Source: Escherichia phage SSBS18_WS_10_728
DNA length: 64,000 nt
Sequence record: MT322327.1
Reading direction: 5' to 3' (one strand)
A program made the position numbers and the translations under genes. Shown piece by piece: positions 1 to 64,000 of the stretch (positions are counted from its first letter, which is position 1; each line of letters starts with the position of its first letter). A model generated the notes under the pieces. That model saw nothing but the letters and a program-made list of their open reading frames with translations, ran no database searches and was not told the origin of the DNA.

Positions 1-227
1 CTCATTATGTTTTCTCCAAATAATTAGTCATGTTTCTCCTTAAAAAAGACGGTACAGAGACCGTCAAGGAGAAACCACAATGTACGTCAGAGACATACTG
101 TATAAGGCTTCTTATAAAGTATAACTCTGTAAAAAAGCCCTGTCTAAAAATACTCTTCGGTAGCGAAAGGAAGAATACTTATAGCAGGGCATTATTATTA
201 TTTTAATTGAGAGAGAGTAAAATAACT

Positions 228-303
228 TGGAGAATCCGAAGGGACTCGAACCCTTATAAACCTGTTTTGCAGACAGGCACATAGCCATTTCTGTCACGGA
301 TTC
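228..303 (-). tRNA. tRNA-Cys (anticodon GCA)
   Basis: Manual fold: acceptor GAATCCG/CGGATTC, T-arm GGGTTCGAGTCCC, anticodon loop CUGCAAA, encoded CCA. Confidence 0.6.
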
Positions 304-307
304 AAAT

Positions 308-400
308 TGGAGGAAGATACCAGACTTGAACTGGTACACCGATTTCTCAGCTACTGGCAGTTTAGCAAACTGCTCCCTTACCTTTTAGGGTTAATCTTCC
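308..400 (-). tRNA. tRNA-Ser (anticodon GCU), class II with long variable arm
   Basis: Acceptor GGAAGAT/ATCTTCC, anticodon stem GCAGT/ACTGC with loop UUGCUAA, T-arm ACCAGTTCAAGTCTGGT, CCA encoded; 93 nt. Confidence 0.55.
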
Positions 401-401
401 A

Positions 402-1136
402 TTATTTCTGTAATGCGTTCTTCATTTCTGGTGTTGCAATAGTGTCAATCACACCAGTTTTACAAGCATCATCAAACCAGTCTGGTAAGATACCTGCTAA
501 GAACCCATTGATATTCGTTTTAAGGTACTCTGCAATAAGGGCAGCTTCTTCTTCAATCATCTGAACAACTTCATCTGCATAAGCTGTAATCTTTGAAATA
601 CCTTCATTAATCTTATTAACAGCTTGGTTAGCTAAATCAGAAATAGTATCAAGACCTTTATCAATAGCATCCTGTAAGTCACTTAATACATCATTAACAC
701 CATCTAGTGTACTGTTAATCATATCCATAGCTTTTTGACCATACTCTGTAGCAACACCCATAATACCACTAAACGGTGTACAGCCAACTTGTTCCCCTGC
801 TGCACCCATAACATTAGAATAGCCTTTTGCTACCTGCATACGTGATGAAAACTCATCAATGGACTTTTGACCATAATCCGTCAGTGTTTTAGTGGTTGAT
901 GTAGTGCTTGTCAGACTCGTTGTAAAGCTGTTAAGCAGAACTGTTGTAAGTCCAGCAGCAACAAGTTTATCCTTTATTGTAGGGTCTGTTACAGAGCTAA
1001 TAGAGCTTACAAGTGATGTAGAGGCAGCTACGGTTCCACCTAGAACTGCTGCACCAGTAATAAGGGGATTAGAAAACCCTCTACCGGTTTTTAAGAGATT
1101 AAAAATCTCCTTACCTTGTTCTGTCATCTCTTTCAT
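402..1136 (-). CDS. hypothetical protein (Thr/Ser-rich)
   Basis: ORF 402..1199; start moved to internal ATG at 1136 (AAAGG RBS) because the 5' end overlaps tRNA-Phe. Confidence 0.45.
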   Translation of the reverse strand: MKEMTEQGKEIFNLLKTGRGFSNPLITGAAVLGGTVAASTSLVSSISSVTDPTIKDKLVAAGLTTVLLNSFTTSLTSTTSTTKTLTDYGQKSIDEFSSRMQVAKGYSNVMGAAGEQVGCTPFSGIMGVATEYGQKAMDMINSTLDGVNDVLSDLQDAIDKGLDTISDLANQAVNKINEGISKITAYADEVVQMIEEEAALIAEYLKTNINGFLAGILPDWFDDACKTGVIDTIATPEMKNALQK

Positions 1137-1152
1137 TAAGCACCTTTGAAAT

Positions 1153-1228
1153 TGGTAGTCCAGTGGGATTTGAACCCTCTTCTCATGTTTTTCAGACACG
1201 CGCTTTAACCATATAAGCTACTTGGACT
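1153..1228 (-). tRNA. tRNA-Phe (anticodon GAA)
   Basis: Acceptor stem 6/7 bp, T-arm GGGTTCAAATCCC, anticodon loop CUGAAAA, CCA encoded. Confidence 0.6.
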
Positions 1229-1234
1229 ATAAAT

Positions 1235-1310
1235 TGGGGTGACCTACGGGATTTGAACCCGTATAGACCATGTTCACAGCATGGGTCATTACCGTTTATG
1301 ATAAGGCCAC
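1235..1310 (-). tRNA. tRNA-His (anticodon GUG)
   Basis: Acceptor GTGGCCT/AGGTCAC, T-arm ACGGGTTCAAATCCCGT, anticodon loop CUGUGAA. Confidence 0.55.
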
Positions 1311-1341
1311 ATTTAAGGACTCTCGTAAGAACCCTTAGAAG

Positions 1342-1417
1342 TGGCAGCGGCATAAGGATTTGAACCTTAATAAGACAGCTTCAGAGACTGCTGCATTGCC
1401 AGTTATGCTATACCGCT
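1342..1417 (-). tRNA. tRNA-Gln (anticodon CUG), tentative
   Basis: D-stem GCAT/ATGC, anticodon stem GCAGT/GCTGT with loop CUCUGAA, T-arm TAAGGTTCAAATCCTTA, CCA encoded. Confidence 0.5.
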
Positions 1418-1422
1418 AAATT

Positions 1423-1501
1423 TGGTACTCCATATCGGATTCGAACCGATACATAACACAGATTTTAAGTCTGGCCTCTCTGCCAATTGGAGTAATGGAG
1501 C
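1423..1501 (-). tRNA. tRNA with Leu-type anticodon UAA but short variable arm (isotype uncertain)
   Basis: T-arm ATCGGTTCGAATCCGAT, CCA encoded, D-loop AATTGGCAGAG shared with tRNA at 2246..2323; anticodon loop CUUAAAA. Confidence 0.4.
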
Positions 1502-1503
1502 AT

Positions 1504-1578
1504 TGGCGGGGGATGTTGGAATTGAACCAACTTCTTCGATTTCAAAGACCGAGGTTTTAACCTTGTAAACTAATCCCC
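1504..1578 (-). tRNA. tRNA-Gln (anticodon UUG), tentative
   Basis: T-arm GTTGGTTCAATTCCAAC, anticodon stem TCGGT/ATCGA with loop CUUUGAA, CCA encoded. Confidence 0.5.
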
Positions 1579-1587
1579 TTTAAATCT

Positions 1588-2145
1588 TTACTTTCTCAGT
1601 GGATGAATAAAGAATGCCAACATAACTCTTTCCCTTGAGAATGCTCTTTCTTCTGGGACAACACTTTTAAGTTTCCAACCAACATAAATTCTCCAGTAGA
1701 ATTGTTTACCAAAGACTTTAATTGATGGGATAAAAGCGAATAACCCCCAAGCATTGCTGTTCCACATTAGGAGATAACCTGTCTGATTATCTTCAGGGTC
1801 AGAGCTTACGTTGATATTACCTTTCCACTTAGTAACATCTTTTACATCTCTTCCTAACACATGGTAAGAGAAGTTATAAGCTTTGTTTCTCCAGAGCCAT
1901 CCAACTCTCTGCAAATAGACACCCAGCTTACCAATCTTTCTAATCTTAGCCCATCTTTTAATGTGACCTTCATCACCATCAATAGGGTTGTCATATGTCT
2001 CCATCCATCTGAATCCAAAAGGTAGATGTCCTTTCTTCTCACTATAGAATGGAACTACAAAAGGTGCTAAGATAACTGCTAAGATTGCTGCCAATGGGTC
2101 TAGCAAAGCTAGGAAAATCCATGAAGCATACTTCAAATATCTCAT
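1588..2145 (-). CDS. hypothetical membrane-anchored protein inside the tRNA cluster
   Basis: 185-aa ORF, hydrophobic N-terminus, AAGAGG RBS 8 nt upstream of ATG. Confidence 0.55.
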   Translation of the reverse strand: MRYLKYASWIFLALLDPLAAILAVILAPFVVPFYSEKKGHLPFGFRWMETYDNPIDGDEGHIKRWAKIRKIGKLGVYLQRVGWLWRNKAYNFSYHVLGRDVKDVTKWKGNINVSSDPEDNQTGYLLMWNSNAWGLFAFIPSIKVFGKQFYWRIYVGWKLKSVVPEERAFSRERVMLAFFIHPLRK

Positions 2146-2164
2146 TTAAATAGCCTCTTTAAAT

Positions 2165-2240
2165 TGGCGCAGGATAAGGGATTCGAACCCCTATTAACAG
2201 CTTCGTAGACTGTTGCTCTATCCATTTGAACTAATCCTGC
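2165..2240 (-). tRNA. tRNA-Arg (anticodon ACG)
   Basis: Acceptor GCAGGAT/ATCCTGC perfect, anticodon stem ACAGT/GCTGT with loop CUACGAA, T-arm GGGGTTCGAATCCCTT. Confidence 0.55.
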
Positions 2241-2245
2241 AAAAT

Positions 2246-2323
2246 TGGTGTTCCAAGACGGATTCGAACCGTCACTAGTACAAGGTTTGAGCTTGCATCC
2301 TCTGCCAATTGGGATACTGGAAC
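2246..2323 (-). tRNA. tRNA with Leu-type anticodon CAA but short variable arm (isotype uncertain)
   Basis: T-arm GACGGTTCGAATCCGTC, anticodon stem GCAAG/CTTGT with loop CUCAAAC, CCA encoded. Confidence 0.4.
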
Positions 2324-2324
2324 A

Positions 2325-2399
2325 TGGTACTCACTAAAGGACTTGAACCTTTTTCTTCATCTTGTAATGGTGATGTTTTACCATATAAACTAAGCGAGT
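2325..2399 (-). tRNA. tRNA-Val (anticodon UAC), tentative
   Basis: D-stem GTTT/AAAC, T-arm AAAGGTTCAAGTCCTTT, anticodon loop AUUACAA. Confidence 0.4.
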
Positions 2400-2494
2400 G
2401 TGGAAGAGGTCTGAAGTTGTGCCGCTAACTCAACTCCGTGGAATTTGTTACGGTCTTCAGTTGACACCAGCGGTCTTTCACTTGACCTCTGAAT

Positions 2495-2571
2495 TGGTGC
2501 TGCTCACAGGACTCGAACCTGCATTTCCATCCTTACAAGGGATGTGTAATAGCCAATTATACGAAAGCAGC
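2495..2571 (-). tRNA. tRNA-Thr (anticodon UGU)
   Basis: Anticodon stem CATCC/GGATG perfect with loop CUUGUAA, T-arm GCAGGTTCGAGTCCTGT, CCA encoded. Confidence 0.6.
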
Positions 2572-2577
2572 ATTGTT

Positions 2578-2652
2578 TGGAGCATCCAGAGGGAATCGAA
2601 CCCTCAACCTCAGTTTGGAAGACTGTAATTTTCCCGTTTAAACTATGGATGC
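2578..2652 (-). tRNA. tRNA-Gly (anticodon UCC)
   Basis: Acceptor GCATCCA/TGGATGC perfect, T-arm GAGGGTTCGATTCCCTC, anticodon loop CUUCCAA. Confidence 0.55.
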
Positions 2653-2658
2653 ACTAAT

Positions 2659-2734
2659 TGGTGGAGTCACTGAGAATTGAACTCAGTTCCCAAGTTTGCA
2701 AAACTCGAATTTTAACCATATAAACTATGACCCC
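2659..2734 (-). tRNA. tRNA-Ala (anticodon UGC)
   Basis: Acceptor GGGGTCA with G3:U70 pair, T-arm CTGAGTTCAATTCTCAG, anticodon loop UUUGCAA. Confidence 0.6.
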
Positions 2735-2740
2735 AATGTT

Positions 2741-2816
2741 TGGTACAGGTGGAGGGAATTGAACCCATCGTCTTACTGATTAAGAGTCAGCCGCATAACC
2801 ATTTTGCTACACCTGC
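2741..2816 (-). tRNA. tRNA-Lys (anticodon CUU), tentative
   Basis: Acceptor GCAGGTG/CACCTGT, anticodon stem GCTGA/TCAGT with loop CUCUUAA, weak T-stem; paralog of tRNA at 4057..4132. Confidence 0.45.
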
Positions 2817-2823
2817 ATTAATT

Positions 2824-2901
2824 TGGTAGGAGACAAGGGATTCGAACCCTCAAACACCAACTTCTAAGGATGGTAGGTTTACCAATTACCGTCAATCTCC
2901 C
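2824..2901 (-). tRNA. tRNA with Leu-type anticodon UAG but short variable arm (isotype uncertain)
   Basis: T-arm GAGGGTTCGAATCCCTT, CCA encoded, anticodon loop CUUAGAA with 4/5-bp stem. Confidence 0.4.
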
Positions 2902-3156
2902 ATTAAATCTTTTTAGAGAACTTCTAAGAACCTAAGCAACAAGGTTCCACAACAAGCTGTAATAACCTTAGAAGCCCTCTAAAAAGACCTAAATAGGTCT
3001 TTACATAGTCTTGTTTAATCCGGTGACTAGAACCTTTGGAGAGCTTGATATTATCTCTTCTCCGTGACACCTACTAGGTGCTTTACTGTGCGTGTACGAC
3101 AATACACGAGGGATAAACCGAAAATGCGAGCAAGCATGACGGTGTAAATCTTATTA

Positions 3157-3246
3157 GGCGGTAAGTAAAGGAGTCGAACCCTCACCGTATCTCTACAGTG
3201 GCAACAGTTTTCAAGACTGTTTGGCTGCCATTAGCCGCTACCTACC
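3157..3246 (-). tRNA. tRNA-Ser (anticodon UGA), class II
   Basis: Acceptor GGTAGGT/ACTTACC, anticodon stem ACAGT/ACTGT perfect with loop CUUGAAA, long variable arm, T-loop TTCGACT; 3' CC encoded. Confidence 0.6.
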
Positions 3247-3259
3247 CCTAATAAGACTT

Positions 3260-3342
3260 TGGCATGGGACGGAGGAGTTGAACCCCTTTGAAACGGTTTT
3301 GGAGGCCGTTGCTCATGCCTTAGAGTCTTAACATCGTCCCAC
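3260..3342 (-). tRNA. tRNA, possibly Trp (anticodon CCA); atypical length
   Basis: Acceptor GTGGGAC/GTCCCAT, T-arm AGGGGTTCAACTCCTCC, CCA encoded, hairpin with loop CUCCAAA; D region ~7 nt too long in my fold. Confidence 0.35.
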
Positions 3343-3484
3343 ACTATAATTCGAAGCTTACCGTATTTTCGCAACACTGTAAAGCCCCTTCTCAGATTAT
3401 TTACATGTTCTGGAAAACATGAGATACAGACCACCTCCTTACACGGAGACCCGATAAGGTCGTCTAAGCAATCTGCTAACTATT

Positions 3485-3561
3485 TGGCACACCCTACAGG
3501 ATTCGAACCTGTAACTCAATGATTAGAAGTCATTTGCTCTGTCCAGTTGAACTAAGGGTGC
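3485..3561 (-). tRNA. tRNA-Arg (anticodon UCU)
   Basis: Anticodon stem AATGA/TCATT perfect with loop CUUCUAA, T-arm ACAGGTTCGAATCCTGT, CCA encoded. Confidence 0.6.
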
Positions 3562-3854
3562 ATTAATCTTTAAAGACTCTCTTAGAAAGCCCTTAAAGAT
3601 GCCCACTTTATTAATCATACCGTGGGCTAGTACGCCAAATTCTTTGATGAGGGATTGGAAGACCTCACTGGTGTTTAGCCTATCAAGCTACTGCCAGAAA
3701 AACATTGTCGTTTGCATTTATTTTAAATTTGCAAAATAGACGCTACGCAACGAAAACTATTCAGAATATGTACAACAAATTTCCCCACATTGTGTTACGT
3801 CTAACGCTCATGTATTGGTGTTTGAATTATACATATTATGAATCATTTTTAGTT

Positions 3855-3883
3855 ACTATAAAGCGGTCACATCTCAATGTCAA
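3855..3883 (-). promoter_or_regulatory. sigma70-like promoter reading leftward into tRNA genes
   Basis: Minus strand: -35 TTGACA, 17-bp spacer, -10 TATAGT. Confidence 0.5.
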
Positions 3884-3898
3884 CAACTTTATTGAAAT

Positions 3899-3974
3899 TG
3901 GTACTGGTAGGTGGAATCGAACCACCGATATTCCCTTATCAGGGGAGTGTTATAACCTTCTTAACTATACCAGC
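3899..3974 (-). tRNA. tRNA-Ile (anticodon GAU)
   Basis: Acceptor GCTGGTA/TACCAGT, T-arm GGTGGTTCGATTCCACC, anticodon loop CUGAUAA. Confidence 0.55.
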
Positions 3975-3975
3975 T

Positions 3976-4052
3976 TGGAGGTTCAGATGGGAATCGAACC
4001 CACATTCATAGGGCTTATGAAACCCCTGCATTACCTTATCTGCGACTGAACC
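3976..4052 (-). tRNA. tRNA-Met (anticodon CAU; elongator or Ile2-type)
   Basis: Acceptor GGTTCAG/CTGAACC perfect, anticodon stem GGGGT/GCCCT with loop UUCAUAA, T-arm GTGGGTTCGATTCCCAT. Confidence 0.55.
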
Positions 4053-4056
4053 ATAT

Positions 4057-4132
4057 TGGTAGAAGTGGAGGGATTCGAACCCATCGCCTGTCAGATTAAA
4101 AGTCTGCCGCATCACCATTCTGCTACACTTCC
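4057..4132 (-). tRNA. tRNA-Lys (anticodon UUU)
   Basis: Acceptor GGAAGTG/CACTTCT, anticodon stem GCAGA/TCTGA with loop CUUUUAA, CCA encoded. Confidence 0.5.
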
Positions 4133-4333
4133 ATTAAATTATCTTTGTAGATAAGCTACCCAGACTTGCTTAAGGTCTGTAGCGATGTGCCTTGTTGGGT
4201 TTAAATCTAGAATTTACCCTTTCACCCTTTGTGGTCGCATACTCACAGGTAAGCTTAATAGCTCACCTACAAAGATAATTACCAGACCGTTGTTTATCAT
4301 CTTAAGTGCTACCATTACACCAACTCGACATCT

Positions 4334-4357
4334 GCCGAGTGAAGGAATCGAACCTTC
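4334..4357 (-). other. orphan tRNA T-arm-like element (possible tRNA remnant)
   Basis: Perfect T-arm GAAGGTTCGATTCCTTC on minus strand but no matching 5' acceptor strand or CCA nearby. Confidence 0.3.
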
Positions 4358-4393
4358 GCCTTTTCTTTACCGGAGAAATAGATTGTTTAAGTT

Positions 4394-4413
4394 TTGCTGT
4401 AAACGGTCTTCTG
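4394..4413. repeat. tRNA-cluster repeat copy A (TTGCTG-N5-GGTCTTCTG)
   Basis: One of four 20-nt copies; CCAGACC partner at 4281 and 4424. Confidence 0.6.
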
Positions 4414-4483
4414 TAAATTTGTTGAGCCAGACCAAGTTTTAAATTTTTTCAAAATTAAATTGGCTTGAAAATATCATACGTGC

Positions 4484-4503
4484 TTGCTGAATTTGGTCTT
4501 CTG
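4484..4503. repeat. tRNA-cluster repeat copy B
   Basis: TTGCTGAATTTGGTCTTCTG; CCAGACC partner at 4424. Confidence 0.6.
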
Positions 4504-4591
4504 CTCCTTTAAAGAACACTCGTAAGAACCCTTTAAGGGAGGGGCTAAAATAGCCCTCTCAAAACATCATCTTGAAATACTTATTATAATT

Positions 4592-4669
4592 TGGCGGTTA
4601 CGAAGGGATTTGAACCCTCATCATCTCCCGTGACAGGGGAGTATTTTAACCAGATTAAACTACATAACC
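4592..4669 (-). tRNA. tRNA-Asp (anticodon GUC)
   Basis: Anticodon stem CTCCC/GGGAG perfect with loop CUGUCAC, T-arm GAGGGTTCAAATCCCTT, CCA encoded. Confidence 0.65.
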
Positions 4670-4675
4670 TTTATT

Positions 4676-4763
4676 TGGTGTGCCGTGTAGGAGTCGAACC
4701 TACCGAGTCTCAATGACAAGGGATTTACAGTCCCCACCGCTACCATCTACGGGATAACGACAC
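4676..4763 (-). tRNA. tRNA-Tyr (anticodon GUA), class II
   Basis: Acceptor GTGTCGT/ACGGCAC, anticodon loop CUGUAAA, long variable arm, T-arm GTAGGTTCGACTCCTAC, CCA encoded; 88 nt. Confidence 0.6.
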
Positions 4764-4772
4764 ATTTAAATT

Positions 4773-4849
4773 TGGCGGTTAGTCAGGGATTCGAACCCTG
4801 TGCCATTCGCTTAACAGGCGACCGCACATACCTTATGTGCTTCCTAACC
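4773..4849 (-). tRNA. tRNA-Asn (anticodon GUU)
   Basis: D-stem GCAC/GTGC, anticodon loop CUGUUAA, T-arm CAGGGTTCGAATCCCTG, CCA encoded. Confidence 0.6.
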
Positions 4850-4900
4850 TTAATACATTGCCAGACCGTGTTTTTTCTTTTATCCGCAAAAAGTATTTTG

Positions 4901-4920
4901 TTGCTGAATACGGTCTTCTG
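4901..4920. repeat. tRNA-cluster repeat copy C
   Basis: TTGCTGAATACGGTCTTCTG, 6 nt from 3' end of tRNA-Met; CCAGACC partner at 4861. Confidence 0.6.
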
Positions 4921-4926
4921 CAAAAT

Positions 4927-5003
4927 TGGAGGCGGGTGCAGGAGTCGAACCTGCCGATACCATGCTAATGAGACATGTGAGACGCCCTTTCTCTATACCC
5001 GCA
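4927..5003 (-). tRNA. tRNA-Met (anticodon CAU), possible initiator
   Basis: Anticodon stem CATGT/GCATG with loop CUCAUUA, T-arm GCAGGTTCGACTCCTGC, unpaired 1:72 position, CCA encoded. Confidence 0.5.
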
Positions 5004-5067
5004 ATTCTTAATGACCAGACCAAATCTCTTCTTTGTCCGATTTACCTTCAGATGAATAAGATTAAGT

Positions 5068-5087
5068 TTGCTGTAATTGGTCTTCTG
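5068..5087. repeat. tRNA-cluster repeat copy D
   Basis: TTGCTGTAATTGGTCTTCTG, 7 nt from 3' end of tRNA-Glu; CCAGACC partner at 5015. Confidence 0.6.
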
Positions 5088-5094
5088 TCAAAAC

Positions 5095-5172
5095 TGGCGT
5101 TCCAGAAGGGATTTGAACCCTCAAATATCCACTTTGAAAGAGTGGTGACTTTACCATTTTGTCCACTGGAAC
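5095..5172 (-). tRNA. tRNA-Glu (anticodon UUC)
   Basis: Anticodon stem CCACT/AGTGG perfect with loop CUUUCAA, T-arm GAGGGTTCAAATCCCTT, CCA encoded. Confidence 0.6.
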
Positions 5173-5179
5173 ATTAATT

Positions 5180-5256
5180 TGGTCTCTGTTGGAGGACTTG
5201 AACCTCCGGCCTTACCGCCCCAAACGGAACGCTCTACCAAGCTGAGCTAAACAGAG
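5180..5256 (-). tRNA. tRNA-Pro (anticodon UGG)
   Basis: Acceptor CTCTGTT/AACAGAG perfect, anticodon loop UUUGGGG, T-arm GGAGGTTCAAGTCCTCC, CCA encoded. Confidence 0.6.
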
Positions 5257-5374
5257 ATAAACTTTTCAAACTCTATGTAACCACTTTAACATTATTTTTT
5301 AGTGGTTGTCAAGAACTTTTTTAAAATATTTTTCAGTATCTTAGAAAAGCTCTCATTTCGTTTCTATGTAGAAC

Positions 5375-5403
5375 ATATTAAAGGGTATCAAACACATTGT
5401 CAA
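5375..5403 (-). promoter_or_regulatory. sigma70-like promoter for the tRNA cluster, with palindromic spacer
   Basis: Minus strand: -35 TTGACA, 17-bp spacer, -10 TAATAT; spacer is part of hairpin AAGGGTAT...ATACCCTT. Confidence 0.5.
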
Positions 5404-5421
5404 TACCCTTTTTAAAACTTT

Positions 5422-6837
5422 TTACCAGATGTAACGGTCAATCATTACTGCTTTGAGCATTACGCTGGTTGGGTCAAACTTCTCACCACCAAGCAGAGCT
5501 TTTAAAGTGGCTGGAGAGAACCCTGATACCATTGCTACACCGTTATCCTTAACAGATACTTCGCAAGTACCATTACGGTTTGCTAAGTACCAGAATACCA
5601 GTTGTGGCATTTCGTATCCAGCTTTTTTGTACTTACTACGAATTGCTTCAAAGTTTGTACGACCATTTGCACCATCAACCTGATTAAACTCCATATCAGA
5701 GAAGATGATAAGCTTACTTGGCATATCTTTCTGAGTCAAGTTGTTTCTCTTACCTGTCTCAAGAATACGGTCAAAAGCTGCTTGTAAATTAGTTGAACCA
5801 TACTCAACATGACGCATCACCTGACGATGACGGTTTCGTAAATCACCACTCAGTTCGATGAAGTGAGGGTTTGTTGAGTAAACCATTAACTCATTCTTAA
5901 AGCAACCAGTATTGCGTTCTGCTACATACAAGGCAAGTGATACACCAATATCAAGTGCAGTGATTGAACCAAGATTCACCCAAGACATTGAGCTTGAAAC
6001 ATCAGTCATACACAAGATGTTCTCACCTTCTGCCATCCAGTTTGGTAGTGCTTTCCACTGCTCATTGGCAACATCTGCATTACCATGTTTGATAGACTTA
6101 ATCACATCGTATGGGTAAACAGCACCAGCGTTAATCTTAGCCTCACCCTTTGAGAGTGACTCGATGTAAGCTTTGTAACGTTCTCCATCTTTACGGTTAA
6201 AGAGTTTTTGGTAACGTGCAGCAGCAAGAGAAGGAATCTTACTGTAGTCGATTTTACCAAACTCATTAGCAGAGATTTTTTGCTCAACTGTATCAGAAAG
6301 TGCAGACAACAGTGTGCGGTACTCTTTCTCACTCAAGTTAGCAAACTTGCAGAAACGTTTTACAAACTGTTTGTGGCGTGGTTTTACTCGTGGTAACCAC
6401 TTGGCTGCTAAACCTGCTGTTTCAGGGTCTAGTAATGCTGCTTCTAAGTGCTTAAAGGCATCTGTCTCAAAACGAGTACCTACGAAGATTTTGAAGTCAT
6501 CAAAACGACCAAGCTCTGCAATCTTATCCATAATGCGAAGAACCTGTGTAGGCTCTAAAACTTTATCTTCAATTGCTTGAAGTAAAACAGTTCTGAAGGC
6601 TTTACGCTCACCCATACCTTCTCGTACATCTCGCATGTGAAGCAAAATACGAACTGCAACATCAACATCCTCACGCAAAGCTTTGTAGAACAAATCTGGT
6701 AAGATTTCTACATTACTACGGCTGGAACCAGCAGCTTTGTAAAAGTCCACAAGAGCAGACATTGATGAAGTATGGTTTACAGCACCATTTTCAGTTCGAC
6801 CTGCATGAAGGTGCGCATGTTTAAATAATTCGCTCAT
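5422..6837 (-). CDS. vWA-domain protein (MIDAS motif DxSxS), possibly DUF2828-like
   Basis: 471-aa ORF; motif MTDVSSSMS; GAGAG RBS upstream. Confidence 0.55.
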   Translation of the reverse strand: MSELFKHAHLHAGRTENGAVNHTSSMSALVDFYKAAGSSRSNVEILPDLFYKALREDVDVAVRILLHMRDVREGMGERKAFRTVLLQAIEDKVLEPTQVLRIMDKIAELGRFDDFKIFVGTRFETDAFKHLEAALLDPETAGLAAKWLPRVKPRHKQFVKRFCKFANLSEKEYRTLLSALSDTVEQKISANEFGKIDYSKIPSLAAARYQKLFNRKDGERYKAYIESLSKGEAKINAGAVYPYDVIKSIKHGNADVANEQWKALPNWMAEGENILCMTDVSSSMSWVNLGSITALDIGVSLALYVAERNTGCFKNELMVYSTNPHFIELSGDLRNRHRQVMRHVEYGSTNLQAAFDRILETGKRNNLTQKDMPSKLIIFSDMEFNQVDGANGRTNFEAIRSKYKKAGYEMPQLVFWYLANRNGTCEVSVKDNGVAMVSGFSPATLKALLGGEKFDPTSVMLKAVMIDRYIW

Positions 6838-6918
6838 ATTTTACTCTCTTCTCTCATTTGTTGTTTGATGTGACAGACTTTAGAGCAACTTTGTAGAGTC
6901 TGTCAACACCTTTTAAAA

Positions 6919-7290
6919 TTATTTTTTGAGAGTCGCTACAGCAGAGAACGTTGGTTTGTTATCTGTCTGAGGTTGACCAGCACTATCAGGGGTCTTCTTA
7001 GTGTCTGCTGCAAGTGCTTTCATCTCACCTGCTGAGTGAGTAAAGATGGTCTTACCGACCTCAATCATACTCTTGATGTTTACGTCATCTGTGTTTAACC
7101 CGAACTCTGCAAGCTTAGCAGCATCCCTTGTAACAATCGCCTCAAACAGCTTTGCAGCAAACTCAGCAGAATTATCAATGGTCAGTTGAGCTTTTACAAG
7201 TGAACTTTTGTTACGAGAGCCTTTTGGTCTTCCAGATGGGTTTCCAGATTGGCCTTTTTTAAACTGGCCTTTGTTTGTTCTGTTTTTCAT
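6919..7290 (-). CDS. hypothetical protein with basic Gly/Pro-rich N-terminus
   Basis: 123-aa ORF, AAGAGG RBS. Confidence 0.5.
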   Translation of the reverse strand: MKNRTNKGQFKKGQSGNPSGRPKGSRNKSSLVKAQLTIDNSAEFAAKLFEAIVTRDAAKLAEFGLNTDDVNIKSMIEVGKTIFTHSAGEMKALAADTKKTPDSAGQPQTDNKPTFSAVATLKK

Positions 7291-7539
7291 TGGTATGCCT
7301 CTTATAAGACCTCTTAAAAGGCTTTTAAGATAAAAGATAGATATCCAGAAAGATATCTGTTTAAATAGCCTTTTTAGAGGAACCTTTTAAGTTATCTTCT
7401 AAGTATTTATAAGCCTACACCTTGTCAAGTCCTTTGTCAACAACTTTTTTAACTTGCAATAGTTCTTGACTTGTTGTATGGATTACTGTACCATCTTACT
7501 TAAAGCTGTAGGTCTGCCTTGTTCTACAAAGGAGACTTA

Positions 7540-7701
7540 ATGAGAAAATCAAATAACCCGAAGAAAGGTAAAAATACCAATCACTGTAAGGAATCAAAAA
7601 GGGTAGAGTTACTCTACTATTCATCCTCTGAAATTGGTCTGTACCTGTTCTTTCAAAATTACAGAAGACAAGAGGATTATCTATGTGTAGTTCCCAATTA
7701 G
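7540..7701 (+). CDS. hypothetical small protein
   Basis: AAGGAGA RBS before ATG at 7540; downstream of TTGTCAA-type promoter motifs at 7420-7450. Confidence 0.35.
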   Translation: MRKSNNPKKGKNTNHCKESKRVELLYYSSSEIGLYLFFQNYRRQEDYLCVVPN

Positions 7702-7916
7702 AAATCGCAGATATTATAGATTTATATCAAACTGCAAAGAGTCATGGCTATATAACCTCAATTGGAAAGAATAGTCACTATGATGCTTTGACTGGAATGT
7801 ATTTCAGGGCAATGGCTCAATCTAGTGAACAACACTTAGTGGTTTCTTCCAGTGAGTTTACTTCGTTTCTCTATTGCAGCAAAATCATAAATCGCAGGAG
7901 AACTGAAAAATGTTAA
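7683..7916 (+). CDS. hypothetical protein
   Basis: 77-aa ORF with AAGAGGA RBS. Confidence 0.45.
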   Translation: MCSSQLEIADIIDLYQTAKSHGYITSIGKNSHYDALTGMYFRAMAQSSEQHLVVSSSEFTSFLYCSKIINRRRTEKC

Positions 7917-8500
7917 CAGTAAGTTTTAATTACAATAGTGATGGCTCTGTATCAATTAATTCACCGTATGCAAATGACCTATTGAAAGAGTTAGTTAACC
8001 AGTGTGAAAGAGGTCTTCACTATGTTCCAAATTCTTTTAAGCAGAAGACTATCGCTAACAATCTGATGCGTGTGACGGTTACAACATCAAATCCAAACTA
8101 TGATATTGATAGTGAAAGCCCTTATTCTTTAGTGGCTCTTGGAGAGTGTAGTCAATTTAAGCTTGTCTGCCACGACTCAGAAACATTTCTTAAGGTGTTT
8201 TCCAACCTTATTCACAATAATAAGTACGGGTATGTTGATGGTAGTGTAAACTTCTATCCAGCAAACTATACATGCCTATTGATTGATAATATGAGAAGTA
8301 GCAAGCAAGAGCCTACAGAAATCTCATTTGATGTGAACTCTAGTCCAGACGCAGAAACAAGTAATAACTTTGATATGAGTTACGCGCTATCACTTAGTAA
8401 GAAATCCGAGTTCATTGATTATGTCAATGGATTTGGTTTTAAGTTTGACGAGAACATGAATCTCAAAAAACTTAAGAACCTACTTAAGACCAAAGCTTAA
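7910..8500 (+). CDS. hypothetical protein
   Basis: 196-aa ORF with AGGAG RBS. Confidence 0.55.
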   Translation: MLTVSFNYNSDGSVSINSPYANDLLKELVNQCERGLHYVPNSFKQKTIANNLMRVTVTTSNPNYDIDSESPYSLVALGECSQFKLVCHDSETFLKVFSNLIHNNKYGYVDGSVNFYPANYTCLLIDNMRSSKQEPTEISFDVNSSPDAETSNNFDMSYALSLSKKSEFIDYVNGFGFKFDENMNLKKLKNLLKTKA

Positions 8501-8547
8501 GTATAAACAGGGGCTAATGCCCCTTTATCTATTTATAAGGATATTTA

Positions 8548-8919
8548 ATGAAGGCTAAGAGTGCAAAAGACTTTTATTGCTTCCTACAATCCTATATCAA
8601 TTCCGTGGAGAAAGGTGATAGATATAATCTTAAAGATGTTATTACATCACCTTTAACATGGAGACTTAGCAAATGGCCTGAAGAAGATATCACACCCACT
8701 AGTAAACAACCTACCTACATCCCAGATATTAATCTCCCAGATTCAGATAAGTTATTGTACCCAATGTTCCACATTGTTGGGCTTGGTACATTTCTTATGG
8801 ATATCCAGTATGTAATTGGTAAGGGTTATAAGGTTGAAGGTATTGTTGTTGGTGATGTATCTCCACAACATAAAGGCTATTTTAGATTAAACGCACGTTT
8901 AGAGGCTAAAAAGAAATGA
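8548..8919 (+). CDS. hypothetical protein; paralog of N-terminal domain of next gene
   Basis: 123-aa ORF; shares FxDLQYxI and W(P/R)Ex(D/A)I blocks with 8916..10049 product. Confidence 0.55.
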   Translation: MKAKSAKDFYCFLQSYINSVEKGDRYNLKDVITSPLTWRLSKWPEEDITPTSKQPTYIPDINLPDSDKLLYPMFHIVGLGTFLMDIQYVIGKGYKVEGIVVGDVSPQHKGYFRLNARLEAKKK

Positions 8920-10049
8920 TTAAAGCAAAGACTTACCCAGACTTCAAAGAATTTGTAAAAGGTTTCGTTGCAAATGTAAAGGCTGGTAAGAGATATGATT
9001 TTAGAACATATCAAGAAGCTATTTTACCACTCACCTATAGCTCATATTGGCCTGAAGCTGATATTGCAGAGGTTGAGAAGTTTGACTACAAACCAGACTA
9101 CAAAGTTCCTTTCAGTGATGAACTTCTTTACAGTGTTGGTGCACAGATGAGAACTGCTGATTTCTTCATGGATTTACAGTATGCAATCATCAATGGTAAA
9201 GATGTTGACACAGTATATTGTGAATGGTTGGCAAGAGTTAAGCCGTTCTCAATGTTGAATGCTAAGTTGAAGGATGCCATTAAGCCACCAGTAATTACTC
9301 AGCAGCCAACAAACCAAACAGTCAATGAGGGTGGAGCACTTACCCTAAGTGTTCTCGCAACCAATGCCACTGGGTATCAATGGAAGAAGGATGGTGAGGA
9401 TATCTCAAGTGCCACTTCTGCAACTTACACAAAACAGTCGGTAGCTCCTTCTGATGCTGGCTCATACACTTGCGTTGTGTCTGGAGAGGGTGGAACAAGT
9501 GTCACCTCAGATGCAGCAACAGTTACTGTTAACGCACTACCTGTTATTACCAAGCAACCTTCTAGTCAGACTATCAATGAAGGTGGGAACATCAACTTAG
9601 CAGTGACTGCAACAGGTGCAACTGGTTACCAATGGAAGAAAGATGGTGCTAACATCCCTTCAGCTACGAAGGCCAACTACAGCAAATCTGGTGCGCTTCC
9701 AGCAGATGCAGGTTCTTACACATGTGTTGTGACTGGTGCTGGAGGTTCTGTTACTTCTAGCCCTGCAACAATTACGGTAAAGGCTTTGCCAGTTATCACT
9801 CAACAGCCAGCAAATCAAGAAATCACTGAAGGAGAGACCTTAACGCTGAATGTTGTGGCTACTGGTGCAACAGGTTATCAGTGGAAGAAAGGTGAGGAAG
9901 TCATCCCAGACGCAACTGCTGCAACTTACACCAAAGAAGGTGCAACCGCTGCTGATGCAGGAAGCTACACCTGTGTAGTGACTGGCGCAGGTGGCTCTGT
10001 AACATCTAATGCAGCAACAGTTACAGTTAACCCAACAGGGGAGGCATAA
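8916..10049 (+). CDS. protein with three tandem Ig-like domains
   Basis: 377 aa; three ~90-aa repeats each with GYQWKKDG and GSYTCVV motifs; ATGA start overlap. Confidence 0.6.
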   Translation: MIKAKTYPDFKEFVKGFVANVKAGKRYDFRTYQEAILPLTYSSYWPEADIAEVEKFDYKPDYKVPFSDELLYSVGAQMRTADFFMDLQYAIINGKDVDTVYCEWLARVKPFSMLNAKLKDAIKPPVITQQPTNQTVNEGGALTLSVLATNATGYQWKKDGEDISSATSATYTKQSVAPSDAGSYTCVVSGEGGTSVTSDAATVTVNALPVITKQPSSQTINEGGNINLAVTATGATGYQWKKDGANIPSATKANYSKSGALPADAGSYTCVVTGAGGSVTSSPATITVKALPVITQQPANQEITEGETLTLNVVATGATGYQWKKGEEVIPDATAATYTKEGATAADAGSYTCVVTGAGGSVTSNAATVTVNPTGEA

Positions 10050-10513
10050 TGCAACTCTCAAGAAAAGGTTTAGAGGCTATTAAGTTCTTTGAAGGTCTGA
10101 AGTTAGAGGCTTACAAAGATTCTGCCGGAATCCCAACAATCGGGTATGGTACAATCCGTATTGACGGGAAACCTGTTAAGATGGGTATGAAAATCACGGC
10201 TGAACAAGCTGAACAGTATCTTCTCGCAGATGTTGAAAAGTTCGTTGCAGCAGTGAATAAAGCTATCAAGGTTCCAACTTCTCAGAATGAGTTTGACGCA
10301 CTTGTAAGTGAAACATACAACATCGGTATCACAGCTATGCAGGATTCTACATTTATCAAGCGCCACAATGCTGGTAATAAGGTAGGTTGTGCAGAAGCTA
10401 TGCAGTGGTGGAACAAGGTCACAGTCAAGGGTAAGAAGGTCACTTCAAACGGACTGAAAAACAGACGTAGAATGGAAGCTGACATTTATCTTGACAGTGT
10501 ATACCCAAAGTAA
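10049..10513 (+). CDS. lysozyme, GH24 (T4 lysozyme / P22 gp19-like)
   Basis: Motif FEGLKLEAYKDSAGIPTIGYGT matches T4 lysozyme catalytic region; GGAGG RBS. Confidence 0.75.
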   Translation: MQLSRKGLEAIKFFEGLKLEAYKDSAGIPTIGYGTIRIDGKPVKMGMKITAEQAEQYLLADVEKFVAAVNKAIKVPTSQNEFDALVSETYNIGITAMQDSTFIKRHNAGNKVGCAEAMQWWNKVTVKGKKVTSNGLKNRRRMEADIYLDSVYPK

Positions 10514-10523
10514 TATCTTCATA

Positions 10524-10550
10524 GGCTCCTTCGGGAGCCTTTTTTATTTT
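10524..10550 (+). terminator. rho-independent terminator
   Basis: Hairpin GGCTCC-TTCG-GGAGCC followed by TTTTTTATTTT. Confidence 0.6.
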
Positions 10551-10564
10551 CTAAGGAGAACACT

Positions 10565-10963
10565 ATGAAGCTTTGGGCTAGTGACTTTGGGACTTTTAAG
10601 TACACTCGTAACGGTTCACTTGTACGCATCATTGGAAACAATGTAGTTTCAAGAGGTGACAAGGTGTATACACGGTTTACTGTAGAGCTTGTTGAACTGT
10701 CACCTATTGAGTCTGTGAACAATGGCATGTTCAAGTTTGAGACTTACAATGTCAATGAGCATGGACAATTCAATCCTCTTGGTGAAAGTGGACTTGATAT
10801 TATTTCAGAGCACCCATTGACAAAAGAGCAACTTGCAGGTTACTATAAAACTGTTCTGGAAAGGCAGTTAGCAACACATGAACAAGAAGCTAACTACCAT
10901 TTACAGCATTGCGAAACTTTAAGAGCAAAAATCGAACAAGCAGAGAGAGGTTTTTATGAATAA
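10565..10963 (+). CDS. hypothetical protein
   Basis: 132-aa ORF, AAGGAGA RBS. Confidence 0.5.
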   Translation: MKLWASDFGTFKYTRNGSLVRIIGNNVVSRGDKVYTRFTVELVELSPIESVNNGMFKFETYNVNEHGQFNPLGESGLDIISEHPLTKEQLAGYYKTVLERQLATHEQEANYHLQHCETLRAKIEQAERGFYE

Positions 10964-11351
10964 TAACAGTCATATCCACGTTAAAGTTGATGTCAGTCGT
11001 TACAGCGAAAATGAGGAACTAGACCTGCAAGATGCTCTTCTATTTGAGAAGAATGGCAATCTCCATTTGCATTTTGAAGGTACAAATACGTACCTCCACA
11101 GATGCCGAGATGATGCAGACGGTTGTCCTGTTTTTGCTTGGTATAATTTAGAGTTTCCTCTTTATGCCATCCACTATCCAGATGGTGGAGAAGACTGGAC
11201 TACCCAATCAATCTTTGATGAACTTAACGGTATTCCTGTTGAGCAAGAAGAGCAAGAGCCTGTTGAACTCACCTTCACCTTCGTCAAAGAAGAAACGGTT
11301 GGTGATTTGTCAGTAACTGAAGCTATTCAGGTAACACAGGTTATTCGTTAA
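10956..11351 (+). CDS. hypothetical protein
   Basis: 131-aa ORF, overlapping start. Confidence 0.5.
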   Translation: MNNNSHIHVKVDVSRYSENEELDLQDALLFEKNGNLHLHFEGTNTYLHRCRDDADGCPVFAWYNLEFPLYAIHYPDGGEDWTTQSIFDELNGIPVEQEEQEPVELTFTFVKEETVGDLSVTEAIQVTQVIR

Positions 11352-11644
11352 TGAGTAAAGTACAGGTTATTTTCCCTATTTGTGACTTCTCACTAGAACG
11401 TGAACTTGACCTGTACGAAGAAATTACTGACGAAATCATCTGGTCTGTTGTAGAAGAGGCTATCAAGAAACTGTATGGTGGCCTCTTAAATCCATCAAGT
11501 AAAAAGCTTAACACTAAACAAGTAGCTGATACGTACACTTCATACGATGCTTACAACAAACCTTTTGAGAATACCTGCTTTGACCTTATGGTAGGTAATA
11601 ATAAAGTCAACTATTTCTTCGTCAGAGAGTTTAACGATGAGTAA
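11351..11644 (+). CDS. hypothetical protein
   Basis: 97-aa ORF. Confidence 0.45.
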   Translation: MSKVQVIFPICDFSLERELDLYEEITDEIIWSVVEEAIKKLYGGLLNPSSKKLNTKQVADTYTSYDAYNKPFENTCFDLMVGNNKVNYFFVREFNDE

Positions 11645-11981
11645 GCTCCATGTCACAGTGTACAAAAACTTCTCAGATATCAAAGAGTCTTTAACTAATA
11701 AGCTTGACATGCAACGGAAAAGGCTCTTTTTAATGTACGATATCGACAACTACAACCACCCTAAAGAGTTCAACTACAAAGATGGTACAAAGGTTGTCGA
11801 ATTTGAAGATTCTGTAACGGTGTATGTTAAACACGACTTACCAGCAAAGTACATAGGAATGCTAGAGTACTACATATTCAAACATACAGGTATGCGTGGT
11901 GAAGCTGTTAAGATATCTTCTATAGAAGTTTTTGAGAAACCTAACACACAACTTAAAAAGTATTTAATGAGGAAACTGTAA
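11637..11981 (+). CDS. hypothetical protein
   Basis: 114-aa ORF, ATGA overlap. Confidence 0.45.
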   Translation: MSKLHVTVYKNFSDIKESLTNKLDMQRKRLFLMYDIDNYNHPKEFNYKDGTKVVEFEDSVTVYVKHDLPAKYIGMLEYYIFKHTGMRGEAVKISSIEVFEKPNTQLKKYLMRKL

Positions 11982-12571
11982 TGTCTGAAGAGCAACAGGA
12001 TATTATCCCACAAGTAACACTGGTTCAACATTTTGGAAACATTGAAGGGTGTGTTGCACTTTTTCAACCAAGTATCAATTCCCCTGCAAAAGTTTGCAAG
12101 TTGACTATGAATGTTAATAACATTAGTGTCTGTCTTGTTGATGAAGTCCAGTACTTCAAGTTTAATGACAGAGAAGTTGACGCTGCACTATTGAAGTACC
12201 GAGCAAATCTCGAAAAAGATATTGACCATAAAGAGCTTGTCACATTGTTTGGTGACCTTCACAAGCTTCTTGAAAAGGTTATGAAGCGTACATACTACAT
12301 GAACAATGGTTCAATTATCACCACCATGATTTCACCATGTATCTCTGAGCCAATTCTGACCGATGATGGTGGGTACTATGTTGTAGCATCAGCAGATTCT
12401 GACTGGTGGATGAAAAATACAGCACTTAAGACGGTTATTGAGGCTATTCGTGAGCATATCCCTTCATTCAGCCCGTGGAAAGGTAAAGGTGATGACTTTA
12501 TCGCATTGTTGAGTGAAGAAAGCAGCAAACGTAGTGCATTGATGCCTAAGAAATACTCTTGCAGAGTATAA
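11981..12571 (+). CDS. hypothetical protein
   Basis: 196-aa ORF, GAGGA RBS. Confidence 0.5.
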   Translation: MSEEQQDIIPQVTLVQHFGNIEGCVALFQPSINSPAKVCKLTMNVNNISVCLVDEVQYFKFNDREVDAALLKYRANLEKDIDHKELVTLFGDLHKLLEKVMKRTYYMNNGSIITTMISPCISEPILTDDGGYYVVASADSDWWMKNTALKTVIEAIREHIPSFSPWKGKGDDFIALLSEESSKRSALMPKKYSCRV

Positions 12572-12629
12572 AATATTATCTATAATGGGAGCTATCGAGA
12601 GGTAGTTCCCTTTTTAGTTTCTTAAGAAG

Positions 12630-12863
12630 ATGCGTGGTGAAAGAATGAAAAAGCTAACTACAGTTGAAGATTACTACAAACTGTCCCTATTAGAACAATA
12701 TCGTAGAAGTCAGAATATCAGGAAATGCTATGGCAAACACGCTGAAGGTGACTTTTACCGTTGCTACGATGCAGATTTAAAAGGTGTAACACCTAGAGGG
12801 AAAGTCCTGCAAAGACTTGTTGACCTTGAGTGGGACAAACGATTGAGAGGGGTTGGGAAATGA
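12630..12863 (+). CDS. hypothetical protein
   Basis: 77-aa ORF; start ambiguous (12630 or 12645). Confidence 0.4.
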   Translation: MRGERMKKLTTVEDYYKLSLLEQYRRSQNIRKCYGKHAEGDFYRCYDADLKGVTPRGKVLQRLVDLEWDKRLRGVGK

Positions 12864-13363
12864 TTTACGAAGAAAGATATAAGATAGATTATCAGGATAC
12901 TCGTCATCATACTTCTTTGAGAGTAACCAAACCAAATGGAGATACTGGTATTATAGCACATTTTGGTGGTGATTATTGGTATGGCACAGGTTGCTTTGAA
13001 GGTTACAATAAAGAATACTTGAAAGCTTTCTACAGAGACTTTACAAATGACTACAACAGGGTTGTTGACGAAAAGAATAAGTGCATTAAGCATGAACACC
13101 ATGCCAGAGGTTGTTTAAGTACGGTAATGATACTGGCATTTTTCTTAGCAACATTACTGGCAGTATCAGCAATCAGTTACATAGCTCAAGATTTAACCAT
13201 TACACAGATTACCGCAAAGGTATATGATGTCTGGTACTTGTATGCTGTTCCTTTAGCTGGTATCATCATCTCACTAATGAGATTCAGAGTTCATAAGAAA
13301 CGACTCAAGGACTCTGAGGTTAAACTTGAAGAGGTAAGTAAAGAATGCAACCTACAATTATAG
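12860..13363 (+). CDS. hypothetical protein with C-terminal transmembrane segment
   Basis: Start moved to ATG 12860 (GAGGGG RBS, ATGA overlap). Confidence 0.45.
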   Translation: MIYEERYKIDYQDTRHHTSLRVTKPNGDTGIIAHFGGDYWYGTGCFEGYNKEYLKAFYRDFTNDYNRVVDEKNKCIKHEHHARGCLSTVMILAFFLATLLAVSAISYIAQDLTITQITAKVYDVWYLYAVPLAGIIISLMRFRVHKKRLKDSEVKLEEVSKECNLQL

Positions 13364-13439
13364 CTGTATGTATTCGTTTTGCAATCGCTGAAATGATTAA
13401 CAAGGCAATCTTGAAAGATGCCTATGGAGAAACTAAGTA

Positions 13440-13664
13440 ATGATTAAGACACCTGTACCAATTTTTGGATTCCCTTCTATTGAAGAGTTCAAAGTTTATC
13501 TTGACAAAAACTTCTACAATGAGCAGCCTGTTACTCTGCTGAAGAGTGATTTATCAGAGCTTCTTGATATGGTTATCAAGGCAACTTCTGAGAAGGAACC
13601 TGAGCAGAAAGCTGAGAAGAAGACTAGTAAGAAATCTGAAAAGAAAACTGAAAAGTCTGAGTAA
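13440..13664 (+). CDS. hypothetical protein, Lys/Glu-rich C-terminus
   Basis: 74-aa ORF. Confidence 0.4.
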   Translation: MIKTPVPIFGFPSIEEFKVYLDKNFYNEQPVTLLKSDLSELLDMVIKATSEKEPEQKAEKKTSKKSEKKTEKSE

Positions 13665-13717
13665 TAACTTGAGGGGTTACTTGATAGCCCCTTTGTAGAA
13701 ACTTAGAAGGTAGCGAA

Positions 13718-14182
13718 ATGAAAATTAAAGAAGTTGTTCAAAAAGCAATGCTTGACAACTCAACTAAAGATGAAATGTACAAAGAGATTTGTGATAAGTT
13801 GAATTGTTCAAGACATGCTGCTAAGGCTCTTGTACATTGCTTTATCTGGGAATGCTCAGAAGCTTATATGCAATATGTAGCTTTTGAAAGTTCTCATCTT
13901 CTAGGTGATGTAGAAGCTGGTGAGAAACTAAAAGAACCTGAGATGAAAACAGTCCCTAAAGTTGGAAATGTATACCCACTTAAAGATTTCAAGACTGGAA
14001 AGGTTGTTGCAAAAGGTGTAGTAGAGCATGTTTATGATGACGGTGAATACTTACTTAAAGTATTTGAGTATGATAGCCACCATACACACTTATGTGGGCT
14101 TACATTCTTTGTAACAAAAGAAGACCTCATTAAAAACAAAGACAACAAGTTTGCAGTCCCAGATTACCAAGTCTTACGATAA
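13718..14182 (+). CDS. hypothetical protein
   Basis: 154-aa ORF with RBS. Confidence 0.5.
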   Translation: MKIKEVVQKAMLDNSTKDEMYKEICDKLNCSRHAAKALVHCFIWECSEAYMQYVAFESSHLLGDVEAGEKLKEPEMKTVPKVGNVYPLKDFKTGKVVAKGVVEHVYDDGEYLLKVFEYDSHHTHLCGLTFFVTKEDLIKNKDNKFAVPDYQVLR

Positions 14183-14195
14183 TGGTGTAATAGAT

Positions 14196-14744
14196 ATGGA
14201 AAAAGATAATTTAAAAGATGTTGAAGGTAACTATCTAGTTCTTGACTGGAGTGATGCTCAAGAAGCACTCTCTGAAGAAAGCCTTGACAGATTAAAACAG
14301 ATTGTTTTTGCAGTACGGAGTTACAGAGAAGTTAAAAATGGTAAAGACCCACTTGAAGGAGTCTTTGTAGAGAAGTCTTATCCGTTCTATGAAGACACTT
14401 TACAGAAAGTTAAGATGTACTTTAGACAGAAGAACCGTAAAGTGGTCACTATGGTATCTCTTGGTGGACAGAGTATGTCTGTGATGGAAGATATCAACCC
14501 TAAGAGACCGAGTAAAGGTGTTTGTATAAAAATCACAGGTCATGAAGAGTATATCTCAGTGGATGACTTTAGTTCATTCTGTAATGGTTCTGCTGTCTTT
14601 AATGGGTTCCACTATGATATCCGAGTGTACCCAATCAAGGGAGATGATATCATGATGCAGATATTCGATAGTAACAATGGATTTGCTCATTTTTATCAGA
14701 CAACCAAGTCATCACTGAAGACAGTTCTAGAAACACTGATTTAA
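14196..14744 (+). CDS. hypothetical protein
   Basis: ORF 14151..14744; likely start at ATG 14196. Confidence 0.45.
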   Translation: MEKDNLKDVEGNYLVLDWSDAQEALSEESLDRLKQIVFAVRSYREVKNGKDPLEGVFVEKSYPFYEDTLQKVKMYFRQKNRKVVTMVSLGGQSMSVMEDINPKRPSKGVCIKITGHEEYISVDDFSSFCNGSAVFNGFHYDIRVYPIKGDDIMMQIFDSNNGFAHFYQTTKSSLKTVLETLI

Positions 14745-14752
14745 AATATTTT

Positions 14753-14787
14753 AAGAGCCTCCTTAATTGGGGGCTTTTTAATTTTTA
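14753..14787 (+). terminator. rho-independent terminator ending the plus-strand block
   Basis: Hairpin AGCCTCC...GGGGGCT followed by TTTTTAATTTTT. Confidence 0.55.
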
Positions 14788-14789
14788 TA

Positions 14790-16360
14790 AAATTTTATCG
14801 GTTGTCCCAACCTCTGGGTCACCATCATATGTGAATAAAATATCTATCCTTCTTAACAGCCTTCTTAATCTTACTCTCTATATAGTTATATAGTACTATA
14901 TAGTATCTTAGTATCTATCTAGTGGTCTTAATAGCACCTCTGTATAGCCCTTCTAAACACTCTTCTAACAAGCCTTCTTAACAGCCTATACAATCACCTT
15001 AACCATTCCTCTACACCCTCTTAGAAGCTCCTATACACCTCTTAATCTCTAGGTTAGCTATGATACTCTCTATAGGTGTTCACTAGGAAATACTAAGCCT
15101 CTATATAGACTGTTTTAACAAACTTAACAGGAATATCTTTACAGACCTTATCTCACAAGGTCTAACACGGTACTAACAAGGTATCTTATAAGCCTGTTTA
15201 TGCCTGTATTTTTAAAAGACTGTCTAGGTAATTATTCAGAATTTTAAAATTTTTATAAAATAGGACTATCAAGTCATTTTTTAGGGTCTTTGAAGGAACT
15301 GAAAAATATCTGTAGAGTTGATTCGGTAGAGCCTACCTCATGATGTATATCTGCTTGGTAGCCCTTAACATCCTTGTAACATCCCCTTTGCAGAATTTTA
15401 AAATATCATTAACAATCTCTTAACAGTTGCTACATCTTCTTAACATCTCTTCAGAGGTCTTAACAGATTCTTAACAGAACTAACAAGAGCTTAACAGTTT
15501 TTTAACAAGTGCTGAATAGTCTTTACAGAGGTTTAACAGATGACTAACAAGTCCTAAGAAGTTAATTTTAAAGGGTTATTTTGTAAAGATAATTAACAAG
15601 TTCCTAACAAGTGTTTAACCTTTTTAACAAGCTATTAACATGGTCACTATCTCTTGGTCTATAGTTCCCTCTCCCTCTTAGTGACCCTTTAAACATACCT
15701 CTTAAAAGCTCTCCATAGCTCTTTGTAAGCTCTTTTAAGTCTCTTCCTAGTAGTTACACCCCCAACTATACAGAAAGCTATTTATAGGGCTTTACAGGAG
15801 CTTTTAAGGCTATGTCAAAGACTCTTACAAGGCTTTTACGTGGTTTTAACAGAGATTTAACAAGGGGCTAACAAGTTGCTAACAAGTACCTTAAAAGCAT
15901 AACTATGTAGGGTTTGTTAAGAAATTGTTAAGAAAATGTTAAGGGGGCTAGCATTTACGTAACTTTATAGCCTCTTTTACGTAACTTTGAAGTAACTTTA
16001 TAGCCTCTTTTACGTAACTTTATAGCCCCTATAACATACTTTTTAGTGACTATCAAGGGGGTTGTTTAGTTATTCACAAGATACTAACGAGATGATAAAG
16101 CTTACACCCTTATAAGATTCTTTTAAGGCTCTGGTAAGCTTTATAAAGGGATTTTAAGGGTGAAGTAATGCAATCCCTTAAGTTAGGTTAAAAAGGCTGT
16201 TATAGGGCTTTATAGAGCGTTTTAGTGGTTGCCCTTCCCTTTCGGGTTATGGGCTTATATTTAAGTTGATTTGATAAAAGGCTATAGAGTAGACTATAGA
16301 GTTATTGCTTTTAAGGTCTAGTAAGATTCTGGAAAGGAAAGGGAAAGGATTTAATAAGAC
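14790..16360. repeat. 1.6-kb noncoding region dense in short direct repeats
   Basis: No ORF of 60 aa or more on either strand; about 20 copies of TTAACAG/TAACAAG, TATATAG runs, ~23-bp direct repeats TACGTAACTTTATAGCCTCTTT at 15955-16030. Confidence 0.7.
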
Positions 16361-16362
16361 GT

Positions 16363-16387
16363 AAAAAAGCCCCATTTAAGGGGCTGT
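16363..16387 (-). terminator. rho-independent terminator ending the minus-strand small-gene array
   Basis: Minus strand: hairpin AGCCCC-TTAAAT-GGGGCT followed by TTTTTT. Confidence 0.55.
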
Positions 16388-16423
16388 AAAGGTATCTGGG
16401 GCTATTTAGCCCCGTTGCGGCGT

Positions 16424-16672
16424 TTAGTTAGTGCCTTCTTTGTCGTAGTACAGGGAGACTATTTTTTCACCCCAATAGTGAAAAGTGTAACCATCTTTAA
16501 GAACTTCCTGTTTTGTTTCTTTCCAGAACTCATCAGAAGGATTATAGTCTTTGATGGTCTGACTGATAAGACCTTTCACCATTTCAAAGGCGTTATCAGT
16601 GCCAACAAGGTCAAATTTAACATCCAGAGAGTAGAAGCCGAATTCGTTAACAGTTGCGCGAATAGTTGCCAT
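16424..16672 (-). CDS. hypothetical small protein (array gene a)
   Basis: 82-aa ORF preceded by conserved leader cassette. Confidence 0.5.
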   Translation of the reverse strand: MATIRATVNEFGFYSLDVKFDLVGTDNAFEMVKGLISQTIKDYNPSDEFWKETKQEVLKDGYTFHYWGEKIVSLYYDKEGTN

Positions 16673-16745
16673 TTTAGAATCTCCTAGTTTAAGGACTTTG
16701 TTTAGTGGGGAAGGTCATTCCCTCCCGTTGATTAGTAATTTACTG
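16670..16745 (-). promoter_or_regulatory. conserved leader cassette, type A hairpin
   Basis: Minus sense GGGAGGGAATGACCTTCCCC-ACTAAACAAAGTCCTTAAACTAGGAGATTCTAAAATG. Confidence 0.6.
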
Positions 16746-17003
16746 CATGTTGGCGTATGTTGCAAGCCTTTTTTCGTTGTATTTTGTAAGAATCTCACAA
16801 GATAAAACATCATATTTTGTAATAGCGTTGCCTTTGTCGAGGTCAAAGAATCCAAATGTTTTACCATCTTTGAAGCCCACAACCTCGTAAGACTCTTTGA
16901 TGATTTCACCATTGAACAAATCACTTTCGATACGGTGGAATAATGCTACATCCTCTTTATCGGTTGCAATCTGTAACAGTGTGGTCAATTCTACGTGTTC
17001 CAT
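16740..17003 (-). CDS. hypothetical small protein (array gene b)
   Basis: 87-aa ORF with variant leader. Confidence 0.5.
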   Translation of the reverse strand: MEHVELTTLLQIATDKEDVALFHRIESDLFNGEIIKESYEVVGFKDGKTFGFFDLDKGNAITKYDVLSCEILTKYNEKRLATYANMQ

Positions 17004-17060
17004 TTTGAATCTCCAGTTTAGGATTTTATTTAGTGGGGGAGGTTATCCCCCGTTAAAAGA
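17001..17060 (-). promoter_or_regulatory. conserved leader cassette, type A variant
   Basis: Variant leader with GGGGGAGGTTATCCCCC hairpin. Confidence 0.5.
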
Positions 17061-17064
17061 CACT

Positions 17065-17595
17065 TTATAGATTCTTGGTTGTCTCGTCAATATCTTTTTC
17101 AATATCTTTTAAAGTTTTTTCTAAGTTCTTGATATTGAACGTTAAACCTTCACCGAGGGTCTGAGAGTAACCGTTAGGACGATGGTCGTAAAGCTCGATA
17201 TCTTCCACATCGGATAGGCTTACTCTTTCACCATTTGCAGCGTAGGCCATTGAAACAGTATTTACAGGGGCTTTATAGAACTTGTTTAAGGACTTGATAG
17301 AACGTTCGTAAGCCATTTTATAACCGTTTAAAAGGCTTTTAACGTGGTTGTGAACGTTTTTACACTCATCCAAGTAAATCCCTAAGAATAGCGGTAATAA
17401 TTCTGCTACAGCTTGCATAAAGTGAGAGACTACAACTGTTGCAACATTACGACGATGAACGTAATAAGCCCCGTTTTCTGATTTAGTGATGGTTGCAAAG
17501 TGTACCCCATTGCAGCGAAATTCATAGGTATCTTTAACAGGCTTAGACATTACAGCATTTGAGCGAATGTAGTTGATAGCTTGAAATTTGTTCAT
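17065..17595 (-). CDS. hypothetical protein (array gene c)
   Basis: 176-aa ORF with conserved leader. Confidence 0.5.
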   Translation of the reverse strand: MNKFQAINYIRSNAVMSKPVKDTYEFRCNGVHFATITKSENGAYYVHRRNVATVVVSHFMQAVAELLPLFLGIYLDECKNVHNHVKSLLNGYKMAYERSIKSLNKFYKAPVNTVSMAYAANGERVSLSDVEDIELYDHRPNGYSQTLGEGLTFNIKNLEKTLKDIEKDIDETTKNL

Positions 17596-17660
17596 TTTTG
17601 AATCTCCTAGTTTAAGGACTTTATTTAGTGAGGAAGTTCATTCCCTCACCGTTGATTAGT
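17593..17660 (-). promoter_or_regulatory. conserved leader cassette, type A
   Basis: Leader plus hairpin GTGAGGAAGTTCATTCCCTCAC. Confidence 0.6.
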
Positions 17661-17818
17661 AATTTACTTGTTTTGATATCTGATTGCAAGCAATTTTTTA
17701 AGTTTATCTATAAAGAATCTTTTAAGTTAATCCCTTTTAGATAAACCCCCTCGAACAAAGTTACCAATGTCAAGGGGTATTGTCAACACTTTTTTAAAAG
17801 TTTTTTGTAAGTTATTGA

Positions 17819-18160
17819 TTAACTGATGAATATTTTTTCAGGTTTTACATAGCTGATACGCTGACTTTTTAGGAGGTCATCCCAGATTAGCGCGGCAATA
17901 TGAGAATAACCGGATTCACGTAAGAGCTTCATTGCTTTACTTCTCGTTTCGAATCTGGTTGCATAGTACTCACTATTCAAAACAGTTTTATTCCCTTCGT
18001 TATCTGTATGGATAATCTGCATCACTTGAAAGGGGCTGGTATCCTCGCCTTTGTTCCATTGCTCAAAGTATTTTAGGCACTGCATAGGTGACAGCTTATC
18101 GCTTACTTGAGTTGACCAAGATGAATTCTCTTTATCAGTAATTACAGTTACATAAGCCAT
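17819..18160 (-). CDS. hypothetical protein (array gene d)
   Basis: ORF 17819..18205; start set to ATG 18160, which directly follows the conserved leader. Confidence 0.5.
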   Translation of the reverse strand: MAYVTVITDKENSSWSTQVSDKLSPMQCLKYFEQWNKGEDTSPFQVMQIIHTDNEGNKTVLNSEYYATRFETRSKAMKLLRESGYSHIAALIWDDLLKSQRISYVKPEKIFIS

Positions 18161-18235
18161 TTTTGAATCTCCTAGTTTAAGGACTTTATTTAGTAGGGAG
18201 GTCATCCCTCCCGTTGATTGACAATTTACAGACTT
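18160..18235 (-). promoter_or_regulatory. conserved leader cassette, type A
   Basis: Leader plus hairpin GGGAGGTCATCCCTCCC. Confidence 0.6.
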
Positions 18236-18248
18236 TTATCAGGCTTGT

Positions 18249-18482
18249 CTAGTCTTTTTCAATGATAATTTCATATTGACCATCTACGCTGTCAAAATAG
18301 ACACCATCTTCATCTTCTGTCTTAAAGTAACATTGTATATCATCACTGGCGGGGTAGTCTTGTCTTGCTATCTGACAGACCTGAACGGCATTTTCTTTAC
18401 TTCCTGTAAACTCCTCAAGCCCTTTAAAATCACATGAATGACCATTACAAATAGAAAGGATAAGATAAACGGTTGTCAGCAT
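18249..18482 (-). CDS. hypothetical small Cys-containing protein with hydrophobic N-terminus (array gene e)
   Basis: 77-aa ORF; non-conserved upstream region with AGAGGG RBS. Confidence 0.45.
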   Translation of the reverse strand: MLTTVYLILSICNGHSCDFKGLEEFTGSKENAVQVCQIARQDYPASDDIQCYFKTEDEDGVYFDSVDGQYEIIIEKD

Positions 18483-18545
18483 GATTGAAGCCCTCTAAAT
18501 GGCCCTGTGTGGGCCTTAAGTTAAAAGTTGGTGTCTTTGTACTGC

Positions 18546-19109
18546 TTATCCTAAAAAGTCCTTTAAATTGCGTTCTGTGAGGTTTTCCGTGATTTTATCC
18601 AGTAGGTCACAAAACACGGAACTATCACCGCTATTCTGTACAATTTTTGCAATACTCAACAAATCATCATCAATATAGCCCAAATTGCGGTTAGTTGTAT
18701 CAGGTACAAAGAAAGGTGCATACATCGCACTAAATTTTGTTGAGTGTATGCTAACAATCCAATTTTTATCAAAGTATCCGGTAAAGCTGGCAATTTCGCT
18801 CATGTTGTCACAAGAATAATCATCCTCTAGTTCTTCCTCTGGGATATCCATTTCAATAACAATCACGTCCTGCGTTTCCATTTGGAAAGCGGCCGTAATA
18901 AGCCCCGACTCTAAGGCACTTTGAATGCAGCGTTCACGGATGTAAGAGTCTTCCTCATCTTCCATACATTCCATTTTGATAACCTTATCCATTGGGTAAA
19001 CGTAGAAACAATCGTCCATGTAGGAGCAGTTCCAGATACCTTCCGGCTTGTCGCCACCATTCAGCAGGTTTACAAAGTTTTTCAGAGTAGTTCCGTGATA
19101 GCATTTCAT
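18546..19109 (-). CDS. hypothetical acidic protein (array gene f)
   Basis: 187-aa ORF with conserved leader. Confidence 0.5.
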   Translation of the reverse strand: MKCYHGTTLKNFVNLLNGGDKPEGIWNCSYMDDCFYVYPMDKVIKMECMEDEEDSYIRERCIQSALESGLITAAFQMETQDVIVIEMDIPEEELEDDYSCDNMSEIASFTGYFDKNWIVSIHSTKFSAMYAPFFVPDTTNRNLGYIDDDLLSIAKIVQNSGDSSVFCDLLDKITENLTERNLKDFLG

Positions 19110-19200
19110 TTTTGAATCTCCTAGTTTAAGGACTTTGTTTAGTGGTAAAGCTCTTTATCTGGGGCTTACTGTACAGACTTATAAGCCCCTTGTAAAGTAC
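19107..19200 (-). promoter_or_regulatory. conserved leader cassette, type B hairpin
   Basis: Minus sense AAAGTACTTTACAAGGGGCTTA-loop-TAAGCCCCAGATAAAGAGCTTTACCACTAAACAAAGTCCTTAAACTAGGAGATTCAAAAATG. Confidence 0.6.
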
Positions 19201-19201
19201 T

Positions 19202-19405
19202 TTATCGGTTATTTTTGACAACTTTTAAAACTGCAAGATAACCTAAGCAATAAGAGTCGCCGAAGAGAGTCCTACCCATGAAAGAATCCTCTTTAATATC
19301 CTTTGCAGTGACAGTTTTTTCTACGCCGTGGGAAAGGACTACATCGCCAACTTTGATATCTTTGATATGAGTAGTTTCAATGTTTAAACCGTTGATAATA
19401 GCCAT
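19202..19405 (-). CDS. hypothetical small protein (array gene g)
   Basis: 67-aa ORF with conserved leader. Confidence 0.45.
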   Translation of the reverse strand: MAIINGLNIETTHIKDIKVGDVVLSHGVEKTVTAKDIKEDSFMGRTLFGDSYCLGYLAVLKVVKNNR

Positions 19406-19470
19406 TTTTGAATCTCCTAGTTTAAGGACTTTGTTTAGTGGGAAGGTAATTCCCTCCCCGTTGATGTGTA
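19403..19470 (-). promoter_or_regulatory. conserved leader cassette, type A
   Basis: Leader plus hairpin GGGAAGGTAATTCCCTCCCC. Confidence 0.6.
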
Positions 19471-19505
19471 ATTTAATCTATCTGAAAACCAGTGTCAACA
19501 GTTTT

Positions 19506-19910
19506 TTAGAGTTCTGCATAAATTGCGTCGCAGATATTACGAAAATCGTGATTTGTTAAGTTACGTTGCAACCATGTTGCGAAAAAGTCAGCGATTGCAA
19601 AATTAGCGTCATACTCAACAGATAGCCACACTTTAACAGCAAATCGAAACATTTTCAAGTCTAATTCTTTATTCATAACCTTTGATTTGCCTAACATGTC
19701 AGCCATCTCATATTGTGCACCGTCTAGCGTGATACCTGCTGCAACGTCAGCCAATGAGTTTTTTACGCTTTCAACGTCTAAGATAACACTTTGAATCTTA
19801 CCAATAATGTTGTGTAATGTTTCGTCCGGTGCTGATGACGTGATAACATTAATCCGGTTGACGGTCAAACGCGCTTTTAAGATTGATAACTCACGATTAT
19901 TAATAGCCAT
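19506..19910 (-). CDS. hypothetical protein (array gene h)
   Basis: 134-aa ORF with variant leader. Confidence 0.5.
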   Translation of the reverse strand: MAINNRELSILKARLTVNRINVITSSAPDETLHNIIGKIQSVILDVESVKNSLADVAAGITLDGAQYEMADMLGKSKVMNKELDLKMFRFAVKVWLSVEYDANFAIADFFATWLQRNLTNHDFRNICDAIYAEL

Positions 19911-19995
19911 TTTAGAATCTCCAATTTAGGATTTAGTTAGTAAAGCTCTTTATCTGGGGCTTACTTTATCGAACTATAAGCCCCTTGTAAAGTAC
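19908..19995 (-). promoter_or_regulatory. conserved leader cassette, type B variant
   Basis: Type B hairpin GGGGCTTA...TAAGCCCC with variant RBS region GGAGATTCTAAAATG. Confidence 0.55.
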
Positions 19996-19996
19996 T

Positions 19997-20269
19997 TTAT
20001 GCTAAATGCAGCTTTTTACCTTTTACCATGATGTAAGTTGATGCGCTATTACTATAAACATCCTGATAAATTCTGCGCAAACGGCCTTCGTAGTATACTT
20101 TCCAACTGGTTGGAATCTTTTTCCCGTATCCTGTAGCAGTTTTTTGGAGTCCTGCAACTTGCCAATCTAAGATATGTTGTTCGGCTTGTAAATCCTCGAA
20201 GTGCATTACACCGTTCACATAGTGACGAAGGGTTACATTTAAAGTGCGACCGTTGTTAGTAGTATACAT
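19997..20269 (-). CDS. hypothetical protein (array gene i)
   Basis: 90-aa ORF with conserved leader. Confidence 0.5.
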   Translation of the reverse strand: MYTTNNGRTLNVTLRHYVNGVMHFEDLQAEQHILDWQVAGLQKTATGYGKKIPTSWKVYYEGRLRRIYQDVYSNSASTYIMVKGKKLHLA

Positions 20270-20340
20270 TTTTGAATCTCCTAGTTTAAGGACTTTACTT
20301 AGTGGGGAGGTTATTACCTCCCGTTGATTAGTAATTTACT
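20267..20340 (-). promoter_or_regulatory. conserved leader cassette, type A
   Basis: Leader plus hairpin GGGGAGGTTATTACCTCCC. Confidence 0.6.
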
Positions 20341-20357
20341 TGTTTTAAAAACCAAAA

Positions 20358-20690
20358 TCAAGAGGAATTTTTTCGTTTGTTCAATTCTTGGACAATTACA
20401 GCGTAATAGTCTTTTAAGTCACTAATATTTAAAGCATTTATCAGAGAGTTATAATCATCCACTAACTGAAAATCATCTTTGAAAATGTCACTTATCTGAT
20501 AGGTTTTCGCTTTATATCTGAAGCTCATCTCTAGCCGCTTTATTTGCTCATCACTGAGGCGCCCTAGAAAGCTTTCTACAAGGTTATTGCTAACCTGCTG
20601 TGTGATTGCCTTATTTGCTAGATTATAGGCTTTATATGCCTTATATAGCGCGAAAATGGCAATGATTGCAGTGATACCAGTCATTAACAT
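20358..20690 (-). CDS. hypothetical membrane-anchored protein (array gene j)
   Basis: 110-aa ORF with N-terminal TM helix; start overlaps stop of upstream gene (translational coupling). Confidence 0.45.
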   Translation of the reverse strand: MLMTGITAIIAIFALYKAYKAYNLANKAITQQVSNNLVESFLGRLSDEQIKRLEMSFRYKAKTYQISDIFKDDFQLVDDYNSLINALNISDLKDYYAVIVQELNKRKNSS

Positions 20691-20980
20691 GGTGTTTCCT
20701 CTTTACGTGATACTTTGCCATTTACAGTTATCTCATAAGAATCTAGTAAGTCACTTTTAGATTTTACTGGACTTTTAAAAGTATCATCATAGACATTTAC
20801 TTGCAATACAGGTTTTTTATATTCCCTGCAACTATTCCATAAGCAAATCACTACACGACGGCCTTTTATTTTGCCGTGTAACCATTCCATAACATCATGA
20901 CTATTCCTTGATGTCTCTATAAAATCAATTTTGTTGAGTAATTTGCTGAGGTTTTCCCTAACTTTATTTGATAATTTCAT
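20684..20980 (-). CDS. hypothetical protein (array gene k)
   Basis: 98-aa ORF with variant leader. Confidence 0.5.
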   Translation of the reverse strand: MKLSNKVRENLSKLLNKIDFIETSRNSHDVMEWLHGKIKGRRVVICLWNSCREYKKPVLQVNVYDDTFKSPVKSKSDLLDSYEITVNGKVSRKEETPC

Positions 20981-21070
20981 CTTTGAATCTCCTAGTTTAA
21001 GGGTTAATTTGATAAATCTCTTTATCTGGGGCTATCATATCCGCTTGTTAGCCCCGTGTAAAGAAATCTA
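20978..21070 (-). promoter_or_regulatory. conserved leader cassette, type B variant
   Basis: CTTTATCTGGGGCTA...TAGCCCCGTG hairpin with leader. Confidence 0.5.
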
Positions 21071-21071
21071 T

Positions 21072-21584
21072 TTAGTTCTTAAAGATATTCATCACTGAAT
21101 CTTTTAATGCTTCCAAGCGTTCTAATACTTCAGATTCTGCGTCTGCGTTGTTCACTTCCTCTTTTAGTCTGTCATCTAAATCATCGCCGTCACTGTAGCA
21201 CCAATCGAAAGCATAACCAATATAAAAACTCTCTAAAACCGTGCTACCGTTTGCATCTACAACTTTCGCGGCAATGTTATACTCTGAAGCCTCTAAATCC
21301 CTTTCTAGTTCTTTCTGTAAGCTCGTGTAAGCCTCTTTCGATGGATTCTCACGGCCTTGTTTTGCATAGTCACTTGAAAGCTGCTTAAGGCTGTAATGTA
21401 AAGGGATTGCATATTTAAATTCATTACGCTGACAGTTAAGATTTTTAATAGTTACACCGCCTTGATGGTCATCTGTAAATTTCCAATTATCAAGGTTATG
21501 ACTTGCTTCGTAGCAATTAACAGCCTCATAAATGATGGAAAATTTTTCTTTTACAACTTCAAAGGTAGCGTCTACAGTTTTCAT
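21072..21584 (-). CDS. hypothetical acidic protein (array gene l)
   Basis: 170-aa ORF with conserved leader. Confidence 0.5.
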   Translation of the reverse strand: MKTVDATFEVVKEKFSIIYEAVNCYEASHNLDNWKFTDDHQGGVTIKNLNCQRNEFKYAIPLHYSLKQLSSDYAKQGRENPSKEAYTSLQKELERDLEASEYNIAAKVVDANGSTVLESFYIGYAFDWCYSDGDDLDDRLKEEVNNADAESEVLERLEALKDSVMNIFKN

Positions 21585-21678
21585 TTTTGAATCTCCTAGT
21601 TTAAGGACTTGATTTAGTGGTAAAGCTCTTTATCTGGGGCTTAAGATATCAACTTTTAAGCCCCTTGTAAAGTACTTT
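21582..21678 (-). promoter_or_regulatory. conserved leader cassette, type B
   Basis: Same architecture as 19107..19200. Confidence 0.6.
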
Positions 21679-21679
21679 A

Positions 21680-21937
21680 TCAGATTAAATTGCCAGTTAA
21701 TGATAAGTGCATTTTGTAACCTTGTTTAGTAAACACGTTCACTTTACCGATGGATTTTACACCTTTAAAGAGGTTATTTGAACTGCGTTTTAAGGTTAAC
21801 TTTTTATCAGCCTTCACGCCCCATCTTACAGCAGTTTGTTTTCCGTTGTCAACCACTTTCCCGCCTAACTTTTTCGCCATGATGCGAGCGTCATCACGAG
21901 TTTTTGCAGGAACTACAACGTTTTTGATAATAGCCAT
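21680..21937 (-). CDS. hypothetical basic protein (array gene m)
   Basis: 85-aa ORF with leader. Confidence 0.5.
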   Translation of the reverse strand: MAIIKNVVVPAKTRDDARIMAKKLGGKVVDNGKQTAVRWGVKADKKLTLKRSSNNLFKGVKSIGKVNVFTKQGYKMHLSLTGNLI

Positions 21938-22024
21938 TTTAGAATCTCCAATTTAGGATTTAGTGGTAAAGCTCTTTATCTGGGGCTTACTTTATCTAAC
22001 TATAAGCCCCTTGTAAAGTACTTT
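21935..22024 (-). promoter_or_regulatory. conserved leader cassette, type B variant
   Basis: Near-identical to the copy at 19908..19995. Confidence 0.55.
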
Positions 22025-22025
22025 A

Positions 22026-22406
22026 TCAGTTAATTTTGAAAATTGTCACATAGCCGTCACTGCCGATTATTTGAGACACTCCAGCTTTTTCCACTGAATA
22101 GCCCATATTTTCAAGATGATAAACAGCATCATCATAACCATATGCGCCACCCTGATAACGTCTCTTATCGCATCTTATCAGGTTTTTACCACGTCCTGCA
22201 AGTGCATTCAGTACGGCTTTTTCACTTGATAGCGTACCATCTAACATGGTTGCCGTGTAATGGTTGATTTTATTCCCGTTAATATCATACTTAAAATTGA
22301 ATGCGTGAACAACAATCAATTTGCCGTTAAATTTTTCATCAAGTGACTTCTCCAGTGCGTTGCGGAAGTTGTCTTTGTTGATGAATTTCGGTGCACGATA
22401 AGCCAT
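22026..22406 (-). CDS. hypothetical protein (array gene n)
   Basis: 126-aa ORF with leader. Confidence 0.5.
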   Translation of the reverse strand: MAYRAPKFINKDNFRNALEKSLDEKFNGKLIVVHAFNFKYDINGNKINHYTATMLDGTLSSEKAVLNALAGRGKNLIRCDKRRYQGGAYGYDDAVYHLENMGYSVEKAGVSQIIGSDGYVTIFKIN

Positions 22407-22493
22407 TTTTGAATCTCCTAGTTTAAGGTTAATGTAGTAAAGCTCTTTATCTGGGGCTTAAGATATCAGCTTTTAAGCCCCCTGTAAAGTACT
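22404..22493 (-). promoter_or_regulatory. conserved leader cassette, type B
   Basis: Type B hairpin plus CTAGGAGATTCAAAAATG. Confidence 0.55.
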
Positions 22494-22494
22494 T

Positions 22495-22701
22495 TTATTT
22501 ATCGTAGTAGTAAATTGCTGTCTGTCTTGTAAACTTCTTAGTGTTTCTTGTAAGGTAGCAATTAGAATTAATAGCCGTTTCTACATAGTTGCAATAGTCG
22601 GCTTCTGATATTCTGGACCATACGCCACAGATTTTCATGTAAAAACGTTTTGCCTTTGTGTTAACGTTAGTTGTAACCATTAATTCACGATAGTAAGTCA
22701 T
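22495..22701 (-). CDS. hypothetical small Cys-containing protein (array gene o)
   Basis: 68-aa ORF with partial leader. Confidence 0.45.
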   Translation of the reverse strand: MTYYRELMVTTNVNTKAKRFYMKICGVWSRISEADYCNYVETAINSNCYLTRNTKKFTRQTAIYYYDK

Positions 22702-22740
22702 TTTTGGATTCTCCAGTTTAGGAAGTGGGCTGGCTTGCCC
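22699..22740 (-). promoter_or_regulatory. conserved leader cassette, divergent copy
   Basis: CATTTTTGGATTCTCCAGTTTAGGAAG then hairpin GGGCTGGCTTGCCC. Confidence 0.4.
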
Positions 22741-22799
22741 GTCTGATGCAAATATTAAATAACCATAGTCAAAGAGTCAATAGGAATTTTAAAAATATT

Positions 22800-23150
22800 T
22801 TTGCAAAAAAAAAAAAAACTGTAATGAAACGGGCGCACGCGACTACCACAAAACAGAACTACAATCAAGAATTATTTTTCAATCCGCTACAAATTTTTCT
22901 GTTGACTTTTATTTTCAGATGTGGTAGCCTTGTGAGAAATGGCGACATCCCCACCTGCACCCACCTACCTGCACAATTCTAAAATGATTTTTCTTGCCCG
23001 ACCTGAGCGGGGTCTGCACGTTTTGAAAATAAAAAAGCTCTTTGGAGATTATCTGCACAGTTTGAAAATGAATTTTCTCTTTGGAGTTCAAAATTTTCTC
23101 TACAGATTTCTCTACAGAACTCTACCTGCACAATTCTAAAATGAAAAAGC
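22800..23150. repeat. intergenic region with 14-nt poly(A) tract and four CTGCAC-N-TTTGAAAATG-like repeats
   Basis: A14 at 22805-22818; repeats at ~22966, ~23016, ~23058, ~23126. Confidence 0.6.
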
Positions 23151-23217
23151 CCTCCTTACCTGAAAAATTTACCAGATAAGAAAGGCTTAGTCTATTGTGA
23201 ATATTATACAGATTTTC

Positions 23218-24003
23218 TTAGTTCTTTGCGCCTAAAAAGGTAACTTCTGGTGAAGAGAAAATTTCCTCAACATTCTCATCAGTTCTTGCATAGATATATG
23301 TGTCTGCATCACTGCCAAATGTTACTGCAATTCTGTGATTGCTCTTCGACAGGTGGGTAACTAGAGCGTTACTTAGAGACATCTTTTCAACCGGAGGGTT
23401 ACTTTGATGTATCTCGCCTTTTCTTCGTCTGAAGAGGGTAACTGCATCATCAGTGAACGTTACTACACCTGCAAAGTATTCTGGTTCACAGTAGTTCTTC
23501 CAACCTGAGCGTAACTTGTGGTACATCTCCCCTTCGTAGACATACAGATACACATCTACACTCTTCATCACCTGATTAATGATAACGGTAACGGCTTGAG
23601 GGTCCAGTCCACCGATACCTGCACCAATCATAGGTAACCCAACTTTCTTCAACTGATTCACTTCACAGTATCTGTTAAACTGTTTCAAAGATGACTCTAA
23701 AGCACTGTATCGAGCATCTTTACCAGTCTTAAGCTGAGTGTAAAGGTTAGCTATACGGCCTTGTTTTAAACGTGCTACAGAGAAATTGCCTAGTAAATTC
23801 TCACAGGGCTTGTGGCCTATTCCACCTGCATACAGATAAACTTCTGTATCAGTCTCATATGCTTTTGGGTAAAGTTTAGAAATCTTGTCAGCGATACCTG
23901 CACCCATTAAGTTCATACAGTTGCAACCGTGACCGATGACGTCAAACTTACCTTTATCAAATGCTGCAAAGATATCACCATTGATAATTTTTACAATACC
24001 CAT
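23218..24003 (-). CDS. macro-domain protein (ADP-ribose binding/hydrolase-like) with C-terminal extension
   Basis: N-terminal motifs NGDIF, VIGHGCNCMNLMGAGIA, IGAGIGGL typical of Macro/Appr-1-p processing domains. Confidence 0.6.
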   Translation of the reverse strand: MGIVKIINGDIFAAFDKGKFDVIGHGCNCMNLMGAGIADKISKLYPKAYETDTEVYLYAGGIGHKPCENLLGNFSVARLKQGRIANLYTQLKTGKDARYSALESSLKQFNRYCEVNQLKKVGLPMIGAGIGGLDPQAVTVIINQVMKSVDVYLYVYEGEMYHKLRSGWKNYCEPEYFAGVVTFTDDAVTLFRRRKGEIHQSNPPVEKMSLSNALVTHLSKSNHRIAVTFGSDADTYIYARTDENVEEIFSSPEVTFLGAKN

Positions 24004-24240
24004 TTAGCATCTCTCCCAAGATTCTTTATCTTCTGAAGGTTTTACACGTTGCCCTTCGTGGTCTACCCAGATACATCCACAACCTTCACAGATTACTGGC
24101 ATTGCATAGCCAGCTTTAAAGTCATCTTCAGTGATAAGACCTTTTAAGTCCCCTGTATCACGTCCGAACATTTCGATAGCACAGTCTTTGCAGAAATCAG
24201 CCATGAATAATTGCCTCTTGAGTGATGATACCTTTACCAC
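24004..24240 (-). CDS. small Cys-rich (zinc-ribbon-like) protein
   Basis: 78-aa ORF with CKDC...CEGCGC motifs; abuts macro-domain gene. Confidence 0.4.
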   Translation of the reverse strand: MVKVSSLKRQLFMADFCKDCAIEMFGRDTGDLKGLITEDDFKAGYAMPVICEGCGCIWVDHEGQRVKPSEDKESWERC

Positions 24241-24430
24241 AGCGACTTTTAAAATCTTCTAATGGTTCAGATATGAAGCCACGTAAACGGTCACTGAATT
24301 TACGTTTTAAACCCTTCTTATAAGTTAACACATCTTCCCCTGCAAACGGAACGACTTCATCTCTCCCTATGAATACTGCTGAACGTACAATCTTGCGGGT
24401 CTTTTTATCTCTGGCTAGTATTACTTTCAT
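24197..24430 (-). CDS. hypothetical protein
   Basis: 77-aa ORF. Confidence 0.4.
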   Translation of the reverse strand: MKVILARDKKTRKIVRSAVFIGRDEVVPFAGEDVLTYKKGLKRKFSDRLRGFISEPLEDFKSRCGKGIITQEAIIHG

Positions 24431-24770
24431 AGTTTACCTTCTCAGTTAGCTCATACAAGTCAACATGCTCAATGCTATCAATGTTGATACCAATCTTTTT
24501 GAAGCGTTCTATCACTTCGTTGTCAGTCATCCATATCAGACACCAATGATTGTGGATGGATTCTTCAAGGAGGTCAACACAATCTTTAAAAGTTTTTGTA
24601 TCACTCCTTGTTCCGACTACTGCGATTGTTCCATACAACCACTTACCATTACCATAAGATACTTGTGCTACGCCAACTTCTTTATCTTTCTCGTAGTAAA
24701 CGGCTACAAAGTCTCTTCCATTAATCTGCATTTGTAAGTTCCTCTGTTGGTAATTCACCATTTTCAGCAA
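24405..24770 (-). CDS. hypothetical protein
   Basis: 121-aa ORF. Confidence 0.45.
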   Translation of the reverse strand: MLKMVNYQQRNLQMQINGRDFVAVYYEKDKEVGVAQVSYGNGKWLYGTIAVVGTRSDTKTFKDCVDLLEESIHNHWCLIWMTDNEVIERFKKIGINIDSIEHVDLYELTEKVNYESNTSQR

Positions 24771-25035
24771 AGTACTGAAGGTATGGCAATAACTCTTTCA
24801 CCTGTTCTTGGCTGAGCTTCATTCTTTGGTTACCTACAAAATCTTTGCCTACTAATGATGGGATATCAAGTGTTTTCCAGCCACCATCTAGGTACTGAAC
24901 AGAGACCTCTTTAGCACCTAGCCAAATACATGGTTCATATGATGAACTCTCTTGTAAAGTACAAATTTCCCCTTTAGCATCTTTAAATTCTGCATAAGAA
25001 AATCCACGATTGGTTGACTGGAATTGCATAATCAT
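24721..25035 (-). CDS. hypothetical protein
   Basis: 104-aa ORF. Confidence 0.45.
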   Translation of the reverse strand: MIMQFQSTNRGFSYAEFKDAKGEICTLQESSSYEPCIWLGAKEVSVQYLDGGWKTLDIPSLVGKDFVGNQRMKLSQEQVKELLPYLQYFAENGELPTEELTNAD

Positions 25036-25301
25036 TTCCTCGTTTTAAGAACTGCTAAGATTTCTTTAGAATCTGGTAAGAACCATGTGTAGTGATTCTC
25101 TTTGATTTCTGGATGAGTGTCAACCTTTATTTTGAACTCTTTACCAACATGCTTAAGCTGTGCTGTGACACCTTGCATAAAGATATGACACATCACGTTA
25201 TCCATAATGGTTGGTGAGAAATCAACCCGCATATAAGTTTCTTTTGGTCGTGGTAGCAGTAAGTACCCTTCTACATAGAAAGTGTCTTCGCTCTCTGTCA
25301 T
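25032..25301 (-). CDS. hypothetical protein
   Basis: 89-aa ORF. Confidence 0.45.
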   Translation of the reverse strand: MTESEDTFYVEGYLLLPRPKETYMRVDFSPTIMDNVMCHIFMQGVTAQLKHVGKEFKIKVDTHPEIKENHYTWFLPDSKEILAVLKTRK

Positions 25302-25567
25302 TGCTGTTTATTCCCTAATAAAATCATGTCAATAAGGTTATTAGCTTTTATTGTGCACTGATAAAAACCATCACGATAAAACTCAAGGGCTGCTGCCACA
25401 TCACTACCAGTATTACCTTTGACGGTGAATCTTGATTCTTCTTGTGTGTACTTATCACTCTCACTTACTTGGGAGTTTTTGAATGTACTGTTCACTTTGT
25501 TCGTTGAACACCCTGACATAGTTATCAGTAACACAAACATTATAAAACTCTGGCTTAGTTTTTTCAT
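25298..25567 (-). CDS. lipoprotein (lipobox MSGC); candidate o-spanin (Rz1-like)
   Basis: Signal peptide with lipobox Cys; gene overlaps the 3' part of 25461..25808 in another frame. Confidence 0.45.
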   Translation of the reverse strand: MKKLSQSFIMFVLLITMSGCSTNKVNSTFKNSQVSESDKYTQEESRFTVKGNTGSDVAAALEFYRDGFYQCTIKANNLIDMILLGNKQQ

Positions 25568-25808
25568 ATGTTAGTACCTCTTTTGTATGCTTATTCTTAG
25601 CAAGCACATCTTTCAAATCATTTTTGTAATTGGTGCTGAGTGTGGCTAAACCTTCCTGATAAGCATCTTTGGCAACACTTATTAGTTTCTCATTATTTAG
25701 TTCAGTTTCAGCAACTTGGTAGTCTCTGTAAGAGTATCCTCCCCAGACACCTGCTCCAACTAAGAAAACAATTATGAAAGTAGCTTGACAGAACTCTTTA
25801 AATGTCAT
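25461..25808 (-). CDS. N-terminal-TM protein; candidate i-spanin (Rz-like)
   Basis: TM helix FIIVFLVGAGVWGGY then helical domain; overlapping lipoprotein gene. Confidence 0.45.
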   Translation of the reverse strand: MTFKEFCQATFIIVFLVGAGVWGGYSYRDYQVAETELNNEKLISVAKDAYQEGLATLSTNYKNDLKDVLAKNKHTKEVLTYEKTKPEFYNVCVTDNYVRVFNEQSEQYIQKLPSK

Positions 25809-25825
25809 TTAACAATCTCCTGAAA

Positions 25826-25852
25826 TGAAAAAGGCTCCCGAAGGAGCCTGTA
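25826..25852 (-). terminator. rho-independent terminator
   Basis: Minus strand: GGCTCC-TTCG-GGAGCC then TTTTTCATTT. Confidence 0.55.
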
Positions 25853-25860
25853 TCTTAACC

Positions 25861-26325
25861 TTAACCGAGGACTTTAGCAAGGACATTTGCAGCCATCGAA
25901 GAAGCTTTTGCAGCAGCAGCTACCCCAGCTTTAATAGCGTTATCCTTGATAGCAGATACCGTTGCAGCATCAGTAAAGAGATAAGTAGTTGTTTTAGAAC
26001 CACTTGTAAAGGAAAGCATAAGAGCAGTTTCCAGATTGAAAGAGCGATACGGAGCACCTTCTTTAACGATACCTTCAGCACCTAACTCTGAAGCCATACC
26101 CATATCATAGATAGTCATCAGGTTTTCTTTGTGTGCAGTCGTTGAGCCAGCACCTTTGACGTGTTTCTTAACATTAAGAAGAGCACGGTATTCTCGGATG
26201 TTACCATCTGCTTTTACATTGACAGCACGGAAGATTTTACCCTCAAAGTTGCTTTTGATAATGTTACGAACTACTTCAGATTTGTTTGCCGTAACGTCCA
26301 GTGCTACCGTAATGATATTGTTCAT
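25861..26325 (-). CDS. hypothetical protein
   Basis: 154-aa ORF, Ala-rich C-terminus. Confidence 0.5.
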   Translation of the reverse strand: MNNIITVALDVTANKSEVVRNIIKSNFEGKIFRAVNVKADGNIREYRALLNVKKHVKGAGSTTAHKENLMTIYDMGMASELGAEGIVKEGAPYRSFNLETALMLSFTSGSKTTTYLFTDAATVSAIKDNAIKAGVAAAAKASSMAANVLAKVLG

Positions 26326-26335
26326 AAGTTTTCTC

Positions 26336-27031
26336 TCAATGTTTTACTAACATAGTTTTAATGTGCGGAAGGATTCTGTTTACCTTCTGAACATTCTTCT
26401 CTGTATCTTCTATAAAACATACTATATTAAAGTAAGGAAGAATGCAAGACTGAATCATCCTGACTTTCAAACTTTCTGCATTTATAGAGTTAGTTCCAAA
26501 ACCACGCATAAAAAGCATGTAATCGTGCTCTATGTTATGCCTTAAAAACATCTCAGTAGGTATTCTCTGAGATTCACCTCTCGCTGTCAAGAGTCCAATG
26601 GCAGCGTGATTAGCAATTGCATCAATAATACTAAAAACATACGTTGGTTTTGCTCTTACAGAGTCAAGAAGATTAGTGTACTGTGAGAATGACCCATCAG
26701 TCAATTCCGTTGAGCAATCTTCGTGATTAAAATTTGTAAGAACACCATCAATATCTGCTAAGATGAGGTTACCTTTTTCTACAAGGTCTTTATTGACTAT
26801 GACTAAACTGTCACGTCTTACACCTATAGATTGTCCAGTCTCTTTGTCCACAACGTTCACAATTGGTTCTGATGTGTGGAACTCTTCAAGTGAACATACA
26901 ACCTCTCTTGCAGTGTCTTCAAAATCCCTGCACTGTTCTGGAGTCCATATACAGGAATCAAGACCTAACTCATGAGGATGCAAGTCGTAAGCATGACACA
27001 GCACTTCATCAGACTTTCTTAATTTTTTCAT
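26336..27031 (-). CDS. HAD-like phosphatase / 5'-nucleotidase-like protein (tentative)
   Basis: DxDGV-type motif ILADIDGVLT; motif lies ~90 residues in, so assignment is weak. Confidence 0.4.
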   Translation of the reverse strand: MKKLRKSDEVLCHAYDLHPHELGLDSCIWTPEQCRDFEDTAREVVCSLEEFHTSEPIVNVVDKETGQSIGVRRDSLVIVNKDLVEKGNLILADIDGVLTNFNHEDCSTELTDGSFSQYTNLLDSVRAKPTYVFSIIDAIANHAAIGLLTARGESQRIPTEMFLRHNIEHDYMLFMRGFGTNSINAESLKVRMIQSCILPYFNIVCFIEDTEKNVQKVNRILPHIKTMLVKH

Positions 27032-27557
27032 GATTTACCTTAGAAATGTTTGTTGCAAATTCACATTGAGCGATGACTTTCATATTGTTATAGACATCTT
27101 GAGAGTATTTCTTAGCTTTAGGAATTTTGTACGAGTACCCAGCATTATATGATGCTAAAACTTTTTGTAAAGTCTTCTTTGACTTTGGTTGACCGTGTAC
27201 CTTAGTCCAAAATTCAAGCTCTTTGTGTGTTTCCTTTGCAGCATAGTCAAAATCTTTTAAGAGTTTCTTTTTAGCCACATTAGGACTAATTTTGTTACGC
27301 TTTACAACAGTCTTCAAGTGATTCTGGAAAATACCATAGTCATGGGTCTTTTTATTCTCTACCTTCAGACCTAACTCTGACTCTTGTAAGGCTATAGCTG
27401 CTAGAGTGATACCCCAGCCTTTGCCCATGTTGTTCTCACCATACTGGTAAGCCTTTAACATGTTAACTTTTTGGCTAATTGATAGCTCTGGGCAGTCAAC
27501 TGCATAAGCTAATTGTGCTGTAAACATTAAGCACAAACCTAGAATCAATTTCTTCAT
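27009..27557 (-). CDS. secreted lytic transglycosylase (SLT domain)
   Basis: Signal peptide MKKLILGLCLMFTAQLAYA; SLT motifs ALQESELG, GIFQ, SYNAGYS. Confidence 0.55.
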   Translation of the reverse strand: MKKLILGLCLMFTAQLAYAVDCPELSISQKVNMLKAYQYGENNMGKGWGITLAAIALQESELGLKVENKKTHDYGIFQNHLKTVVKRNKISPNVAKKKLLKDFDYAAKETHKELEFWTKVHGQPKSKKTLQKVLASYNAGYSYKIPKAKKYSQDVYNNMKVIAQCEFATNISKVNHEKIKKV

Positions 27558-27618
27558 TGGTTCTCCTGTTTAGTTTATCGTGACAACAATTATACAGCAC
27601 TCTGCACAAAATACAAAT

Positions 27619-27650
27619 AAAAAAGGCCGCCGAAGCAGCCTTTTAAGAAA
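27619..27650 (-). terminator. rho-independent terminator (possibly bidirectional)
   Basis: Hairpin GGCCGCCGAAGCAGCC flanked by A-run and T-run. Confidence 0.5.
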
Positions 27651-27657
27651 TTACTTA

Positions 27658-28767
27658 TTAGATTTCACGTTTACGTTGAGAGATGAGTTCACCAGCAGTA
27701 CCAACGATGACATGCAAAGCTTCAGTCTTACCATCCCATGCTTTCAGCACTTTACGTTGATTATCAACGATTGCTGCAACTTCATAACGAGAGGAACGCA
27801 TCTTCATATCGTTGTAATCAGTTGGAACAGATACAACATCTCGTGGATGGACACGAACCTTCAGGATGGTATCACCTGAGAAGCAACGAACATAATCCCA
27901 AGCACCAACATGAAGACCTTGAGAGCAAGTTACGTTACGGTTGTTATCAACCATCCAACGTGGCATCTCTACAATGTTACCCAAATCATTAGGTACTTTG
28001 TAGGTGTGAGAGTCAACCAGCTTGCCTTCACGAGTAGAGACTTTCTTCCAACCAATGATATAGCCTTCTTCATCAATTTCAACATCAAGGTGTGATACAA
28101 ATACCCAAAGTTGTTCTACAGAATCTTTAGATGGGTTTTCCATCAGTTTTTCGAAGAACATTACAAGTCGTTCAAAACCTTTATCACCAGTTTTCATCAT
28201 ATGAAGAATACGGTCAACCAGAGTAGAACGCATCTCAACAGCACCGTAGAAGAGCTTGTCACCTTTGATTGTGATAGCACCCTGAGTGAAGTTTTCGATA
28301 GACTTACGAATGTTCATCAGTTCAAATGCTTTCTTGAACTCACCTTTCACAACATGAACTACAATCTCTTGATAGTTCGGATGAGTAGACTCAACAATTT
28401 CAGATTCTGAACCGTAAGTCATAATTACAGAGTCACCAGTAATCATGTACTCAATCTTGTCATCTTTCTGCATAGCTTCATGCAGTTTATTTACTGGAGC
28501 TTTCTGTACAGCATCTTTAACGGCCTTTTCAACTGGTTTGCCAGCTTTCTTTTTAACTGACTTAGCAACTTGCTTTAAGGTCTTCTTAGCTGGTGTAGAA
28601 GTCACCTTCTTCTTACCTTTTAAGGTTGCTTCATGACGCTCTACAGCACGACCAACTGAACGGGTTGAAGTATTGAACTTCTGTGCAATAGCTGTTTTAG
28701 TCAGCTTACCTTCTTTAACCAGTTCGTAAATTTCTGCGTCAATCTGTGCTTTAGTTTTAGTAGTCAT
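27658..28767 (-). CDS. hypothetical protein with N-terminal HTH and Lys-rich linker
   Basis: 369 aa; HTH-like segment TKTAIAQKFNTSTRSVGRAVER. Confidence 0.5.
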   Translation of the reverse strand: MTTKTKAQIDAEIYELVKEGKLTKTAIAQKFNTSTRSVGRAVERHEATLKGKKKVTSTPAKKTLKQVAKSVKKKAGKPVEKAVKDAVQKAPVNKLHEAMQKDDKIEYMITGDSVIMTYGSESEIVESTHPNYQEIVVHVVKGEFKKAFELMNIRKSIENFTQGAITIKGDKLFYGAVEMRSTLVDRILHMMKTGDKGFERLVMFFEKLMENPSKDSVEQLWVFVSHLDVEIDEEGYIIGWKKVSTREGKLVDSHTYKVPNDLGNIVEMPRWMVDNNRNVTCSQGLHVGAWDYVRCFSGDTILKVRVHPRDVVSVPTDYNDMKMRSSRYEVAAIVDNQRKVLKAWDGKTEALHVIVGTAGELISQRKREI

Positions 28768-28813
28768 CTTATTACTCTCTCTTGTTAGTTAATAAATCAT
28801 TTTGTAAGGCTAT

Positions 28814-28842
28814 TCTAAGGGGCTTTGAAGCCCCTTGTCAAA
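28814..28842 (-). promoter_or_regulatory. sigma70-like promoter with palindromic 17-bp spacer
   Basis: Minus strand: -35 TTGACA, spacer AGGGGCTTCAAAGCCCC, -10 TAGAAT; upstream of 27658..28767. Confidence 0.55.
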
Positions 28843-28846
28843 CACT

Positions 28847-31213
28847 TTAATCGTAAATTGTAGTCCCTTCTGGAACACACTTCACATCAAAGCCTAAGAA
28901 CTTACTCACTTCGATGGGTGACACTTTATTCCAATCTAAATGAGAAAGCAAGAAGTTTTCTTGTTTTCTTTTTGAAAGGTAGTTTGTCACCTTAATGACC
29001 ATACGGTCACCAGCTTTCTTAATTTTCTTGTACAGCTTTGTATCGTTGTCAAGGCAGTCTTTCAAAGTTTGCAATCTACTAATAGTGTAAGTGTATGCAA
29101 ACGGTGCAGCAACGTATTGGATTTTACCAAACATTGCCTCAACAGCGTCTTCATTGCCTTCTAAGAAGATAGTTTTGTTTGTGTCTCGTGAATAGCAATA
29201 GCCACGAGAAATCTTCCTGTTATTGAACGTAAAGTTTCTGGCAATAATCCAACTGCTTGTAAGGTCAAGGACACCATTCATATAGATACGTGTCATATAT
29301 CTGTTATGGTTAATCCAGTGAACATCAGTTAAGCTGTCGTTCAAGAGCTTCTCATCTACTTCAATCCAGTCTTCTGGTATCTTTTTCCAATTTGCTTTTC
29401 GGAAAACATAGACTGTCTTTCCAATGACATTGGCAACTGACTTAGCTACATCATCTGGAGATGAGCAAAAACATTCACCATCAACAGTATCACCTACTGC
29501 CTTGATATAAAGTTGAGGCTCTTCAATTGTGTCTAAGTCTTCTGACACCTCTGTGTATGAGGCTACACCTTCTGCTGGAACAGCTTTCCAGAGTTTTACA
29601 ACACCTCTTACAGCTTCTTTACGCTGATAATGGTGTTCCTTATCAGACATCTTCACAATCTTTAACAAGCTTTTATCAAGTTTGTGCAGATTGATTAAGT
29701 CGTCTAACTCTTTCTCAGTAGAGAATACAAAGACAATACCGTTGTATCTGTGAAACAGATTTGACTCACTGGCATAGTCTCGACATGCACCACGCAAGAT
29801 TTGATTGCGTCCTACAGTCTTCTCAGTACCATTTTTATTGCGACGGTCATTGATAACAAACAAAAACTGTTCAATTTGGCTTTTACGCATTGCGCCAAAG
29901 ATATTGAACATACTTGCCTCTTGAGTGTAGGAAAGTGATGTTGCACGAATCTTACTCTCTAAAGAGTTGAACTTGACATAAGCAACTGGGTCATAAAGAT
30001 AATCTACTTTAGGGATATTGTTCCCGTTCCTATCAACCTTAATATTACCTTTACCGTCACGTTCATAAATGACTGAGCCGTCTTCTGCGTAGATAATTCC
30101 ACGACGAATGTTTAGTAATTCTTCTTCCAGAGAATCAAGCTTAACACCACCCCACTCTAGCTTTGGACACACAGCATTAAACATCTCTCGTGAGTTCAAA
30201 CGTAACTCAGCATAAGCCTGTGCAGCATCCATGAGTGTAGGTTGGTTATTAACTTTCTTGATAACATCCTTTGTAATTGCTTCGGTTATCTTTTTAGTAG
30301 CCTCAATGATAACATTTTTTGTCGTGTCATTCATCTGCAATGCTTCACGAGAAGCTGCAATAGCAACTGAACCAATAGGCATGTAGATGTTTACAAGGTC
30401 TACGCTCCTACGGAAAAATTCTGGCAAGACTTTGAAGAAATCATCACCAAGTAATGCTTCCATATTAACAGGGTATGCAATGTTACCCATCACCACATTA
30501 AACTCTGTCCTATTAGCACCAGAACGCCAGCTTTGCTTATGAATCATAGCATCGTAAACACCTTCTTCACGGGCAATGACGTTCATATCTGCTAGTACAT
30601 CGTCATACTCGATATTACTTTCCGGTTTTACAGCAAAGTATGAGTATACGTGACCAGCTTCTTCAAAGAACTTTGAAATACGGTGGTCAGCAACTGCTAC
30701 ACGTACAGCTAAGCCATTTGGCTCTTTTGTTGGGTTAGTAGTAAGTTTAGTCACTTGAGGGATACCATTCTCAAGATAAACAGAGTACTTATTAACAACA
30801 CCTCCAACATAGCTAGACACTGTGAATGACTGCGCAATTGCAAATGGGGATTTTGAGCCGATACCCATTGCACCAATGTAGTCATTAGAGTCATTCTTCG
30901 TAGAAGCCCCGTAGTTTAGGTACAAACTCATAACTTTATCATGAGTCAATCCAGTTCCAAAATCACGAACTTCAAAGTAAGGCTCAAAACGAGTAGGTAA
31001 ATGCACATGGAACGGGATGTTCTCTTTTCCAGCCTCTTTCTGAGCATCTACTGCGTTACATGACAGTTCACGAATCACTGCCCTTTCTTTAAAGGTATAT
31101 ACACCAGAACTTAAAAGGCTGAACATTTCAGGTGTCATTGTAATCTGTGCTTGAGACGTCTCTAAAGAAGTTGAACTCTTAATCACTTCTGCGTGGTCGT
31201 TTACCATGCGCAT
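28847..31213 (-). CDS. GHKL-family (Hsp90/HtpG-like) ATPase domain protein
   Basis: 788 aa; N-box RELSCNAVDA, G1 box VRDFGTGLT, G2 box GAMGIGSKS. Confidence 0.55.
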   Translation of the reverse strand: MRMVNDHAEVIKSSTSLETSQAQITMTPEMFSLLSSGVYTFKERAVIRELSCNAVDAQKEAGKENIPFHVHLPTRFEPYFEVRDFGTGLTHDKVMSLYLNYGASTKNDSNDYIGAMGIGSKSPFAIAQSFTVSSYVGGVVNKYSVYLENGIPQVTKLTTNPTKEPNGLAVRVAVADHRISKFFEEAGHVYSYFAVKPESNIEYDDVLADMNVIAREEGVYDAMIHKQSWRSGANRTEFNVVMGNIAYPVNMEALLGDDFFKVLPEFFRRSVDLVNIYMPIGSVAIAASREALQMNDTTKNVIIEATKKITEAITKDVIKKVNNQPTLMDAAQAYAELRLNSREMFNAVCPKLEWGGVKLDSLEEELLNIRRGIIYAEDGSVIYERDGKGNIKVDRNGNNIPKVDYLYDPVAYVKFNSLESKIRATSLSYTQEASMFNIFGAMRKSQIEQFLFVINDRRNKNGTEKTVGRNQILRGACRDYASESNLFHRYNGIVFVFSTEKELDDLINLHKLDKSLLKIVKMSDKEHHYQRKEAVRGVVKLWKAVPAEGVASYTEVSEDLDTIEEPQLYIKAVGDTVDGECFCSSPDDVAKSVANVIGKTVYVFRKANWKKIPEDWIEVDEKLLNDSLTDVHWINHNRYMTRIYMNGVLDLTSSWIIARNFTFNNRKISRGYCYSRDTNKTIFLEGNEDAVEAMFGKIQYVAAPFAYTYTISRLQTLKDCLDNDTKLYKKIKKAGDRMVIKVTNYLSKRKQENFLLSHLDWNKVSPIEVSKFLGFDVKCVPEGTTIYD

Positions 31214-31399
31214 AATACTTTCCTCTTAGTTTACTGTTAAGTCACTTATTAAACATTTTACCAGAACCGCCACACATAGGGCAACAACCTGCTCTTGTAT
31301 AACCTTCTCCATTACAGTAGTCACATTTTTTGTGCTCTGCATAGTACTTGCAAAGAAGGTAAACAAACACTGCTACACTACCAAGTGACAGTAAAATTT

Positions 31400-31747
31400 C
31401 TATCCAATACGCTTGCATGACTCACCTCTCATATTCTTGTAAAGGATAAAACTTCTGTCATGAACAATACTTGTAGACACTGCAAAATTACTTTCAAGCA
31501 TCTGTTTGTTTGGATTGTAGAAGCTTTCTTTAAACTCGTCAAGTGCAAATTGGTGATTGTCTGGAAGACCTTTTACACAGACCTTTATTGTAATTGCTGC
31601 TGCAACCTTGCCAGTCAGTTCTTCTTTGGCTGCTACTAAGATTTTGTTAAGGAACTTATGACCATTTTCAGGCTTCTTGATGTTCTCCCAACGCTCTTCT
31701 AAGACAATATTGATGTTCATTTCTTTGATTTTCATAATTTTTACCAA
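31400..31747 (-). CDS. hypothetical protein
   Basis: 115-aa ORF. Confidence 0.45.
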   Translation of the reverse strand: MVKIMKIKEMNINIVLEERWENIKKPENGHKFLNKILVAAKEELTGKVAAAITIKVCVKGLPDNHQFALDEFKESFYNPNKQMLESNFAVSTSIVHDRSFILYKNMRGESCKRIG

Positions 31748-32085
31748 GTCCAGTTAACGAGGATGCCATCGAAACCTTTTGCTAAAGGTACACCCTCGTG
31801 TTCATAAAACTCAGGATTAACTTCGAATCCACGATTTTCAATATACTCTATCATGTATTTCATTACAAAGCTAATCTCTTCGTAGTCATCTGGGTCTCTG
31901 CCAAAGAACTGTTCTATGACAAACATACCTTCTTTTGTAGCAAATTGGCAGTGATGATTGTAGACACCTTCACAAAACTTTTCAAACTTTTCTTTACCGA
32001 GAACTTCAAGGATGTCTGTATAGGCAACTTGTAAGTATTTCGGTTGTACAGGTTTCTTGTTAAACCATATGGAAAGGTTGTCCAT
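31741..32085 (-). CDS. hypothetical protein
   Basis: 114-aa ORF. Confidence 0.45.
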   Translation of the reverse strand: MDNLSIWFNKKPVQPKYLQVAYTDILEVLGKEKFEKFCEGVYNHHCQFATKEGMFVIEQFFGRDPDDYEEISFVMKYMIEYIENRGFEVNPEFYEHEGVPLAKGFDGILVNWTW

Positions 32086-32101
32086 AGCATTCTCCAGAAA
32101 T

Positions 32102-32124
32102 TAAAAAGGCTCCCGTAGGAGCCT
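32102..32124 (-). terminator. rho-independent terminator
   Basis: Minus strand: GGCTCC-TACG-GGAGCC then TTTTTAATTT. Confidence 0.55.
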
Positions 32125-32138
32125 CTTATCATATACTT

Positions 32139-33920
32139 TTAAAGCTGCTTGTCAATATTATTTCGAATATCACCAAGAGTTGTGTAGCCGAACTGCTCAG
32201 AGTCGCTAAAGACCAAGCGTAAAGCACAAGCTGGGTGTTCAAGTGCATCTGCAAAGCTTTGGAACCCATAGCCATCTACAGCTTTCAGATTTTCACCATC
32301 CCACATAGGTGCTACACCACCAAAAGCAGACTTCTTAACACCGCTGTCTGTTTTAGGGTCTTTTGCAAGCATAATCTCTTTACCACCAATGCTTGCCAGA
32401 GTTGCTTTAACAGCAAATGCAAAGGTGTCACGAGTCATGTACTGGTAAGTGTAAGAACCTACACCAAACACTACGTTAGAGCTTGCAAAACCCATTTCAT
32501 ACAAACGTTTCAGGATTTCGTTTGCACGTTCCAACGTGATAGAGTCACCATAAATAAGCCCGATATGCTCATCCAGTACTTTAAAGCCTTTAGAGTTGAT
32601 AGTTCCTCCAAAGATATTATACAGTGTCTTGATAGCTCCATCAATCTCCGCTACAGGACGTGTGACAACGTTTGCAGAACCAACCATATAAGCGTTTTTC
32701 AACAGCACTGTATCAGCAACTTCAAAGTCTTCTCTGTCAACAACCATTTCGTAGCCTTCTGACAGTAGCCACCCAGCAATACCATAGTTGATGTTTTCAA
32801 GCTTCATGTTCAGAACAGCATTCAACATTGTGTCGCTGGCTTCCAGCTTGCTTAGGTGTTCGTAATAAGCCTTTTTAGCACACTCTAAGTGGATTGCTTT
32901 ATAGCCTGTGACAATATGTACAGGGTCTCCAGAGTCAGGACGAATTACCAGTTTGCCATCACGTTCCATAATCTCTTTACGGAGTTCTGGGAGTATCACT
33001 GATACAGTTCTCCAGAAGTTATAAGTATCTGAAACAACACTTGCAATACCAGTTGGGTAAGTTTCTGTTAAGAAACGACGGAAGGTTTGTAACTCACCTT
33101 TAAAGCGTCTTTCTTCTTCAATCAACTCATTCCCACCTTCCCAAGCAATGTTTGCACACATGACAGAGTGCTCGGTGGCTGGTACAGAACTACCAATATC
33201 AGAGATTGGGTAGGACTGCCCATAGATGCGTTTAGCTGTATACACAGCAGGGAAGCTATCAGTCCCTTTAAAGCTGGTTAAGTGACCTACAGCGTTAAAT
33301 GCGTCATCAGTAAAGCCGGACATACCACGCATAGCAAAATCATGGCACTGATAAGGTAAATGTAAGTCATTGTCACAAGTAAGGTCAGACCACTTCTTAC
33401 AGATACGTTTGTAGTGCAATGCAATAGTTGCAATGGTACAAGCCTTCCAAATCTCAGCAGAGAAAGCATCTTCCAGATACCCCGCTACCCAATGGAAACC
33501 TGAAACAGTGTTCTGGAAGACAACCATTGGTACACGCATAGGAACAACTGTGCCTTCTTCTACAGCGTATACTTCAACTGGTAGATAACCTAAGTCGTGA
33601 AGTGCTTCCCAATGTTCTCGACCAATAGCATCTTTACCCAGAACACCGTTCATGACTTCTAAGATTTCGTCAATTGCTTCTTTTTTGTCACGTTCAAAGA
33701 AGGTGGCGTTCCAGTGGTCTATCAAGTAATCTTTAACAAAACGTTGAATACCAAAAGCTACTACACCATCAATTGCTAAAGGGCTGTTAAACCATTTATC
33801 ACTACGTGGTGTCAGGTTAAACATCAAGTACTCTGTCGCACTAGGATACTGATAAATATGGCCAGACTTGTAAGCATCCGCGTTTAAACCTGCTGGTACT
33901 GCATAAAGTGATTTAGTCAT
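32139..33920 (-). CDS. nicotinamide phosphoribosyltransferase-like (NAMPT/NadV family; possibly Namat)
   Basis: Motifs VPATEHSVM, VVSDTYN, IRPDSGDP; start set to ATG 33920 with GAGAGA RBS. Confidence 0.75.
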   Translation of the reverse strand: MTKSLYAVPAGLNADAYKSGHIYQYPSATEYLMFNLTPRSDKWFNSPLAIDGVVAFGIQRFVKDYLIDHWNATFFERDKKEAIDEILEVMNGVLGKDAIGREHWEALHDLGYLPVEVYAVEEGTVVPMRVPMVVFQNTVSGFHWVAGYLEDAFSAEIWKACTIATIALHYKRICKKWSDLTCDNDLHLPYQCHDFAMRGMSGFTDDAFNAVGHLTSFKGTDSFPAVYTAKRIYGQSYPISDIGSSVPATEHSVMCANIAWEGGNELIEEERRFKGELQTFRRFLTETYPTGIASVVSDTYNFWRTVSVILPELRKEIMERDGKLVIRPDSGDPVHIVTGYKAIHLECAKKAYYEHLSKLEASDTMLNAVLNMKLENINYGIAGWLLSEGYEMVVDREDFEVADTVLLKNAYMVGSANVVTRPVAEIDGAIKTLYNIFGGTINSKGFKVLDEHIGLIYGDSITLERANEILKRLYEMGFASSNVVFGVGSYTYQYMTRDTFAFAVKATLASIGGKEIMLAKDPKTDSGVKKSAFGGVAPMWDGENLKAVDGYGFQSFADALEHPACALRLVFSDSEQFGYTTLGDIRNNIDKQL

Positions 33921-33966
33921 CTTTTTAATCTCTCTCAAAATGGGGCTTGTAAGCCCCTATAAAGTT

Positions 33967-34848
33967 TCAATCAATGGTTACTACAGTAACTTGTGCATAA
34001 TGTGTTAAGCCACGGTCTTTAGCTTCCCCTAAAGAGTTTGTAGTGTAGATATGGTCAATACCATTGTCAAGTAAGTTTTCAACCCCTTTAGAGAAAATGC
34101 CATGAGTTACATAGAGTTCCACACGTTTTGCACCTGCTTCACGAAGATGTTTAGCTGCCTCTATGAAGGTTCGACCACCATCACAAATATCATCCAGAAT
34201 CATGACGGTTTTATCTGTCAAATCAACATCATCAAGGATTCGCATACCAGTAATTTCACCAGTCTTAAGGTTGCGTACTTTAGACATTGTGATATATGGT
34301 TTATCCACCTCTTTAGCAGTCTCTTCAGTCTTCTTAGCTGCACCTGCATCTGGGGCTACCAAGAAATCAATGCGTGGGTCACTTGCAAAGTGTGCTGCTA
34401 CATCTTTTTGCTTCATGCTCTGAAAGCACTTAAATAAGTTTTCTGCAACATTACTGTGAGGGTCAAGAGCACATACTGCATCAAAACCCATTGCATTAAC
34501 GAGGTTGGAAAAAGCTTTCAGTGCTGCTGAATCACCTTTGAACATATGGCGGTCATATCGAGCATTCGGTAAGAACCCGAAAACAACGGTTTTCATCGCT
34601 GATTTGTATGGAACAAGGCTGTCAACGGCATCCTTAGCCAAAGCTAATGCAAACAGTGTATCTTTATCATATCCCTGCACAGTCAATATAACATTGTCAA
34701 TCTTACCAGCATTACGCTCAGTAAACTTAACAAAATCTTCAGAGAAGTTTCCACCAATTTCTCCAGATGGGAATTGGATGATATTAAATTTTTCTGTGTG
34801 GAAGAATTTCTCTTGTGCGGTGACAACGGCTTCAATAATAGTTTTCAT
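33967..34848 (-). CDS. ribose-phosphate pyrophosphokinase-like (Prs family; possibly ADPR pyrophosphokinase)
   Basis: PRPP-binding loop VMILDDICDGGRT and Prs-like N-terminal half; start set to ATG 34848. Confidence 0.7.
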   Translation of the reverse strand: MKTIIEAVVTAQEKFFHTEKFNIIQFPSGEIGGNFSEDFVKFTERNAGKIDNVILTVQGYDKDTLFALALAKDAVDSLVPYKSAMKTVVFGFLPNARYDRHMFKGDSAALKAFSNLVNAMGFDAVCALDPHSNVAENLFKCFQSMKQKDVAAHFASDPRIDFLVAPDAGAAKKTEETAKEVDKPYITMSKVRNLKTGEITGMRILDDVDLTDKTVMILDDICDGGRTFIEAAKHLREAGAKRVELYVTHGIFSKGVENLLDNGIDHIYTTNSLGEAKDRGLTHYAQVTVVTID

Positions 34849-34861
34849 AGCTCTCTCTCTC

Positions 34862-35140
34862 TTAATCAAAAGTTACGTTTGTTACTGCCATTGCAGATTT
34901 GCATTTTGCAGGGTCTACAACGTGATAAAGTACACTACAGTTGCCTGTGCTGTCTGGTACAGGTTTAACCCATTGTTGCTTGACAGTTGGTTCTCCTAAG
35001 TCTTTGTAAGAGCCATCTGTAAAATTGTTTACCATCTCAAGTGCAATTGGTTCTGGAACATGACCACGAATCATATACATCTCACAACCATTTCCAGCAT
35101 CACTTATTAGGTCTTTTATTTCCCAATCTGCTTTAGCCAT
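34862..35140 (-). CDS. hypothetical protein
   Basis: ORF 34862..35167; start probably ATG 35140. Confidence 0.4.
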   Translation of the reverse strand: MAKADWEIKDLISDAGNGCEMYMIRGHVPEPIALEMVNNFTDGSYKDLGEPTVKQQWVKPVPDSTGNCSVLYHVVDPAKCKSAMAVTNVTFD

Positions 35141-35648
35141 TGTAAGTTGCCCTATAAACTGTCTCAAACTTCAACAGGAGAGATATTGCCAAATCTGTAT
35201 AGTTGTTGTCAAGCACATCTGGCATATTATTTTTGATATATTTCTCTTGCTCTTCATAGGTCATCTTAGGAATGCTTAGGAGTCTATCTCCTTGCTTCTG
35301 GTTATCAGCTTTAGTTTGGATAAACCAGTTTGCACAGTGATGCTCGCCACCTTTTGTAACAGGCTTGTGGTGACCTAATGTGAAGGACTGGTTACCTGTG
35401 TACCTACAAAGCTTATTGAGCACTGCAATGGTGTTCTTAACAACAAAACATTCATACAGGTTGTCTATGGTGTAATATGGATAATAGCGGAATAGTGCTC
35501 TTTCACGAGTACTATCACGATTCCAGAGAATCATGTGATTTGAGTTAGAAGGGTCGTATTGGTGGGAGTCAATGAACTCTTGACGTTCCTCAAAGCTTAG
35601 TCTTAGAACTGACATTGCAGCCGAACGTTTTAGATTTGACAGATACAT
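35133..35648 (-). CDS. HNH endonuclease
   Basis: Motif GHHKPVTKGGEHHCANW. Confidence 0.55.
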   Translation of the reverse strand: MYLSNLKRSAAMSVLRLSFEERQEFIDSHQYDPSNSNHMILWNRDSTRERALFRYYPYYTIDNLYECFVVKNTIAVLNKLCRYTGNQSFTLGHHKPVTKGGEHHCANWFIQTKADNQKQGDRLLSIPKMTYEEQEKYIKNNMPDVLDNNYTDLAISLLLKFETVYRATYNG

Positions 35649-35699
35649 TTTATCTCCAAAATAAAAAGGGAACCTTTACAGTCCCCTTATAGTATCTGT

Positions 35700-36020
35700 T
35701 TACTGAGCTACTTTCAAGATGCTTGTGAACGAGATTTCACTCTCATCCATAAACTCTTTTGCTTCTCCAGTAACTTTTACAAAGTTATCTAGGCAGATAA
35801 TCTTCTTATCTTTCTTGCTGTAGGTTAGTTTAACCTTTTCAATATCTTTCTTAGAGCTTTCCTCTTCATTGAAGAGTTTTACAGCTTCTTTGAATGGTAG
35901 ATATGAGCCGTCATCATCACTAATGAACCCTGTACCACAATAGTAGTAGTTATGTTCTTTAGCCATAAACTGGCACAGTACGAAAATCTGTAATTTACGA
36001 GTGTTATAAACTTTGCTCAT
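35700..36020 (-). CDS. hypothetical protein
   Basis: 106-aa ORF. Confidence 0.45.
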   Translation of the reverse strand: MSKVYNTRKLQIFVLCQFMAKEHNYYYCGTGFISDDDGSYLPFKEAVKLFNEEESSKKDIEKVKLTYSKKDKKIICLDNFVKVTGEAKEFMDESEISFTSILKVAQ

Positions 36021-36022
36021 GA

Positions 36023-36307
36023 TTATTTAGCCTTCTTGTTACGTTTACGGTTACGAGCTTTCTTAGCTGCACGTTTAATTGCTGCTGCACCAGTTGGTCG
36101 ATGTGCTTGTTTTTTACCACCTTTTCCACGTCCAACGTGGATGTAAGGCTGCTGTTCAATTTGGCTTGCAAGAACCTGTGCAACTGCTGAAGCATCTACA
36201 CCAACTTGCTTTCCAGTCATAGAAACAATTGCTGCTGCTTTTGCCAGTGCCTTCAAGAAGCCAGCTTTCATATTACCTAAAATTCCCATTTTTAGTCTCT
36301 CTCTCAT
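36023..36307 (-). CDS. hypothetical basic protein
   Basis: 94-aa ORF, Lys/Arg-rich C-terminus. Confidence 0.4.
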   Translation of the reverse strand: MRERLKMGILGNMKAGFLKALAKAAAIVSMTGKQVGVDASAVAQVLASQIEQQPYIHVGRGKGGKKQAHRPTGAAAIKRAAKKARNRKRNKKAK

Positions 36308-36582
36308 TAAAGTTTAATACAGAACTTATGAAGTTCTTCTTCAGTGATACCTATCGGAGTGATACCTTCTCTGATATTTTGAATCCTGTAGAAGTCTCCA
36401 AACTTATCTGATTCATGAATGACAAACGTGACATTCTTTACAATCGTTGCAAGAGCACATAATGAACGTGAACCAAATTTTTCTCTCGTATAAATCATCC
36501 AAGCATCTAACTTGTTGATGTCGTAAGTCCACTTACCAGAATAATCATTCTGCTCGCCATTGACAATCACCTTGCCACCCAT
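36307..36582 (-). CDS. hypothetical protein
   Basis: ORF 36307..36663 trimmed to ATG 36582 (GGAG RBS) to limit overlap with nrdG. Confidence 0.4.
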   Translation of the reverse strand: MGGKVIVNGEQNDYSGKWTYDINKLDAWMIYTREKFGSRSLCALATIVKNVTFVIHESDKFGDFYRIQNIREGITPIGITEEELHKFCIKL

Positions 36583-37030
36583 ACTCTTTTCTCCAGAGGT
36601 TTTGGTTATCAGAACCACGATATGGTTTAACTGTGGGTTTAGATGAATCATACTTACCATCAATCACCACGTCAACATATTTCATCACATCTAGGTGGAT
36701 TTTTTCGTGTAACTGAAAACCTGTCCAAAGCCATATAGACTTTTCTGGATAAACAGTTTTAATACGCTTGCATATGTTGGTGACCTCTTGAATGTTTCTA
36801 TCATCCAGAGGCTCCCCACCAAGTATTGATAGCCCACTGATGGCCTTATCATCCATTAACTTAATGATGCCGTAGAGGTTTGCATAAGTAAACTCTTTAC
36901 CAGCATTAAACTTCCAAGACTCCCTGTTAAAGCAGCCTTCACAGTGATGTTTACAGCCAGCTACGAAGAGACTTACACGAACCCCTTCACCATTAGCTGT
37001 GTCAAATGGTCGAATCTCCATGTAATTCAT
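36545..37030 (-). CDS. nrdG: anaerobic ribonucleotide reductase activating protein (radical SAM)
   Basis: Cys cluster GCKHHCEGCFN; adjacent to nrdD. Confidence 0.75.
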   Translation of the reverse strand: MNYMEIRPFDTANGEGVRVSLFVAGCKHHCEGCFNRESWKFNAGKEFTYANLYGIIKLMDDKAISGLSILGGEPLDDRNIQEVTNICKRIKTVYPEKSIWLWTGFQLHEKIHLDVMKYVDVVIDGKYDSSKPTVKPYRGSDNQNLWRKEYGWQGDCQWRAE

Positions 37031-37061
37031 CTAGTTACCTCACCAATACTATTTAATTGTT

Positions 37062-37457
37062 TTACTCATACACTACCTGACAAGGAACATATTTAGTAAT
37101 AAACTCTTCACAGTGCTCTTTAATGAAGTCTTGTAAGAGCACACAGTCTTGTGCACAAGTCATGAGTGCAATATACTCTGGGTTCATAATGTTTTCAATG
37201 GTGTAGAAGACAACATTGTCAGATAATTCATGACCGTCTTCTTCAGACCAAGTTCCAGTGACTACAGCTAGTTTATCAAGTAACTCATTAGTTAATGCTA
37301 CACCGTCTTCTACGGAATCACTTAGAACGTTGTCACTGATATACAATGTGAAGGTTGTATGGAATATTGAATATCTTACGTGACTCTTTTCGCAAGAGCC
37401 ACACTCTGAGGCGTAATCTTTAATCCACTCTAACTGTTTTTTGTTCAACTTAATCAT
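37062..37457 (-). CDS. hypothetical protein
   Basis: 131-aa ORF. Confidence 0.5.
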   Translation of the reverse strand: MIKLNKKQLEWIKDYASECGSCEKSHVRYSIFHTTFTLYISDNVLSDSVEDGVALTNELLDKLAVVTGTWSEEDGHELSDNVVFYTIENIMNPEYIALMTCAQDCVLLQDFIKEHCEEFITKYVPCQVVYE

Positions 37458-37654
37458 AATTTCACCTTAGTTGGCAATGCACTGAATGCTATAGCTAACC
37501 CTAAAAATGGTTTGAAGCATGACCATAAATCCATCTGACCATGATATGCGAAACTCCATTGTGGGTCTGAAAAACCCCATACCATAACACTAACCCCAAA
37601 GAAGAAGATTAGTATGTGGAGTATGTATATCAACGTTTTTGGTGTTTTAAACAT
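37454..37654 (-). CDS. small membrane protein
   Basis: 66-aa hydrophobic ORF. Confidence 0.4.
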   Translation of the reverse strand: MFKTPKTLIYILHILIFFFGVSVMVWGFSDPQWSFAYHGQMDLWSCFKPFLGLAIAFSALPTKVKL

Positions 37655-37808
37655 TTTAACTTATCTCTCAACTCACAATAGGAGAGTCCTAAAAAGAACC
37701 CTAGTAAGACAGAACCTATGAAAAACCCAATAATACTCTCTGCCATATCTAACATCCAATAAAAAAGGTGATGTAAGCCTATCAAGACTCACACCACCTT
37801 GTCAAGTT

Positions 37809-39953
37809 TTACATAGAGACTCTATCACGAATCTCAGCAATTTTTGCATCGTTCATTCGGGATTCACCTTTAATCTTAGTCCACCCAAGATACCCACACA
37901 CCCTGTTAATCACAGAGATATCATGTGAATGGCAAACCTCACATTCTTCAACATCAGCCTTTGGTCTGTTACCACAATGCTCACAGATTGCTAGGTCAAA
38001 GTTAAGTCCCTGATAAAAACCTTTCAGCATCCCTCTTGTAATACAACTCTTAAGTGCTGTTAAGTTTTCTGGGTTAGCTACCCTGACATACTGGATTCTG
38101 CCACCTCTACAGATATGGAAGAATGGCTCTTCTAAGTCCTGCTTCTCAAATGGTGAGATGTCTGCTGCAACATTCATATGGAAACTATTTGTAAAGTATT
38201 CCTTGTCAGAAACACCTTTGATAACACCAAACATTTCTCTGAACTGTTTTAGCTGAGTTCCACAAAGTGATTCTGCTGGAGTACCATAGACAGCGTATAA
38301 GAAGCCATCTTCATTTTTAAACTCTTCAGTTTTCATGTTGATGTATGCCAGAACATCGTATGCAAAACTATAGCTTCCAACTTCATGAAGTCGTTTACCT
38401 TCAGCGAGAACAGATAACTCATCAAGCGCAGTAACCCCAAAAGAAGCTGTGAAGGACTTCACGATATCCCAACCAACCTTATCAGTAGGCTTCTTAGTCC
38501 CTTTGTACAGACCACCTTGTGTGAACGCAAGAGGGTTAGAGCTTGCTGGCATGTTAGCAATCATTTCATAGCGTTTCTTGTGGAAGCTGCGAATCATCTC
38601 TAGGTACTTATCAAGCTCTTTCCAGAAATCTAAACCATTATCTTTAGAATACTGGTAAATCATTGGCAAGTTCAAAGATACAGCACCAATGTTAGCACGA
38701 CCTACATAGAACTCTTCCCCATTCTCGTTAAGATATGGAGATAAGAAAGCTCTGCAACCCATCGGTGAAATCACCTTACCAGAACGCTTAAAAGCATCTG
38801 CTACAGCACCATGACCAGATACACTTAAGAAATCTGGATACATCGCTTTAGAGCAACACTCAATAGCTTTTTCAAACAACCTTGCTTGGCATACATCAAG
38901 TTTATGTCTTGTCTCTTCATAGATATACACAAGTTTAGGAAACACAACAGGTTTTTTGCTTTTTCCTTGCCCGTTCATCCTTACATTAAGGATTGTATTG
39001 GCAATCATAAACTGAAGGCGGTTATCTTCATTGTGCATATCTGGTTCCAACAGGCCAAATGTCAGAGTAGTAAATGCAAAATCACCGCGACTGCAAGGAA
39101 CAGTGTTAAGTTTCATTTCAAGAGATTGGAAACCTTGTGTTAACTCATTCTGTAATTGCTCCATTACGTAATTATAGTGTTGCTCTTTAGGTATTCCGTA
39201 CTCTTCAGCTTTCTCTGAGTGGTACACTAAAGATTTTTTAGCATACGGTACAAGTACCTTGTCAATCTCTGCTAAAGTAAAGCCACCAAATTGCTGTGCA
39301 GTTGCTGAAAGAACTACATCACCAATAACCTGTAAGGCTGACAGCACAGACTTCGGTTCACAGTATTCAATTCCAGACATTTCAAAGCCACCTTTCAGTA
39401 CTTTACCAATGTCGAACAGGCAACAGTTGATACCACCAAAAATTAGGTCTCTCAAGTCATGGATGTAGATAAACCCTTTTTCAATGGCTTCAAGTTCCTC
39501 TGGTGTTAAATGGTACTGTTTAAAGATTTCTTTAGTCAGATAACCACGAATAATTGAACCTTTTGTAGAAATTAAACTGCTGTCAAAGTTAGCATTTTCA
39601 CGGTCACCTAAGAAGAGTGTATCTCTAGTCTTTTGGTAAAGCTCGTCCCAATTTTGAGCAACCTCTTTACGGTAATTTCTATATGTTGAGTAGGACTCAT
39701 AAATCTCGTGATTAACTTCTGCCAAAGCACCCTCAACAATACTGTGAATATCATTTACCGAGATGAGCAAATTATTCTGCTTAGTGGACTTTACCAGAAT
39801 CCTCATAAATGCTGACTCAAGAGCTTGGGTAACATCTGGTGGAAGTTCTTTATACCCAACCCTGTTAGCTGACTTAGTTACTGCTGCTAAAACTTTTTTG
39901 ATATCAGGTTCTTCAAGTGAGCCATTCTTTTTAATAATCTGTACTTTGTTCAT
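37809..39953 (-). CDS. nrdD: anaerobic ribonucleoside-triphosphate reductase
   Basis: C-terminal Zn ribbon CEHCG...CEVCH and glycyl-radical motif RVCGYLG. Confidence 0.8.
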   Translation of the reverse strand: MNKVQIIKKNGSLEEPDIKKVLAAVTKSANRVGYKELPPDVTQALESAFMRILVKSTKQNNLLISVNDIHSIVEGALAEVNHEIYESYSTYRNYRKEVAQNWDELYQKTRDTLFLGDRENANFDSSLISTKGSIIRGYLTKEIFKQYHLTPEELEAIEKGFIYIHDLRDLIFGGINCCLFDIGKVLKGGFEMSGIEYCEPKSVLSALQVIGDVVLSATAQQFGGFTLAEIDKVLVPYAKKSLVYHSEKAEEYGIPKEQHYNYVMEQLQNELTQGFQSLEMKLNTVPCSRGDFAFTTLTFGLLEPDMHNEDNRLQFMIANTILNVRMNGQGKSKKPVVFPKLVYIYEETRHKLDVCQARLFEKAIECCSKAMYPDFLSVSGHGAVADAFKRSGKVISPMGCRAFLSPYLNENGEEFYVGRANIGAVSLNLPMIYQYSKDNGLDFWKELDKYLEMIRSFHKKRYEMIANMPASSNPLAFTQGGLYKGTKKPTDKVGWDIVKSFTASFGVTALDELSVLAEGKRLHEVGSYSFAYDVLAYINMKTEEFKNEDGFLYAVYGTPAESLCGTQLKQFREMFGVIKGVSDKEYFTNSFHMNVAADISPFEKQDLEEPFFHICRGGRIQYVRVANPENLTALKSCITRGMLKGFYQGLNFDLAICEHCGNRPKADVEECEVCHSHDISVINRVCGYLGWTKIKGESRMNDAKIAEIRDRVSM

Positions 39954-39972
39954 TATTGCCCCTTTACATGCT

Positions 39973-39998
39973 AAAAAGGTCTCCGAAGAGACCCTTTC
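39973..39998 (-). terminator. rho-independent terminator
   Basis: Minus strand: GGTCTC-TTCG-GAGACC then TTTTTAG. Confidence 0.5.
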
Positions 39999-40001
39999 AT
40001 T

Positions 40002-40208
40002 TTAAATCTTTTTAGAAAACTTTGAAATGAGTTTTCTTAGTTTTTTAGTGATGCCTAGCTGTATCTCTAATATTTCAATGATAACCCATAGTAACATGGC
40101 TCCAAACAATGAACCTTGTTCAAAATCAGTAAATAGGTTAACAACAAGCATACCAATCACAATGGCTGGTGCATCAACAACCAAGCCTTCCCAAAGGCGT
40201 TTAAGCAT
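40002..40208 (-). CDS. small membrane protein
   Basis: 68-aa hydrophobic ORF. Confidence 0.4.
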   Translation of the reverse strand: MLKRLWEGLVVDAPAIVIGMLVVNLFTDFEQGSLFGAMLLWVIIEILEIQLGITKKLRKLISKFSKKI

Positions 40209-40443
40209 TATTCACCTCTGCCATAAAATTCTGTAGTGTTCCGACAGGCTTTAGATTTTGACCATCCGTTTTCATGATGAATGGCATCTGGCGAACTGGC
40301 ATCTGTGCAATATCTATCAGGTCTGACAGTTCATAATCCTGCCCTAACATTCTCACAACATGGTCAACACCACGAGCTTTTGCAAAATTCTTTGCAGTCT
40401 CACACTGAGGGCATCCAGTTTTGGAGTAAATTACATAAGTCAT
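40201..40443 (-). CDS. glutaredoxin/NrdH-like redoxin
   Basis: CPQC active-site motif; between nrdB and nrdD. Confidence 0.65.
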   Translation of the reverse strand: MTYVIYSKTGCPQCETAKNFAKARGVDHVVRMLGQDYELSDLIDIAQMPVRQMPFIMKTDGQNLKPVGTLQNFMAEVNNA

Positions 40444-41516
40444 TAAGGAACCTCTAAAAATCCACTATTCAAATCATCTACAACAGTATTCAATAAATAC
40501 GCACCGTTCTGTTGCTCCTGATTAGCATTCTGCTCTTTATCAATTTCCATCTTCTTAATCATATACTTCAAAGGTGGTTCTTTAGGAGCTACAAAATCTC
40601 TAGGAATGCCAAACATATCATACAGTGGGGCAGCATTATAGTAAACCCACTCATGAAGAAGCTTTGTATTTAACCCAACTACAGCACGTCCTTCGGAGAA
40701 GATATAATACGACCATTTTTCTTCGCTTTCAACTACTTCATCTAAGATTACTTTAATCTCTGGAAGAATTTGTTGGAAAGCTTTTTGCCACTCATCATCT
40801 CTTAAAGTTTCTTTTAAAACTTCAATATCAATTTTAGTGTGAAGGATTTCATCAAGCATAATTTTCTGGACAGCTTGAGCAATACCCTGAAATTTATCTT
40901 GAGCATCAAGTGCAAAAGTACATGCAAAGGATGCCATAAAGGATATACCTTCCAGTGCAGTCACTGCAAATAGACCTTTTAGAATCACTTTATGGAAGTG
41001 CAAAGGGTCTTTGTCCAGAAGTGAGTCACGGACATAACTCAGCCGATAGTTGATACCTTCATCCAGCAATTCTTCAAGAACACGATTCACAGTTTTTAAT
41101 CGGTCTTGTACAGCAATGTTCTGGTTAATCTCATCTAAGATTGTTTCAGGGTTTTTAATACACTGTCTTACAATCTCCGAGTAAGTAAGAGCATGTAGGT
41201 TTTCAATCTCAGACTGCTTCATAATTGCAGTTGCATAAATGTCATCAGAGATGAATGGTGCAAAAGCAAACGCTAAACTCTTAGCAACTTGGGTGTCTGC
41301 TTCCCACTGCCACTTAAGAATCTCAAGCATTACACCTGACATTGATGCTGGTACGCTTTCAAAGTCAAGACGTGATTGTTCAAAAGGGAACTCATCTTCT
41401 GACCAATCTTGTGCTTTTTGTTGTTTGTACAGTTCAAAGATTTTTGGGTAGTGTTTATTAAGTGAGTCAAATGTCTTTCTCTCACCACCTAAAAAGATTG
41501 GGTGTTGGTTAATCAT
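40443..41516 (-). CDS. nrdB: ribonucleotide reductase class Ia beta subunit
   Basis: Start set to ATG 41516 (AAGGAGA RBS); adjacent to nrdA. Confidence 0.8.
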   Translation of the reverse strand: MINQHPIFLGGERKTFDSLNKHYPKIFELYKQQKAQDWSEDEFPFEQSRLDFESVPASMSGVMLEILKWQWEADTQVAKSLAFAFAPFISDDIYATAIMKQSEIENLHALTYSEIVRQCIKNPETILDEINQNIAVQDRLKTVNRVLEELLDEGINYRLSYVRDSLLDKDPLHFHKVILKGLFAVTALEGISFMASFACTFALDAQDKFQGIAQAVQKIMLDEILHTKIDIEVLKETLRDDEWQKAFQQILPEIKVILDEVVESEEKWSYYIFSEGRAVVGLNTKLLHEWVYYNAAPLYDMFGIPRDFVAPKEPPLKYMIKKMEIDKEQNANQEQQNGAYLLNTVVDDLNSGFLEVP

Positions 41517-41770
41517 AGTGTGATTTCTCCTTTCTTTATCATCTCTAAGGCTTGTTTTCTGTCTAAAACTTCCCAATTTTCTTTGTTAAACATGTCATAA
41601 GGTCTTGCATAGATTTTACCATCTGCTGTAGAGATGTAAGAGACACCAGCGACCCATGAGTCATCCTTCTGTTTTATCATCATATCTGTGCTACTCACAT
41701 AGTACAGCGTTTTCCGAGGTTTGTGGAGCAAGTATATGGGCCATTCGTGATTTGCTATTAAGTCTTTCAT
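41513..41770 (-). CDS. hypothetical protein between nrdA and nrdB
   Basis: ORF trimmed to ATG 41770 (GGAGAAA RBS). Confidence 0.4.
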   Translation of the reverse strand: MKDLIANHEWPIYLLHKPRKTLYYVSSTDMMIKQKDDSWVAGVSYISTADGKIYARPYDMFNKENWEVLDRKQALEMIKKGEITL

Positions 41771-41825
41771 AGTTTCTCCAAAGTTATTTTTAGAGGGTCT
41801 TTTACGACCCTCATAGTTATTAAAA

Positions 41826-44060
41826 CTAAACACCACAACCCTCGCAATAAGCATCTTGCAGTGCAGACTTACCTACACCGATGCGACTGTTAAGGTAGTA
41901 CATGGTTTTCATACCTACTGAGTTGGCATAAATCATGTACTTCAAAGCTTGAGCCAATGATACCTTCTTAGCTTTTGCGTAGTCAACATAGAAATCTGAA
42001 GAGATAGCTTGACCAGTGAACTTTTGAACAATTGCATAACAATCAATAAGGTCAAAGGTGTCAATATCCCAAGCAATTTCATAGACATACTTCAACTCTT
42101 CATAATCTGGAACAATAAACAGTACGTTACCAGTTGCAGACTTTTTAGTTAAAATAAAGTCACGAATTGGGTACAAGCCATTTGTCGTATTAGTTGCCAG
42201 TGAAGAACTCTCATTAGGCATGTAAGCTTCTAATACAGAGTTACGGATTCCACCATTTTCTTTAATACGTTGTGCTAAGTCATCCCAATCATATCTTAGT
42301 TTTGCATCATGCTTCTCATCAATCTTCTTGTTAGCTGTCTTTGGAGGAACCCACCCTTCAGGATACTTAGTGAACTTCATGTATTCAGGTACACCACGTT
42401 CTTTAGCAAGTCTTAAAGAAGCTTCATGCAGATAGTAAGAGTGCATCTCTGCAAGTTCGTGAAGCTTTGTCTTACCTGCTCTTGAAGAGTAGTTCACGTA
42501 GTTTTTCGCAAGGTAATGAGCCACATTTGTAAGGCCAATACCAACAGAGCGACGCTTCTGAACATGGTTACGCATCGACGGATACGGATAATCCATAAGG
42601 TCAATAACGGAGTCAACCATTGCAAGAGCATAATAAGCAACGTCAGCGTATTCATCTTCTGAAATTCTCCCTGCAACCAAACTAGCTAGGAAGCAAAGAG
42701 CCACCTCACCATCCTCTTTCACAGCATCATCTCTGTAAAGGTCTGTCTCCTTCTCAAAGCCATATACTGGCAACACAATTTCCATACAAAGATTTGACAT
42801 CTTCAAAGGTTCTTTAAATGGTGTATGTGTGTTTGCATTATTCGTGAAGAATGGGTACACACGACCTGTTGCATAACGCTGCTGGATAAACAGTTTAGCA
42901 ATTTCACGAGCCTTTACTCGTCTGTGCTTAACACCTGAATGAACTGCGTGACCAACTGCCATAGCAAACTCATCAGCAGATGCTGTGTAGAACATGTCAT
43001 AGAGTTTTGGTGCATCCTTGTAAGAGAATAACAACCAGTCTGTATCATATTGAACACACTGCCAGAAATAATCATTTGTGCCGAATGAGTAGTCCATCTC
43101 GTTAATACGTTTCGAAGGAACCGTTGTAGGGTGCTTCAAACGTAGTAAATCTTCAATCTGCGGGTCTAGAGCAGTGTAGAAGTTGTTAGCTGAACCACCA
43201 CGACTCTTCTGTTTATTTGCCTCTACAGATGAACGTACAAGCTTGTAATAAGGTAGCTTACCCATGTGTTCGATAGTGTTTTGACGGATACCATCACCAA
43301 TAGTGCGAGTCTCCATCAGCATACCAATACCAGCTTGCTTTGTAGTCATATCATAAGCAACCTTTGCAGCAATACCAAGTGACTCAGCAGTATCATTTGC
43401 CTTAATCAAACAACATGACGCATAACCTGACTTAGTGGCTCTTAAACCATTCAGATAAGGCGTAGGAGCATTAATCTTCAGGTCAGATAGGTAAGTGTAC
43501 AGCTTAATAACATCTTGCAGTCTACGGTGTTTTGGTTGCTTCTCAAAGGCTTTCATAGCCATACCCATAAACATAAATTGTGGTGACTCAAAAAGTCTTC
43601 CAGTTTTAATATCACGGATACCATATTTGTCTCTGAACTGTTTCAACACTGCATAGCCGTAAGAGATATCTTTTGAGTGCACAATGTACCCTTGCAGGTA
43701 TTCAAGCTCTTCCTGAGAATAGTCCATCTTCTCCCAAAGTCCTGCTCTCTCCATATTTTTAACGAAGGTAACCAGCGTAGGAACCTTAGTAAAGCCGCCA
43801 AAGGCTTCTTTGTAGATAATACCCAGAAGTAGCCGTCCAGCCATGTCTGAGTACTCTTGAGTTTGTTTATCAACACAAACATCAATCATGGCTTGGTGCA
43901 TTTCTTTTGTAGTGCAACCTTCATAGACACGTTTCATGGCTTCCATAGTGACTTCTGACCAGATAATTCCACGCTTGTCTGCCCATGATGCCCACTTATT
44001 CAGTCTTTCTGGGTCAAAGCTTACTACTGTACCGTTTGATTTTTTAATTGTCTTAATCAT
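41826..44060 (-). CDS. nrdA: ribonucleotide reductase class Ia alpha subunit
   Basis: 744 aa; active-site region SNLCMEIVLP. Confidence 0.8.
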   Translation of the reverse strand: MIKTIKKSNGTVVSFDPERLNKWASWADKRGIIWSEVTMEAMKRVYEGCTTKEMHQAMIDVCVDKQTQEYSDMAGRLLLGIIYKEAFGGFTKVPTLVTFVKNMERAGLWEKMDYSQEELEYLQGYIVHSKDISYGYAVLKQFRDKYGIRDIKTGRLFESPQFMFMGMAMKAFEKQPKHRRLQDVIKLYTYLSDLKINAPTPYLNGLRATKSGYASCCLIKANDTAESLGIAAKVAYDMTTKQAGIGMLMETRTIGDGIRQNTIEHMGKLPYYKLVRSSVEANKQKSRGGSANNFYTALDPQIEDLLRLKHPTTVPSKRINEMDYSFGTNDYFWQCVQYDTDWLLFSYKDAPKLYDMFYTASADEFAMAVGHAVHSGVKHRRVKAREIAKLFIQQRYATGRVYPFFTNNANTHTPFKEPLKMSNLCMEIVLPVYGFEKETDLYRDDAVKEDGEVALCFLASLVAGRISEDEYADVAYYALAMVDSVIDLMDYPYPSMRNHVQKRRSVGIGLTNVAHYLAKNYVNYSSRAGKTKLHELAEMHSYYLHEASLRLAKERGVPEYMKFTKYPEGWVPPKTANKKIDEKHDAKLRYDWDDLAQRIKENGGIRNSVLEAYMPNESSSLATNTTNGLYPIRDFILTKKSATGNVLFIVPDYEELKYVYEIAWDIDTFDLIDCYAIVQKFTGQAISSDFYVDYAKAKKVSLAQALKYMIYANSVGMKTMYYLNSRIGVGKSALQDAYCEGCGV

Positions 44061-44077
44061 TTTTGAATCCTACAGAT

Positions 44078-44100
44078 GAAAAGAGCCTCCGAAGAGGCTC
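44078..44100 (-). terminator. rho-independent terminator
   Basis: Minus strand: GAGCCTC-TTCG-GAGGCTC then TTTTCATC. Confidence 0.5.
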
Positions 44101-44106
44101 CCTAGT

Positions 44107-44442
44107 TTAAATCTTGAAAATTTGCTCATTCTGCCACATATCGTAAAACTTATCACTTACCTTTGTGACTGAAGAGGTGTGCATACAATTCAGGAACCAT
44201 GATGGTGCACTAGCATCCATAATTGTTTCAAGTTTTTGTGTGACATTCACATCCATGTCTGCAACAACGTAATTACCTCGCATCTTGCAAACAATTCTTC
44301 CAAACAAGATTGCACTTCTACCTCTTCGGTCGTCACAGTACATAACTGTGTCCCCGTGCTTAACATCTTGTCCGATACTATCAACACCTAATTTAGCACC
44401 TGAGATAATGTCATCATAAGACAGCTTTTTTGCTTTAGACAC
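44107..44442 (-). CDS. hypothetical protein
   Basis: 111-aa ORF. Confidence 0.5.
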   Translation of the reverse strand: MSKAKKLSYDDIISGAKLGVDSIGQDVKHGDTVMYCDDRRGRSAILFGRIVCKMRGNYVVADMDVNVTQKLETIMDASAPSWFLNCMHTSSVTKVSDKFYDMWQNEQIFKI

Positions 44443-44767
44443 GGTATTTCTCCAAGTTTCTTTTTAGATATAACCAACCATAGTCAGTTCTTTCTACACC
44501 CATGAAGAGTGGAGCCATTACAACTTTACCAAAAGTATTCCTGTGTTGACAGATTTCAAAAGAATACTCTTTCTCAATATCAATCCCGTATTTGTACAGA
44601 ACTGCTTTTAAAACTTGTTCATTATCCAGAAGTGTATCTGGAGTCTCACCATACTTCTCAAGTAACGGGTCATTCATAAACACCGTCATAGAGATATTGT
44701 AGTTTGAGAAGTGGCTCTTCTGAGCCACACCTTCTTTATTAATGTTCTGTGAATCCATTATAACCAA
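44435..44767 (-). CDS. hypothetical protein
   Basis: 110-aa ORF. Confidence 0.5.
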   Translation of the reverse strand: MVIMDSQNINKEGVAQKSHFSNYNISMTVFMNDPLLEKYGETPDTLLDNEQVLKAVLYKYGIDIEKEYSFEICQHRNTFGKVVMAPLFMGVERTDYGWLYLKRNLEKYRV

Positions 44768-45494
44768 CCCCTTTTAACCAGCACTTCAGGTTATTAGCAT
44801 CATAATTCAGTTTCGGGTATGAGGTTACATGGAACTGCTCACCATCATAGTAGATAATATCTGCAATCCATAGTCCATTCTCTTTACAGAAATCTTTATC
44901 TGCTTTAGAGGTAATTGGATTAACTTCTACAAAACCATCTACACCCAAATCCTTTAAGCTACCTACAATACCTTTGCAGATAACGCATGTGTCAGATACT
45001 ACCACAAAAAGTTCTTGGCTTTCAAGTTCTACAATGTATTCACCAAGCTGAACTTTAGGGAGATTAGACTGTTTCATAATCTTCCCATCGGCTGCACGAA
45101 CAATTGCATACCACTCTTTACCATCAACTACTGACATTCTGATGATACACTCTTGACCAGTACGCTTCTCAATATCTGCAAGACGTTTTAAAGCTTCTTC
45201 ATAGTCATCTGTGTACTTCAGGTCATTATTATGGCAAACAGCTTTCATAGCACCGTTATGGTCATGTTGTGACAGGTAAATCAAACCGTCAAGAACATAT
45301 TGCAAATCTGCCTGAGCATCCAGTGTCTCAATTGGGTCTTTCTCTTCAATTGCCTTCACAAGTTCTTTTGCTTCTTCAAGCATACATAAAGATTGAGACT
45401 TTAAAGATTCCCAATACTCGTCACTGTAAGGCTGCTTTTGGGTGTTTCCACAACGAAGGTTCCAGTTTTTTACTGATTCTCTTGAGTTAAACAT
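44739..45494 (-). CDS. MazG-like nucleotide pyrophosphohydrolase domain protein with C-terminal extension
   Basis: N-terminal motif EEAKELVKAIE...DAQADLQYVLDGL. Confidence 0.45.
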   Translation of the reverse strand: MFNSRESVKNWNLRCGNTQKQPYSDEYWESLKSQSLCMLEEAKELVKAIEEKDPIETLDAQADLQYVLDGLIYLSQHDHNGAMKAVCHNNDLKYTDDYEEALKRLADIEKRTGQECIIRMSVVDGKEWYAIVRAADGKIMKQSNLPKVQLGEYIVELESQELFVVVSDTCVICKGIVGSLKDLGVDGFVEVNPITSKADKDFCKENGLWIADIIYYDGEQFHVTSYPKLNYDANNLKCWLKGVGYNGFTEH

Positions 45495-45733
45495 TCGGAC
45501 TCCTTAAAATATTTGTTAACCTTTAGCTCTCGCGTTTCAATATATTCCAGATGCTCACGTAGCTCTTGACGTTTAAGCATTAGGTGCTGCATTTGAGATT
45601 CAACAGCTTCAACTTCTTTAATGATTGACTCTCTGGCATTTGCAAGAATGCGCTCAAGTTCTTCAATCTTGCTGTCAACTTTTGCTACATGACTCACAGC
45701 TTTACTTTTGTTAAACATTTTATTCTCTCTCAA
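45470..45733 (-). CDS. hypothetical coiled-coil protein
   Basis: 87-aa ORF. Confidence 0.4.
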   Translation of the reverse strand: MRENKMFNKSKAVSHVAKVDSKIEELERILANARESIIKEVEAVESQMQHLMLKRQELREHLEYIETRELKVNKYFKESECLTQENQ

Positions 45734-45739
45734 TAGTTA

Positions 45740-46237
45740 TCAAGCACAATTCGCTTTCATTACCTTATGGATTCTTTTTTCAGCATCTTCATAAGTTTCT
45801 TTAGTAATAAACTTAATTGCTGCAATATTGGCATTGTAGAAGAGTCTGAGCTTAGAGTCAATCCTTTTTGTCATTACATCGAATTTATGTTGGAGATTTG
45901 CTTCACCATAAACTAGGCCACCTTTCGTGTAGTAGGTTTGGATAATGTAAAAGTCAAAAAATTCCTTTCCAAAGCTCTCGATATCTTTTTTAATATACTC
46001 AGAAGAAGTCTCATAAGTCATCCAATCACTCTCCTTAGTGACTACCTTCTTCCGAGTCTTGCCAGCAACTTTTCTTTTGGTCACACTATTAAGCTGTTTC
46101 TTTCCAATATAATACTGTCCGGTTTTCTTACAGTGTACTAAATAGACAAAACCAAAATGTTTAGTGGGGTCAACTTCCCCACATAAAGATACCCAATGAC
46201 CATAGGTAGGGCAATTACCAAATCCTTTAATCTTCAT
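45740..46237 (-). CDS. GIY-YIG endonuclease-like protein
   Basis: N-terminal GFVYLVHCKKTGQYYIGKK resembles GIY-x10-YIG motif. Confidence 0.5.
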   Translation of the reverse strand: MKIKGFGNCPTYGHWVSLCGEVDPTKHFGFVYLVHCKKTGQYYIGKKQLNSVTKRKVAGKTRKKVVTKESDWMTYETSSEYIKKDIESFGKEFFDFYIIQTYYTKGGLVYGEANLQHKFDVMTKRIDSKLRLFYNANIAAIKFITKETYEDAEKRIHKVMKANCA

Positions 46238-47267
46238 TCATACACGGCTCCCAATTATATTTCTTAAAAGAGAAATCGTCTTTCTTGTTTCTTTCCTGAT
46301 AAGCTAAGAAAAAGTGTTGCTGCATTAATTCTAAAGGTGTTCTGGTGATTGTCTGACCATCCCACGATACATAGGTGTATGACTCTTTCTTAGCATAAAG
46401 CTCATAAATTGCATCAAGACACTCTTTGTAAGTGGTTTTACCTTCAAGGGCTTTCATTATAGTAGCCTTACCAACGCCCTTCAAACCAAAATAATTATCC
46501 GCATTATCACCAGCCACAGCTTGGTAGCAAAGAAATTTAAAACCTACCCCTACTGTCTTTTTAGCTTTTGGTGTCGATTTTATTGGGCAATCCCAGATAT
46601 CACCAACGTTATTGTCAGCAATAAAAATTAGTGGTGACTTTTCATAAGTCATATCAATACAATAAGTACCTTCAGCTTGTCGAAGGTCTTTATCAATGCT
46701 CATAAGAGCAGCTTTCTTACCCATCTTTTCAGCTTTAGCAATTACGATTGAATCGGCTTCGAAGCCACCCCTTAAGAGCTTGAACTCTGGTCTGGATAAA
46801 AGATATTCACGACAAGCGACTAAGTGCGTTGGTGTGACAGCATCTTTACGGTTACCTTGATATTGGTGCTCAAGACCTTTAACGTCTTTATGTTTATGTA
46901 CACCTTTCTCTGTTAAGTAACCTACCCAAATTCTTTCTTTACCAACAACCTTAAGCCATTCCTGAAGAACCTGCTGAGTAGCCATGATAGCTTCTTTTTC
47001 ACTCTTAGCTTCTTTCCAGGTCTGTCTTTCCCATTCATCCTCATCAAATGTTAGGCCAAGCTCTTCCACAAAGATTCTCTGGTCTGCTAACCATCTTGCA
47101 GCATCTTTTGCATTATCAAATGGTTCAGACTCTTCTGCTGTGAGTTTATTGACGTATTTATATTTTGCTTTCTCAACTACACAAGCACCTTTATAGGCAA
47201 TACTGTCAGAGTCAATAAAGACATGTGTAACTGAATCGGGAAGTTTTGTTAGCGTATACTTCTCCAT
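46227..47267 (-). CDS. 5'-3' exonuclease / flap endonuclease
   Basis: H3TH motif GVGFKFLCYQAVAGDNADNYFGLKGVGKATIMKAL; GGAGAG RBS. Confidence 0.75.
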   Translation of the reverse strand: MEKYTLTKLPDSVTHVFIDSDSIAYKGACVVEKAKYKYVNKLTAEESEPFDNAKDAARWLADQRIFVEELGLTFDEDEWERQTWKEAKSEKEAIMATQQVLQEWLKVVGKERIWVGYLTEKGVHKHKDVKGLEHQYQGNRKDAVTPTHLVACREYLLSRPEFKLLRGGFEADSIVIAKAEKMGKKAALMSIDKDLRQAEGTYCIDMTYEKSPLIFIADNNVGDIWDCPIKSTPKAKKTVGVGFKFLCYQAVAGDNADNYFGLKGVGKATIMKALEGKTTYKECLDAIYELYAKKESYTYVSWDGQTITRTPLELMQQHFFLAYQERNKKDDFSFKKYNWEPCMNED

Positions 47268-47329
47268 TGTGACTCTCCATATGAAAAAGCCCCATACTAA
47301 GTACAGGGCTTTAAAGTAACTTTTAGAGA

Positions 47330-48187
47330 TTAATCTTCTGTATCGAAGTCTTCATCTTCTTCATCATCTGGGTCTGGCAAGTCTTCATCGTCGCCATCAT
47401 CAGAAGCATTAGAAGGTTTGTGGTCTGTTGCGTCTTCTTCAGTGATTTCACCGTTATCTTCAACACCATCAAGACCAAGCATAGCCAGTTCGTCTTCATC
47501 CAGTTCAGGTTCACCGTTAGCACCGTTACCACCAGTGTAAGGTACAAGGGTATCAATGATAAACTGTTCCTGAATAGGTTTTGTCAGAACATTGTTCTCA
47601 AAAGTGTAGAAGTGAGTAGAAAGAATCACACTACCGAAAGAACCGTTACCGACTGCAATATCTGGATGAATTACATCATAGTTCTTGTCATCTTCATGTT
47701 TATCAGATGCCTGAGCTTTGATTTTCTTCATCGGCTGTTTAACAGCTACACGCTTACCATTCACTTCTTCAATCAGCATTACAGGGAATGACTGTTTAGC
47801 TGTCCACACAGCACCATCTTTATAAGCTGCTGCACGACTTACTTTCAAGATGTAGTAAGTGTCTGCTTCAAATGGTGGTTTGCAACCAAACTTCTCTTCG
47901 AAGTCATCTGCATCAACTGCTTCAGTAGTAACTTTATCCCAACCTTCTGGGTTTTTCTTGGACTTAGTAAACTCTTTAAATAGTTTGTTACCATCTTCTG
48001 CCAGAATTGAAACACTGTAGTTACAGTCTTTGCCTGGGAATTTCTTATCAATGGATTTACCTTTTCCCGGACGTGGTGAAGTGTTCAGGTAATAAAACCA
48101 GACATCTTTCAGAAGGTAACGCAGAGTTTGACGTTCAGTACCGTTGTACTTCTCTACCGGAGCTTTCATTTTAACAACTTTAGACAT
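47330..48187 (-). CDS. single-stranded DNA-binding protein-like (acidic C-terminal tail)
   Basis: C-terminus DDGDDEDLPDPDDEEDEDFDTED; sits in the replication block. Confidence 0.5.
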   Translation of the reverse strand: MSKVVKMKAPVEKYNGTERQTLRYLLKDVWFYYLNTSPRPGKGKSIDKKFPGKDCNYSVSILAEDGNKLFKEFTKSKKNPEGWDKVTTEAVDADDFEEKFGCKPPFEADTYYILKVSRAAAYKDGAVWTAKQSFPVMLIEEVNGKRVAVKQPMKKIKAQASDKHEDDKNYDVIHPDIAVGNGSFGSVILSTHFYTFENNVLTKPIQEQFIIDTLVPYTGGNGANGEPELDEDELAMLGLDGVEDNGEITEEDATDHKPSNASDDGDDEDLPDPDDEEDEDFDTED

Positions 48188-48405
48188 TATTTAAACCTCT
48201 ATCTCAATTTATGAAGAGTACCAATTCTAATTTGTTGATACTCTATTGTCAAATATTAATTACTGGAAGTTGTGCTTATCTTTAGAAGCTGCTTTACGTG
48301 CAGTTTTTCCAGTTCTCACACGCTTCTCTTCATAGTATTTTGCTGGTTTACCAGCAGTGGCTTTTAAGGAATCCCCAAAAACTTGTTCAAATGCTTTAGA
48401 GTGTT

Positions 48406-48699
48406 TCATGATATTCTCCGATATACTTGATATTCAAACACATTTTCTTTAATTATAAACAGCCAACCAATATTATGTTTAGGTATAGTAATGGTGACTG
48501 TGATTATGCTGTGATGGAACTTTTCTTCTACCTCAACGCCTCCATCACATTTCATGTAGAGCATTCTATAGAACCTATCAACCTTTGTCAAACACTCTTC
48601 CTGAAATTCATTTAAACTTTTTTCTTCAAAGAAGGGTATGAACCCCTCTCTTTTATAACTATCATTCAGTTTCGAATGGGCAGTCATCTGCATCCTCAC
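48406..48699 (-). CDS. hypothetical protein
   Basis: 97-aa ORF. Confidence 0.4.
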   Translation of the reverse strand: MRMQMTAHSKLNDSYKREGFIPFFEEKSLNEFQEECLTKVDRFYRMLYMKCDGGVEVEEKFHHSIITVTITIPKHNIGWLFIIKENVFEYQVYRRIS

Positions 48700-50647
48700 T
48701 TAATACAGGTGGAATCGTTGAGCTTTGACGCTGTTCTTCAGTATAGACTTCACCAGTCTCACGGTCAAATACTTCATCCTCATAATGAGGTAAAGAGTCA
48801 TCATAATGGTCTTCAGCTTCACCAATACCAAACTGTTGACGAATATTTTCTGCTGCACCATCAATGTCAACACCACATCCAGAAGCTTTGATAAGACGCC
48901 CTGTATCTGGATTGTACCAAGTATGACCAGCAATACCTGTTGACTTACCATGACGACGACACTTAGTTAACTTGATTTTTGTCAAGTTTTTCTTAACAGG
49001 GTCTGGGTCAACCTTGTTACGCATTAACAGAATGTTGTTCATGGAAATCTGGAAATACGCACCAGAACCCTTAATATCCTCTTCAGAGATGTCCCCACCT
49101 TCAGAGTTAGCTTTCTGACCACCTGCGCTCTTACGAACGTGGCAGACGTTCACCTGTGCATACTGGTAGCGTTTGCAACGACGCAATAGCTCAGACAAAA
49201 CTTCCTCTTCATCCGTATCTGAACGTGACAGAGCCAACGTAATAGGGTCAAGAATGATAATCTTACAGTCTAAACTATTAACAAGATAGTCTACAAACTC
49301 AAGCAGGTTATCTTGGTCAATTGCCCCTTGATGGTCAACAATATGGATGCGACGGCCTTTTGAAAGCTCGGCGTGTGCTTCCTTTAATTCATCCCAATCT
49401 CGTTCATCATAAGGAATCTCAGAAATCTGCTTACTAAGGTGGATTGCACAGAGCATCTCCATCAACTCTTCATAGGTATCTTCTACCGGAATTACACCAA
49501 TATTATAATCAGTTTCTTTCCAAGCAGTGTAAATCATTTCACGGGTGTAAGCTGATTTGCCTACTGAAGATGGTGCTGCCAGAGTTGTAATCTCACCTAA
49601 ACCGTAACCACCATAAGTTAGCCTGTTCAAGTCCCCGAAAGATTCTGGGAAAGGAATCAATGGAATCTGACCACGATTCTTCATTGCCTCAAAACCATCT
49701 GCAAAGTTCTTGATACCAGCAGGGCAGTAGCGAGGTGCGTTATAGATACGCTGCTTAAATCCTTCCAGAACTGTATCTTTCTCTTTATAGAACTTTGTCC
49801 ACCATTCGTTAAGGTCTTTTACACCCTCTGGATACTGGAATAAGCGAACCTTCTCAATCGGAAGGATACCAGCAGCCTCTTTGGTAGCTTTAGCACCTGC
49901 TTCATCATTATCGAAGCACAAGTAAATCTCATCAAATGATGTGATGTACTGATAGTTATCTTTGATAGATTTAATGTTTGCGCCTGATGGGACAGATACG
50001 TGACAGTAATTCTTACGGCGAGACTTGTCTTTAATCGCCAAAGAAGTCATATAGATTGCTGTGGCACATTCCATCTCACCTTCCCAGATGAATAGACGGT
50101 TGCCACCTTCTGGAGCAATCCATGAACCGAACATTGCCAGTTCACCTTTAATATCTCCAACACCACCTGAAAAGTCTTTTAGCTTACCACGTAGGTGTTC
50201 TTTTGGATGGTCTTCGGGATAACGGTGACGAACACGGTAGCCAACATGTTCTAGCTTGCCATCTTCATTACGTTTGTAAGTTGGGTAGAAATGTGCATCA
50301 ATTTCACCGTCACTGTCAATGTCAACCTTGATGCCTAAACGTTCAAGGACTTTTGCAGGAATCTTCCTGTCTTTCAAGTCCATTGCTTCTAGGTTTTCTT
50401 TTACATCGTCTAAATCCATTCCACGGAAAGTACGGTTTTTATTATCTGAACCAGTAGAATAAGTGCTCACGATTTGTCCTTTATCAAAATCCCACTCTGG
50501 GAAACCTTTGTTACAACTAAAGCAAGTCATCGAATAAGAATCATCGTCATGATGATAGATTGAACCAGCATCTGATGAACCACAACGTGGACATGCACAA
50601 TGACCAATAAACTGACCAGCCTCTTTCAATTTACGACCTTTAGACAT
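48662..50647 (-). CDS. bifunctional DNA primase-helicase (T7 gp4-like)
   Basis: N-terminal Zn finger CxxC...CxxC, TOPRIM LCFDNDEAG, Walker A APSSVGKS, Walker B IIILDPIT; start at ATG 50647 with GAAGAGG RBS. Confidence 0.8.
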   Translation of the reverse strand: MSKGRKLKEAGQFIGHCACPRCGSSDAGSIYHHDDDSYSMTCFSCNKGFPEWDFDKGQIVSTYSTGSDNKNRTFRGMDLDDVKENLEAMDLKDRKIPAKVLERLGIKVDIDSDGEIDAHFYPTYKRNEDGKLEHVGYRVRHRYPEDHPKEHLRGKLKDFSGGVGDIKGELAMFGSWIAPEGGNRLFIWEGEMECATAIYMTSLAIKDKSRRKNYCHVSVPSGANIKSIKDNYQYITSFDEIYLCFDNDEAGAKATKEAAGILPIEKVRLFQYPEGVKDLNEWWTKFYKEKDTVLEGFKQRIYNAPRYCPAGIKNFADGFEAMKNRGQIPLIPFPESFGDLNRLTYGGYGLGEITTLAAPSSVGKSAYTREMIYTAWKETDYNIGVIPVEDTYEELMEMLCAIHLSKQISEIPYDERDWDELKEAHAELSKGRRIHIVDHQGAIDQDNLLEFVDYLVNSLDCKIIILDPITLALSRSDTDEEEVLSELLRRCKRYQYAQVNVCHVRKSAGGQKANSEGGDISEEDIKGSGAYFQISMNNILLMRNKVDPDPVKKNLTKIKLTKCRRHGKSTGIAGHTWYNPDTGRLIKASGCGVDIDGAAENIRQQFGIGEAEDHYDDSLPHYEDEVFDRETGEVYTEEQRQSSTIPPVLSEDADDCPFETE

Positions 50648-50840
50648 TAGCACCTCTTCGTTGTAGTTCTGCCTTCAATCCGTTTTCAATTTTGTCCAGT
50701 TCATGAATTTCATCTGCAATCTCTTTCCTTCGTGATTCAACTCTCTTAAGACGTTCAATCATTACCTCATTGGAAAGAGATGAGAGTTCCACTAAACGAT
50801 GGTCAATAACTTTGAAATTATCTTTTACTCTCATCTTCAT
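50640..50840 (-). CDS. hypothetical small coiled-coil protein
   Basis: 66-aa ORF. Confidence 0.35.
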   Translation of the reverse strand: MKMRVKDNFKVIDHRLVELSSLSNEVMIERLKRVESRRKEIADEIHELDKIENGLKAELQRRGANV

Positions 50841-50848
50841 CCTCTCTT

Positions 50849-51592
50849 TTAAATTTTCAGGATAGCTCTTAGCTTGCTTTCAAGGTCTTCAAGAGTACCA
50901 TTATTATGGATAATGTCACGCGCATATTTGGTAGAAATTCCATTTTCTGAAACATGTGATGAAACCTTATCCACATTGTCTCTTTTTACTTCAATAATTT
51001 GGTGTGCAAATCTACTCAGCCACTCAGCTTCAGAGTCAAATCTTAAGTCACTGATTAAAACAACACCTTCTTGATTTCTAAGTGAGCAAACGTCAAAGAA
51101 ATTTGCCATTCGTTTTTCAAGGTCTTTAGCCCAGAATTTGTCACCCATAACTTTACGGATAACTTCAGTTCCCCAAATCTGTTGAATTTGTCTTGATGAA
51201 AATTTATACTTTTTACTAAACCCCAGACGTGTTAACAAAGTTGGTTTAGCAACCTTCTTTAGTTCCATAATTAACCGTCCGGTTAACTCTGACATAAGTT
51301 TAAAGTCCGTATGATAACGTTCACCTCTGAAGGTAAACTCCATAGCTTCTGTGACTTTGAACATCAGTTCAGGGTATGATAAATCAAAAACCTGTGGAGT
51401 TTCTTTAGTTTCACCGTACAGGTCATTCCAAGTCAAGTCAAATATCTTTGATGCAGAGAGTTTAAGGTTGTCTGCATAGGCCATTACTGCAACATTGTAA
51501 CCATACTCATCTTCTAGGATATTCTTAACAATCGAACATGAGGTATCCTTTCCAGAACGTGCCTTTCCAGTAAATGCGATAATACTACTCAT
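50849..51592 (-). CDS. deoxynucleoside monophosphate kinase (T4 gp1-like)
   Basis: P-loop AFTGKARSGKDT; start set to ATG 51592 with AAGGGAGA RBS. Confidence 0.65.
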   Translation of the reverse strand: MSSIIAFTGKARSGKDTSCSIVKNILEDEYGYNVAVMAYADNLKLSASKIFDLTWNDLYGETKETPQVFDLSYPELMFKVTEAMEFTFRGERYHTDFKLMSELTGRLIMELKKVAKPTLLTRLGFSKKYKFSSRQIQQIWGTEVIRKVMGDKFWAKDLEKRMANFFDVCSLRNQEGVVLISDLRFDSEAEWLSRFAHQIIEVKRDNVDKVSSHVSENGISTKYARDIIHNNGTLEDLESKLRAILKI

Positions 51593-51653
51593 TCTATCTC
51601 CCTTCATTACTAAAAAGCCCCCAACTAAGGAGGCTTGTAAGGTTTATAAAGAC

Positions 51654-52466
51654 TTAGTGCAGTTGGTCAGTATTAATCTGTGAATACTCTTTTTCAGCCA
51701 TAGCTGAGATTTGCTTCACAAAATCGTCACCAAAGTTAATACGCAGTTTCTCTTCAATGATTGAAGCACCGATGTTAACCAAAACATCATTGATTGCTTG
51801 CATACTCACACCACCAGTCATGCTCTCAATGAACTCAATGCTTGTACCCATCATCTGTGAAAGTTGGATTAGTGCAGTGATATTCATCATCGTGGAGATA
51901 GCTGGAATCATCAATGCAACTTTCACCTGAAGTGGTTCTATATCAGCTACAGAATCATTTTTTACAGCTTCTTCCAAAGATTCTTTGGTTTGCTGGATAA
52001 TCTCTTTGATTCGTGGGTTTAACTCTTCTACACCCCAATCAAGTTTTTCATATCGTGACAGCTTCTCTTCCATTCGCTTCTCAAGAGCAGCCATAACAGC
52101 ACTCGTTGACGAAATTAACAGGTCAATTAGCTCATTATTATCTAAGAGCAGTAGCGAGTCTTTTTCTTCAGAAGTCATAGCAATATAGTCATTTTTCTGC
52201 ATTTCATAAAAAATGAACTCTGCAAGAGCATCAACACCTACAACGATAGATGCTAAAGCAAGTTTTTTGTCGCAAAGCATCATGTTGACCTGTTCTGCAA
52301 AAGCACCGTTATCAGACTTGTCTTTAGGTAGGTTATAGCTTGCAGGCATAAACTGTTCTGTGTAGTTGTTTCCACGAAGAATCATAGCCATGCTTTCTAC
52401 GGCATTGATTAAGAATGCTTCGTCAATACCTTTTTCTTCAAGCATTTGTTCTACATTGATATTCAT
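51654..52466 (-). CDS. hypothetical protein
   Basis: 270-aa ORF. Confidence 0.5.
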   Translation of the reverse strand: MNINVEQMLEEKGIDEAFLINAVESMAMILRGNNYTEQFMPASYNLPKDKSDNGAFAEQVNMMLCDKKLALASIVVGVDALAEFIFYEMQKNDYIAMTSEEKDSLLLLDNNELIDLLISSTSAVMAALEKRMEEKLSRYEKLDWGVEELNPRIKEIIQQTKESLEEAVKNDSVADIEPLQVKVALMIPAISTMMNITALIQLSQMMGTSIEFIESMTGGVSMQAINDVLVNIGASIIEEKLRINFGDDFVKQISAMAEKEYSQINTDQLH

Positions 52467-52467
52467 A

Positions 52468-52890
52468 TTATTTCTCTCTCAGTTGGTTAAGTTTCTTTCT
52501 AGAACATTTTAAGTTTTCGGATGAAGAAAAGTCAAGTGTCTTTTCAGAACGTGGATAGTAATGTCTATCCCAAGAAGTTTCAACATCGTTAATCAGTGAC
52601 GCTAGATTACACAGGTCTGTACCACTTTGCAACCTCTTTTTAAGAGAATCTAGTAAAGCAACTGTGTCTTTAGCTTTACGCCTCGCTGTAGCAACATCTT
52701 TCATATGCTCAAATACAGAGCATTTTAAGTCATCTTCATAGTTTTCAGACAACTCTATTTCATGTTGTATATCAACCATTCTCCTGTGATGGTGAGCATA
52801 TTCCCGTTGAGCAGCAATGTCAAGTTCTTCCAACTTCTGCAAAGCTCTAACAAAGTCAGCTATGTCTGGGTGAACAAACATTTTCTGCAT
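52468..52890 (-). CDS. hypothetical protein
   Basis: 140-aa ORF. Confidence 0.5.
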   Translation of the reverse strand: MQKMFVHPDIADFVRALQKLEELDIAAQREYAHHHRRMVDIQHEIELSENYEDDLKCSVFEHMKDVATARRKAKDTVALLDSLKKRLQSGTDLCNLASLINDVETSWDRHYYPRSEKTLDFSSSENLKCSRKKLNQLREK

Positions 52891-53147
52891 GTAAGCCTCT
52901 TTTAAGTAACTATTAAGTTTTAATCTTTTATCTTAACGTATTCTATACGTTATACTTTAAAGCTTTTTAAAAGCTATTAAATAATCTTTTAAGAGTTTTA
53001 AAGTATCTGTATAGTTAAACTGTTAAGTAACCTTTTAAGTAAAAACCCACTTCGCAAAGATTAACACCTTGTCAAGTACATTGTCAACTTGCTTTTTATA
53101 ATTTTTTGCAGTAATGTATGAGGTTAATGATTTTAGAGGGAGTAAAA

Positions 53148-55290
53148 ATGGAAAACGTAGATTTTAAAAACTTACATTTAGTTGGTGATACAGAAACTGA
53201 TGGTTTACTCCTTGAGTTCACTAAGGTGCACGTAATGGCTTTCGCAGACTATAAATCTGACGATGAAGAGCCACCTGTATGGGTCTTTACAGACGAGCCT
53301 ATCCTCGGTCACAAGTATACCAAGCACATTAAGGGTGGTTTACGTGAAGGTGTTGAGTTTGCGTTAAAGGCAAAACGACTTTGCATCCATAATGGTCTGG
53401 GATATGACTGGTGGGTTTTCAATCACATCGCACCTGATTTGTGGAACTTTGATAATCCAAAGTGTAAACCGTGGAGTAATTTCTTTCAGGACTCTCTTAT
53501 CCAGTCTCGTGTTCAGTGGATGGATAGACCAACTCCAAAAGGCTATAAAGGTGCTCATGGCTTGGCTGCATGGGGTGCTCGTGTTGGTGTACGTAAACCA
53601 GAGATTGAACATTGGGGTGTGTGGAATGCAGAAATCTTCACTCGTGTTGTGGAAGATATCCGTATTAACGCCAAAACTAAACGTGCACTGGATAATGAAT
53701 ACCTGAAGTTAAAGAAGTGTGGTATAGACACTTATGAAACCTATATGCGAGCTAAAGAAACATCTTTCTGGATGAGTCAACAAGCTATCAATGGTTGGAA
53801 AGCTGATAAAGAGCTTATGGAGTTCCATGTAAAGGAGCTTGACAAGTTGACTAATGAGCTTGCTTCGGAAGTTGAACCACACCTTCCTCCAACTATTAAG
53901 ACCAAAGGTAAAGTCACTGGAGAAGAGTTTGCAAAAGCTTGGAATGAGTATGTGGAAGCGTTCGGTCATGCAGATGGACTGAAGAGAATTACCAAGTACC
54001 CTAAGACGAAGTACCGTCAGCAGGTACGTAACGGTGAGATGCAGACATACGAAATCAAACCATTTGGTAAGCCAACTACAAAGATTTTTAACATTGAAAA
54101 GAGAAATTGTTATACACCAACCAACTCTGTAACTGGTGAAGAGTACAAGGAAGGTTTTGTAGCAATGAAGGATGCTCGTGCAATTTGCAATGAGTTGAAT
54201 GCAAAGATTGGTAAGAAATGCAAAGACTGGAAGCCAGTAAAAACAGTTAAAACTGTGAAGTACTATAACAGTCATGTTGTTAACCACTTTGAGCTTGAGT
54301 CAAGTCGCTACACAGGTTTGATTGATGCACCATATACCCCAATTGAGTTCGAAGTTTCTCGTATGACTCAGGTAGCAGTTGTTAAAGACTACTTGAAATC
54401 AGTTGGTTGGATTCCAGATGACTGGAACTACAAGAAAGACTCAGATGGTCGTCCTGTCAAAGTTTGTCGTTTCAAAGACAACAAAAAGATGATTACAAAG
54501 CATCCTAAGTGGCAGGAGATGGTTGAACGGTGTGGCTTGAGTTATGTTGAACATGAAGGTGTCCAGTACATTGAACATAACTGGTCTGTGAAGAAGTACA
54601 CAGATTTGCTTGAGCCTTGCTTAATCCGTACTTCACCAAAACTTACTGAATCTTCTTACGATACGATTGAAGGTGAGCTTGGACAGAAGATTGCTAAGTA
54701 CTACACTTTGATGCACCGACGCAGAACTATTGAGAACTCAAAGGATGATGAAAAAGGCTGGTTGAACCAGATTCGTCCTGATGGTCGCCTTAGTGCTGGT
54801 GCAATGGTATTTGGTACTTCAACTGGACGTATGACACAATATGGTATTGTAAACGTACCGTCTGGTGCTGCTGTCTATGGGGAACCGATGAGGGCAGTGT
54901 GGATTTGTGAAGAAGGTACTAACGTTGTCTCTGTAGACATGAACTCAGCCCAGCTAGTTCTCCTTTGTAACTTTATGGGTGACAAAGAGTTCACTAAAGC
55001 AGTAACTGAAGGTAAAGAGTCAGTAGAATTTACCAAGCAAGAAGATGGGAGATATTATTGCAAACATCTTGATAAGTACCTTAATCCAGAAACTGATAAG
55101 TATCTTCGTTATGATGCTGAGAATGACCTCTATGAAGTCTACACAGGTACTGATGCACATACACTGAACAGTATCTATTTTGCATTGAACAAAGAGGATG
55201 ACATTATTCGTTGTAGAGAAACTCAGGATGAAGAACTTCTTCACGAGATAACTAAAGGCCGTAAGAAGGCTAAGAATGGTATCTATGCGT
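53148..55290 (+). CDS. DNA polymerase family A, exon 1 (3'-5' exonuclease and N-terminal polymerase domains)
   Basis: Exo I motif VGDTETDGL; motif A VDMNSAQLVLL; AGAGGGA RBS before ATG 53148; reading frame is interrupted where polymerase motif B begins. Confidence 0.75.
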
Positions 55291-55557
55291 CAGTGGCGCA
55301 TGTAAAACGTTGTGAATTGCTGGAAGCCTAAGTCTGAGAAGATACGGTAATCAGCAGCGAAGCCTCTTGAGAGGAACGTTCAGAGACTATCGAAAAGCAT
55401 ACTTAATGTATGAACTGAGTAGAGTAGGGTGGTAAGCTAATGACCATTCCCAAGTGCAACGGTAGCATCCTGCTACGTGATATAGTCCGACACTCCGTAG
55501 AAATGCGGAGAAGTTCATAAGAGAACTGGTACACCTTGCGAGTGTATTGACCAGATG
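55291..55557 (+). ncRNA. group I self-splicing intron in the DNA polymerase gene
   Basis: Exon 1 ends in U paired to G of internal guide GCGCA (P1 = exon UGCGU with intron GCGCA); intron ends in G; splicing restores in-frame motif B ...IYALLFGAGDEKF... Confidence 0.7.
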
Positions 55558-56114
55558 TATTGTTCGGTGCAGGTGATGAGAAGTTTGCCAAAACTATCAA
55601 GGCATCATCTACGGAAGAAGGTGCATTGACTAAACAAACTTACTATATGCGTCTGCCAAAGATTAAGAAGTTACTTGATAGCTTAGAAGCCGATTTTAAG
55701 GCGTCTAAAAAGGCTCTGGAAGAGGTTTTCGGGAAGAACTCTTCAATTGCTAAAGGTGGTTATATCAGGGTTGCTGGAGCATGGATATGGTGCAAATCTC
55801 CACATAAACTGCTGAACTACCTTCTGATGAGTTCGGAAGCACAGATTCAGAATGAGGCCATCAACCTAGCAGCAAGAAAAGCTTGTGAAGATGGTCTGAC
55901 AAAACTGAATGCTCGAAAACCAGCTATCGGAGCAAGGTTACTTCTGGCATATCACGATGAAAATAGTTGGGAATGTCCAGAGGGTATGACACATGATATG
56001 AAAGCAATTGCTGACTGGATGTATGGACAAGCTTCAAAAAACTTAGGTTTGAGGAAAGAAACACTTGTAACTGGCACAGCAAAGGTTGGTAAGAGTTGGT
56101 ATGAGGTACATTGA
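55558..56114 (+). CDS. DNA polymerase family A, exon 2 (motifs B and C)
   Basis: LFGAGDEKFAK matches T7-type motif B YGAGDEK; motif C YHDE; no ATG start, in frame after splicing. Confidence 0.75.
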
Positions 56115-56117
56115 TTG

Positions 56118-56651
56118 ATGGATTTTATTTCACAAGAACGTTTAAAGGAGCTGCTGCACTATGACCCCGAAACAGGGGTCTTTACTTGGCTTCGTAGAGA
56201 AGGTAAATCAAGAGCTGTTAGTGTTTTTAACAGTAACTATGCAGGAAAGGTAGCAGGTAATATCCAGACTGATTCAAGTGGTCATAAACAGATTAGTATC
56301 TATTTTGACAAGAAAGCACATAAAGCACACAGACTCGCATGGCTTTACGTGTATGGCAAGATGCCAAAAGGTATCATTGACCATATCAACGGAGACTCAC
56401 TTGACAACAGGATTGTAAACTTAAGGGAAGCAGATGATTTTCAAAGTGCTTGGAATAAAGGTAAACCAGTCACCAATAAATCTGGGTACAAGGGTGTAAG
56501 CCTTAAGAAGAAGTCTGGTAAGTGGGTCGCACAGATAAGTTATAAAGGTAAGAAGATGTTTTTAGGTTACCATGATACACCTGAAGAAGCCCATAAAGCT
56601 TACTGTGAAGCTGCTGTGAAACTCCACGGAGAGTTTGCAAAACTATCTTGA
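56118..56651 (+). CDS. HNH endonuclease with AP2 DNA-binding domain
   Basis: HNH motif DHINGDSLDNRIVNLR and AP2-like GYKGVSLKKKSGKWVAQISYKGKKMFLGYH; directly after the polymerase. Confidence 0.65.
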   Translation: MDFISQERLKELLHYDPETGVFTWLRREGKSRAVSVFNSNYAGKVAGNIQTDSSGHKQISIYFDKKAHKAHRLAWLYVYGKMPKGIIDHINGDSLDNRIVNLREADDFQSAWNKGKPVTNKSGYKGVSLKKKSGKWVAQISYKGKKMFLGYHDTPEEAHKAYCEAAVKLHGEFAKLS

Positions 56652-56702
56652 CAAGGTGCTCATGGAAGAGTACCTTATACAATATCTTATATAGGAGGTG
56701 AT

Positions 56703-56921
56703 ATGAAACTTTCAGACGTTATTCAGCAACTTCACGACAACTGCTATACTCCAGAGTTGATTCAAGATATGCTTATTGTAGTTATGCCTAGCAAGTTCGT
56801 AAAAGGTTTTAATAGTGAATCTTTAAAGTCTGCGCATATCCTTATCGTTGACGGTAAGATTGCAAGAGACCGTACAGGTGTTCTTAAGGGTGAACGTATC
56901 AATATTGACTTATCATTTTAA
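56703..56921 (+). CDS. hypothetical protein
   Basis: 72-aa ORF with GGAGG RBS. Confidence 0.45.
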   Translation: MKLSDVIQQLHDNCYTPELIQDMLIVVMPSKFVKGFNSESLKSAHILIVDGKIARDRTGVLKGERINIDLSF

Positions 56922-56930
56922 GGAAAAGGT

Positions 56931-57137
56931 ATGGAAGTCCTAGTAAACTATATCTATTGTTATGATGTTGTTCACTCCACTACAACCGTAGCTCAACGTA
57001 ACCCAATCGTCCCACGAGAAGGTGAGTTTGTTCGAATCGATGGTTGGACTTACACTGTGGAAAGCATCATTCATAAGTTTGATGTTGCTGGTGATGTACA
57101 GGTTATTGACGTAGAGATTGGTGGTAAGAGAAAATGA
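56931..57137 (+). CDS. hypothetical protein
   Basis: 68-aa ORF. Confidence 0.4.
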   Translation: MEVLVNYIYCYDVVHSTTTVAQRNPIVPREGEFVRIDGWTYTVESIIHKFDVAGDVQVIDVEIGGKRK

Positions 57138-57352
57138 CTGTAGAAGATAAATTAAAGAACGCAGTTCTTACAGAAGATGGTGCGCTTGAAACATTCATTC
57201 TTCGTGTTGATGGTAAGTTATTCCGGTGTCGTTGTGGGTCAAACTGTTTCCATAAACCAGATAAAAACGACTTAGAGCTTTACGCATGTAATGCTTGCGA
57301 CACTTGGTATCACTCAGAGGTTAAAAATGACAATTCTATACAAACAAAATAA
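57134..57352 (+). CDS. zinc-ribbon protein
   Basis: CRCGSNC...CNAC motifs. Confidence 0.45.
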   Translation: MTVEDKLKNAVLTEDGALETFILRVDGKLFRCRCGSNCFHKPDKNDLELYACNACDTWYHSEVKNDNSIQTK

Positions 57353-58427
57353 AGATGGCTCTTTTAACGTCTGGTCATGCGTTGCTGTAGGTGACAAAGT
57401 TATTACAACCTACGGTAAAGAAAATGGCAAGATGATGTTTGAAGAGTATACAGCAGAACCGAAAAACATCGGTAAAAAGAATGAGCGTAACGCTGAACAG
57501 CAAGCTCTCTTTGAAGTTGCTGCTAAGTATAAAAAGCAGGTTGACCGTAAAGGCTACGCTTACACAAAAGAGTCTGCACAGAATACTGAGAAGGTAGGTG
57601 TGCAGCTTGCTCATGATGCTGCAAAGGTTAGTCATGCAAAGTATCTGAAGTTCCCTGCTGACGCTCAACCAAAACTTGATGGTGTCCGTTGTAGGATTTC
57701 AAGAGATGCTGATTCAGTCAGCTTCACGGCTTATTCTCGTGAGAATACTGTTTACAACGTCCCAGAAGAACTAATCCCAGATTTGCTTTTGTTGCTTAAA
57801 TTTCATCCACAAGTAGAAGACTTTGATGGTGAGATTTATGCTCATGGTTGGGACTTAGAAGATATTGTGTCTATGATTAAGAATGCTGACAATCCAGACC
57901 GACATCTACTCCAGTTCTACTGGTACGATATCTGTGACAGTACTAAGACGTGGCCTGAGCGTAGAGATATTATTGAGACTTCACCATTGAATGACTTTAG
58001 AGATGGCTGTAAAGTTGTCCCTGTTAAGTCTCGTCGTGTAAATTCTTGGGAAGAGTTCGATGAAGCTCATGATAAGTGGGTTGAAGTTAAGTTTGAAGGT
58101 GCAATGTACCGTTCAATCTCTGAAGACTCCTTTTATGAGTGCTGTCACCGTTCATACTTCTTGATTAAGCACAAGAAGATGCACACTGAAGAGTTTAAAG
58201 TAACTGGTGTAAAGACCGATAAACGTGGTCATGGCAAGTTCGTTGTAGAGACTCTTCCTAACGTCTTTGTAGATGTCTCATGGAAGACTACTCATGAGAA
58301 GAAACAGTATCTTGCTGAGCATCCTGAAGAGTTTATCGGGAAACCTTTAACGGTTCAGTTCCAGAAGATGACTCGTAAGGGGTCTTTACAGTTTCCTGTT
58401 GGTCTCGTTATTAGGGATTATGAGTAA
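57327..58427 (+). CDS. ATP-dependent DNA ligase
   Basis: Motif I KLDGVR with downstream EGAMYR and IKHKK; start at ATG 57327 (GAGG RBS). Confidence 0.65.
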   Translation: MTILYKQNKDGSFNVWSCVAVGDKVITTYGKENGKMMFEEYTAEPKNIGKKNERNAEQQALFEVAAKYKKQVDRKGYAYTKESAQNTEKVGVQLAHDAAKVSHAKYLKFPADAQPKLDGVRCRISRDADSVSFTAYSRENTVYNVPEELIPDLLLLLKFHPQVEDFDGEIYAHGWDLEDIVSMIKNADNPDRHLLQFYWYDICDSTKTWPERRDIIETSPLNDFRDGCKVVPVKSRRVNSWEEFDEAHDKWVEVKFEGAMYRSISEDSFYECCHRSYFLIKHKKMHTEEFKVTGVKTDKRGHGKFVVETLPNVFVDVSWKTTHEKKQYLAEHPEEFIGKPLTVQFQKMTRKGSLQFPVGLVIRDYE

Positions 58428-58499
58428 AAAGTTGTTGACATAGAAAATTTGGTGAGTATACTGAGCAGCATAAACCAACGGGTACTCACCAGCATCACT

Positions 58500-58760
58500 T
58501 AAGAGTCTTTTAAGAGGGTTTTTAAGTGATGTCCGGTCGGGTGAGGTAGGGTTAAGTATTGTCCGGTACGGTCGGGTAAAGTACGGTATGGTAAGGCAAG
58601 GCTAGGTCTGGTATGGGTAGTTAATCGGAGCTACATTAAAATGAGACTTACCTTTTTAAAAGGTCTTTGAAGAGGGTCTTTTAACAAAGTATTGTATGGT
58701 ATAGTTTGGTTAGGTATGGTAGGGTATGGTAAGGTAATGTATGGAAGGATGGCAGTAGCC
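58500..58760. repeat. G/T-rich tandem short-repeat array
   Basis: About 15 spaced copies of GGTAtGG / GGTAAGG / GGTAGGG; noncoding. Confidence 0.6.
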
Positions 58761-58868
58761 TTATAAAAAATCTGCCAAATAAGCTATAAAATCTGTTGAC
58801 AAGTCAGGTGTTATAGCTTATTTTTATACTCAATGTAATACAAAATTTAATATAACTTTGAGGTCATT

Positions 58869-59252
58869 ATGAAAAAGATTTTATTAGCTGCTGCAATGGT
58901 TATGGCAATAAATTTACCAGTCAATGCAACAGAACTCCCAAATGTGGACTTATCAGGTGTTCCAGAAGATACTTGCCAGATTGTTAAAGGTGTTGCGCTA
59001 TCTAAAGGTGAGCTACTTAAACCAATCTCTGAAGAGTCTTTGACAGAGATGACTGATAAGGTAACTGACTACCAGTATCGTGTTCTTGGAGAGTATTTCC
59101 TGCAATCTGCAAATATTAAAGAAAAGCACCATGATGATATTGATGTACAGGCTATGCTCAACCATCGCATCCAGTTTAAAGAAGATTTGATGCAAAAAGC
59201 TATGTATGGTGTTGAGTATTTCTTAGAAAACAGAAGCTGCACAGGTATTTGA
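58869..59252 (+). CDS. secreted protein (signal peptide)
   Basis: N-terminus MKKILLAAAMVMAINLPVNA. Confidence 0.5.
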   Translation: MKKILLAAAMVMAINLPVNATELPNVDLSGVPEDTCQIVKGVALSKGELLKPISEESLTEMTDKVTDYQYRVLGEYFLQSANIKEKHHDDIDVQAMLNHRIQFKEDLMQKAMYGVEYFLENRSCTGI

Positions 59253-59253
59253 T

Positions 59254-59466
59254 ATGGCTCTTAAAAAGTTACACCCCAGAAGCGGTTATGGTAAGATAAT
59301 TGACGATACAGACGGCTTTACAGTCTTTACAGTTATCTGTCAAGATGATTCACAGATTGAAAAGGCTCTTGACGATTATCTTAATGATGAACGTGAAAAG
59401 GTTAGGGCTACAAACATAGATTCACTGATTGACACTTCACGCAAACGGAAGAAGAAAGATGAATGA
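59254..59466 (+). CDS. hypothetical protein
   Basis: 70-aa ORF. Confidence 0.4.
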   Translation: MALKKLHPRSGYGKIIDDTDGFTVFTVICQDDSQIEKALDDYLNDEREKVRATNIDSLIDTSRKRKKKDE

Positions 59467-59758
59467 GGTTTTTGACCCTTATGCTCCACAAGATGATTGG
59501 GAGGCTGACAGAGAGGCTGAAATGGAGAGTTATATTTGTCCAATGGATGTAGACGAAATGAGAGATTTCGTTGCACATCGTTTTAAGAGAGAGATTAAAT
59601 CCAGAGGTCTTTCTCAAGAGCAAGTTGCTAAAATTTGTGGTATCTCTCAGGCTCGTGTATCCAACATAATCCACCTCACTGGTAATGTCTCCCTTGAGTA
59701 TATGTTGGAAGTATGCGAAAAATTTGGTGTTAATTTTAATTTAAGGCTGGCAGATTAA
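59459..59758 (+). CDS. HTH (XRE-like) DNA-binding protein
   Basis: HTH segment LSQEQVAKICGISQARVSNI; start likely ATG 59459. Confidence 0.5.
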   Translation: MNEVFDPYAPQDDWEADREAEMESYICPMDVDEMRDFVAHRFKREIKSRGLSQEQVAKICGISQARVSNIIHLTGNVSLEYMLEVCEKFGVNFNLRLAD

Positions 59759-59759
59759 T

Positions 59760-60119
59760 ATGAAACGTGAAAACATTATCCACTCTGAAAACTTCGCATT
59801 AGGCTTTTATGGTGTGCCTACTCACCTTGAAAAGTATTATGGTGTAAAGATTCTCTCCAATCTCATTATGGCTTACAAAGATGGTAAGATTAAGCACACT
59901 GAGAAGAAACGTGTCATGGGTTATATGGCTGTAGGTTCAGCAATCTCTAACATTAAGCTGGAGACAACTAGCAGCCAGATTGTGAAAGACCACTTCATCA
60001 AAGAGCTTTACCACAATCTTGATGGTGTAGATGTTCAGGCTGTTTGGCTGGATGTTGATGGTCACAACTACACAAGCTTCGTTTTCAAAAACGATGACAT
60101 TAAATGTTTGTTCCCATAA
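59760..60119 (+). CDS. hypothetical protein
   Basis: 119-aa ORF. Confidence 0.45.
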   Translation: MKRENIIHSENFALGFYGVPTHLEKYYGVKILSNLIMAYKDGKIKHTEKKRVMGYMAVGSAISNIKLETTSSQIVKDHFIKELYHNLDGVDVQAVWLDVDGHNYTSFVFKNDDIKCLFP

Positions 60120-60132
60120 TAGGTGATTAACT

Positions 60133-60648
60133 ATGATTGATATCTACTTACAAGATGCCCATGCAGATTTCCTTAAAACGATGCTTAAAAAGTTTATGGC
60201 TTCACAGGGTGATAATGAAGCATCTTTTAAAATAGTTACATGTGGCGACGAAGCTGGTTTTGTTGAGATTGAACATGAAGGTACTGGAAAGACTGTTTGT
60301 AAGCTACCTGATAGCATGTTCTCTAGCACATTCTTAACAAAGACTAGTATAAATGTTAAGCTTGTACCTCAGATTGAAACATACTCTGGTACAGATTACC
60401 CCAAAGGTTTTAAGTCACTGATGAAGTACTTCTTAGATGACTTTGTGAGTAATCTTCTGAGAGAGGTAAAAGAAAGTCGTACAGTGTTGACTGTAGAGAA
60501 TATGGGAGGCACTATTAGAGTTACTTCTGACTGCTTTGTTATGAGCCTCTTTGACTTCGTTCCTAAGAACTTTTATGGTATTCTGGATGAAGAAGATGAC
60601 TGTGTAGACTTTATATTGGCTCTTGAGCCAGTTTTTGAGGTTAAATAA
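60133..60648 (+). CDS. hypothetical protein
   Basis: 171-aa ORF. Confidence 0.45.
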   Translation: MIDIYLQDAHADFLKTMLKKFMASQGDNEASFKIVTCGDEAGFVEIEHEGTGKTVCKLPDSMFSSTFLTKTSINVKLVPQIETYSGTDYPKGFKSLMKYFLDDFVSNLLREVKESRTVLTVENMGGTIRVTSDCFVMSLFDFVPKNFYGILDEEDDCVDFILALEPVFEVK

Positions 60649-60909
60649 ATGAAAATTGAACACTGCTATGAGTCTGACGGAGCACCTATCCGTTGTCCAC
60701 ATTGTGGATGTACAGACTTACAAGGCGAGGTAAGTGAAATAGTCAACGGTCATATTGCGGAAGAGAGTACAAGGTGCACAGGGTGTAGTGAAATTATTGC
60801 TTTCTGGGCTTATGGTTCATACCAACCTACACCACACTTAATCTACCATAGCAATAAAGCTGTGAAGAATGTTATCAACTGGTTCATTAAGAAAGGATTT
60901 ACAAAATGA
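60649..60909 (+). CDS. hypothetical zinc-binding protein
   Basis: CPHCGC...CTGCS motifs. Confidence 0.4.
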   Translation: MKIEHCYESDGAPIRCPHCGCTDLQGEVSEIVNGHIAEESTRCTGCSEIIAFWAYGSYQPTPHLIYHSNKAVKNVINWFIKKGFTK

Positions 60910-61451
60910 TTAAATTAATCTTTGCAAGTGGTGAAAATGGTGAGTTTGGTACTCCAACTGGTATGCCGTGGCCTCGACATAAACAGGATATGCAAGAGTT
61001 TAAGAGACTCACTAAAAACAACTTAGTAGTGATGGGTAATGAAACTTTCAAGACTCTGGGAAGTAAGCCTTTACCAGAACGTGCAAACCTCATCTTAACA
61101 AATTCTGTACCATATTTAGGCATAGATTTTGGCAAAGATGATGTAATGTATGCTAAGGCCAGTAAAGAATCCTTTGGAGCATTTTTGAACTATCTTGATA
61201 GCTCTATTGATGAAGATGTCTTTGTAATTGGTGGTGCAGGTGTCCTTGTCAATGCTTTACCGTATGCTGGTGTAGTTTTCCATACAGTTTTCCATAAAGT
61301 TACTGAAGAGGCCACTGTGCATTTACCTTTTGAAAACTTCTTTGAGAAGCTGTATGATAACCGTGTATTTACAAAGGTGCAGTCAAAACCATCAGAGGAT
61401 GGTAAAGCAACCTTTGAAATTTATGTTCCACAAGTAAAAGGACACTTTTGA
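60906..61451 (+). CDS. folA: dihydrofolate reductase
   Basis: N-terminal LIFASGENGEFG...MPW and VVMGNETF align with DHFR. Confidence 0.8.
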   Translation: MIKLIFASGENGEFGTPTGMPWPRHKQDMQEFKRLTKNNLVVMGNETFKTLGSKPLPERANLILTNSVPYLGIDFGKDDVMYAKASKESFGAFLNYLDSSIDEDVFVIGGAGVLVNALPYAGVVFHTVFHKVTEEATVHLPFENFFEKLYDNRVFTKVQSKPSEDGKATFEIYVPQVKGHF

Positions 61452-61452
61452 T

Positions 61453-62352
61453 ATGTCACAAGCAGATACAAGTTACAAAAATATCCTGAACCATGTTTTA
61501 TCAGTTGGTGAACTGCGTACTACACGAACTGGAGATGTTATCTCTGCTTTTGCTCCACCTCAGTTTCGTTTTGATATGCGAACTGGTTTCCCGCTCTTAA
61601 CATCTAAACAGGTGTTTACACGGCAAGTTATTGGGGAAGCTTTATGGTTCCTGAACGGTGAGAATAAACTGGGTGAACTCCGTTACCGTACTTGGGGTGA
61701 AAATGATGGGGAACGCTGGACTATCTGGTCAGATGATTTTAAACGCTGGTTAAGCTCTAATTATTCTTCTGAACAAGATTGGTTAGAGGATGCAGGTGGG
61801 AGAATCTATGGGGTTCAGTGGAGAAACTTCGAAGGTCATAACGGTTGTGTTGTAGACCAGCTAGAGACCTTAGTAACGAAGATGAAGGGTGATATCACAG
61901 ACCGTTACATGCTTGTTAATGCTTGGAATGCAGCAGATATTGCAGCAAACTCAATGGCTTTAGCACCTTGTCATGTTCTGTTTCAGATTTATATCACTAA
62001 TGAGGGTGAAGTTGACTTACAATGGTATCAACGTTCAGTAGACACCTTTTTAGGACTTCCGTTTAATATTGCTTCTTATGGTTTTATTCTGGAAGTTCTT
62101 TGTAAGATGACTGGATACACTCCACGGTACTTGATAGGTGTCTTTGGAGATACTCAGATTTATCAGAACCATATGAAGCAGGTTTATGAACTGATGAACA
62201 ATGAAGAGTTCCATGCACCAACTTTTGAGATTGGCCTACCACTTAACACTTTAAGTGACTTAAAACATCTTACCGCAAGTGACTTTATCGGTGGAATTAA
62301 CAACTACCAACATGCAGGAAAGATTGAAGCACCTTTGTCAGTAGGTAAATAA
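61453..62352 (+). CDS. thyA: thymidylate synthase
   Basis: Active-site region LAPCHVLFQIYI and R..RTGD..S motif. Confidence 0.8.
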   Translation: MSQADTSYKNILNHVLSVGELRTTRTGDVISAFAPPQFRFDMRTGFPLLTSKQVFTRQVIGEALWFLNGENKLGELRYRTWGENDGERWTIWSDDFKRWLSSNYSSEQDWLEDAGGRIYGVQWRNFEGHNGCVVDQLETLVTKMKGDITDRYMLVNAWNAADIAANSMALAPCHVLFQIYITNEGEVDLQWYQRSVDTFLGLPFNIASYGFILEVLCKMTGYTPRYLIGVFGDTQIYQNHMKQVYELMNNEEFHAPTFEIGLPLNTLSDLKHLTASDFIGGINNYQHAGKIEAPLSVGK

Positions 62353-62355
62353 AAC

Positions 62356-62382
62356 AAAAAGGCTCCCGTAAAAAAAGGAGCC
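62356..62382. terminator. bidirectional rho-independent terminator
   Basis: Hairpin GGCTCC-N-GGAGCC flanked by A-runs and T-runs between convergent genes. Confidence 0.55.
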
Positions 62383-62389
62383 TTAAACT

Positions 62390-62761
62390 TTACTTTTCAG
62401 TATTCTTTGTGTTCTTTTCAGTAATAGCTTGGAGGGCTGATACTGACTGAGCCAGATTGTTCACACTATCAGAGAATTTATCAAGAGTCTTAGTAAGTTT
62501 TGCGTTTTCACCCTTAACATTCTCTAACTGGACTTTCTGGTTCTCCATCCCTAGCTGAAGCAGCCTCATATCAGACTGTAAATCACGAATAGCTGAATAA
62601 TTACTTTTGGAATAATTATCTAGCTGCTGTAACTTTGTTGTGATAGACACTTCTTGCTTACCATCCGAGACTTGCATGGTGGTATACATACCAATAACAC
62701 TAAAAATACCAACTACAATTGCACCAATATTATTTTTAAAAGCTTCCTCTAGCCACTTCAT
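62390..62761 (-). CDS. membrane-anchored coiled-coil protein
   Basis: N-terminal TM helix then Gln/Leu-rich helical region. Confidence 0.45.
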   Translation of the reverse strand: MKWLEEAFKNNIGAIVVGIFSVIGMYTTMQVSDGKQEVSITTKLQQLDNYSKSNYSAIRDLQSDMRLLQLGMENQKVQLENVKGENAKLTKTLDKFSDSVNNLAQSVSALQAITEKNTKNTEK

Positions 62762-62955
62762 TTATTCTCCCCCTTAAAAGCTTTTTCTAAGTTATCTACG
62801 AACTCATCATCAATAGGTGTGTCTGTCTTACTCGCAAGGTATCTTGCAAGCCTAAAGAACACTTTCTCAATCATGTATTCACTTAGAAGGGATAAAATGA
62901 GTTTCCAGAAGAAGCTACCTAGATTTTTTAGAAGAATTGCTAGGATTGTAGGCAT
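62758..62955 (-). CDS. small membrane protein (holin-like?)
   Basis: 65-aa ORF with hydrophobic N-terminus. Confidence 0.35.
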   Translation of the reverse strand: MPTILAILLKNLGSFFWKLILSLLSEYMIEKVFFRLARYLASKTDTPIDDEFVDNLEKAFKGENK

Positions 62956-63034
62956 TTAATCACCTCATCAGCCAAGATGGTGAGAATACCCATAAAGAAT
63001 ATTAACACCATCTTAACAATCAGTCAACAAGGGA

Positions 63035-63973
63035 TTAAGCAGTTCTCACCCAAGCCATTAACTTGTAGAACTGGTTAGTAACACTAAATGCTGAACCAGA
63101 ACCTGTACCACCAGTGTTGCCACTTACTGTATGACTGTGAGCACCAATACCAACACTGTGAGCGTGGTTACCAGCAGAACCAGCAGTACCACTTACAGAG
63201 TGGGTGTGAGCACCACCGCCATCAGTGTAACCCGGACCTGTACCGATTCTACCACCACCACCACCAGAATAGTGTGTAGAGTTCTGACCAATCCATGAGA
63301 TAGCGTGGTTGTGGTGACCAGCAGATGAAGTAGAGCCACTTACAGAGTGGGTGTGAGCACCAGTCGTGTTAGTGTTTTTGGTTCCGTAGTCAAAAGATGA
63401 AGTGGTAGCAGAAAAACTGTGAGTGTGTGAAGGCAAGTTCCCAACAGCTAACGTCACAGAGTCTGAACCACCAGTTGTAGCAACATCTGAACCGTTTGCT
63501 GCTGCAATTCTGATAGTTCTACCAACACCATTGTTGAGGTACGTCCAAGTTAGACCAGGCAGTGCTGTATTAGGGTTAACATTACTGTTAAACCACGTTA
63601 CAATACCAACTGGATAGATTTTATTAAGGTCTGTAGAGTCACTTACTGCCTGTGCAATCTTCTGGTCAGTTTCAGCTTTAGTGTATGCACCAAGCTCCGA
63701 AGGGGTTGGCTTCTGAGCCTCTGTGTAAACCTTAGACCACTTAGCCTCAAAACCTTTACTGTCTACAGATGTTCTGTACCACATCCCACCATTTTTATAC
63801 TGGAACTTTAGTTGCGCACAGGCAGTAGAAGATGGCACCGCCTGATACATTTGAAATACAAGTGATGTGTAATCACCATTTGGTGATGTTACATTATATA
63901 AGCCTGTTTTAGCGTTCCATGCCACACCATCTGCATTCTGCTCTGTGCCATTCCCTGTAGAACCTGCAAGCAT
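63035..63973 (-). CDS. tail fibre protein fragment with His-rich HxH repeats (possibly continues beyond window)
   Basis: Repeated GxHTHSVSG / HAHSV / HSHTVSG motifs like metal-binding fibre tips. Confidence 0.5.
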   Translation of the reverse strand: MLAGSTGNGTEQNADGVAWNAKTGLYNVTSPNGDYTSLVFQMYQAVPSSTACAQLKFQYKNGGMWYRTSVDSKGFEAKWSKVYTEAQKPTPSELGAYTKAETDQKIAQAVSDSTDLNKIYPVGIVTWFNSNVNPNTALPGLTWTYLNNGVGRTIRIAAANGSDVATTGGSDSVTLAVGNLPSHTHSFSATTSSFDYGTKNTNTTGAHTHSVSGSTSSAGHHNHAISWIGQNSTHYSGGGGGRIGTGPGYTDGGGAHTHSVSGTAGSAGNHAHSVGIGAHSHTVSGNTGGTGSGSAFSVTNQFYKLMAWVRTA

Positions 63974-64000
63974 GAATCTCTGATTAGCTGCTGTCTGAGT

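What the first reader, a model, noticed from the sequence alone, without database searches (positions are those of the whole stretch)
16424..22740. Array of 15 small genes, 13 with a near-identical leader cassette
Thirteen of the fifteen small minus-strand genes are preceded by CACTAAA(C/T)AAAGTCCTTAAACTAGGAGATTC(A/T)AAAATG (RBS AGGAGA fixed 8 nt from ATG). Upstream sits one of two hairpin modules: type A GGGAGGGAATGACCTTCCCC, or type B AAGGGGCTTA-loop-TAAGCCCC preceded by TTTACA and the palindrome AAAGTACTTT. Gene contents are unrelated to one another while the regulatory cassette is conserved, suggesting a modular accessory-gene array with cassette-by-cassette exchange, a phage-specific promoter/operator, or a conserved RNA processing/translation element.
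Basis: seen in the sequence. Interest (0 to 1): 0.7.

Follow-up and report, generated by a model that had tools for sequence, protein, structure and literature searches.

The report
Repeated promoter–hairpin–leader cassettes in phage
In this Felix O1-like phage, a block of 15 small early genes of unknown function has nearly every gene preceded by a copy of one regulatory cassette (a host-type promoter, a G/C hairpin and a standard ribosome-binding leader), and related phages gain, lose and swap single genes at these copies, much as described for "PeSL" cassettes in T4-like phages.

Summary
The window is a Felixounavirus (93.5% identical to coliphages C600M2 and CL1). On the minus strand, 16424-22701 holds 15 small ORFs from 15 different PHROG families, all of unknown function. 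Thirteen carry the leader ...CCT(T)AAAyT(A)GGAGAwTCnAAAATG. The leader occurs nowhere else in the 64-kb window, nor in the complete genome of C600M2.

The interpretation needs correcting. The modules look like host sigma-70 promoters, not phage-specific ones.
- Type A (7 copies): a -35 box, 17 bp, TAAATT, 10 nt, a G/C hairpin predicted to sit at the 5' end of the mRNA, then the leader.
- Type B (6 copies): TTTACA, 17 bp, TAnnnT. The -10 box lies in the loop of a hairpin that extends to about 18-20 bp.

Across about 240 unique cassettes, the -35 box, the spacing and the T-A...T of the -10 box stay fixed while the other positions vary. Citrobacter and Erwinia relatives keep the same design with different stem sequences.

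Relatives keep the gene order but differ by presence or absence of single cassettes. Deletion junctions and chimeric promoters lie inside the modules. Per-gene identity jumps at the module borders.

The closest known system is the PeSL (promoter-early stem-loop) cassette of T4-like phages. I class this as a new member of that kind. The promoter, RNA and recombination functions are inferred from sequence, not measured.

The parts
23147..23188 (-). Intrinsic terminator closing the preceding operon (macro-domain gene 23218-24003). Upstream boundary of the array.
   Evidence: 17-pair stem followed by a T run. Identical to terminator t13 listed for Felix O1 in PMC3185647 Table 2.
22702..22780 (-). 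First module of the array (type A variant). -35 TTGACT 22775-22780, -10 TAATAT 22752-22757, hairpin GGGCaagccaGCCC 22727-22740, leader ACTTCCTAAACTGGAGAATCCAAAA. An A/T-rich tract lies upstream.
   Evidence: (hairpin -7.6 kcal/mol)
22495..22701 (-). Gene 1, 68 aa, phrog_5293, unknown function.
22407..22495 (-). Type B module before gene 2. -35 TTTACA 22483-22488, -10 TATCTT 22460-22465, extended hairpin about 22439-22495, then the leader.
   Evidence: (-21.0 kcal/mol, z -3.9)
22026..22406 (-). Gene 2, 126 aa, phrog_4495, unknown function.
21938..22025 (-). Type B module before gene 3. -35 TTTACA 22012-22017, -10 TAAAGT 21989-21994, extended hairpin about 21968-22024.
   Evidence: (-22.6 kcal/mol, z -4.4)
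21680..21937 (-). Gene 3, 85 aa, phrog_5089, unknown function.
21585..21679 (-). Type B module before gene 4. -35 TTTACA 21666-21671, -10 TATCTT 21643-21648, extended hairpin about 21622-21678.
21072..21584 (-). Gene 4, 170 aa, phrog_4190, unknown function. Its Felix O1 homologue ORF16 was maximally expressed at 5 min.
   Evidence: PMC3185647 Table 3
20981..21071 (-). Type B module before gene 5 (stem variant GGGGCTA..TAGCCCC). -35 TTTACA 21057-21062, -10 TATGAT 21034-21039, uninterrupted 13-bp lower stem, hairpin about 21012-21071.
   Evidence: (-24.8 kcal/mol, z -6.3)
20684..20980 (-). Gene 5, 98 aa, phrog_4401.
20358..20690 (-). Gene 6, 110 aa, phrog_4375. It has no cassette. Its start overlaps the end of gene 5 (ATGTTAATG), which indicates translational coupling.
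20270..20361 (-). Type A module before gene 7. -35 TTGATT 20356-20361 (overlaps the stop codon of gene 6), -10 TAAATT 20333-20338, hairpin GGGAGGtaataaCCTCCC 20304-20322, then the leader.
   Evidence: (-12.6 kcal/mol)
19997..20269 (-). Gene 7, 90 aa, phrog_3436.
19911..19998 (-). Type B module before gene 8. -35 TTTACA 19986-19991, -10 TAAAGT 19963-19968, extended hairpin about 19942-19998.
19506..19910 (-). Gene 8, 134 aa, phrog_4327. Its Felix O1 homologue ORF20 was maximally expressed at 5 min.
   Evidence: PMC3185647 Table 3
19406..19505 (-). Type A module before gene 9. -35 TTGACA 19493-19498, -10 TAAATT 19470-19475, hairpin 19440-19458, then the leader.
   Evidence: (-13.4 kcal/mol)
19202..19405 (-). 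Gene 9, 67 aa, phrog_3623.
19110..19203 (-). Type B module before gene 10. -35 TTTACA 19191-19196, -10 TACAGT 19168-19173, extended hairpin about 19147-19203.
   Evidence: (-21.8 kcal/mol, z -4.3)
18546..19109 (-). Gene 10, 187 aa, phrog_3303. Occurs as two alleles about 66% identical among relatives.
18483..18545 (-). Spacer before gene 11 that is not a cassette. Contains hairpin GGCCCacacaGGGCC and SD GAGGG.
   Evidence: -10.6 kcal/mol
18249..18482 (-). Gene 11, 77 aa, phrog_4640.
18161..18251 (-). Type A module before gene 12. -35 TAGACA 18246-18251 (overlaps the stop codon of gene 11), -10 TAAATT 18223-18228, hairpin 18196-18212, then the leader.
17819..18160 (-). Gene 12, 113 aa counted from the ATG behind the leader, phrog_4318. 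Its Felix O1 homologue ORF21 was maximally expressed at 5 min.
17596..17818 (-). Long spacer plus the type A module before gene 13. -35 TTGCAA 17684-17689, -10 TAAATT 17661-17666, hairpin GGTGAGG..CCTCAC 17628-17650, then the leader. The distal part holds a further TTGACA-17-TAACTT and a CCCCT..AGGGGG hairpin.
   Evidence: -11.9 kcal/mol
17065..17595 (-). Gene 13, 176 aa, phrog_4725. Its Felix O1 homologue ORF22 was maximally expressed at 5 min.
17004..17090 (-). Type A module before gene 14. -35 TTGACG 17085-17090 (inside the 3' end of gene 13), -10 TAAAGT 17062-17067 (contains the stop codon), hairpin 17035-17050, then the leader.
16740..17003 (-). Gene 14, 87 aa, phrog_7022. Absent from Felix O1, allfine, tootiki and SUT_S720.
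16673..16765 (-). Type A module before gene 15. -35 TTGCAA 16760-16765 (inside gene 14), -10 TAAATT 16737-16742 (contains the stop codon of gene 14), hairpin 16707-16726, then the leader.
16424..16672 (-). Gene 15, 82 aa, phrog_4559. Occurs as two alleles (about 70% and about 90% identical to the window) among relatives.
16368..16385 (-). Intrinsic terminator closing the array (AGCCCCttaaatGGGGCT followed by TTTTTT).
   Evidence: Corresponds to Felix O1 terminator t23 (PMC3185647 Table 2).

Best explanation
The region is an early, hyperplastic block of ORFan genes in a Felix O1-like myovirus. Almost every gene has its own copy of a composite regulatory cassette, and each cassette has three parts.

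1. A promoter for host RNA polymerase with sigma-70.
- Type A: a -35 box (TTGACA, TTGCAA, TTGATT, TAGACA or TTGACG), 17 bp, then TAAATT.
- Type B: TTTACA, 17 bp, then TAnnnT.

2. A G-tract/C-tract stem-loop.
- In type A it starts 10 nt after the -10 box. That places it 2-3 nt after the predicted start site, so it would form a 5'-terminal hairpin on the mRNA. The likely role is protection from 5'-end-dependent decay.
- In type B it spans the promoter spacer and the -10 box and extends to an interrupted helix of about 18-20 bp. It would be present only in RNA read through from the upstream gene. There it would act as a 3' stabiliser, attenuator or processing site.

3. A standard A/U-rich leader with AGGAGA placed 7 nt before ATG, which gives unrelated genes the same translation start context.

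Because the cassettes are 60-100-bp direct repeats, homologous recombination and gene conversion between them keeps them alike. It also deletes, inserts or replaces single genes among co-infecting relatives.

Shown here: the anatomy, its conservation pattern, its confinement to this array, and the cassette-level mosaicism with junctions inside modules.
Inferred, not measured: promoter activity, transcription start sites, the RNA roles of the hairpins, and the recombination mechanism.
For: Identity of the window: Felixounavirus, 93.5% identical to C600M2 and CL1 over 7.2 kb.

Promoter signature:
- A consensus scan flags TTTACA-17-TAnnnT at all six type B modules and finds TTGACA/TAGACA/TTGACG/TTGACT-17-TAnnnT at type A modules.
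- Among unique cassettes from about 30 genomes, 118 of 119 scored type A modules have a -35 box (TTG or at least 4/6 matches), 17 bp (116 cases) or 18 bp (2 cases), then TAnnnT. For type B, 108 of 109 have TTTACA, 17 or 18 bp, then TAnnnT.
- Type A spacers are unrelated in sequence between variants, yet the boxes and their spacing are kept.
- In the type B loop only T-12, A-11 and T-7 of the -10 box are invariant or nearly so. The unpaired C and A of TTTACA are also invariant.
- Felix O1 homologues ORF16, 20, 21 and 22 were maximally expressed 5 min after infection (PMC3185647 Table 3).

Hairpins:
- Type A hairpins fold at -11.5 to -13.4 kcal/mol.
- Extended type B structures fold at -21 to -25 kcal/mol, z-scores -3.9 to -6.3.
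- 93-94% of cells are paired, compared with 28-55% when the partner is slid by 1-3 columns. The upper helix is 100% paired across three genera. Compensatory pairs are G-C to U-A at columns 8-58 and 21-46.
- One-sided changes are nearly all G-U on the sense strand. This points to a structure acting in RNA.
- Citrobacter phage Michonne and Erwinia phage vEam_PM_6 keep the layout 'promoter, 9-10 nt, hairpin' with quite different stems (GGGGC/GCCCC, GGGA/TCCC, GGTTGA/TCAACC).

Recombination:
- Arrays are collinear but differ by single cassettes.
- The Felix O1 8->12 junction joins the promoter of the 8->9 module to a hairpin and leader.
- Two independent 13->15 junctions exist, one within the -10 box and one within the leader.
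- The same gene border carries different or chimeric promoter variants in different phages.
- The 126-aa family sits behind type A in 12 copies and type B in 12 copies.
- Per-gene identity jumps at borders, for example 96.6 / 71.1 / 93.2% and 93.6 / 66.5 / 90.1%.

Confinement: all motifs lie only in the array, both in the window and in a complete relative genome.
Against: - There are no transcription-start, RNA-end or reporter data for any Felix O1-like phage in the searchable literature. Promoter and hairpin functions therefore rest on sequence pattern alone.
- In type B, TTTACA and the final T of the -10 box are also part of the stem. Their conservation is thus confounded with conservation of the structure.
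- Covariation is thin. There are 2-3 compensatory pairs, and each probably reflects a single event spread by gene conversion. Most pairs never vary.
- Neither hairpin is followed by a U tract, so a classical terminator role, as claimed for PeSL stem-loops, is not evident.
- Gene order is conserved, and only 18 protein families were seen behind the leader in about 270 cassettes. 'Shuffling' here means indels and allele swaps, not free reassortment.
- Some identity breakpoints lie inside genes, for example within gene 3 against SeKF_63.
- Felix O1 RT-PCR placed ORFs 14, 17, 19 and 23 of the same array at 25 min rather than 5 min.
Confidence: 0.7

Rival explanations
1. Only the type A modules (and the first promoter) are promoters. 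The type B elements would instead be intercistronic RNA elements inside polycistronic transcripts. On this view they resemble the RNase III processing sites of the T7 early region. The interrupted helix of about 18-20 bp would be cut in its internal loop. The upstream mRNA would keep a protective 3' hairpin, and the downstream mRNA would carry the standard leader. The apparent TTTACA-17-TAnnnT would be a by-product of the structure.
For: - The extended three-tier hairpin is strongly predicted (-21 to -25 kcal/mol, z -3.9 to -6.3) and is conserved across three genera, with G-U wobbles on the sense strand only and two compensatory pairs.
- Its size and internal loop resemble T7 RNase III sites. 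This comparison is from my own knowledge and was not tested.
- In the window every type B module lies downstream of a type A promoter with no intervening terminator.
- TTTACA and the last T of the -10 box are themselves stem positions.
Against: - T-12 and A-11 of the putative -10 box lie in the loop and are invariant, while neighbouring loop positions vary among at least 8 loop variants and three genera. RNA structure gives no reason for that.
- The unpaired C and A of TTTACA are invariant.
- The spacing is 17 bp in 105 of 109 modules and 18 bp in 3.
- The two roles are not exclusive. PeSL elements of T4-like phages were shown experimentally to be both promoters and stem-loop attenuators (PMC2839356).
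Confidence: 0.2
2. The cassettes are recognised by a phage-encoded factor. This could be a phage-specific promoter, or an operator (the palindrome AAAGTACTTT) bound by a phage repressor that shuts off early genes together.
For: - The conserved sequence extends well beyond what sigma-70 needs: AAAGTACTTT, AGATAAAGAGCTTTAC, ATCAAC and ACTAAAyAAAG.
- A coordinated shut-off of an early gene block would be biologically sensible.
- How Felix O1 regulates transcription over time is stated to be unknown (PMC3185647).
Against: - Canonical -35 and -10 boxes at 17 bp already account for the promoter positions.
- Felix O1 encodes no recognisable RNA polymerase or sigma-like factor (PMC3185647).
- The palindrome is explained as the 5' arm of the extended hairpin, pairing with TAAAGAGCTTT. 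It is replaced by ATAGATTT paired with AGATTTAT in the 4->5 module.
- Type A modules lack the palindrome.
- Extra conservation is what gene conversion among repeats would produce.
Confidence: 0.06
3. The repeats are selfish or neutral repeated DNA, comparable to bacterial REP or MITE elements, that spread between genes and have no regulatory role.
For: - The repeats are short, hairpin-forming and intergenic.
- They occur in many near-identical copies.
- They show chimeras and copy-number variation between genomes.
Against: - Every copy has one orientation and ends in an SD sequence and ATG at a fixed distance.
- Promoter boxes are kept at exact spacing while other positions drift.
- The architecture is retained, with diverged sequence, in three genera.
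- No copies lie outside the array.
Confidence: 0.03

Closest known systems
PeSL (promoter-early stem-loop) cassettes of T4-like myoviruses (Arbiol et al. 2010, PMC2839356; Comeau et al. 2014, PMC4122927)
   Same: - Short composite intergenic motifs made of a sigma-70-type early promoter, a G-tract/C-tract stem-loop, and an SD sequence with ATG at the 3' end.
- The stem-loop lies either between or over the -35 and -10 boxes (as in type B here) or just downstream of the -10 box (as in type A here).
- They are clustered upstream of small ORFans in a plastic region.
- Indels and replacements between close relatives have their junctions in the motifs.
- The -35 consensus TTTACW reported for the T4/PST pair is the same as in type B.
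   Different: - The host phage belongs to a different subfamily (Ounavirinae, not T4-like).
- The cassettes here are far more uniform, with a 35-50-nt leader conserved in addition to the SD sequence.
- The type B stem extends to a three-tier helix of about 18-20 bp.
- All copies lie in one 6.4-kb array rather than in several regions.
- Promoter activity, terminator activity and mini-circle formation were shown experimentally for PeSLs and have not been tested here.
RNase III processing sites between genes of the phage T7 early region (from my own knowledge)
   Same: - Intercistronic stem-loops of about two helical turns with an internal loop.
- Repeated between small early genes transcribed by host polymerase.
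- Cutting would leave a 3' hairpin on the upstream mRNA.
   Different: - No cleavage data exist here.
- T7 sites do not contain promoters.
- The stems here are interrupted and A/U-rich at the base.
- Type A hairpins (6-8 bp) are too short for RNase III.
5'-terminal stabilising stem-loops of E. coli mRNAs such as ompA (from my own knowledge)
   Same: Type A places a stable hairpin 2-3 nt from the predicted 5' end. That is the geometry known to protect an mRNA from 5'-end-dependent RNase E attack.
   Different: The start site is only predicted, and no half-life data exist.
The direct repeats listed in the Felix O1 genome paper (Whichard et al. 2010, PMC3185647)
   Same: The 57-bp repeat CTTTACATGGGGCTTAAAAGTCTGTAAAGTAAGCCCCAGATAAAGAGCTTTACCACT is a type B module. 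The 39-bp repeat TTGACACTGGTTTTTAGATAGATTAAATTACACATCAAC is a type A promoter.
   Different: The paper listed them only as repeats. It assigned no function and stated that promoters downstream of terminators and temporal control were unknown.

Membership tests
PeSL (promoter-early stem-loop) cassette | Contains a sigma-70-like promoter (-35 box, about 17 bp, -10 box) | tested here: met
   By sequence only. All 13 window modules meet it, as do 118/119 type A and 108/109 type B unique cassettes.
PeSL (promoter-early stem-loop) cassette | Contains a stable stem-loop, often a G tract followed by a C tract. It lies between or over the -35 and -10 boxes, or just after the -10 box. | tested here: met
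   Type B stem GGGGCTTA/TAAGCCCC spans the spacer and the -10 box. Type A stem GGGAGGG/CCTCCC starts 10 nt after the -10 box. Folds are; pairing is 93-100%.
PeSL (promoter-early stem-loop) cassette | Intergenic, beginning at the upstream stop codon and ending in the SD sequence and start codon of a small ORF(an) | tested here: met
   (spacers of 61-100 nt running from stop codon to ATG). All 15 products are of unknown function.
PeSL (promoter-early stem-loop) cassette | Concentrated in a hyperplastic region and associated with indels or replacements between close relatives, with exchange points in the motif | tested here: met
   Confined to the array. Cassette presence or absence differs among relatives. 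Junctions and chimeras lie inside modules. Identity jumps at borders. A few breakpoints are intragenic.
PeSL (promoter-early stem-loop) cassette | Demonstrated strong promoter activity and terminator or attenuator activity of the stem-loop | not testable with these tools
   This needs reporter fusions or in vitro transcription. No U tract follows either hairpin.
PeSL (promoter-early stem-loop) cassette | Formation of mini-circles by recombination between neighbouring cassettes | not testable with these tools
   This needs outward-facing PCR or read-level data from infected cells or virions.
PeSL (promoter-early stem-loop) cassette | Occurs in T4-like phages (the group in which it was defined) | tested here: not met
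   The window is a Felixounavirus of the subfamily Ounavirinae. I therefore treat it as a PeSL-like cassette in another lineage, not as the T4 family of sequences.
Rho-independent terminator | G+C-rich hairpin immediately followed by a U-rich tract | tested here: not met
   The scan finds such sites only at the two ends of the array (23147-23188 and 16368-16385), not at the cassettes.
Single-subunit (T7-like) phage RNA polymerase promoter | Conserved motif of about 20 bp up to +1 that lacks -35/-10 logic, together with a phage-encoded RNA polymerase | tested here: not met
   Spacer sequences between the boxes are unrelated among type A variants. No phage RNA polymerase is reported for Felix O1 (PMC3185647). 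I did not scan the window for one myself.
RNase III processing site (T7 early type) | About 20 bp of mostly double-stranded RNA with an internal loop, and cleavage by RNase III | tested here: inconclusive
   The dimensions fit type B: 5+5+8-9 bp with a 3x3 internal loop. Cleavage cannot be tested. There is no Rfam match.
Described RNA family (Rfam 15) | Match reaching a family's gathering score | tested here: not met
   The only hit was a sub-threshold chance match to mir-245 (26.6 bits; gathering score 70).

The most novel reading that the evidence does not exclude
The type B element may be a dual-coded unit in which a sigma-70 promoter is embedded in an RNase III-type hairpin. The predicted start site is the A of AGAUAAAG, 7 nt after the -10 box. 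It coincides with the 3' side of the hairpin's internal loop, where T7-type sites are cut. If so, initiation at the cassette and processing of read-through RNA would give the same 5' end and the same leader. Each gene's mRNA would then be identical whichever route produced it. Together with the 5'-hairpin type A form, this would make a portable, context-independent expression cassette that lets these phages plug new genes into the early programme.
Probability: 0.2. Interest if true: 0.6.

Novelty: new member of a known kind. Interest (0 to 1): 0.4.

Why it matters
- It would extend PeSL-type 'mobile regulatory cassettes' beyond T4-like phages. They would then be a more general way for virulent phages to express and exchange small early accessory genes. 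Such genes are the likely host-takeover and anti-defence repertoire.
- It proposes answers to questions the Felix O1 genome paper left open: where the promoters downstream of terminators lie, and how this block is expressed early.
- It provides a defined set of strong, compact promoter and 5'-UTR parts, and clear recombination landmarks, for engineering Felix O1-like phages used in Salmonella and E. coli typing and biocontrol.

Tried and rejected
- Rfam scan of 15000-23500 found no known RNA family.
- Pfam, PHROG and PDB-sequence searches of the array proteins gave only unknown-function families or nothing. I therefore did not use the large protein-homology, structure-prediction or fold-search tools, because the finding concerns the cassettes.
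- My first fuzzy-regex search for leaders missed 5 of the 13. I replaced it with an explicit pattern.
- The IMG/VR scan returned fragmented loci. These were usable for cassette statistics but not for synteny, so I fetched full arrays from GenBank records instead.
- Literature searches for Felix O1 or Felixounavirus transcriptomes, promoter motifs or PeSL-like elements found nothing specific. One search was badly framed and wasted. The wV8 genome paper does not mention promoters.
- I considered and rejected four readings: T7-like promoters starting at GGGAGG (the boxes fit sigma-70 and the spacers vary); the cassette hairpins as intrinsic terminators (no U tract); integron-like attC cassettes (no integrase, every cassette has a promoter, all in one orientation); and AAAGTACTTT as a stand-alone operator (it is an arm of the hairpin).

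Full report
**What the window is.** The 7.2 kb around the finding is 93.5% identical over its full length to Escherichia phages C600M2 and CL1. It matches 258 phage records, essentially all of them Felix O1-like myoviruses (Ounavirinae, Felixounavirus). In annotated relatives, every gene in the region is 'hypothetical protein'. In phage AYO145A only two 'promoter' features and the flanking terminators are annotated.

**Checking the observation.**
- The minus strand between 16424 and 22701 carries 15 consecutive small ORFs of 67-187 aa.
- A pattern for the leader finds exactly 13 copies. All are on the minus strand, all abut an ORF start, and none lies elsewhere in the 64 kb.
- The 18-nt core occurs 9 times exactly against 0.05 expected. 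The shorter variant occurs 4 times against 0.03 expected.
The other five score 27-34/38.
- Gene 6 has no cassette because its start overlaps the end of gene 5 (ATGTTAATG). Gene 11 has a different spacer with its own hairpin.
- The 15 proteins fall in 15 different PHROG families, all of unknown function. None has a Pfam hit above threshold, and the three largest have no PDB sequence relative.
- The array is bounded by intrinsic terminators at 23147-23188 and 16368-16385. These correspond to terminators t13 and t23 of Felix O1 (PMC3185647).
- In the complete genome of the closest relative (88,159 bp), the leader and the type B motif occur only in this array.

**Anatomy of type A (genes 7, 9, 12, 13, 14, 15, and a variant before gene 1).**
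- The layout is: an A-rich tract; a -35 box (TTGACA, TTGCAA, TTGATT, TAGACA, TTGACG or TTGACT); 17 bp; a -10 box (TAAATT, or TAAAGT/TAATAT); 10 nt (ACTAATCAAC or similar); a G/C hairpin of 6-8 bp (-11.5 to -13.4 kcal/mol, and -7.6 before gene 1); then ACTAAAyAAAGTCCTTAAACTAGGAGATTCAAAAATG.
- For genes 12, 14 and 15, the -35 box and sometimes the -10 box lie inside the 3' end of the upstream gene.
- With the usual 7-nt distance from the -10 box, transcription would start at an A in ATCAAC, 2-3 nt before the hairpin. The hairpin would therefore be 5'-terminal on the mRNA. This start site is an inference.

**Anatomy of type B (genes 2, 3, 4, 5, 8, 10).**
- The layout is: the upstream stop codon; AAAGTA-CTTTACA; then GGGGCTTA, a loop of 11-13 nt and TAAGCCCC; then AGATAAAGAGCTTTAC and the leader.
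- TTTACA is followed after exactly 17 bp by TATCTT, TAAAGT, TATGAT or TACAGT. The -10 box therefore sits in the loop and 3' arm of the hairpin.
From the base upward it has a lower stem AAAGU/GCUUU, a middle stem CUUUA/UAAAG, a 3x3 internal loop, and an upper stem of 8-9 bp. The free energy is -21 to -25 kcal/mol, with z-scores of -3.9 to -6.3 against shuffles.
- The predicted start site (the A of AGATAAAG) lies after the upper stem. RNA initiated at the cassette would lack the hairpin; only read-through RNA would contain it.

**Comparative test of the promoter reading.**
- I collected cassettes from nine further GenBank arrays and 45 IMG/VR loci, giving 287 cassettes of which 239 have unique upstream sequences.
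- Type A exists as about seven discrete promoter variants. Their spacers are unrelated in sequence, yet the boxes and the 17-bp spacing are kept. Of 119 scored, 118 have a -35 box (TTG or at least 4/6 matches), 17 or 18 bp, then TAnnnT.
- Type B exists with at least eight loop variants. Of 109, 108 have TAnnnT at 17 bp (105 cases) or 18 bp (3 cases) after TTTACA.
- In alignments of diverse type B modules, the only invariant loop positions are the T and A that correspond to -12 and -11. The T at -7 is nearly invariant. The unpaired C and A of TTTACA are invariant. These are the positions that matter most to sigma-70 (general knowledge).
- In Felix O1, RT-PCR placed ORFs 16, 20, 21 and 22 of this array among the genes maximally expressed at 5 min. 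ORFs 14, 17, 19 and 23 peaked at 25 min (PMC3185647 Table 3).

**Comparative test of the hairpins.**
- For type B, 93% of cells pair, against 32-55% when the partner is slid by 1-3 columns.
- Most pairs never vary. Pair 8-58 shows G-C (21) and U-A (6), with 5 broken cells that are recombinant chimeras.
- After adding Citrobacter phage Michonne (Mooglevirus) and Erwinia phage vEam_PM_6 (Kolesnikvirus), the upper helix is 100% paired. Pair 21-46 is G-C in 21 sequences and U-A in the four Erwinia modules.
- One-sided changes are almost all G-U on the sense strand. This favours a structure acting in RNA over a DNA cruciform.
- The covariation is real but thin, and it probably reflects few events.
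- For type A, the distant phages keep a hairpin 9-10 nt after the -10 box but with unrelated stems: GGGGC/GCCCC, GGGA/TCCC, GGTTGA/TCAACC and GGGGG/CCCCC. This argues that position and structure are selected, not sequence.
- No Rfam family matches.

**Evidence for exchange one cassette at a time.**
- Ten full arrays are collinear but differ by whole cassettes:
  - Felix O1 lacks window genes 2, 3, 9, 10, 11 and 14.
  - AYO145A and SUT_S720 lack gene 1.
  - tootiki lacks gene 2.
  - Several phages lack gene 14.
  - SeKF_63 and allfine have an extra 62-aa gene.
  - SUT_S720 has a different last gene.
- Junctions lie inside modules. The Felix O1 8->12 junction keeps the promoter variant of the 8->9 module and continues into a hairpin and leader. 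Gene 14 is missing through two different junctions, one within the -10 box (Felix O1) and one within the leader (allfine, tootiki).
- The same gene border carries different promoter variants, or chimeras of two variants, in different phages.
- The 126-aa family is found behind type A in 12 copies and behind type B in 12 copies.
- Nucleotide identity to the window changes abruptly from gene to gene. Examples are SeKF_63 at 96.6 / 71.1 / 93.2% for genes 2-4 and 93.6 / 66.5 / 90.1% for genes 9-11, and allfine at 76.6 / 99.5 / 91.5% for genes 1-3. The transitions are mostly at the cassettes, but at least one is inside gene 3.
- The pool is limited: 18 protein families behind the leader in about 270 cassettes. 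The pattern is indels and allele replacement within a conserved order, not free shuffling.

**Comparison with what is known.**
- The Felix O1 genome paper listed a 57-bp and a 39-bp direct repeat. These are a type B module and a type A promoter. It gave no interpretation and stated that promoters downstream of terminators and temporal regulation were unknown. The wV8 paper is silent on the matter.
- The closest described system is the PeSL of T4-like phages. A PeSL combines a strong sigma-70-like early promoter with a G/C-tract stem-loop and ends in an SD sequence and ATG. The stem-loop lies between or over the boxes or just after the -10 box. PeSLs cluster before ORFans in hyperplastic regions and mediate indels, replacements and mini-circles.
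- All the PeSL features that can be tested from sequence are met here. The experimental features are untested, and the host phage belongs to a different subfamily.
- I found no paper applying the PeSL concept to Felix O1-like phages.
- Differences worth noting are the uniform 35-50-nt leader, the extended type B helix, and the confinement to one array.

**Mechanism and alternatives.**
- I consider it most likely (about 0.7) that both module types are host-polymerase early promoters with attached RNA hairpins and a standard translation leader, and that their repetition drives concerted evolution and cassette-level exchange.
- The main alternative (about 0.2) is that type B is only an RNA processing or stabilising site, like the T7 RNase III sites, within operons driven by type A promoters. 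The invariant loop T-A argues against 'only', but an RNA role in addition is plausible.
- A phage-specific factor or operator (about 0.06) and a functionless selfish repeat (about 0.03) fit the data poorly.

**Verdict.** This is a PeSL-like system in a new phage lineage, a new member of a known kind, and of moderate interest.

Noticed in passing
window 22950-23160: Four to five copies of a ~20-nt motif (minus strand ATTTTnnAAnnGTGCAGRT; plus strand TACCTGCACAATTCTAAAATGA). A tandem TTTCTCTACAGA x2 is also present. They lie in the ~450-nt non-coding gap between the terminator of the macro-domain gene and the first promoter of the array. Their role is unknown; they could be binding sites for a regulator.
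   Followed up: partly
window ~14800-16350: About 1.5 kb of non-coding DNA just downstream of the array, between convergent transcription units. It is packed with TAACAAG / CTTAACAG repeats, often 11 nt apart, and with 22-nt TTTACGTAACTTTATAGCCTC repeats. Phages mio and allfine annotate it only as 'repeat_region'. It looks iteron-like and may be a replication origin or packaging-related site.
   Followed up: partly
window 17690-17818: The unusually long spacer before gene 13 holds an extra TTGACA-17-TAACTT and a CCCCT...AGGGGG hairpin followed by TTTATCT. The region is conserved in relatives including Citrobacter phage Michonne, where a 46-aa ORF is annotated in it. It could be a decayed cassette or a small RNA.
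   Followed up: no
window 18483-18545: Gene 11 has its own spacer with hairpin GGCCCacacaGGGCC. In relatives the stem is GCCCC/GGGGC or CCCC/GGGG followed by TTTT, which looks like a terminator, directly before the SD sequence. This suggests attenuation between genes 10 and 11.
   Followed up: no
window, all 13 leaders (e.g. 16680-16694): The conserved UCCU(U)AAACU-AGGA of the leader can form a weak 3-4-bp hairpin that sequesters the SD sequence. CCT is invariant in all leader variants, and Erwinia phage leaders keep CCTTAAACAGGAAT.
   Followed up: partly
window 23218-24003 (-): The gene just upstream of the array is a 261-aa macro-domain protein (Pfam Macro, E 1.3e-7; phrog_335 'phosphatase'). 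It is related at ~34% identity to T4 Tk.4-type macro-domain proteins.
   Followed up: partly
L055 (Citrobacter phage Michonne) 6200-13870; L056 (Erwinia phage vEam_PM_6) 10100-16700: Distant Ounavirinae carry homologous arrays with the same two cassette designs. Michonne has 19 small genes, including a duplicated cassette and gene (85 aa x2). The Erwinia phage has a diverged leader and GGTG..CACC stems.
   Followed up: partly

What the first reader, a model, noticed from the sequence alone, without database searches (positions are those of the whole stretch)
22800..23150. Poly(A) tract and CTGCAC repeats between the macro-domain operon and the small-gene array
A 14-nt A-run is followed by four copies of a CTGCAC(A/G)NTTT(C/G)(T/A)AAATG-like motif. 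The core ATTCTAAAATG is the same sequence that forms the RBS-to-ATG part of the array leader, but here it lies on the opposite strand and without an ORF, suggesting recombination scars from cassette exchange or a binding-site cluster.
Basis: seen in the sequence. Interest (0 to 1): 0.4.

Follow-up and report, generated by a model that had tools for sequence, protein, structure and literature searches.

The report
Conserved non-coding repeat array, Felix O1-like phages
Four direct repeats in a 516-base gap of a Felix O1-like phage genome are a strongly conserved, one-per-genome non-coding element, most likely a row of docking sites for a DNA-binding protein, whereas the neighbouring 14-base A-run is a private expansion absent from all relatives.

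Summary
The window is a Felixounavirus (Felix O1-like) genome. In detail: an A14 run lies at 22805-22818. Four copies of CTGCACRNTTYKAAAAT lie at 22969, 23014, 23053 and 23126, in the gap between a macro-domain gene and an array of small early genes, all on the minus strand.

The A-run is A5-A6 in every relative, so it is not a conserved feature.

The repeats are conserved:
- They occur only at this locus, in the window and in a complete relative genome.
- Three to five copies sit at the same position in four Ounavirinae lineages.
- R1 and R3 vary about ten times less than synonymous sites of the neighbouring gene.

They are not coding. They match no Rfam family or ToxI and show no conserved plus-strand RNA fold. 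They are not DnaA boxes and are not at the genome ends.

The unit is GCAC-N6-AAAATGA plus an A/T tract that is an A-run in 29 of 52 distinct units and a T-run in 23. These two forms are equivalent on duplex DNA but not in RNA.

Best reading: an array of protein-binding DNA sites, fed by a conserved orphan plus-strand promoter. I favour a replication-origin-type module, with promoter control as the close alternative. Function is inferred, not shown. "Recombination scars" is not supported.

The parts
23147..23188 (-). Intrinsic terminator hairpin of the macro-domain operon. Its U-run on the minus strand (23146-23137) overlaps repeat R4.
   Evidence: 17-pair stem followed by a T-run.: -24.3 kcal/mol on the minus strand against -10.5 on the plus strand (G.U pairs become C.A mismatches); compensatory changes between lineages. 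Annotated as a terminator in Barry, wV8 and ASO1A.
23121..23156 (+). Repeat R4 (core CTGCACAATTCTAAAATGAAAAAG at 23126-23149), A-type, fused to the terminator stem.
   Evidence: 37.9 bits, E 2e-10. Diversity 0.059.
23095..23118 (+). Tandem mini-repeat TTTCTCTACAGA x2. A related CTACAAATTTTTCT lies at 22888-22901.
   Evidence: D8. The pattern CTACARATTT(T)CT occurs only at this locus in a complete relative genome. A similar tandem pair is in Zyzzx (D3).
23049..23084 (+). Repeat R3 (core CTGCACAGTTTGAAAATGAATTTTC), T-type.
   Evidence: 34.7 bits, E 2e-9. Diversity 0.010.
23013..23045 (+). Repeat R2 (core CTGCACGTTTTGAAAATAAAAAAG), A-type. Most relatives have ...AAAATGAAAAAG here.
   Evidence: 30.8 bits, E 3e-8. 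Diversity 0.054.
22965..22998 (+). Repeat R1 (core CTGCACAATTCTAAAATGATTTTTC), T-type.
   Evidence: 32.1 bits, E 1.4e-8. Diversity 0.012.
22908..22965 (+). Hypervariable segment with two alleles. It is C-rich here, with a vestigial CCCACCTGCAC at 22950-22960. In wV8, ASO1A and Mooglevirus it carries four G-runs (G-quadruplex-like).
   Evidence: Diversity 0.308. Several metagenome contigs break inside it, one with a Nextera adapter remnant.
22866..22930 (+). Orphan plus-strand sigma-70-like promoter: AT-rich upstream block, -35 TTGACT (22902-22907), 17-bp spacer, weak -10 TAGCCT (22925-22930). It points into the repeats, against all neighbouring genes.
   Evidence: Block 22866-22908 has diversity 0.016. 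TTGACTTTT and the TA of the -10 are invariant in 12 diverse sequences. phiEa21-4 has TTGACG-18-TATACT at the same place. This site did not reach the scan threshold in the window.
22805..22818 (+). A14 run (T14 on the minus strand), about -61 to -74 from the early promoter, just beyond its UP-element-like AT block.
   Evidence: It is A5-A6 in 30+ relatives. No Ounavirinae contig in IMG/VR has 10 or more A here.
22752..22803 (-). Early promoter of the small-gene array: -35 TTGACT (22780-22775), 17 bp, -10 TAATAT (22757-22752). The nearly invariant AT block 22781-22803 resembles an UP element.
   Evidence: 9/12. Annotated as a promoter in ASO1A. The TTTTAAAAATATTTTT columns are nearly invariant. 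The UP-element resemblance is my reading against the published consensus, from memory.

Best explanation
The CTGCAC repeats are a conserved array of direct-repeat binding sites on double-stranded DNA, found once per genome. Each unit is GCAC, six variable bases, AAAATGA, then a 4-5 bp A/T tract; the two conserved blocks are about one helical turn apart. Ounavirinae phages carry 3-5 units immediately after the terminator of the macro-domain operon. A conserved orphan sigma-70-like promoter on the opposite strand reads into them, back to back with the strong early promoter of the small-gene array.

Inferred mechanism: a sequence-specific protein, most likely phage-encoded because no host consensus fits in all lineages, occupies the units and builds a nucleoprotein complex. 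I favour a replication-origin-type module, with transcription from the orphan promoter running through iteron-like sites beside an easily melted AT-rich block (about 0.3). The close alternative is an operator array controlling the divergent promoter pair (about 0.25).

Shown: presence, uniqueness, conservation, non-coding status, lack of a conserved plus-strand RNA fold. Inferred: that a protein binds, and what the complex does.

The A14 run is not part of the element. It is a private homopolymer expansion at the far edge of the early promoter's AT-rich upstream block.
For: The window is a Felixounavirus. The motif is unique to the locus. The pattern search finds four exact copies. A profile of 35 units finds only the four repeats in the window and four in the complete 88,272-bp NBEco005 genome, with nothing else at E<=10. 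A regular-expression scan of that whole genome agrees. A paired-motif scan of IMG/VR returns only 84-94 kb contigs, the Ounavirinae size range.

The array keeps its position after the macro gene in four lineages: Felixounavirus, Mooglevirus, Kolesnikvirus (phiEa21-4, 4 units, period 37-39) and Hafnia phage Zyzzx (4 units, period 43-55). Another lineage has 3 units.

Purifying selection is clear. Among 19 Felixounaviruses, diversity is 0.128 at macro-gene third codon positions, 0.012 in R1, 0.010 in R3, 0.054-0.059 in R2 and R4, 0.016 in the promoter block, and 0.18-0.31 in the spacers.

The DNA-level reading rests on four points. Cores are conserved while spacers vary in sequence and length. 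GCAC and AAAAT are invariant or nearly so, with six variable bases between them. The tract after AAAATGA has no G/C in 208 positions of 52 distinct units, yet is A-type in 29 and T-type in 23; these are the same on duplex DNA and very different in RNA. No conserved RNA fold appears on the plus strand (-8 kcal/mol, covariation -0.2; z -0.46).

For the orphan promoter: TTGACTTTT and the TA at 17-bp spacing are invariant, and phiEa21-4 has a 10/12 promoter there. The AT-rich block 22750-22830 ranks among the 5-12 least stable 40-80 bp windows of the window (z 3.1-3.4).
Against: No binding protein is identified, and neighbouring genes have no DNA-binding annotation. Unit spacing is irregular (45/39/73 bp here) and differs between lineages, unlike classical iterons, which as I recall are evenly spaced. 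The -10 of the orphan promoter is weak (TAGCCT, TAAGAG), lies in the hypervariable segment, is missing in Zyzzx, and did not pass the scan threshold in the window. DnaA boxes fit only the phiEa21-4 units. Two other regions of the window (about 52.9 kb and 14.8 kb) melt more easily, and GC skew shows no turn at 23 kb. I found no transcript, binding or replication data for this phage group. A function in plus-strand RNA is disfavoured, not excluded.
Confidence: 0.5

Rival explanations
1. The repeats act in RNA. The orphan promoter makes a roughly 250-nt non-coding plus-strand RNA whose repeated linear motifs act as a decoy or sponge. One version is a mimic of a type III (ToxI-like) antitoxin, cut at the conserved AAAAU. 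Another is a mimic of translation-start regions that lacks a Shine-Dalgarno sequence.
For: A promoter upstream and a hairpin downstream bracket the repeats, all in one orientation. In phiEa21-4 the units are nearly tandem with a 37-39 nt period, similar to the 36-nt ToxI repeats (ToxI organisation from PMC3475682). AAAAU is invariant or nearly so. The 11-mer shared with gene leaders is far above chance.
Against: No Rfam match even at E<=10. No significant similarity to ToxI on either strand in four lineages. No conserved fold or covariation. The unit period varies from 37 to 77 nt, which does not suit units processed to a fixed length. A-run and U-run versions at the same unit position would be very different RNAs. 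The six bases between the conserved blocks vary, which is poor for base-pairing decoys. In the window the hairpin is weak on the plus strand (-10.5 kcal/mol) and has no U-run after it. No similar host sequence exists in 5,426 E. coli genomes.
Confidence: 0.15
2. The units are promoter-like elements on the plus strand. NAAAAT would serve as a -10 hexamer (A at position 2 and T at position 6 are always present), giving tandem promoters or sigma-70-dependent pause sites downstream of the orphan promoter.
For: In phiEa21-4 the end of one unit supplies TTGCCA 17 bp upstream of the next unit's TAAAAT or GAAAAT (10/12 and 9/12). The hexamer keeps the two key positions in all 52 distinct units, including CATAAT in Zyzzx.
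Against: In the window and in Mooglevirus the spacing puts no -35-like hexamer at 16-18 bp. The scan finds only one 9/12 site there, TTGAAA-18-GATTAT at 23023-23052, which uses a different hexamer pair. There is no plus-strand gene to express. The motif is absent from the rest of the genome, so it is not a promoter class. This reading does not explain the invariant GCAC.
Confidence: 0.08
3. The repeats are decaying leftovers without function: duplicated pieces of the terminator flank, or inverted copies of the small-gene leader cassettes left by recombination.
For: R4 is fused to the terminator U-run. A-type units resemble a terminator tail. The 11-mer is shared with leaders. This genome region does recombine: NBEco005 carries a 120-nt duplication of the promoter and leader, and the genes downstream differ between phages.
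Against: Diversity in R1 and R3 is ten times lower than at synonymous sites, and lower than at first and second codon positions of the macro gene. The array is kept in four lineages whose flanks no longer align. The core is conserved while the spacers are replaced.
Confidence: 0.05
4. The region encodes a small protein: either the 66-aa plus-strand ORF 22939-23139, or the minus-strand ORF annotated as gene 13 in wV8. Plus-strand ORFs are also annotated in Sf13 and ESh22.
For: Mechanical ORFs exist. Three repeats are in frame, with spacings of 45 and 39. Some records annotate genes here.
Against: The frame is not kept. There is a stop in Barry, a 2-nt deletion in wV8, 2- and 4-nt indels in Mooglevirus, and 37-nt periods in phiEa21-4. 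The minus-strand ORFs lack ATG starts here.
Confidence: 0.02
5. The repeats are a packaging signal or lie at the physical genome ends, as terminase binding sites like those of lambda cosB.
For: Four repeats resemble the four R sites of lambda cos (from memory). Several assemblies break in the adjacent segment.
Against: The breaks sit in the G-rich or C-rich variable tract, and one carries a Nextera adapter, so they reflect sequencing difficulty. For UAB_Phi87 the ends were mapped experimentally, with a 608-bp terminal repeat (PMC4837284). That record starts next to the wV8 gp055 homologue in the tRNA region, about 21 kb from here in window coordinates.
Confidence: 0.02

Closest known systems
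Iteron arrays of phage and plasmid replication origins (for example the four iterons of lambda ori next to an AT-rich block) - comparison from memory
   Same: Three to five direct repeats of about 20 bp in one orientation, a single cluster per genome, beside an easily melted AT-rich block, and crossed by transcription from a nearby promoter.
   Different: Spacing is irregular (37-77 bp) and lineage-specific. No initiator gene is linked or known. No DnaA boxes are conserved. No replication data exist. The units are not palindromic.
Transcription-primed origins of lytic phages (T7 primary origin: promoters plus an AT-rich stretch; T4 oriF/oriG/oriE) - comparison from memory
   Same: A promoter with no gene of its own reads into a non-coding AT-rich stretch. 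In most lineages the first transcribed bases are G-rich on the non-template strand, which favours R-loops. NBEco005 annotates a fused DNA primase/helicase and a DNA polymerase, which from memory resembles the T7 replisome.
   Different: The G-rich stretch is replaced by a C-rich allele in this window. The -10 is weak. The repeated sites have no counterpart at the T7 origin.
Operator arrays between divergent phage promoters (for example the four p4 sites of phi29 between promoters A2c/A2b and A3) - comparison from memory
   Same: Several sites for one regulator lie next to a divergent promoter pair that sets the early programme. Flanking A/T tracts suggest DNA bending.
   Different: The sites lie 60-250 bp downstream of one promoter and 190-370 bp upstream of the other, not over the promoters. 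The regulator is unknown.
ToxI / pseudo-ToxI antitoxin RNA repeats (PMC3475682)
   Same: Non-coding tandem-like repeats of about 36-40 nt in a phage genome, with a promoter upstream, a hairpin downstream and an A-rich conserved core.
   Different: No sequence similarity, no Rfam hit, no conserved fold, a variable period, and A-run/T-run dimorphism.
Promoter-stem-loop cassettes between small early genes (T4-type PeSL elements - name from memory)
   Same: The downstream small-gene array of this window is built from such cassettes: a promoter-like TTTACA, a hairpin and a conserved leader. The repeats share an 11-mer with the leader.
   Different: The CTGCAC units have no hairpin, no Shine-Dalgarno sequence and no gene. 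They lie on the other strand. They are also conserved in Zyzzx and phiEa21-4, where the adjacent gene leaders differ.

Membership tests
Iteron-type replication origin | Several direct repeats of about 17-22 bp in one orientation, clustered at one place in the genome | tested here: met
   Four units in the window, 3-5 in relatives. They are unique in the window and in a complete relative genome.
Iteron-type replication origin | Regular, helically phased spacing of the repeats | tested here: not met
   Spacing is 45/39/73 bp here, 37-39 in phiEa21-4 and 43-55 in Zyzzx.
Iteron-type replication origin | An adjacent AT-rich unwinding element | tested here: inconclusive
   22750-22830 is among the 5-12 least stable 40-80 bp windows (z 3.1-3.4), but two other regions are less stable.
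Iteron-type replication origin | A cognate initiator protein that binds the repeats, and replication that starts there | not testable with these tools
   No candidate among the neighbours. No replication mapping in the literature searched.
DnaA-box cluster | Matches to TTWTNCACA in the repeats across lineages | tested here: not met
   One-mismatch matches fall in the units only in phiEa21-4 (4 units); none fall in the units of the window, wV8, Maleficent or Zyzzx.
Type III antitoxin RNA (ToxI-like) | Sequence or family similarity to a known antitoxin RNA | tested here: not met
   Local alignment to ToxI is no better than shuffles on both strands in four lineages. No Rfam hit at E<=10.
Type III antitoxin RNA (ToxI-like) | Fixed-length tandem units that fold into a conserved structure | tested here: not met
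   The period varies from 37 to 77 nt. The consensus fold is -8 kcal/mol with covariation -0.2.
Type III antitoxin RNA (ToxI-like) | A cognate endoribonuclease toxin neutralised by the RNA | not testable with these tools
   No toxin gene is adjacent, and a host target cannot be identified by sequence.
Sigma-70 promoter (orphan plus-strand promoter, 22902-22930) | -35 and -10 hexamers at 16-18 bp | tested here: inconclusive
   TTGACT-17-TAGCCT is below the scan threshold. The -35 and the TA of the -10 are invariant in 12 sequences. phiEa21-4 scores 10/12 at the same place, and Zyzzx has no -10.
Sigma-70 promoter (early promoter, 22780-22752, minus strand) | -35 and -10 hexamers at 16-18 bp upstream of a gene | tested here: met
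   TTGACT-17-TAATAT, 9/12. It is conserved in relatives and annotated in ASO1A.
Intrinsic terminator (23188-23137, minus strand) | GC-rich hairpin followed by a U-run, with the stem kept by compensatory changes | tested here: met
   (-24.3 kcal/mol, z -6.1).
Protein-coding gene | A reading frame kept among relatives | tested here: not met
   Stops and frame-shifting indels on both strands.
Packaging site / genome terminus | Coincidence with the mapped physical ends | tested here: not met
   The UAB_Phi87 ends map to the tRNA region (PMC4837284). The contig breaks here are sequencing artefacts.

The most novel reading that the evidence does not exclude
This module is the so far unmapped replication origin of Felix O1-like phages (Ounavirinae). 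A host-polymerase promoter with no gene of its own transcribes through an often G-rich, R-loop-prone stretch into 3-5 iteron-like sites bound by an unidentified phage protein.
Probability: 0.27. Interest if true: 0.65.

Novelty: new member of a known kind. Interest (0 to 1): 0.45.

Why it matters
Felix O1-like phages are classic Salmonella typing phages, are used in biocontrol and therapy, and include the BASEL model phage Bas63. Their replication origin and the control of their early programme are not described in the literature I could search. This module of about 330 bp is among the most conserved DNA in the neighbourhood, more conserved than the first and second codon positions of the adjacent gene, yet it is unannotated or mis-annotated as small ORFs in public records. 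If it is a required cis-acting site, it must be kept in engineered or minimised genomes. It also gives a defined DNA bait for finding the protein that binds it.

Tried and rejected
- Rfam, at gathering thresholds on the whole window and at E<=10 on 22700-23250: only tRNAs and a distant group I intron. Nothing credible in the region.
- ToxI mimicry: the GTGCAG-N-TAGA resemblance to ToxI that I recalled is not above shuffles.
- Conserved RNA structure on the plus strand: none. The minus-strand signal is only the terminator.
- Coding potential on both strands: rejected.
- DnaA boxes: present only in phiEa21-4 units.
- By eye against consensus sequences recalled from memory: sigma-54, sigma-28, sigma-32, T4 late, IHF, Fis, CRP and Lrp sites, and EcoKI-type sites (GCAC-N6-GTT). 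None fits all units. These were not tool tests.
- Host mimicry: no match better than E=4 in 5,426 E. coli genomes.
- Bacterial and metagenome scans with the paired motif: apart from Ounavirinae contigs, only unrelated tandem repeats matched, which is what chance predicts for tandem arrays.
- Genome termini: rejected.
- GC skew: follows transcription, with no turn at 23 kb.
- Literature: no transcriptome, origin mapping or description of these repeats for the group. Two of these searches were poorly targeted. The Felix O1 paper lists direct repeats of 24 bp or more, and none are these.
- Minus-strand -10 reading (TAGAAT): fits only the ATTCTA-type units. Rejected.

Full report
**What the window is.** The region matches 246 phage records at 80-97% identity, nearly all Felixounavirus or other Ounavirinae. 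The finding lies in a 516-nt gap, 22702-23217. Both flanking genes are on the minus strand. Upstream in the direction of transcription is a 261-aa gene with a Pfam Macro domain, 23218-24003. It is the last gene of a long operon that in a close relative runs through nucleotide-metabolism genes, rIIA and rIIB. Downstream is a 68-aa gene, 22495-22701. It is the first of an array of small genes separated by repeated cassettes of promoter-like hexamers, a hairpin and a fixed leader.

**Check of the observation.**
- The A-run is 14 A at 22805-22818.
- CTGCACRNTTYKAAAAT matches exactly at 22969, 23014, 23053 and 23126. With up to two mismatches only one other site in 64 kb matches, against 0.62 expected.
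- ATTCTAAAATG occurs five times against 0.08 expected: three in minus-strand gene leaders and two in plus-strand repeats.
The only correction is that a mechanical 66-aa plus-strand ORF covers the repeats.

**Anatomy, read along the minus strand.**
- The macro gene stop is followed by a strong terminator hairpin, 23188-23147, with a U-run.
- The hairpin folds at -24.3 kcal/mol on the minus strand but only -10.5 on the plus strand, because three G.U pairs become C.A mismatches. It is therefore built for the macro operon.
- The U-run runs into R4. Next come a tandem TTTCTCTACAGA pair (23095-23118), then R3, R2 and R1, then a 57-nt hypervariable segment.
- Then comes a very conserved AT-rich block ending in TTGACT, which on the plus strand reads as a -35 hexamer pointing back into the repeats.
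- After about 120 bp more, including the A/T-run, comes a nearly invariant AT block resembling an UP element, then the promoter TTGACT-17-TAATAT (22780-22752) and the leader of the 68-aa gene.

**The A-run.** In an alignment of 33 related sequences the run is A5 or A6 everywhere else. A metagenome contig whose repeats are identical to the window's has A6. No Ounavirinae contig in IMG/VR has ten or more A at this site. The run is therefore a private expansion by slippage, or an assembly error. It sits beyond the conserved AT block, so I expect little effect on the promoter. It is not a conserved functional feature.

**Conservation of the repeats.**
- A distant-mode search with the gap alone finds 280 phage records. 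Mooglevirus aligns over 90% of it at 68-70%. Kolesnikvirus (phiEa21-4, SPARTY) aligns only over window 22970-23072, the R1-R3 block.
- Reading the gaps directly shows the same element after the macro gene in every lineage examined.
- Felixounavirus and Mooglevirus have four units.
- phiEa21-4 has four 32-nt units, CTATGCACAAATTCAAAATGAAAAACCCCTCC, at periods of 39/37/37.
- Hafnia phage Zyzzx has four 41-nt units, TTTTTATAAGCACGATTCTAAAATGAAAAAGC, at periods of 53/43/55.
- Another lineage has three units.
- Among 19 Felixounaviruses, nucleotide diversity is 0.128 at third codon positions of the macro gene and 0.017-0.027 at first and second positions. It is 0.012 in R1, 0.010 in R3, 0.054 in R2, 0.059 in R4, 0.016 in the TTGACT block, 0.18 in the R1-R2 spacer and 0.31 in the variable segment.
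- Selection therefore acts on the cores, not on the spacers.

**Uniqueness.** A sequence-only profile of 35 distinct units finds the four repeats in the window and four in the complete 88,272-bp genome of NBEco005. Nothing else appears at E up to 10. Pattern scans of that genome agree, and the CTACARATTT(T)CT mini-motif is also confined to this locus. A two-copy pattern scan of IMG/VR returns only 84-94 kb contigs, the Ounavirinae size range. The same scan of bacterial genomes and metagenomes adds only unrelated tandem repeats, the number expected by chance for tandem arrays.

**What it is not.**
- Not coding: the plus-strand frame has a stop in Barry, a 2-nt deletion in wV8 and 2- or 4-nt indels in Mooglevirus. 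Minus-strand ORFs lack ATG starts here.
- Not a known RNA family.
- Not a ToxI mimic (I first confirmed that fragments of the ToxI sequence I recalled occur in published papers).
- No conserved plus-strand fold.
- Not DnaA boxes outside phiEa21-4.
- Not similar to any E. coli sequence.
- Not the genome ends. For UAB_Phi87 the ends and a 608-bp terminal repeat were mapped by Bal31 digestion and run-off sequencing (PMC4837284). That record begins in the tRNA region, about 21 kb away in window coordinates.
- The contig breaks I saw near the repeats fall in the G-rich or C-rich variable tract. One retains a Nextera adapter and another is a chimera.

**DNA or RNA?** Four observations point to duplex DNA.
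1. The unit is bipartite. GCAC is invariant and AAAAT invariant or nearly so, while the six bases between them vary freely (AATTCT, AAATTG, GTTTTG, AGTTTG, GATTTT...). Two short blocks about one helical turn apart, with a free spacer, is how proteins read one face of a double helix. It is poor for RNA-RNA pairing.
2. The tract after AAAATGA never contains G or C in its first four positions (0 of 208 in 52 distinct units). It is an A-run in 29 units and a T-run in 23. On duplex DNA both are the same narrow-groove A-tract. In RNA they would be A5 versus U5.
3. Spacers differ in length and sequence between lineages. This does not suit RNA units processed to a fixed size.
4. There is no fold to conserve.

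The RNA reading keeps some weight. All units share one orientation downstream of a conserved promoter-like element, and phiEa21-4 has a good promoter at that place (TTGACG-18-TATACT).

**The orphan promoter.** TTGACTTTT and a TA exactly 17 bp downstream are invariant in 12 diverse sequences, although the bases around that TA belong to two unalignable alleles. The hexamers (TAGCCT, TAATAG, TAAGAG) are weak. The site is below the scan threshold in the window, and Zyzzx has no -10 at that spacing. I treat it as probable, not shown. There is no plus-strand gene for about 30 kb. In this phage the hairpin would not stop plus-strand transcripts well.

**Mechanism.** I commit to an array of sites for a sequence-specific DNA-binding protein, most likely phage-encoded, at about 0.5. 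Two versions remain.

- *Origin version (about 0.3).* It accounts for the orphan promoter, the single copy per genome, the conservation across the subfamily, the neighbouring easily melted block and the G-rich first-transcribed stretch in most lineages. Against it are the irregular spacing, the lack of a known initiator, the C-rich allele in this very window, and less stable regions elsewhere.
- *Operator version (about 0.25).* It accounts for the position next to the divergent promoter pair that launches the small early genes. It leaves the purpose of the orphan promoter open.

Nothing here is experimental.

**The link with gene leaders.** The 11-mer identity is real. However, Zyzzx units carry the same ATTCTAAAATGA while the one Zyzzx gene leader I read, upstream of ZYZZX_60, does not. 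Mooglevirus units share only AAAATG with their leaders. The leaders do not score against the unit profile. I regard the link as a coincidence between two A-rich sequences ending in ATG, not a functional or ancestral tie.

**Verdict.** The repeats are a real, conserved, unannotated cis element of a familiar general kind. Its binding partner and role are unknown. The A-run is ordinary.

Noticed in passing
window 22908-22965 (compare L003 1161-1218, L006 1197-1250): The 57-nt segment between the orphan -35 hexamer and R1 exists as two unalignable alleles of similar length. One is C-rich (this window, Barry). The other has four G-runs that fit a G-quadruplex pattern (wV8, ASO1A, Mooglevirus). The C-rich allele contains TGTGGTAGCC, an inverted copy of the conserved GACTACCACA at 22841-22850 (I5), which hints at an inversion or templated replacement.
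   Followed up: partly
L023, L024 and L026 (IMG/VR contigs from metagenome 3300045988); Andreotti record MN850610.1: Several assemblies end or start inside the G-rich or C-rich segment. L024 ends in a Nextera adapter sequence. L026 is joined to bacterial-looking coding sequence at the CCCGACCTGAGCGGGG hairpin. These are assembly artefacts in public contigs.
   Followed up: yes
L070 36580-37214 (NBEco005, MN994499.1 80580-81214): The closest relative has a 635-nt gap because about 120 nt are duplicated: the early promoter, the leader and the first codons of the 68-aa gene. This shows ongoing recombination between the repeated leaders.
   Followed up: partly
window 19110-22494: The gaps between the small genes are near-identical 86-100-nt cassettes: a promoter-like TTTACA, a GGGGCTTA...TAAGCCCC hairpin, and the leader CCTTAAACTAGGAGATTCAAAAATG. 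They resemble the promoter-stem-loop cassettes of T4-type phages and correspond to the 57-bp repeats listed for Felix O1.
   Followed up: partly
window 55279-55510 (+): Group I intron (Rfam RF00028, 60.6 bits, above the gathering score), lying across the end of a 737-aa plus-strand ORF (53118-55331) and just before the next plus-strand ORF (55560-56114). The interrupted gene was not identified.
   Followed up: no
window 228-5256 (-): Cluster of 26 tRNA genes. The UAB_Phi87 record, whose ends were mapped experimentally, starts inside the homologous region at about window 1380, so the physical ends of this phage type probably lie there.
   Followed up: partly
L067 1290-1440 (Ignavibacteria MAG CAVVVP010000010.1): 4.5 tandem 32-nt repeats, TTGCACRAATGGAAAATGAGCCGATTGACCCC, upstream of a Mu Gam-like gene and a DUF932 gene. 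They match the unit pattern but are probably a chance match among tandem repeats.
   Followed up: partly
L003 1218-1382 (wV8 gene 13); L007 1023-1301 (Sf13 gp58); L010 914-1207 and 1231-1332 (ESh22): Public records annotate hypothetical proteins across the repeat array, on either strand. The frames are not conserved between phages, so these are probably false gene calls.
   Followed up: yes
window 52899-53020 and 14827-15300: These are the least stable (most AT-rich) stretches of the window. The first is the divergent gap between the minus-strand ORF ending at 52890 and the plus-strand ORF starting at 53118. By comparison with NBEco005 this is probably the DNA polymerase / primase-helicase gap. 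It is an alternative candidate for an unwinding region.
   Followed up: no

What the first reader, a model, noticed from the sequence alone, without database searches (positions are those of the whole stretch)
23218..24240. Phage macro-domain protein with adjacent Cys-rich partner
The 261-aa protein carries macro-domain signature blocks (NGDIF, GHGCNCMNLMGAGIA, IGAGIGGL) plus a ~100-aa C-terminal extension, and it abuts a small Cys-rich ORF. Macro domains bind or hydrolyse ADP-ribose derivatives, so a phage copy is a candidate counter-defence factor (reversal of ADP-ribosylation or removal of ADP-ribose-derived signals). It sits at the head of an operon directly upstream of the small-gene array.
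Basis: partly seen in the sequence, partly recalled or inferred. Interest (0 to 1): 0.7.

Follow-up and report, generated by a model that had tools for sequence, protein, structure and literature searches.

The report
Felix-like phage macro-domain counter-defence enzyme
This gene of a Felix O1-like coliphage encodes an ADP-ribose-processing "macro" enzyme whose relatives in other phages were recently shown to disarm bacterial immunity; its only unexplained part is a fast-evolving extra domain of unknown fold.

Summary
A 261-aa ORF on the minus strand (23218-24003) is a real macro-domain protein: Pfam scores above threshold, and the predicted fold matches TARG1, DarG and Poa1p at TM about 0.8. 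It has a roughly 100-aa C-terminal domain and abuts a 66-aa four-cysteine ORF. The window is a Felixounavirus, 95% identical at this protein to Bas63_0095.

The macro domain belongs to a phage Poa1p-like clade with two characterised members. T4 Tk.4/AdfM counters DarTG2. Vibrio phage Gary Adpp is an ADPR-1''-phosphate phosphatase that feeds the NAD+-rebuilding pathway NARP1 and counters aRES. The His and Asn mutated in the published Adpp loss-of-function constructs are invariant here. The window also carries the validated NARP1 genes 8 kb upstream. Counter-defence is therefore well supported by homology, but sequence cannot choose between the two substrates.

Two claims fail. The gene is the last, not the first, of its transcription unit. 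The Cys-rich ORF is a widespread stand-alone zinc-ribbon protein, also in T5, rV5-like and Pseudomonas phages, not a dedicated partner.

The new element is the C-terminal domain. [quoted passage not shown]

The parts
23218..24003 (-). Macro-domain protein gene (261 aa plus stop); orthologue of Bas63_0095 'putative phosphatase'
   Evidence: ORF. Pfam Macro above cut-off. PHROG 335 E=1e-110. 95% aa identity to Bas63_0095.
23533..24003 (-). Macro domain proper (residues 1-157), Poa1p-like/Tk.4/Adpp clade. Invariant residues include H25, N28, M33-G34-A35-G36, the N86-L-Y-T-Q90 motif, and P124, I126 and G127-A-G-I130.
   Evidence: Alignments. AF2 model plus Foldseek: TARG1 TMt 0.81, DarG 0.77-0.80, Poa1p 0.70-0.73. 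Profile against PDB: TARG1 2.5e-11, DarG 4.6e-9, Poa1p 7e-5. dN/dS 0.016-0.037.
23221..23532 (-). Linker helix (residues 158-167) plus orphan C-terminal domain (about 170-261; six beta-strands and one helix); lineage-restricted and fast-evolving
24004..24204 (-). 66-aa four-cysteine (CxxC...CxxC) zinc-ribbon-like ORF, PHROG 2210. Its stop codon abuts the macro start codon. It is a widespread stand-alone phage protein, not a dedicated partner.
24011..24016 (-). GGAGAG Shine-Dalgarno-like sequence, 7 nt upstream of the macro ATG and inside the end of the Cys-rich ORF
   Evidence: Read directly from the sequence.
23147..23188 (-). Terminator-like hairpin (17-pair stem then T-run), 30 nt downstream of the macro stop codon; marks the end of the unit
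33967..34848 (-). Context: Adps (NARP1 enzyme 1), 96% identical to Bas63_0079
   Evidence: Bas63 NARP1 was shown experimentally in bioRxiv 10.1101/2024.02.11.579819.
32139..33920 (-). Context: Namat (NARP1 enzyme 2), 97% identical to Bas63_0080

Best explanation
The gene encodes an active ADP-ribose hydrolase of the phage Poa1p-like macro clade, the clade that contains T4 Tk.4/AdfM and the NARP1-associated Adpp enzymes. It binds ADP-ribose in the canonical cleft and cleaves whatever is attached to the C1'' of the distal ribose. It serves the phage as a counter-defence enzyme. Two jobs are documented for this clade, and sequence cannot separate them. (a) Adpp-like: dephosphorylate ADPR-1''-phosphate, the product of RES-type NAD+ phosphorylases (aRES), to ADPR. 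The phage's own Adps and Namat (NARP1, 8 kb upstream on the same strand) then rebuild ADPR into NAD+. (b) AdfM-like: strip ADP-ribose from thymidines that DarT2 places on phage ssDNA. I lean slightly to (a) in this NARP1-carrying phage (about 0.4) over (b) (about 0.35). One enzyme may do both. The 100-aa C-terminal domain is not needed for catalysis, because characterised homologues lack it. It is inferred to be a fast-evolving protein-interaction or targeting module. What is shown: the fold, clade membership, conserved active-site residues, purifying selection and the presence of NARP1. What is inferred: the substrate, the in vivo role and the CTD function.
For: Macro fold and family. Clade membership: 35% identity and E=1e-23 to T4 Tk.4. 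27-36% identity and E from 1e-13 to 1e-21 to seven of the nine NARP1-linked Adpps compared (RYC is weaker, 5.7e-6). DarG scores much lower at 34-43 bits. In a rough unbootstrapped NJ tree, this protein's clade is sister to T4 Tk.4 among most of the Adpps, while two Adpps (RYC, PH357) group with DarG. H24A and N27A constructs of Gary Adpp are listed in the preprint's Table S4, and the legend of Fig. 3B states that mutations in Adpp abolish anti-aRES activity. These residues align with H25 and N28, which are invariant in all 17 family members. ADP-ribose-binding loops are invariant. Macro-domain dN/dS is 0.02-0.04. T4 tk.4 knockout sensitises T4 to DarTG2. Purified Gary Adpp converts ADPR-1P to ADPR and is required with NARP1 to beat aRES. 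The window encodes Adps and Namat that are 96-97% identical to the experimentally validated Bas63 pair. A Namat-like gene lies upstream of the macro+CTD gene in the same order in two deeply divergent relatives. aRES and DarTG2 both occur in E. coli.
Against: No experiment exists on this protein or on Bas63_0095. The catalytic Lys of DarG (K80) and TARG1 (K84) is replaced by an invariant Gln (Q90), so a DarG-type mechanism cannot be assumed. T4 Tk.4 has the same Gln. The gene is 15 genes and about 8 kb from NARP1, not inside the operon as in the described NARP1-AP systems. The co-occurrence with NARP1 may only reflect conserved genome order in one lineage. The gene is co-directional and tightly packed with spanin genes, so early expression is not established. 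Rapid allelic turnover is unusual for a purely metabolic enzyme.
Confidence: 0.7

Rival explanations
1. Purely AdfM-like. The enzyme acts only on DNA, removing DarT2-made ADP-ribosyl-thymidine, and NARP1 in the genome is a coincidence. The C-terminal domain helps by binding ssDNA or the DarT2 toxin, paralleling the two-domain logic of DarG.
For: T4 Tk.4 is the single best characterised hit (80.9 bits; E=1e-23) and is sister in the NJ tree. The T4 tk.4 knockout is DarTG2-sensitive. To my knowledge T4 has no NARP1, so the clade has a NARP1-independent role. Fast CTD evolution and allelic replacement fit a protein-level arms race. The PADLOC DarG model matches at E=1.2e-12.
Against: The margin over Adpps is trivial (80.9 against 75.5 bits). 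T4 Tk.4 is as close to Adpp phiAbaA1 (83.6 bits) as to this protein. The catalytic Lys of DarG is absent. The CTD has no consistent charge, with net charge from -5 to +4, so neither a DNA-binding nor a DNA-mimic signature is seen. The CTD is not homologous to the DarG C-terminal domain.
Confidence: 0.35
2. Housekeeping RNA-repair accessory. The enzyme clears ADP-ribose-1''-phosphate or Appr>p by-products of tRNA repair together with the nearby polynucleotide kinase, like yeast Poa1p.
For: Poa1p-like fold and motifs. A PNK gene lies 2.3 kb upstream on the same strand. The PNKP-to-macro order is conserved in distant relatives. GenBank annotations read 'phosphatase'.
Against: No RNA ligase, Tpt1/KptA, 2H phosphoesterase or NADAR is annotated anywhere in Bas63. 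By established knowledge, T4-type PNK/ligase repair produces no 2'-phosphate and hence no ADPR-1''-P. Rapid allelic turnover is not expected of a housekeeping enzyme.
Confidence: 0.07
3. Hydrolase or sponge for ADP-ribose-derived immune signals such as Thoeris cADPR isomers or His-ADPR, or eraser of protein or RNA ADP-ribosylation by systems such as CmdTAC.
For: Macro domains are versatile on C1''/C2''-linked ADPR derivatives, and such roles have been predicted for phage macros (PMC9503650). Other NARP1-linked enzymes (RyDEP) do convert cADPR signals to ADPR.
Against: No member of this clade has been shown to do this. No contextual link was found.
Confidence: 0.08

Closest known systems
T4 Tk.4 = AdfM (anti-DarT factor, macrodomain; bioRxiv 10.1101/2025.11.20.689424)
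   Same: Best characterised sequence relative: 35% identity, E=1e-23. Same motifs: HGCNC, MG[AS]G[IV]A, NLYTQ and P-x-IGAGIG. Same Gln at the DarG-Lys position. Encoded by a lytic coliphage with myovirus morphology.
   Different: T4 Tk.4 is a 155-aa single domain; this protein carries a 100-aa C-terminal domain. The gene neighbourhood differs (vs/tk region). The T4 gene downstream of tk.4 (70 aa) is unrelated to the CTD. To my knowledge T4 lacks NARP1.
Adpp of NARP1-AP (Vibrio phage Gary KNV71_gp137 and NARP1-linked macro proteins; bioRxiv 10.64898/2026.01.28.702374)
   Same: Same Poa1p-like phage macro clade: 27-36% identity and E from 1e-13 to 1e-21 to most of the Adpps compared. The mutated residues H24 and N27 correspond to H25 and N28. 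The phage genome encodes NARP1.
   Different: Adpp genes sit within two genes of Adps/Namat; this one is 15 genes downstream. Adpps are 150-170 aa with no CTD.
Yeast Poa1p, ADP-ribose-1''-phosphate phosphatase (PDB 6LFQ)
   Same: Fold match with target TM 0.70-0.73. Shared H-x-C-N-C...G-x-G-I-A block; Poa1p H23 corresponds to H25.
   Different: Poa1p S30 and F152 are not conserved (L32 and G131 here). They are also not conserved in the validated phage Adpp. Poa1p works in eukaryotic tRNA splicing.
DarG2 antitoxin macrodomain (PDB 5M31, 5M3I) and chimallivirus AdfM (PMC13309987)
   Same: Macro fold with TM 0.77-0.80. DarG N22 corresponds to N28. DarG models match at about 1e-12. A two-domain layout is also seen in DarG.
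   Different: Catalytic K80 (K78 in PhiKZ AdfM) is Gln here. The score is 45 bits against the NCBIfam DarG cut-off of 250. The C-terminal domains are unrelated. No DarT gene is adjacent.
Human TARG1/OARD1 (PDB 4J5R)
   Same: Top structural hit (E=1.7e-9, TMt 0.81) and top profile hit (2.5e-11).
   Different: TARG1 catalytic K84 aligns with Q90. Sequence identity is 24%.

Membership tests
Macro domain superfamily (Pfam PF01661) | Sequence match above the curated gathering score | tested here: met
   32 bits against a cut-off of 22, E=1.3e-7, residues 25-141.
Macro domain superfamily (Pfam PF01661) | Three-layer alpha/beta/alpha macro fold | tested here: met
   AF2 model pLDDT 86. Foldseek against TARG1, DarG, Poa1p and viral Mac1 gives E from 1e-9 to 1e-7 and TMt 0.66-0.81.
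Macro domain superfamily (Pfam PF01661) | Gly-rich ADP-ribose-binding loops (GxG after strand 2; second G-x-G loop) | tested here: met
   M33-G-A-G-I-A38 and I126-G-A-G-I-G-G132 are invariant or nearly invariant in 17 homologues.
Macro domain superfamily (Pfam PF01661) | Binds or hydrolyses ADP-ribose derivatives | not testable with these tools
   Needs biochemistry.
Phage Poa1p-like macro clade (T4 Tk.4/AdfM plus NARP1-linked Adpp) | Closer to Tk.4 and most Adpps than to DarG in sequence | tested here: met
   52-81 bits to Tk.4 and eight of nine Adpps, against 34-43 bits to DarG. The exception, Adpp RYC, scores 33.5 bits and groups with DarG in the rough NJ tree.
Phage Poa1p-like macro clade (T4 Tk.4/AdfM plus NARP1-linked Adpp) | Active-site His and Asn (Gary Adpp H24 and N27; these mutant constructs are listed, and Adpp mutations are reported to abolish function) | tested here: met
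   H25 and N28 align with H24 and N27 and are invariant.
Phage Poa1p-like macro clade (T4 Tk.4/AdfM plus NARP1-linked Adpp) | Q-ending motif (N-x-Y-[TG]-Q in most members) in place of the DarG/TARG1 catalytic Lys | tested here: met
   NLYTQ is invariant. The same Gln is present in T4 Tk.4 and in all nine Adpps aligned; RYC and PH357 have His instead of Tyr in the motif.
Adpp / NARP1-AP pathway | Genome encodes Adps and Namat (NARP1) | tested here: met
   96% and 97% identity to Bas63_0079 and Bas63_0080.
Adpp / NARP1-AP pathway | Macro gene located inside the NARP1 operon or within two genes of it | tested here: not met
   15 genes and about 8 kb downstream on the same strand.
Adpp / NARP1-AP pathway | ADPR-1''-phosphate phosphatase activity; needed to overcome aRES | not testable with these tools
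   Needs an enzyme assay and plaque assays.
AdfM (anti-DarTG2) | Protects the phage from DarTG2; removes ADP-ribose from thymidine in ssDNA | not testable with these tools
   Only the homology to T4 Tk.4 is available.
DarG antitoxin (type II TA) | Full-length match to the DarG equivalog model | tested here: not met
   45 bits against a cut-off of 250; only model positions 12-153 of 338 match. PADLOC DarG matches positions 14-146 of 329 only.
DarG antitoxin (type II TA) | Catalytic lysine (Taq/Mtb DarG K80) | tested here: not met
   K80 aligns with Q90; DarG sequences were verified against PDB.
DarG antitoxin (type II TA) | Adjacent DarT toxin gene | tested here: not met
   The neighbours are the 66-aa zinc-ribbon ORF and a terminator.
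   YmdB-type chains score only E=0.014-0.1 in the profile search. The top hits are TARG1, DarG and Poa1p.

The most novel reading that the evidence does not exclude
The protein is a two-module counter-defence factor that converged on the logic of DarG. The conserved macro domain erases the ADP-ribose adduct. The orphan, rapidly diversifying C-terminal domain directly binds and blocks the host enzyme that makes the adduct, such as a DarT2- or RES-type toxin, or tethers the macro domain to the phage's Adps/Namat. The divergent alleles that replace each other at this locus in Felixounaviruses would then track different host toxin variants.
Probability: 0.15. Interest if true: 0.7.

Novelty: new variant of a known kind. 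Interest (0 to 1): 0.45.

Why it matters
Phage macro domains have only just been tied to function: AdfM against DarTG2 and Adpp against aRES, both reported in 2025-2026. This protein lies between the two characterised examples in sequence. It sits in Bas63-type phages, which are genetically tractable and are where NARP1 was discovered. It is therefore a ready test of whether one macro enzyme covers both DNA de-ADP-ribosylation and ADPR-1''-phosphate recycling. It also tests whether NARP1 phages without an operon-embedded macro gene are already 'NARP1-AP' through a distal gene. If they are, the published figure of 15% would be an underestimate. The lineage-specific C-terminal domain and the allelic turnover point to an unexplored protein-level interaction. 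For phage therapy, this gene may influence the host range of Felixounaviruses, which are widely used against E. coli and Salmonella.

Tried and rejected
- **Cys-rich ORF as a dedicated partner: rejected.** tblastn finds it in 835 phage records at 48-75% identity in T5, Vequintavirus and PaMx35, none with a neighbouring macro gene. The distant macro+CTD loci L005 and L006 have unrelated upstream genes. L003 has only a weakly similar four-cysteine ORF, at 31% identity and 21%.
- **CTD elsewhere in sequence space: not found.** phmmer against 1.84 billion representatives gave only 2 hits from the same family.
- **CTD as a fused copy of the T4 downstream gene: rejected.** hhalign probability was 0.1%.
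- **CTD as a DNA binder or DNA mimic, judged by charge: no consistent signal.** Net charge ranges from -5 to +4.
- **DarG membership: rejected**.
- **RNA element in the 515-bp spacer: none found.** No Rfam match came near any threshold.
- **Literature searches that returned nothing usable.** Searches for Felixounavirus or Bas63 with DarTG, and for Felix O1 with macro domain, gave no useful result.
- **First blastn attempt failed.** The locus files were packed several records per file. It was repeated successfully.
Full report
**What is there**

The finding's coordinates cover two abutting genes on the minus strand. The first is a 261-aa ORF at 23218-24003. The second is a small Cys-rich ORF that ends at 24004.

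The stop codon of the small ORF (TAA, 24006-24004) directly precedes the macro ATG (24003). A GGAGAG Shine-Dalgarno-like sequence lies 7 nt upstream of that ATG. The small ORF most likely starts at the ATG at 24204, giving 66 aa beginning MADFCKDC. That start overlaps the upstream ORF by 8 nt. It agrees with the PHROG 2210 profile, which covers residues 13-78 of the 78-aa GTG form, and with the 201-nt gene annotated in relatives.

**Origin**

The region is 93-97% identical in nucleotide sequence to more than 200 Escherichia, Salmonella and Shigella Felixounavirus genomes. The macro protein is 95% identical to Bas63_0095 of phage JohannRWettstein, annotated 'putative phosphatase'. Other GenBank records call it 'macro domain-containing protein', 'O-acetyl-ADP-ribose deacetylase' or 'Poa1p_like'. 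The gene is therefore already recognised as a macro-domain gene in public annotation.

**Position in the transcription unit**

All genes in this part of the window run on the minus strand.

- A terminator-like hairpin at 25849-25832 precedes a string of eight overlapping or abutting genes from 25808 down to 23218. These are i-spanin, o-spanin, four small ORFs, the Cys-rich ORF and the macro gene.
- Thirty nucleotides after the macro stop codon lies a 17-pair hairpin followed by a T-run (23188-23147).
- A 515-bp spacer with a repeated motif comes next, and then the array of small genes.

The macro gene is thus the tail, not the head, of its unit.

**The macro domain is real and looks active**

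- Pfam Macro scores 32 bits against a cut-off of 22.
- A profile of 17 homologues hits PDB sequences of TARG1 (2.5e-11), M. tuberculosis DarG (4.6e-9), T. aquaticus DarG (2.3e-7) and yeast Poa1p (7e-5).
- The AlphaFold2 model has pLDDT 86.3 and pTM 0.86. Its Foldseek hits are TARG1 (E=1.7e-9, TMt 0.81), DarG (TMt 0.77-0.80), Poa1p and viral Mac1 domains.
- The ADP-ribose-binding loops and a set of polar residues are invariant across homologues as low as 32-36% identical overall (macro domain 39-46%): H25, N28, N31 and the N86-L-Y-T-Q90 motif.
- Nei-Gojobori dN/dS among four close alleles is 0.016-0.037 for residues 1-157.

**Which macro family**

It is not DarG.

- The NCBIfam DarG equivalog scores 45 bits against a cut-off of 250, and only the macro part matches.
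- No DarT gene is adjacent.
- The catalytic lysine, DarG K80 or TARG1 K84, aligns with the invariant Q90. The DarG sequences used were verified against PDB.
- DarG N22 is conserved as N28.

The protein belongs instead to a phage clade that shares H-[GQ]-[CA]-N-C, N-x-Y-[TG]-Q and P-x-I-G-[AC]-G. BLASTP gives these scores:

| Comparator | Bits | Identity |
|---|---|---|
| T4 Tk.4 | 80.9 | 34% |
| Adpp JG004 | 75.5 | 30% |
| Adpp VCM | 70.5 | 32% |
| Adpp phiPsa374 | 67.0 | 36% |
| Adpp Gary | 52.4 | 27% |
| DarG (Taq, Mtb) | 34-43 | 24-26% |

T4 Tk.4 is itself as close to Adpp phiAbaA1 (83.6 bits) as to this protein. A rough neighbour-joining tree, without bootstrap support, places this protein's clade as sister to T4 Tk.4. 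Seven of the nine NARP1-linked Adpps branch around that group. The other two, RYC and PH357, group with DarG.

**What is known about that clade**

Two 2025-2026 reports give it function.

1. *T4 tk.4.* This was the single HIDEN-SEQ hit on a DarTG2 host. A clean knockout sensitises T4 to DarTG2, and the gene was named adfM (bioRxiv 10.1101/2025.11.20.689424). A separate chimallivirus AdfM, which keeps the DarG-type Lys, removes DarT2 ADP-ribose from DNA in vitro (PMC13309987).
2. *NARP1-linked macro proteins.* Osterman et al. showed that RES-domain defence proteins (aRES) cleave NAD+ to nicotinamide and ADPR-1''-phosphate, which NARP1 cannot use. They report that 15% of NARP1 phages carry a Poa1p-like macro protein (Adpp) within the operon. 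Purified Vibrio phage Gary Adpp converts ADPR-1P to ADPR. Adpp is required with NARP1 to overcome aRES (bioRxiv 10.64898/2026.01.28.702374).

The preprint's Table S4 lists Adpp H24A and N27A constructs, and the legend of its Fig. 3B states that mutations in Adpp abolish anti-defence. These two residues align with H25 and N28 here.

**Genomic context that bears on the choice**

- The window encodes Adps (33967-34848) and Namat (32139-33920). They are 96% and 97% identical to Bas63_0079 and Bas63_0080. That is the gene pair in which NARP1 was discovered and shown to protect Bas63 from SIR2-HerA (bioRxiv 10.1101/2024.02.11.579819).
- The macro gene lies 15 genes and about 8 kb downstream on the same strand. 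It is therefore outside the 'within two genes' criterion that Osterman et al. used.
- Two deeply divergent metagenomic relatives, whose macro domains are 39-42% identical to this one, keep the same order: Namat-like gene, rIIA, rIIB, PNKP and then macro+CTD. This may be inherited synteny rather than functional linkage.
- No RNA ligase, Tpt1/KptA, NADAR or ADP-ribosyltransferase is annotated in Bas63. That weakens an RNA-repair reading despite the nearby PNK.

**The C-terminal domain**

Residues 158-167 form a helix. Residues about 179-249 form six beta-strands and a helix, and the full-length and CTD-only models agree on this layout.

- *Still one conserved domain.* Profiles of the Felix-type and the more distant CTDs align with 96.4% probability, E=1.3e-9.
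- *Faster evolution than the macro domain.* Macro against CTD identities are 80% against 53%, 52% against 20%, and about 41% against 11-18%. CTD dN/dS is 0.18-0.49, roughly 5-30 times that of the macro domain across the six pairwise comparisons.
- *No consistent charge.* Net charge ranges from -5 to +4.

Characterised homologues (T4 Tk.4 and the Adpps) lack the CTD. It is therefore accessory to catalysis.

**Allelic replacement**

A Felixounavirus contig (L004) is 95% identical in nucleotide sequence to the window from 30286 down through the Cys-rich ORF. Similarity is lost inside the macro gene, from about 23861 to 23165, and resumes in the spacer. Its 259-aa allele is also found in pSJ21, and the same partial-similarity pattern is seen in finno, phiWec174 and VpaE1_ev035. 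That allele is 52% identical in the macro domain and 20% in the CTD, while the adjacent Cys-rich protein is 98% identical. This turnover fits a gene engaged in a host-phage arms race.

**The Cys-rich ORF**

It has four invariant cysteines, C5, C8, C39 and C42, a zinc-ribbon-like pattern. It occurs in 835 phage records. These include T5 ORF059, Vequintavirus bas56_0041 and Pseudomonas phage PaMx35 ORF35, none of which has an adjacent macro gene. Two distant macro+CTD loci have unrelated upstream genes. The adjacency is therefore lineage synteny, and possibly translational coupling, but not a dedicated partnership. Its function remains unknown.

**Conclusion**

The protein is an active-looking member of the phage Poa1p-like macro clade. 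It most likely acts as a counter-defence ADP-ribose C1''-hydrolase (confidence 0.7).

Of the two documented roles, I rank NARP1-feeding ADPR-1''-P phosphatase at about 0.4. The phage carries validated NARP1, and the His and Asn are conserved. I rank DarT2-adduct removal from DNA at about 0.35. It is the nearest characterised homologue and the gene evolves as an arms-race gene would. The two roles are not exclusive.

The substrate, the expression timing and the CTD function are all inferred. The finding is a known kind of gene, already annotated as a macro or phosphatase gene, with one new feature: an orphan, fast-evolving C-terminal domain at a locus that undergoes allelic replacement.

Noticed in passing
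window 24004-24204 (-): The 66-aa four-cysteine protein (motif MADFCKxC...GDLxGLITE...VICEGCG..VDHEG) is unusually well conserved across unrelated phage families. It is 58-75% identical in T5 (ORF059) and rV5-like phages and about 50% in Pseudomonas phage PaMx35. It has no Pfam or PDB relative. It may bind a conserved host target.
   Followed up: partly
window 22702-23217: The 515-bp ORF-poor spacer after the macro terminator holds 3-4 direct copies of CTGCACARTTYKAAAATGA (22969, 23053, 23126, plus a degenerate copy at 23013). Only 0.02 copies are expected by chance, and the motif occurs nowhere else in the window. No Rfam match was found. On the minus strand each copy contains a TAGAAT-like -10 element, so these may be tandem promoters or regulator sites for the small-gene array.
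   Followed up: partly
window 32139-34869 (-): The window carries the NARP1 NAD+-reconstitution genes. Adps and Namat are 96-97% identical to the experimentally characterised Bas63_0079 and Bas63_0080.
   Followed up: yes
window about 23165-23861; loci L004 and L013: The macro gene is an allelic-replacement hot spot within Felixounavirus. A 259-aa allele (52% identity in the macro domain, 20% in the CTD) sits between flanks that are about 95% identical, with the upstream breakpoint inside the 5' end of the macro gene.
   Followed up: yes
window 25298-27031 (-): A PNK gene, a 154-aa ORF, a terminator-like hairpin (25849-25832) and then overlapping i-spanin and o-spanin genes. From my own knowledge, this neighbourhood recalls the T4 pseT / pseT.2 / pseT.3 arrangement. 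The macro gene shares a tightly packed gene string with the spanins, so its expression timing is unclear.
   Followed up: no
window 24197-24430 (-): The 77-aa ORF two genes upstream of the macro gene has a weak sub-threshold match to the C-terminus of the Gabija anti-defence protein Gad1 (E=0.024, 14.6 bits against a cut-off of 27). This is probably chance.
   Followed up: no
window 228-5256 (-): A cluster of 26 tRNA genes, typical of Felix O1-like phages.
   Followed up: no
loci L014 and L015 (metagenomic contigs): Distant Ounavirinae-like phages keep the gene order Namat-like, rIIA, rIIB, Dam methylase, PNKP and then macro+CTD, although the macro domains are only 39-42% identical to the window protein (32-33% over the full length).
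   Followed up: partly
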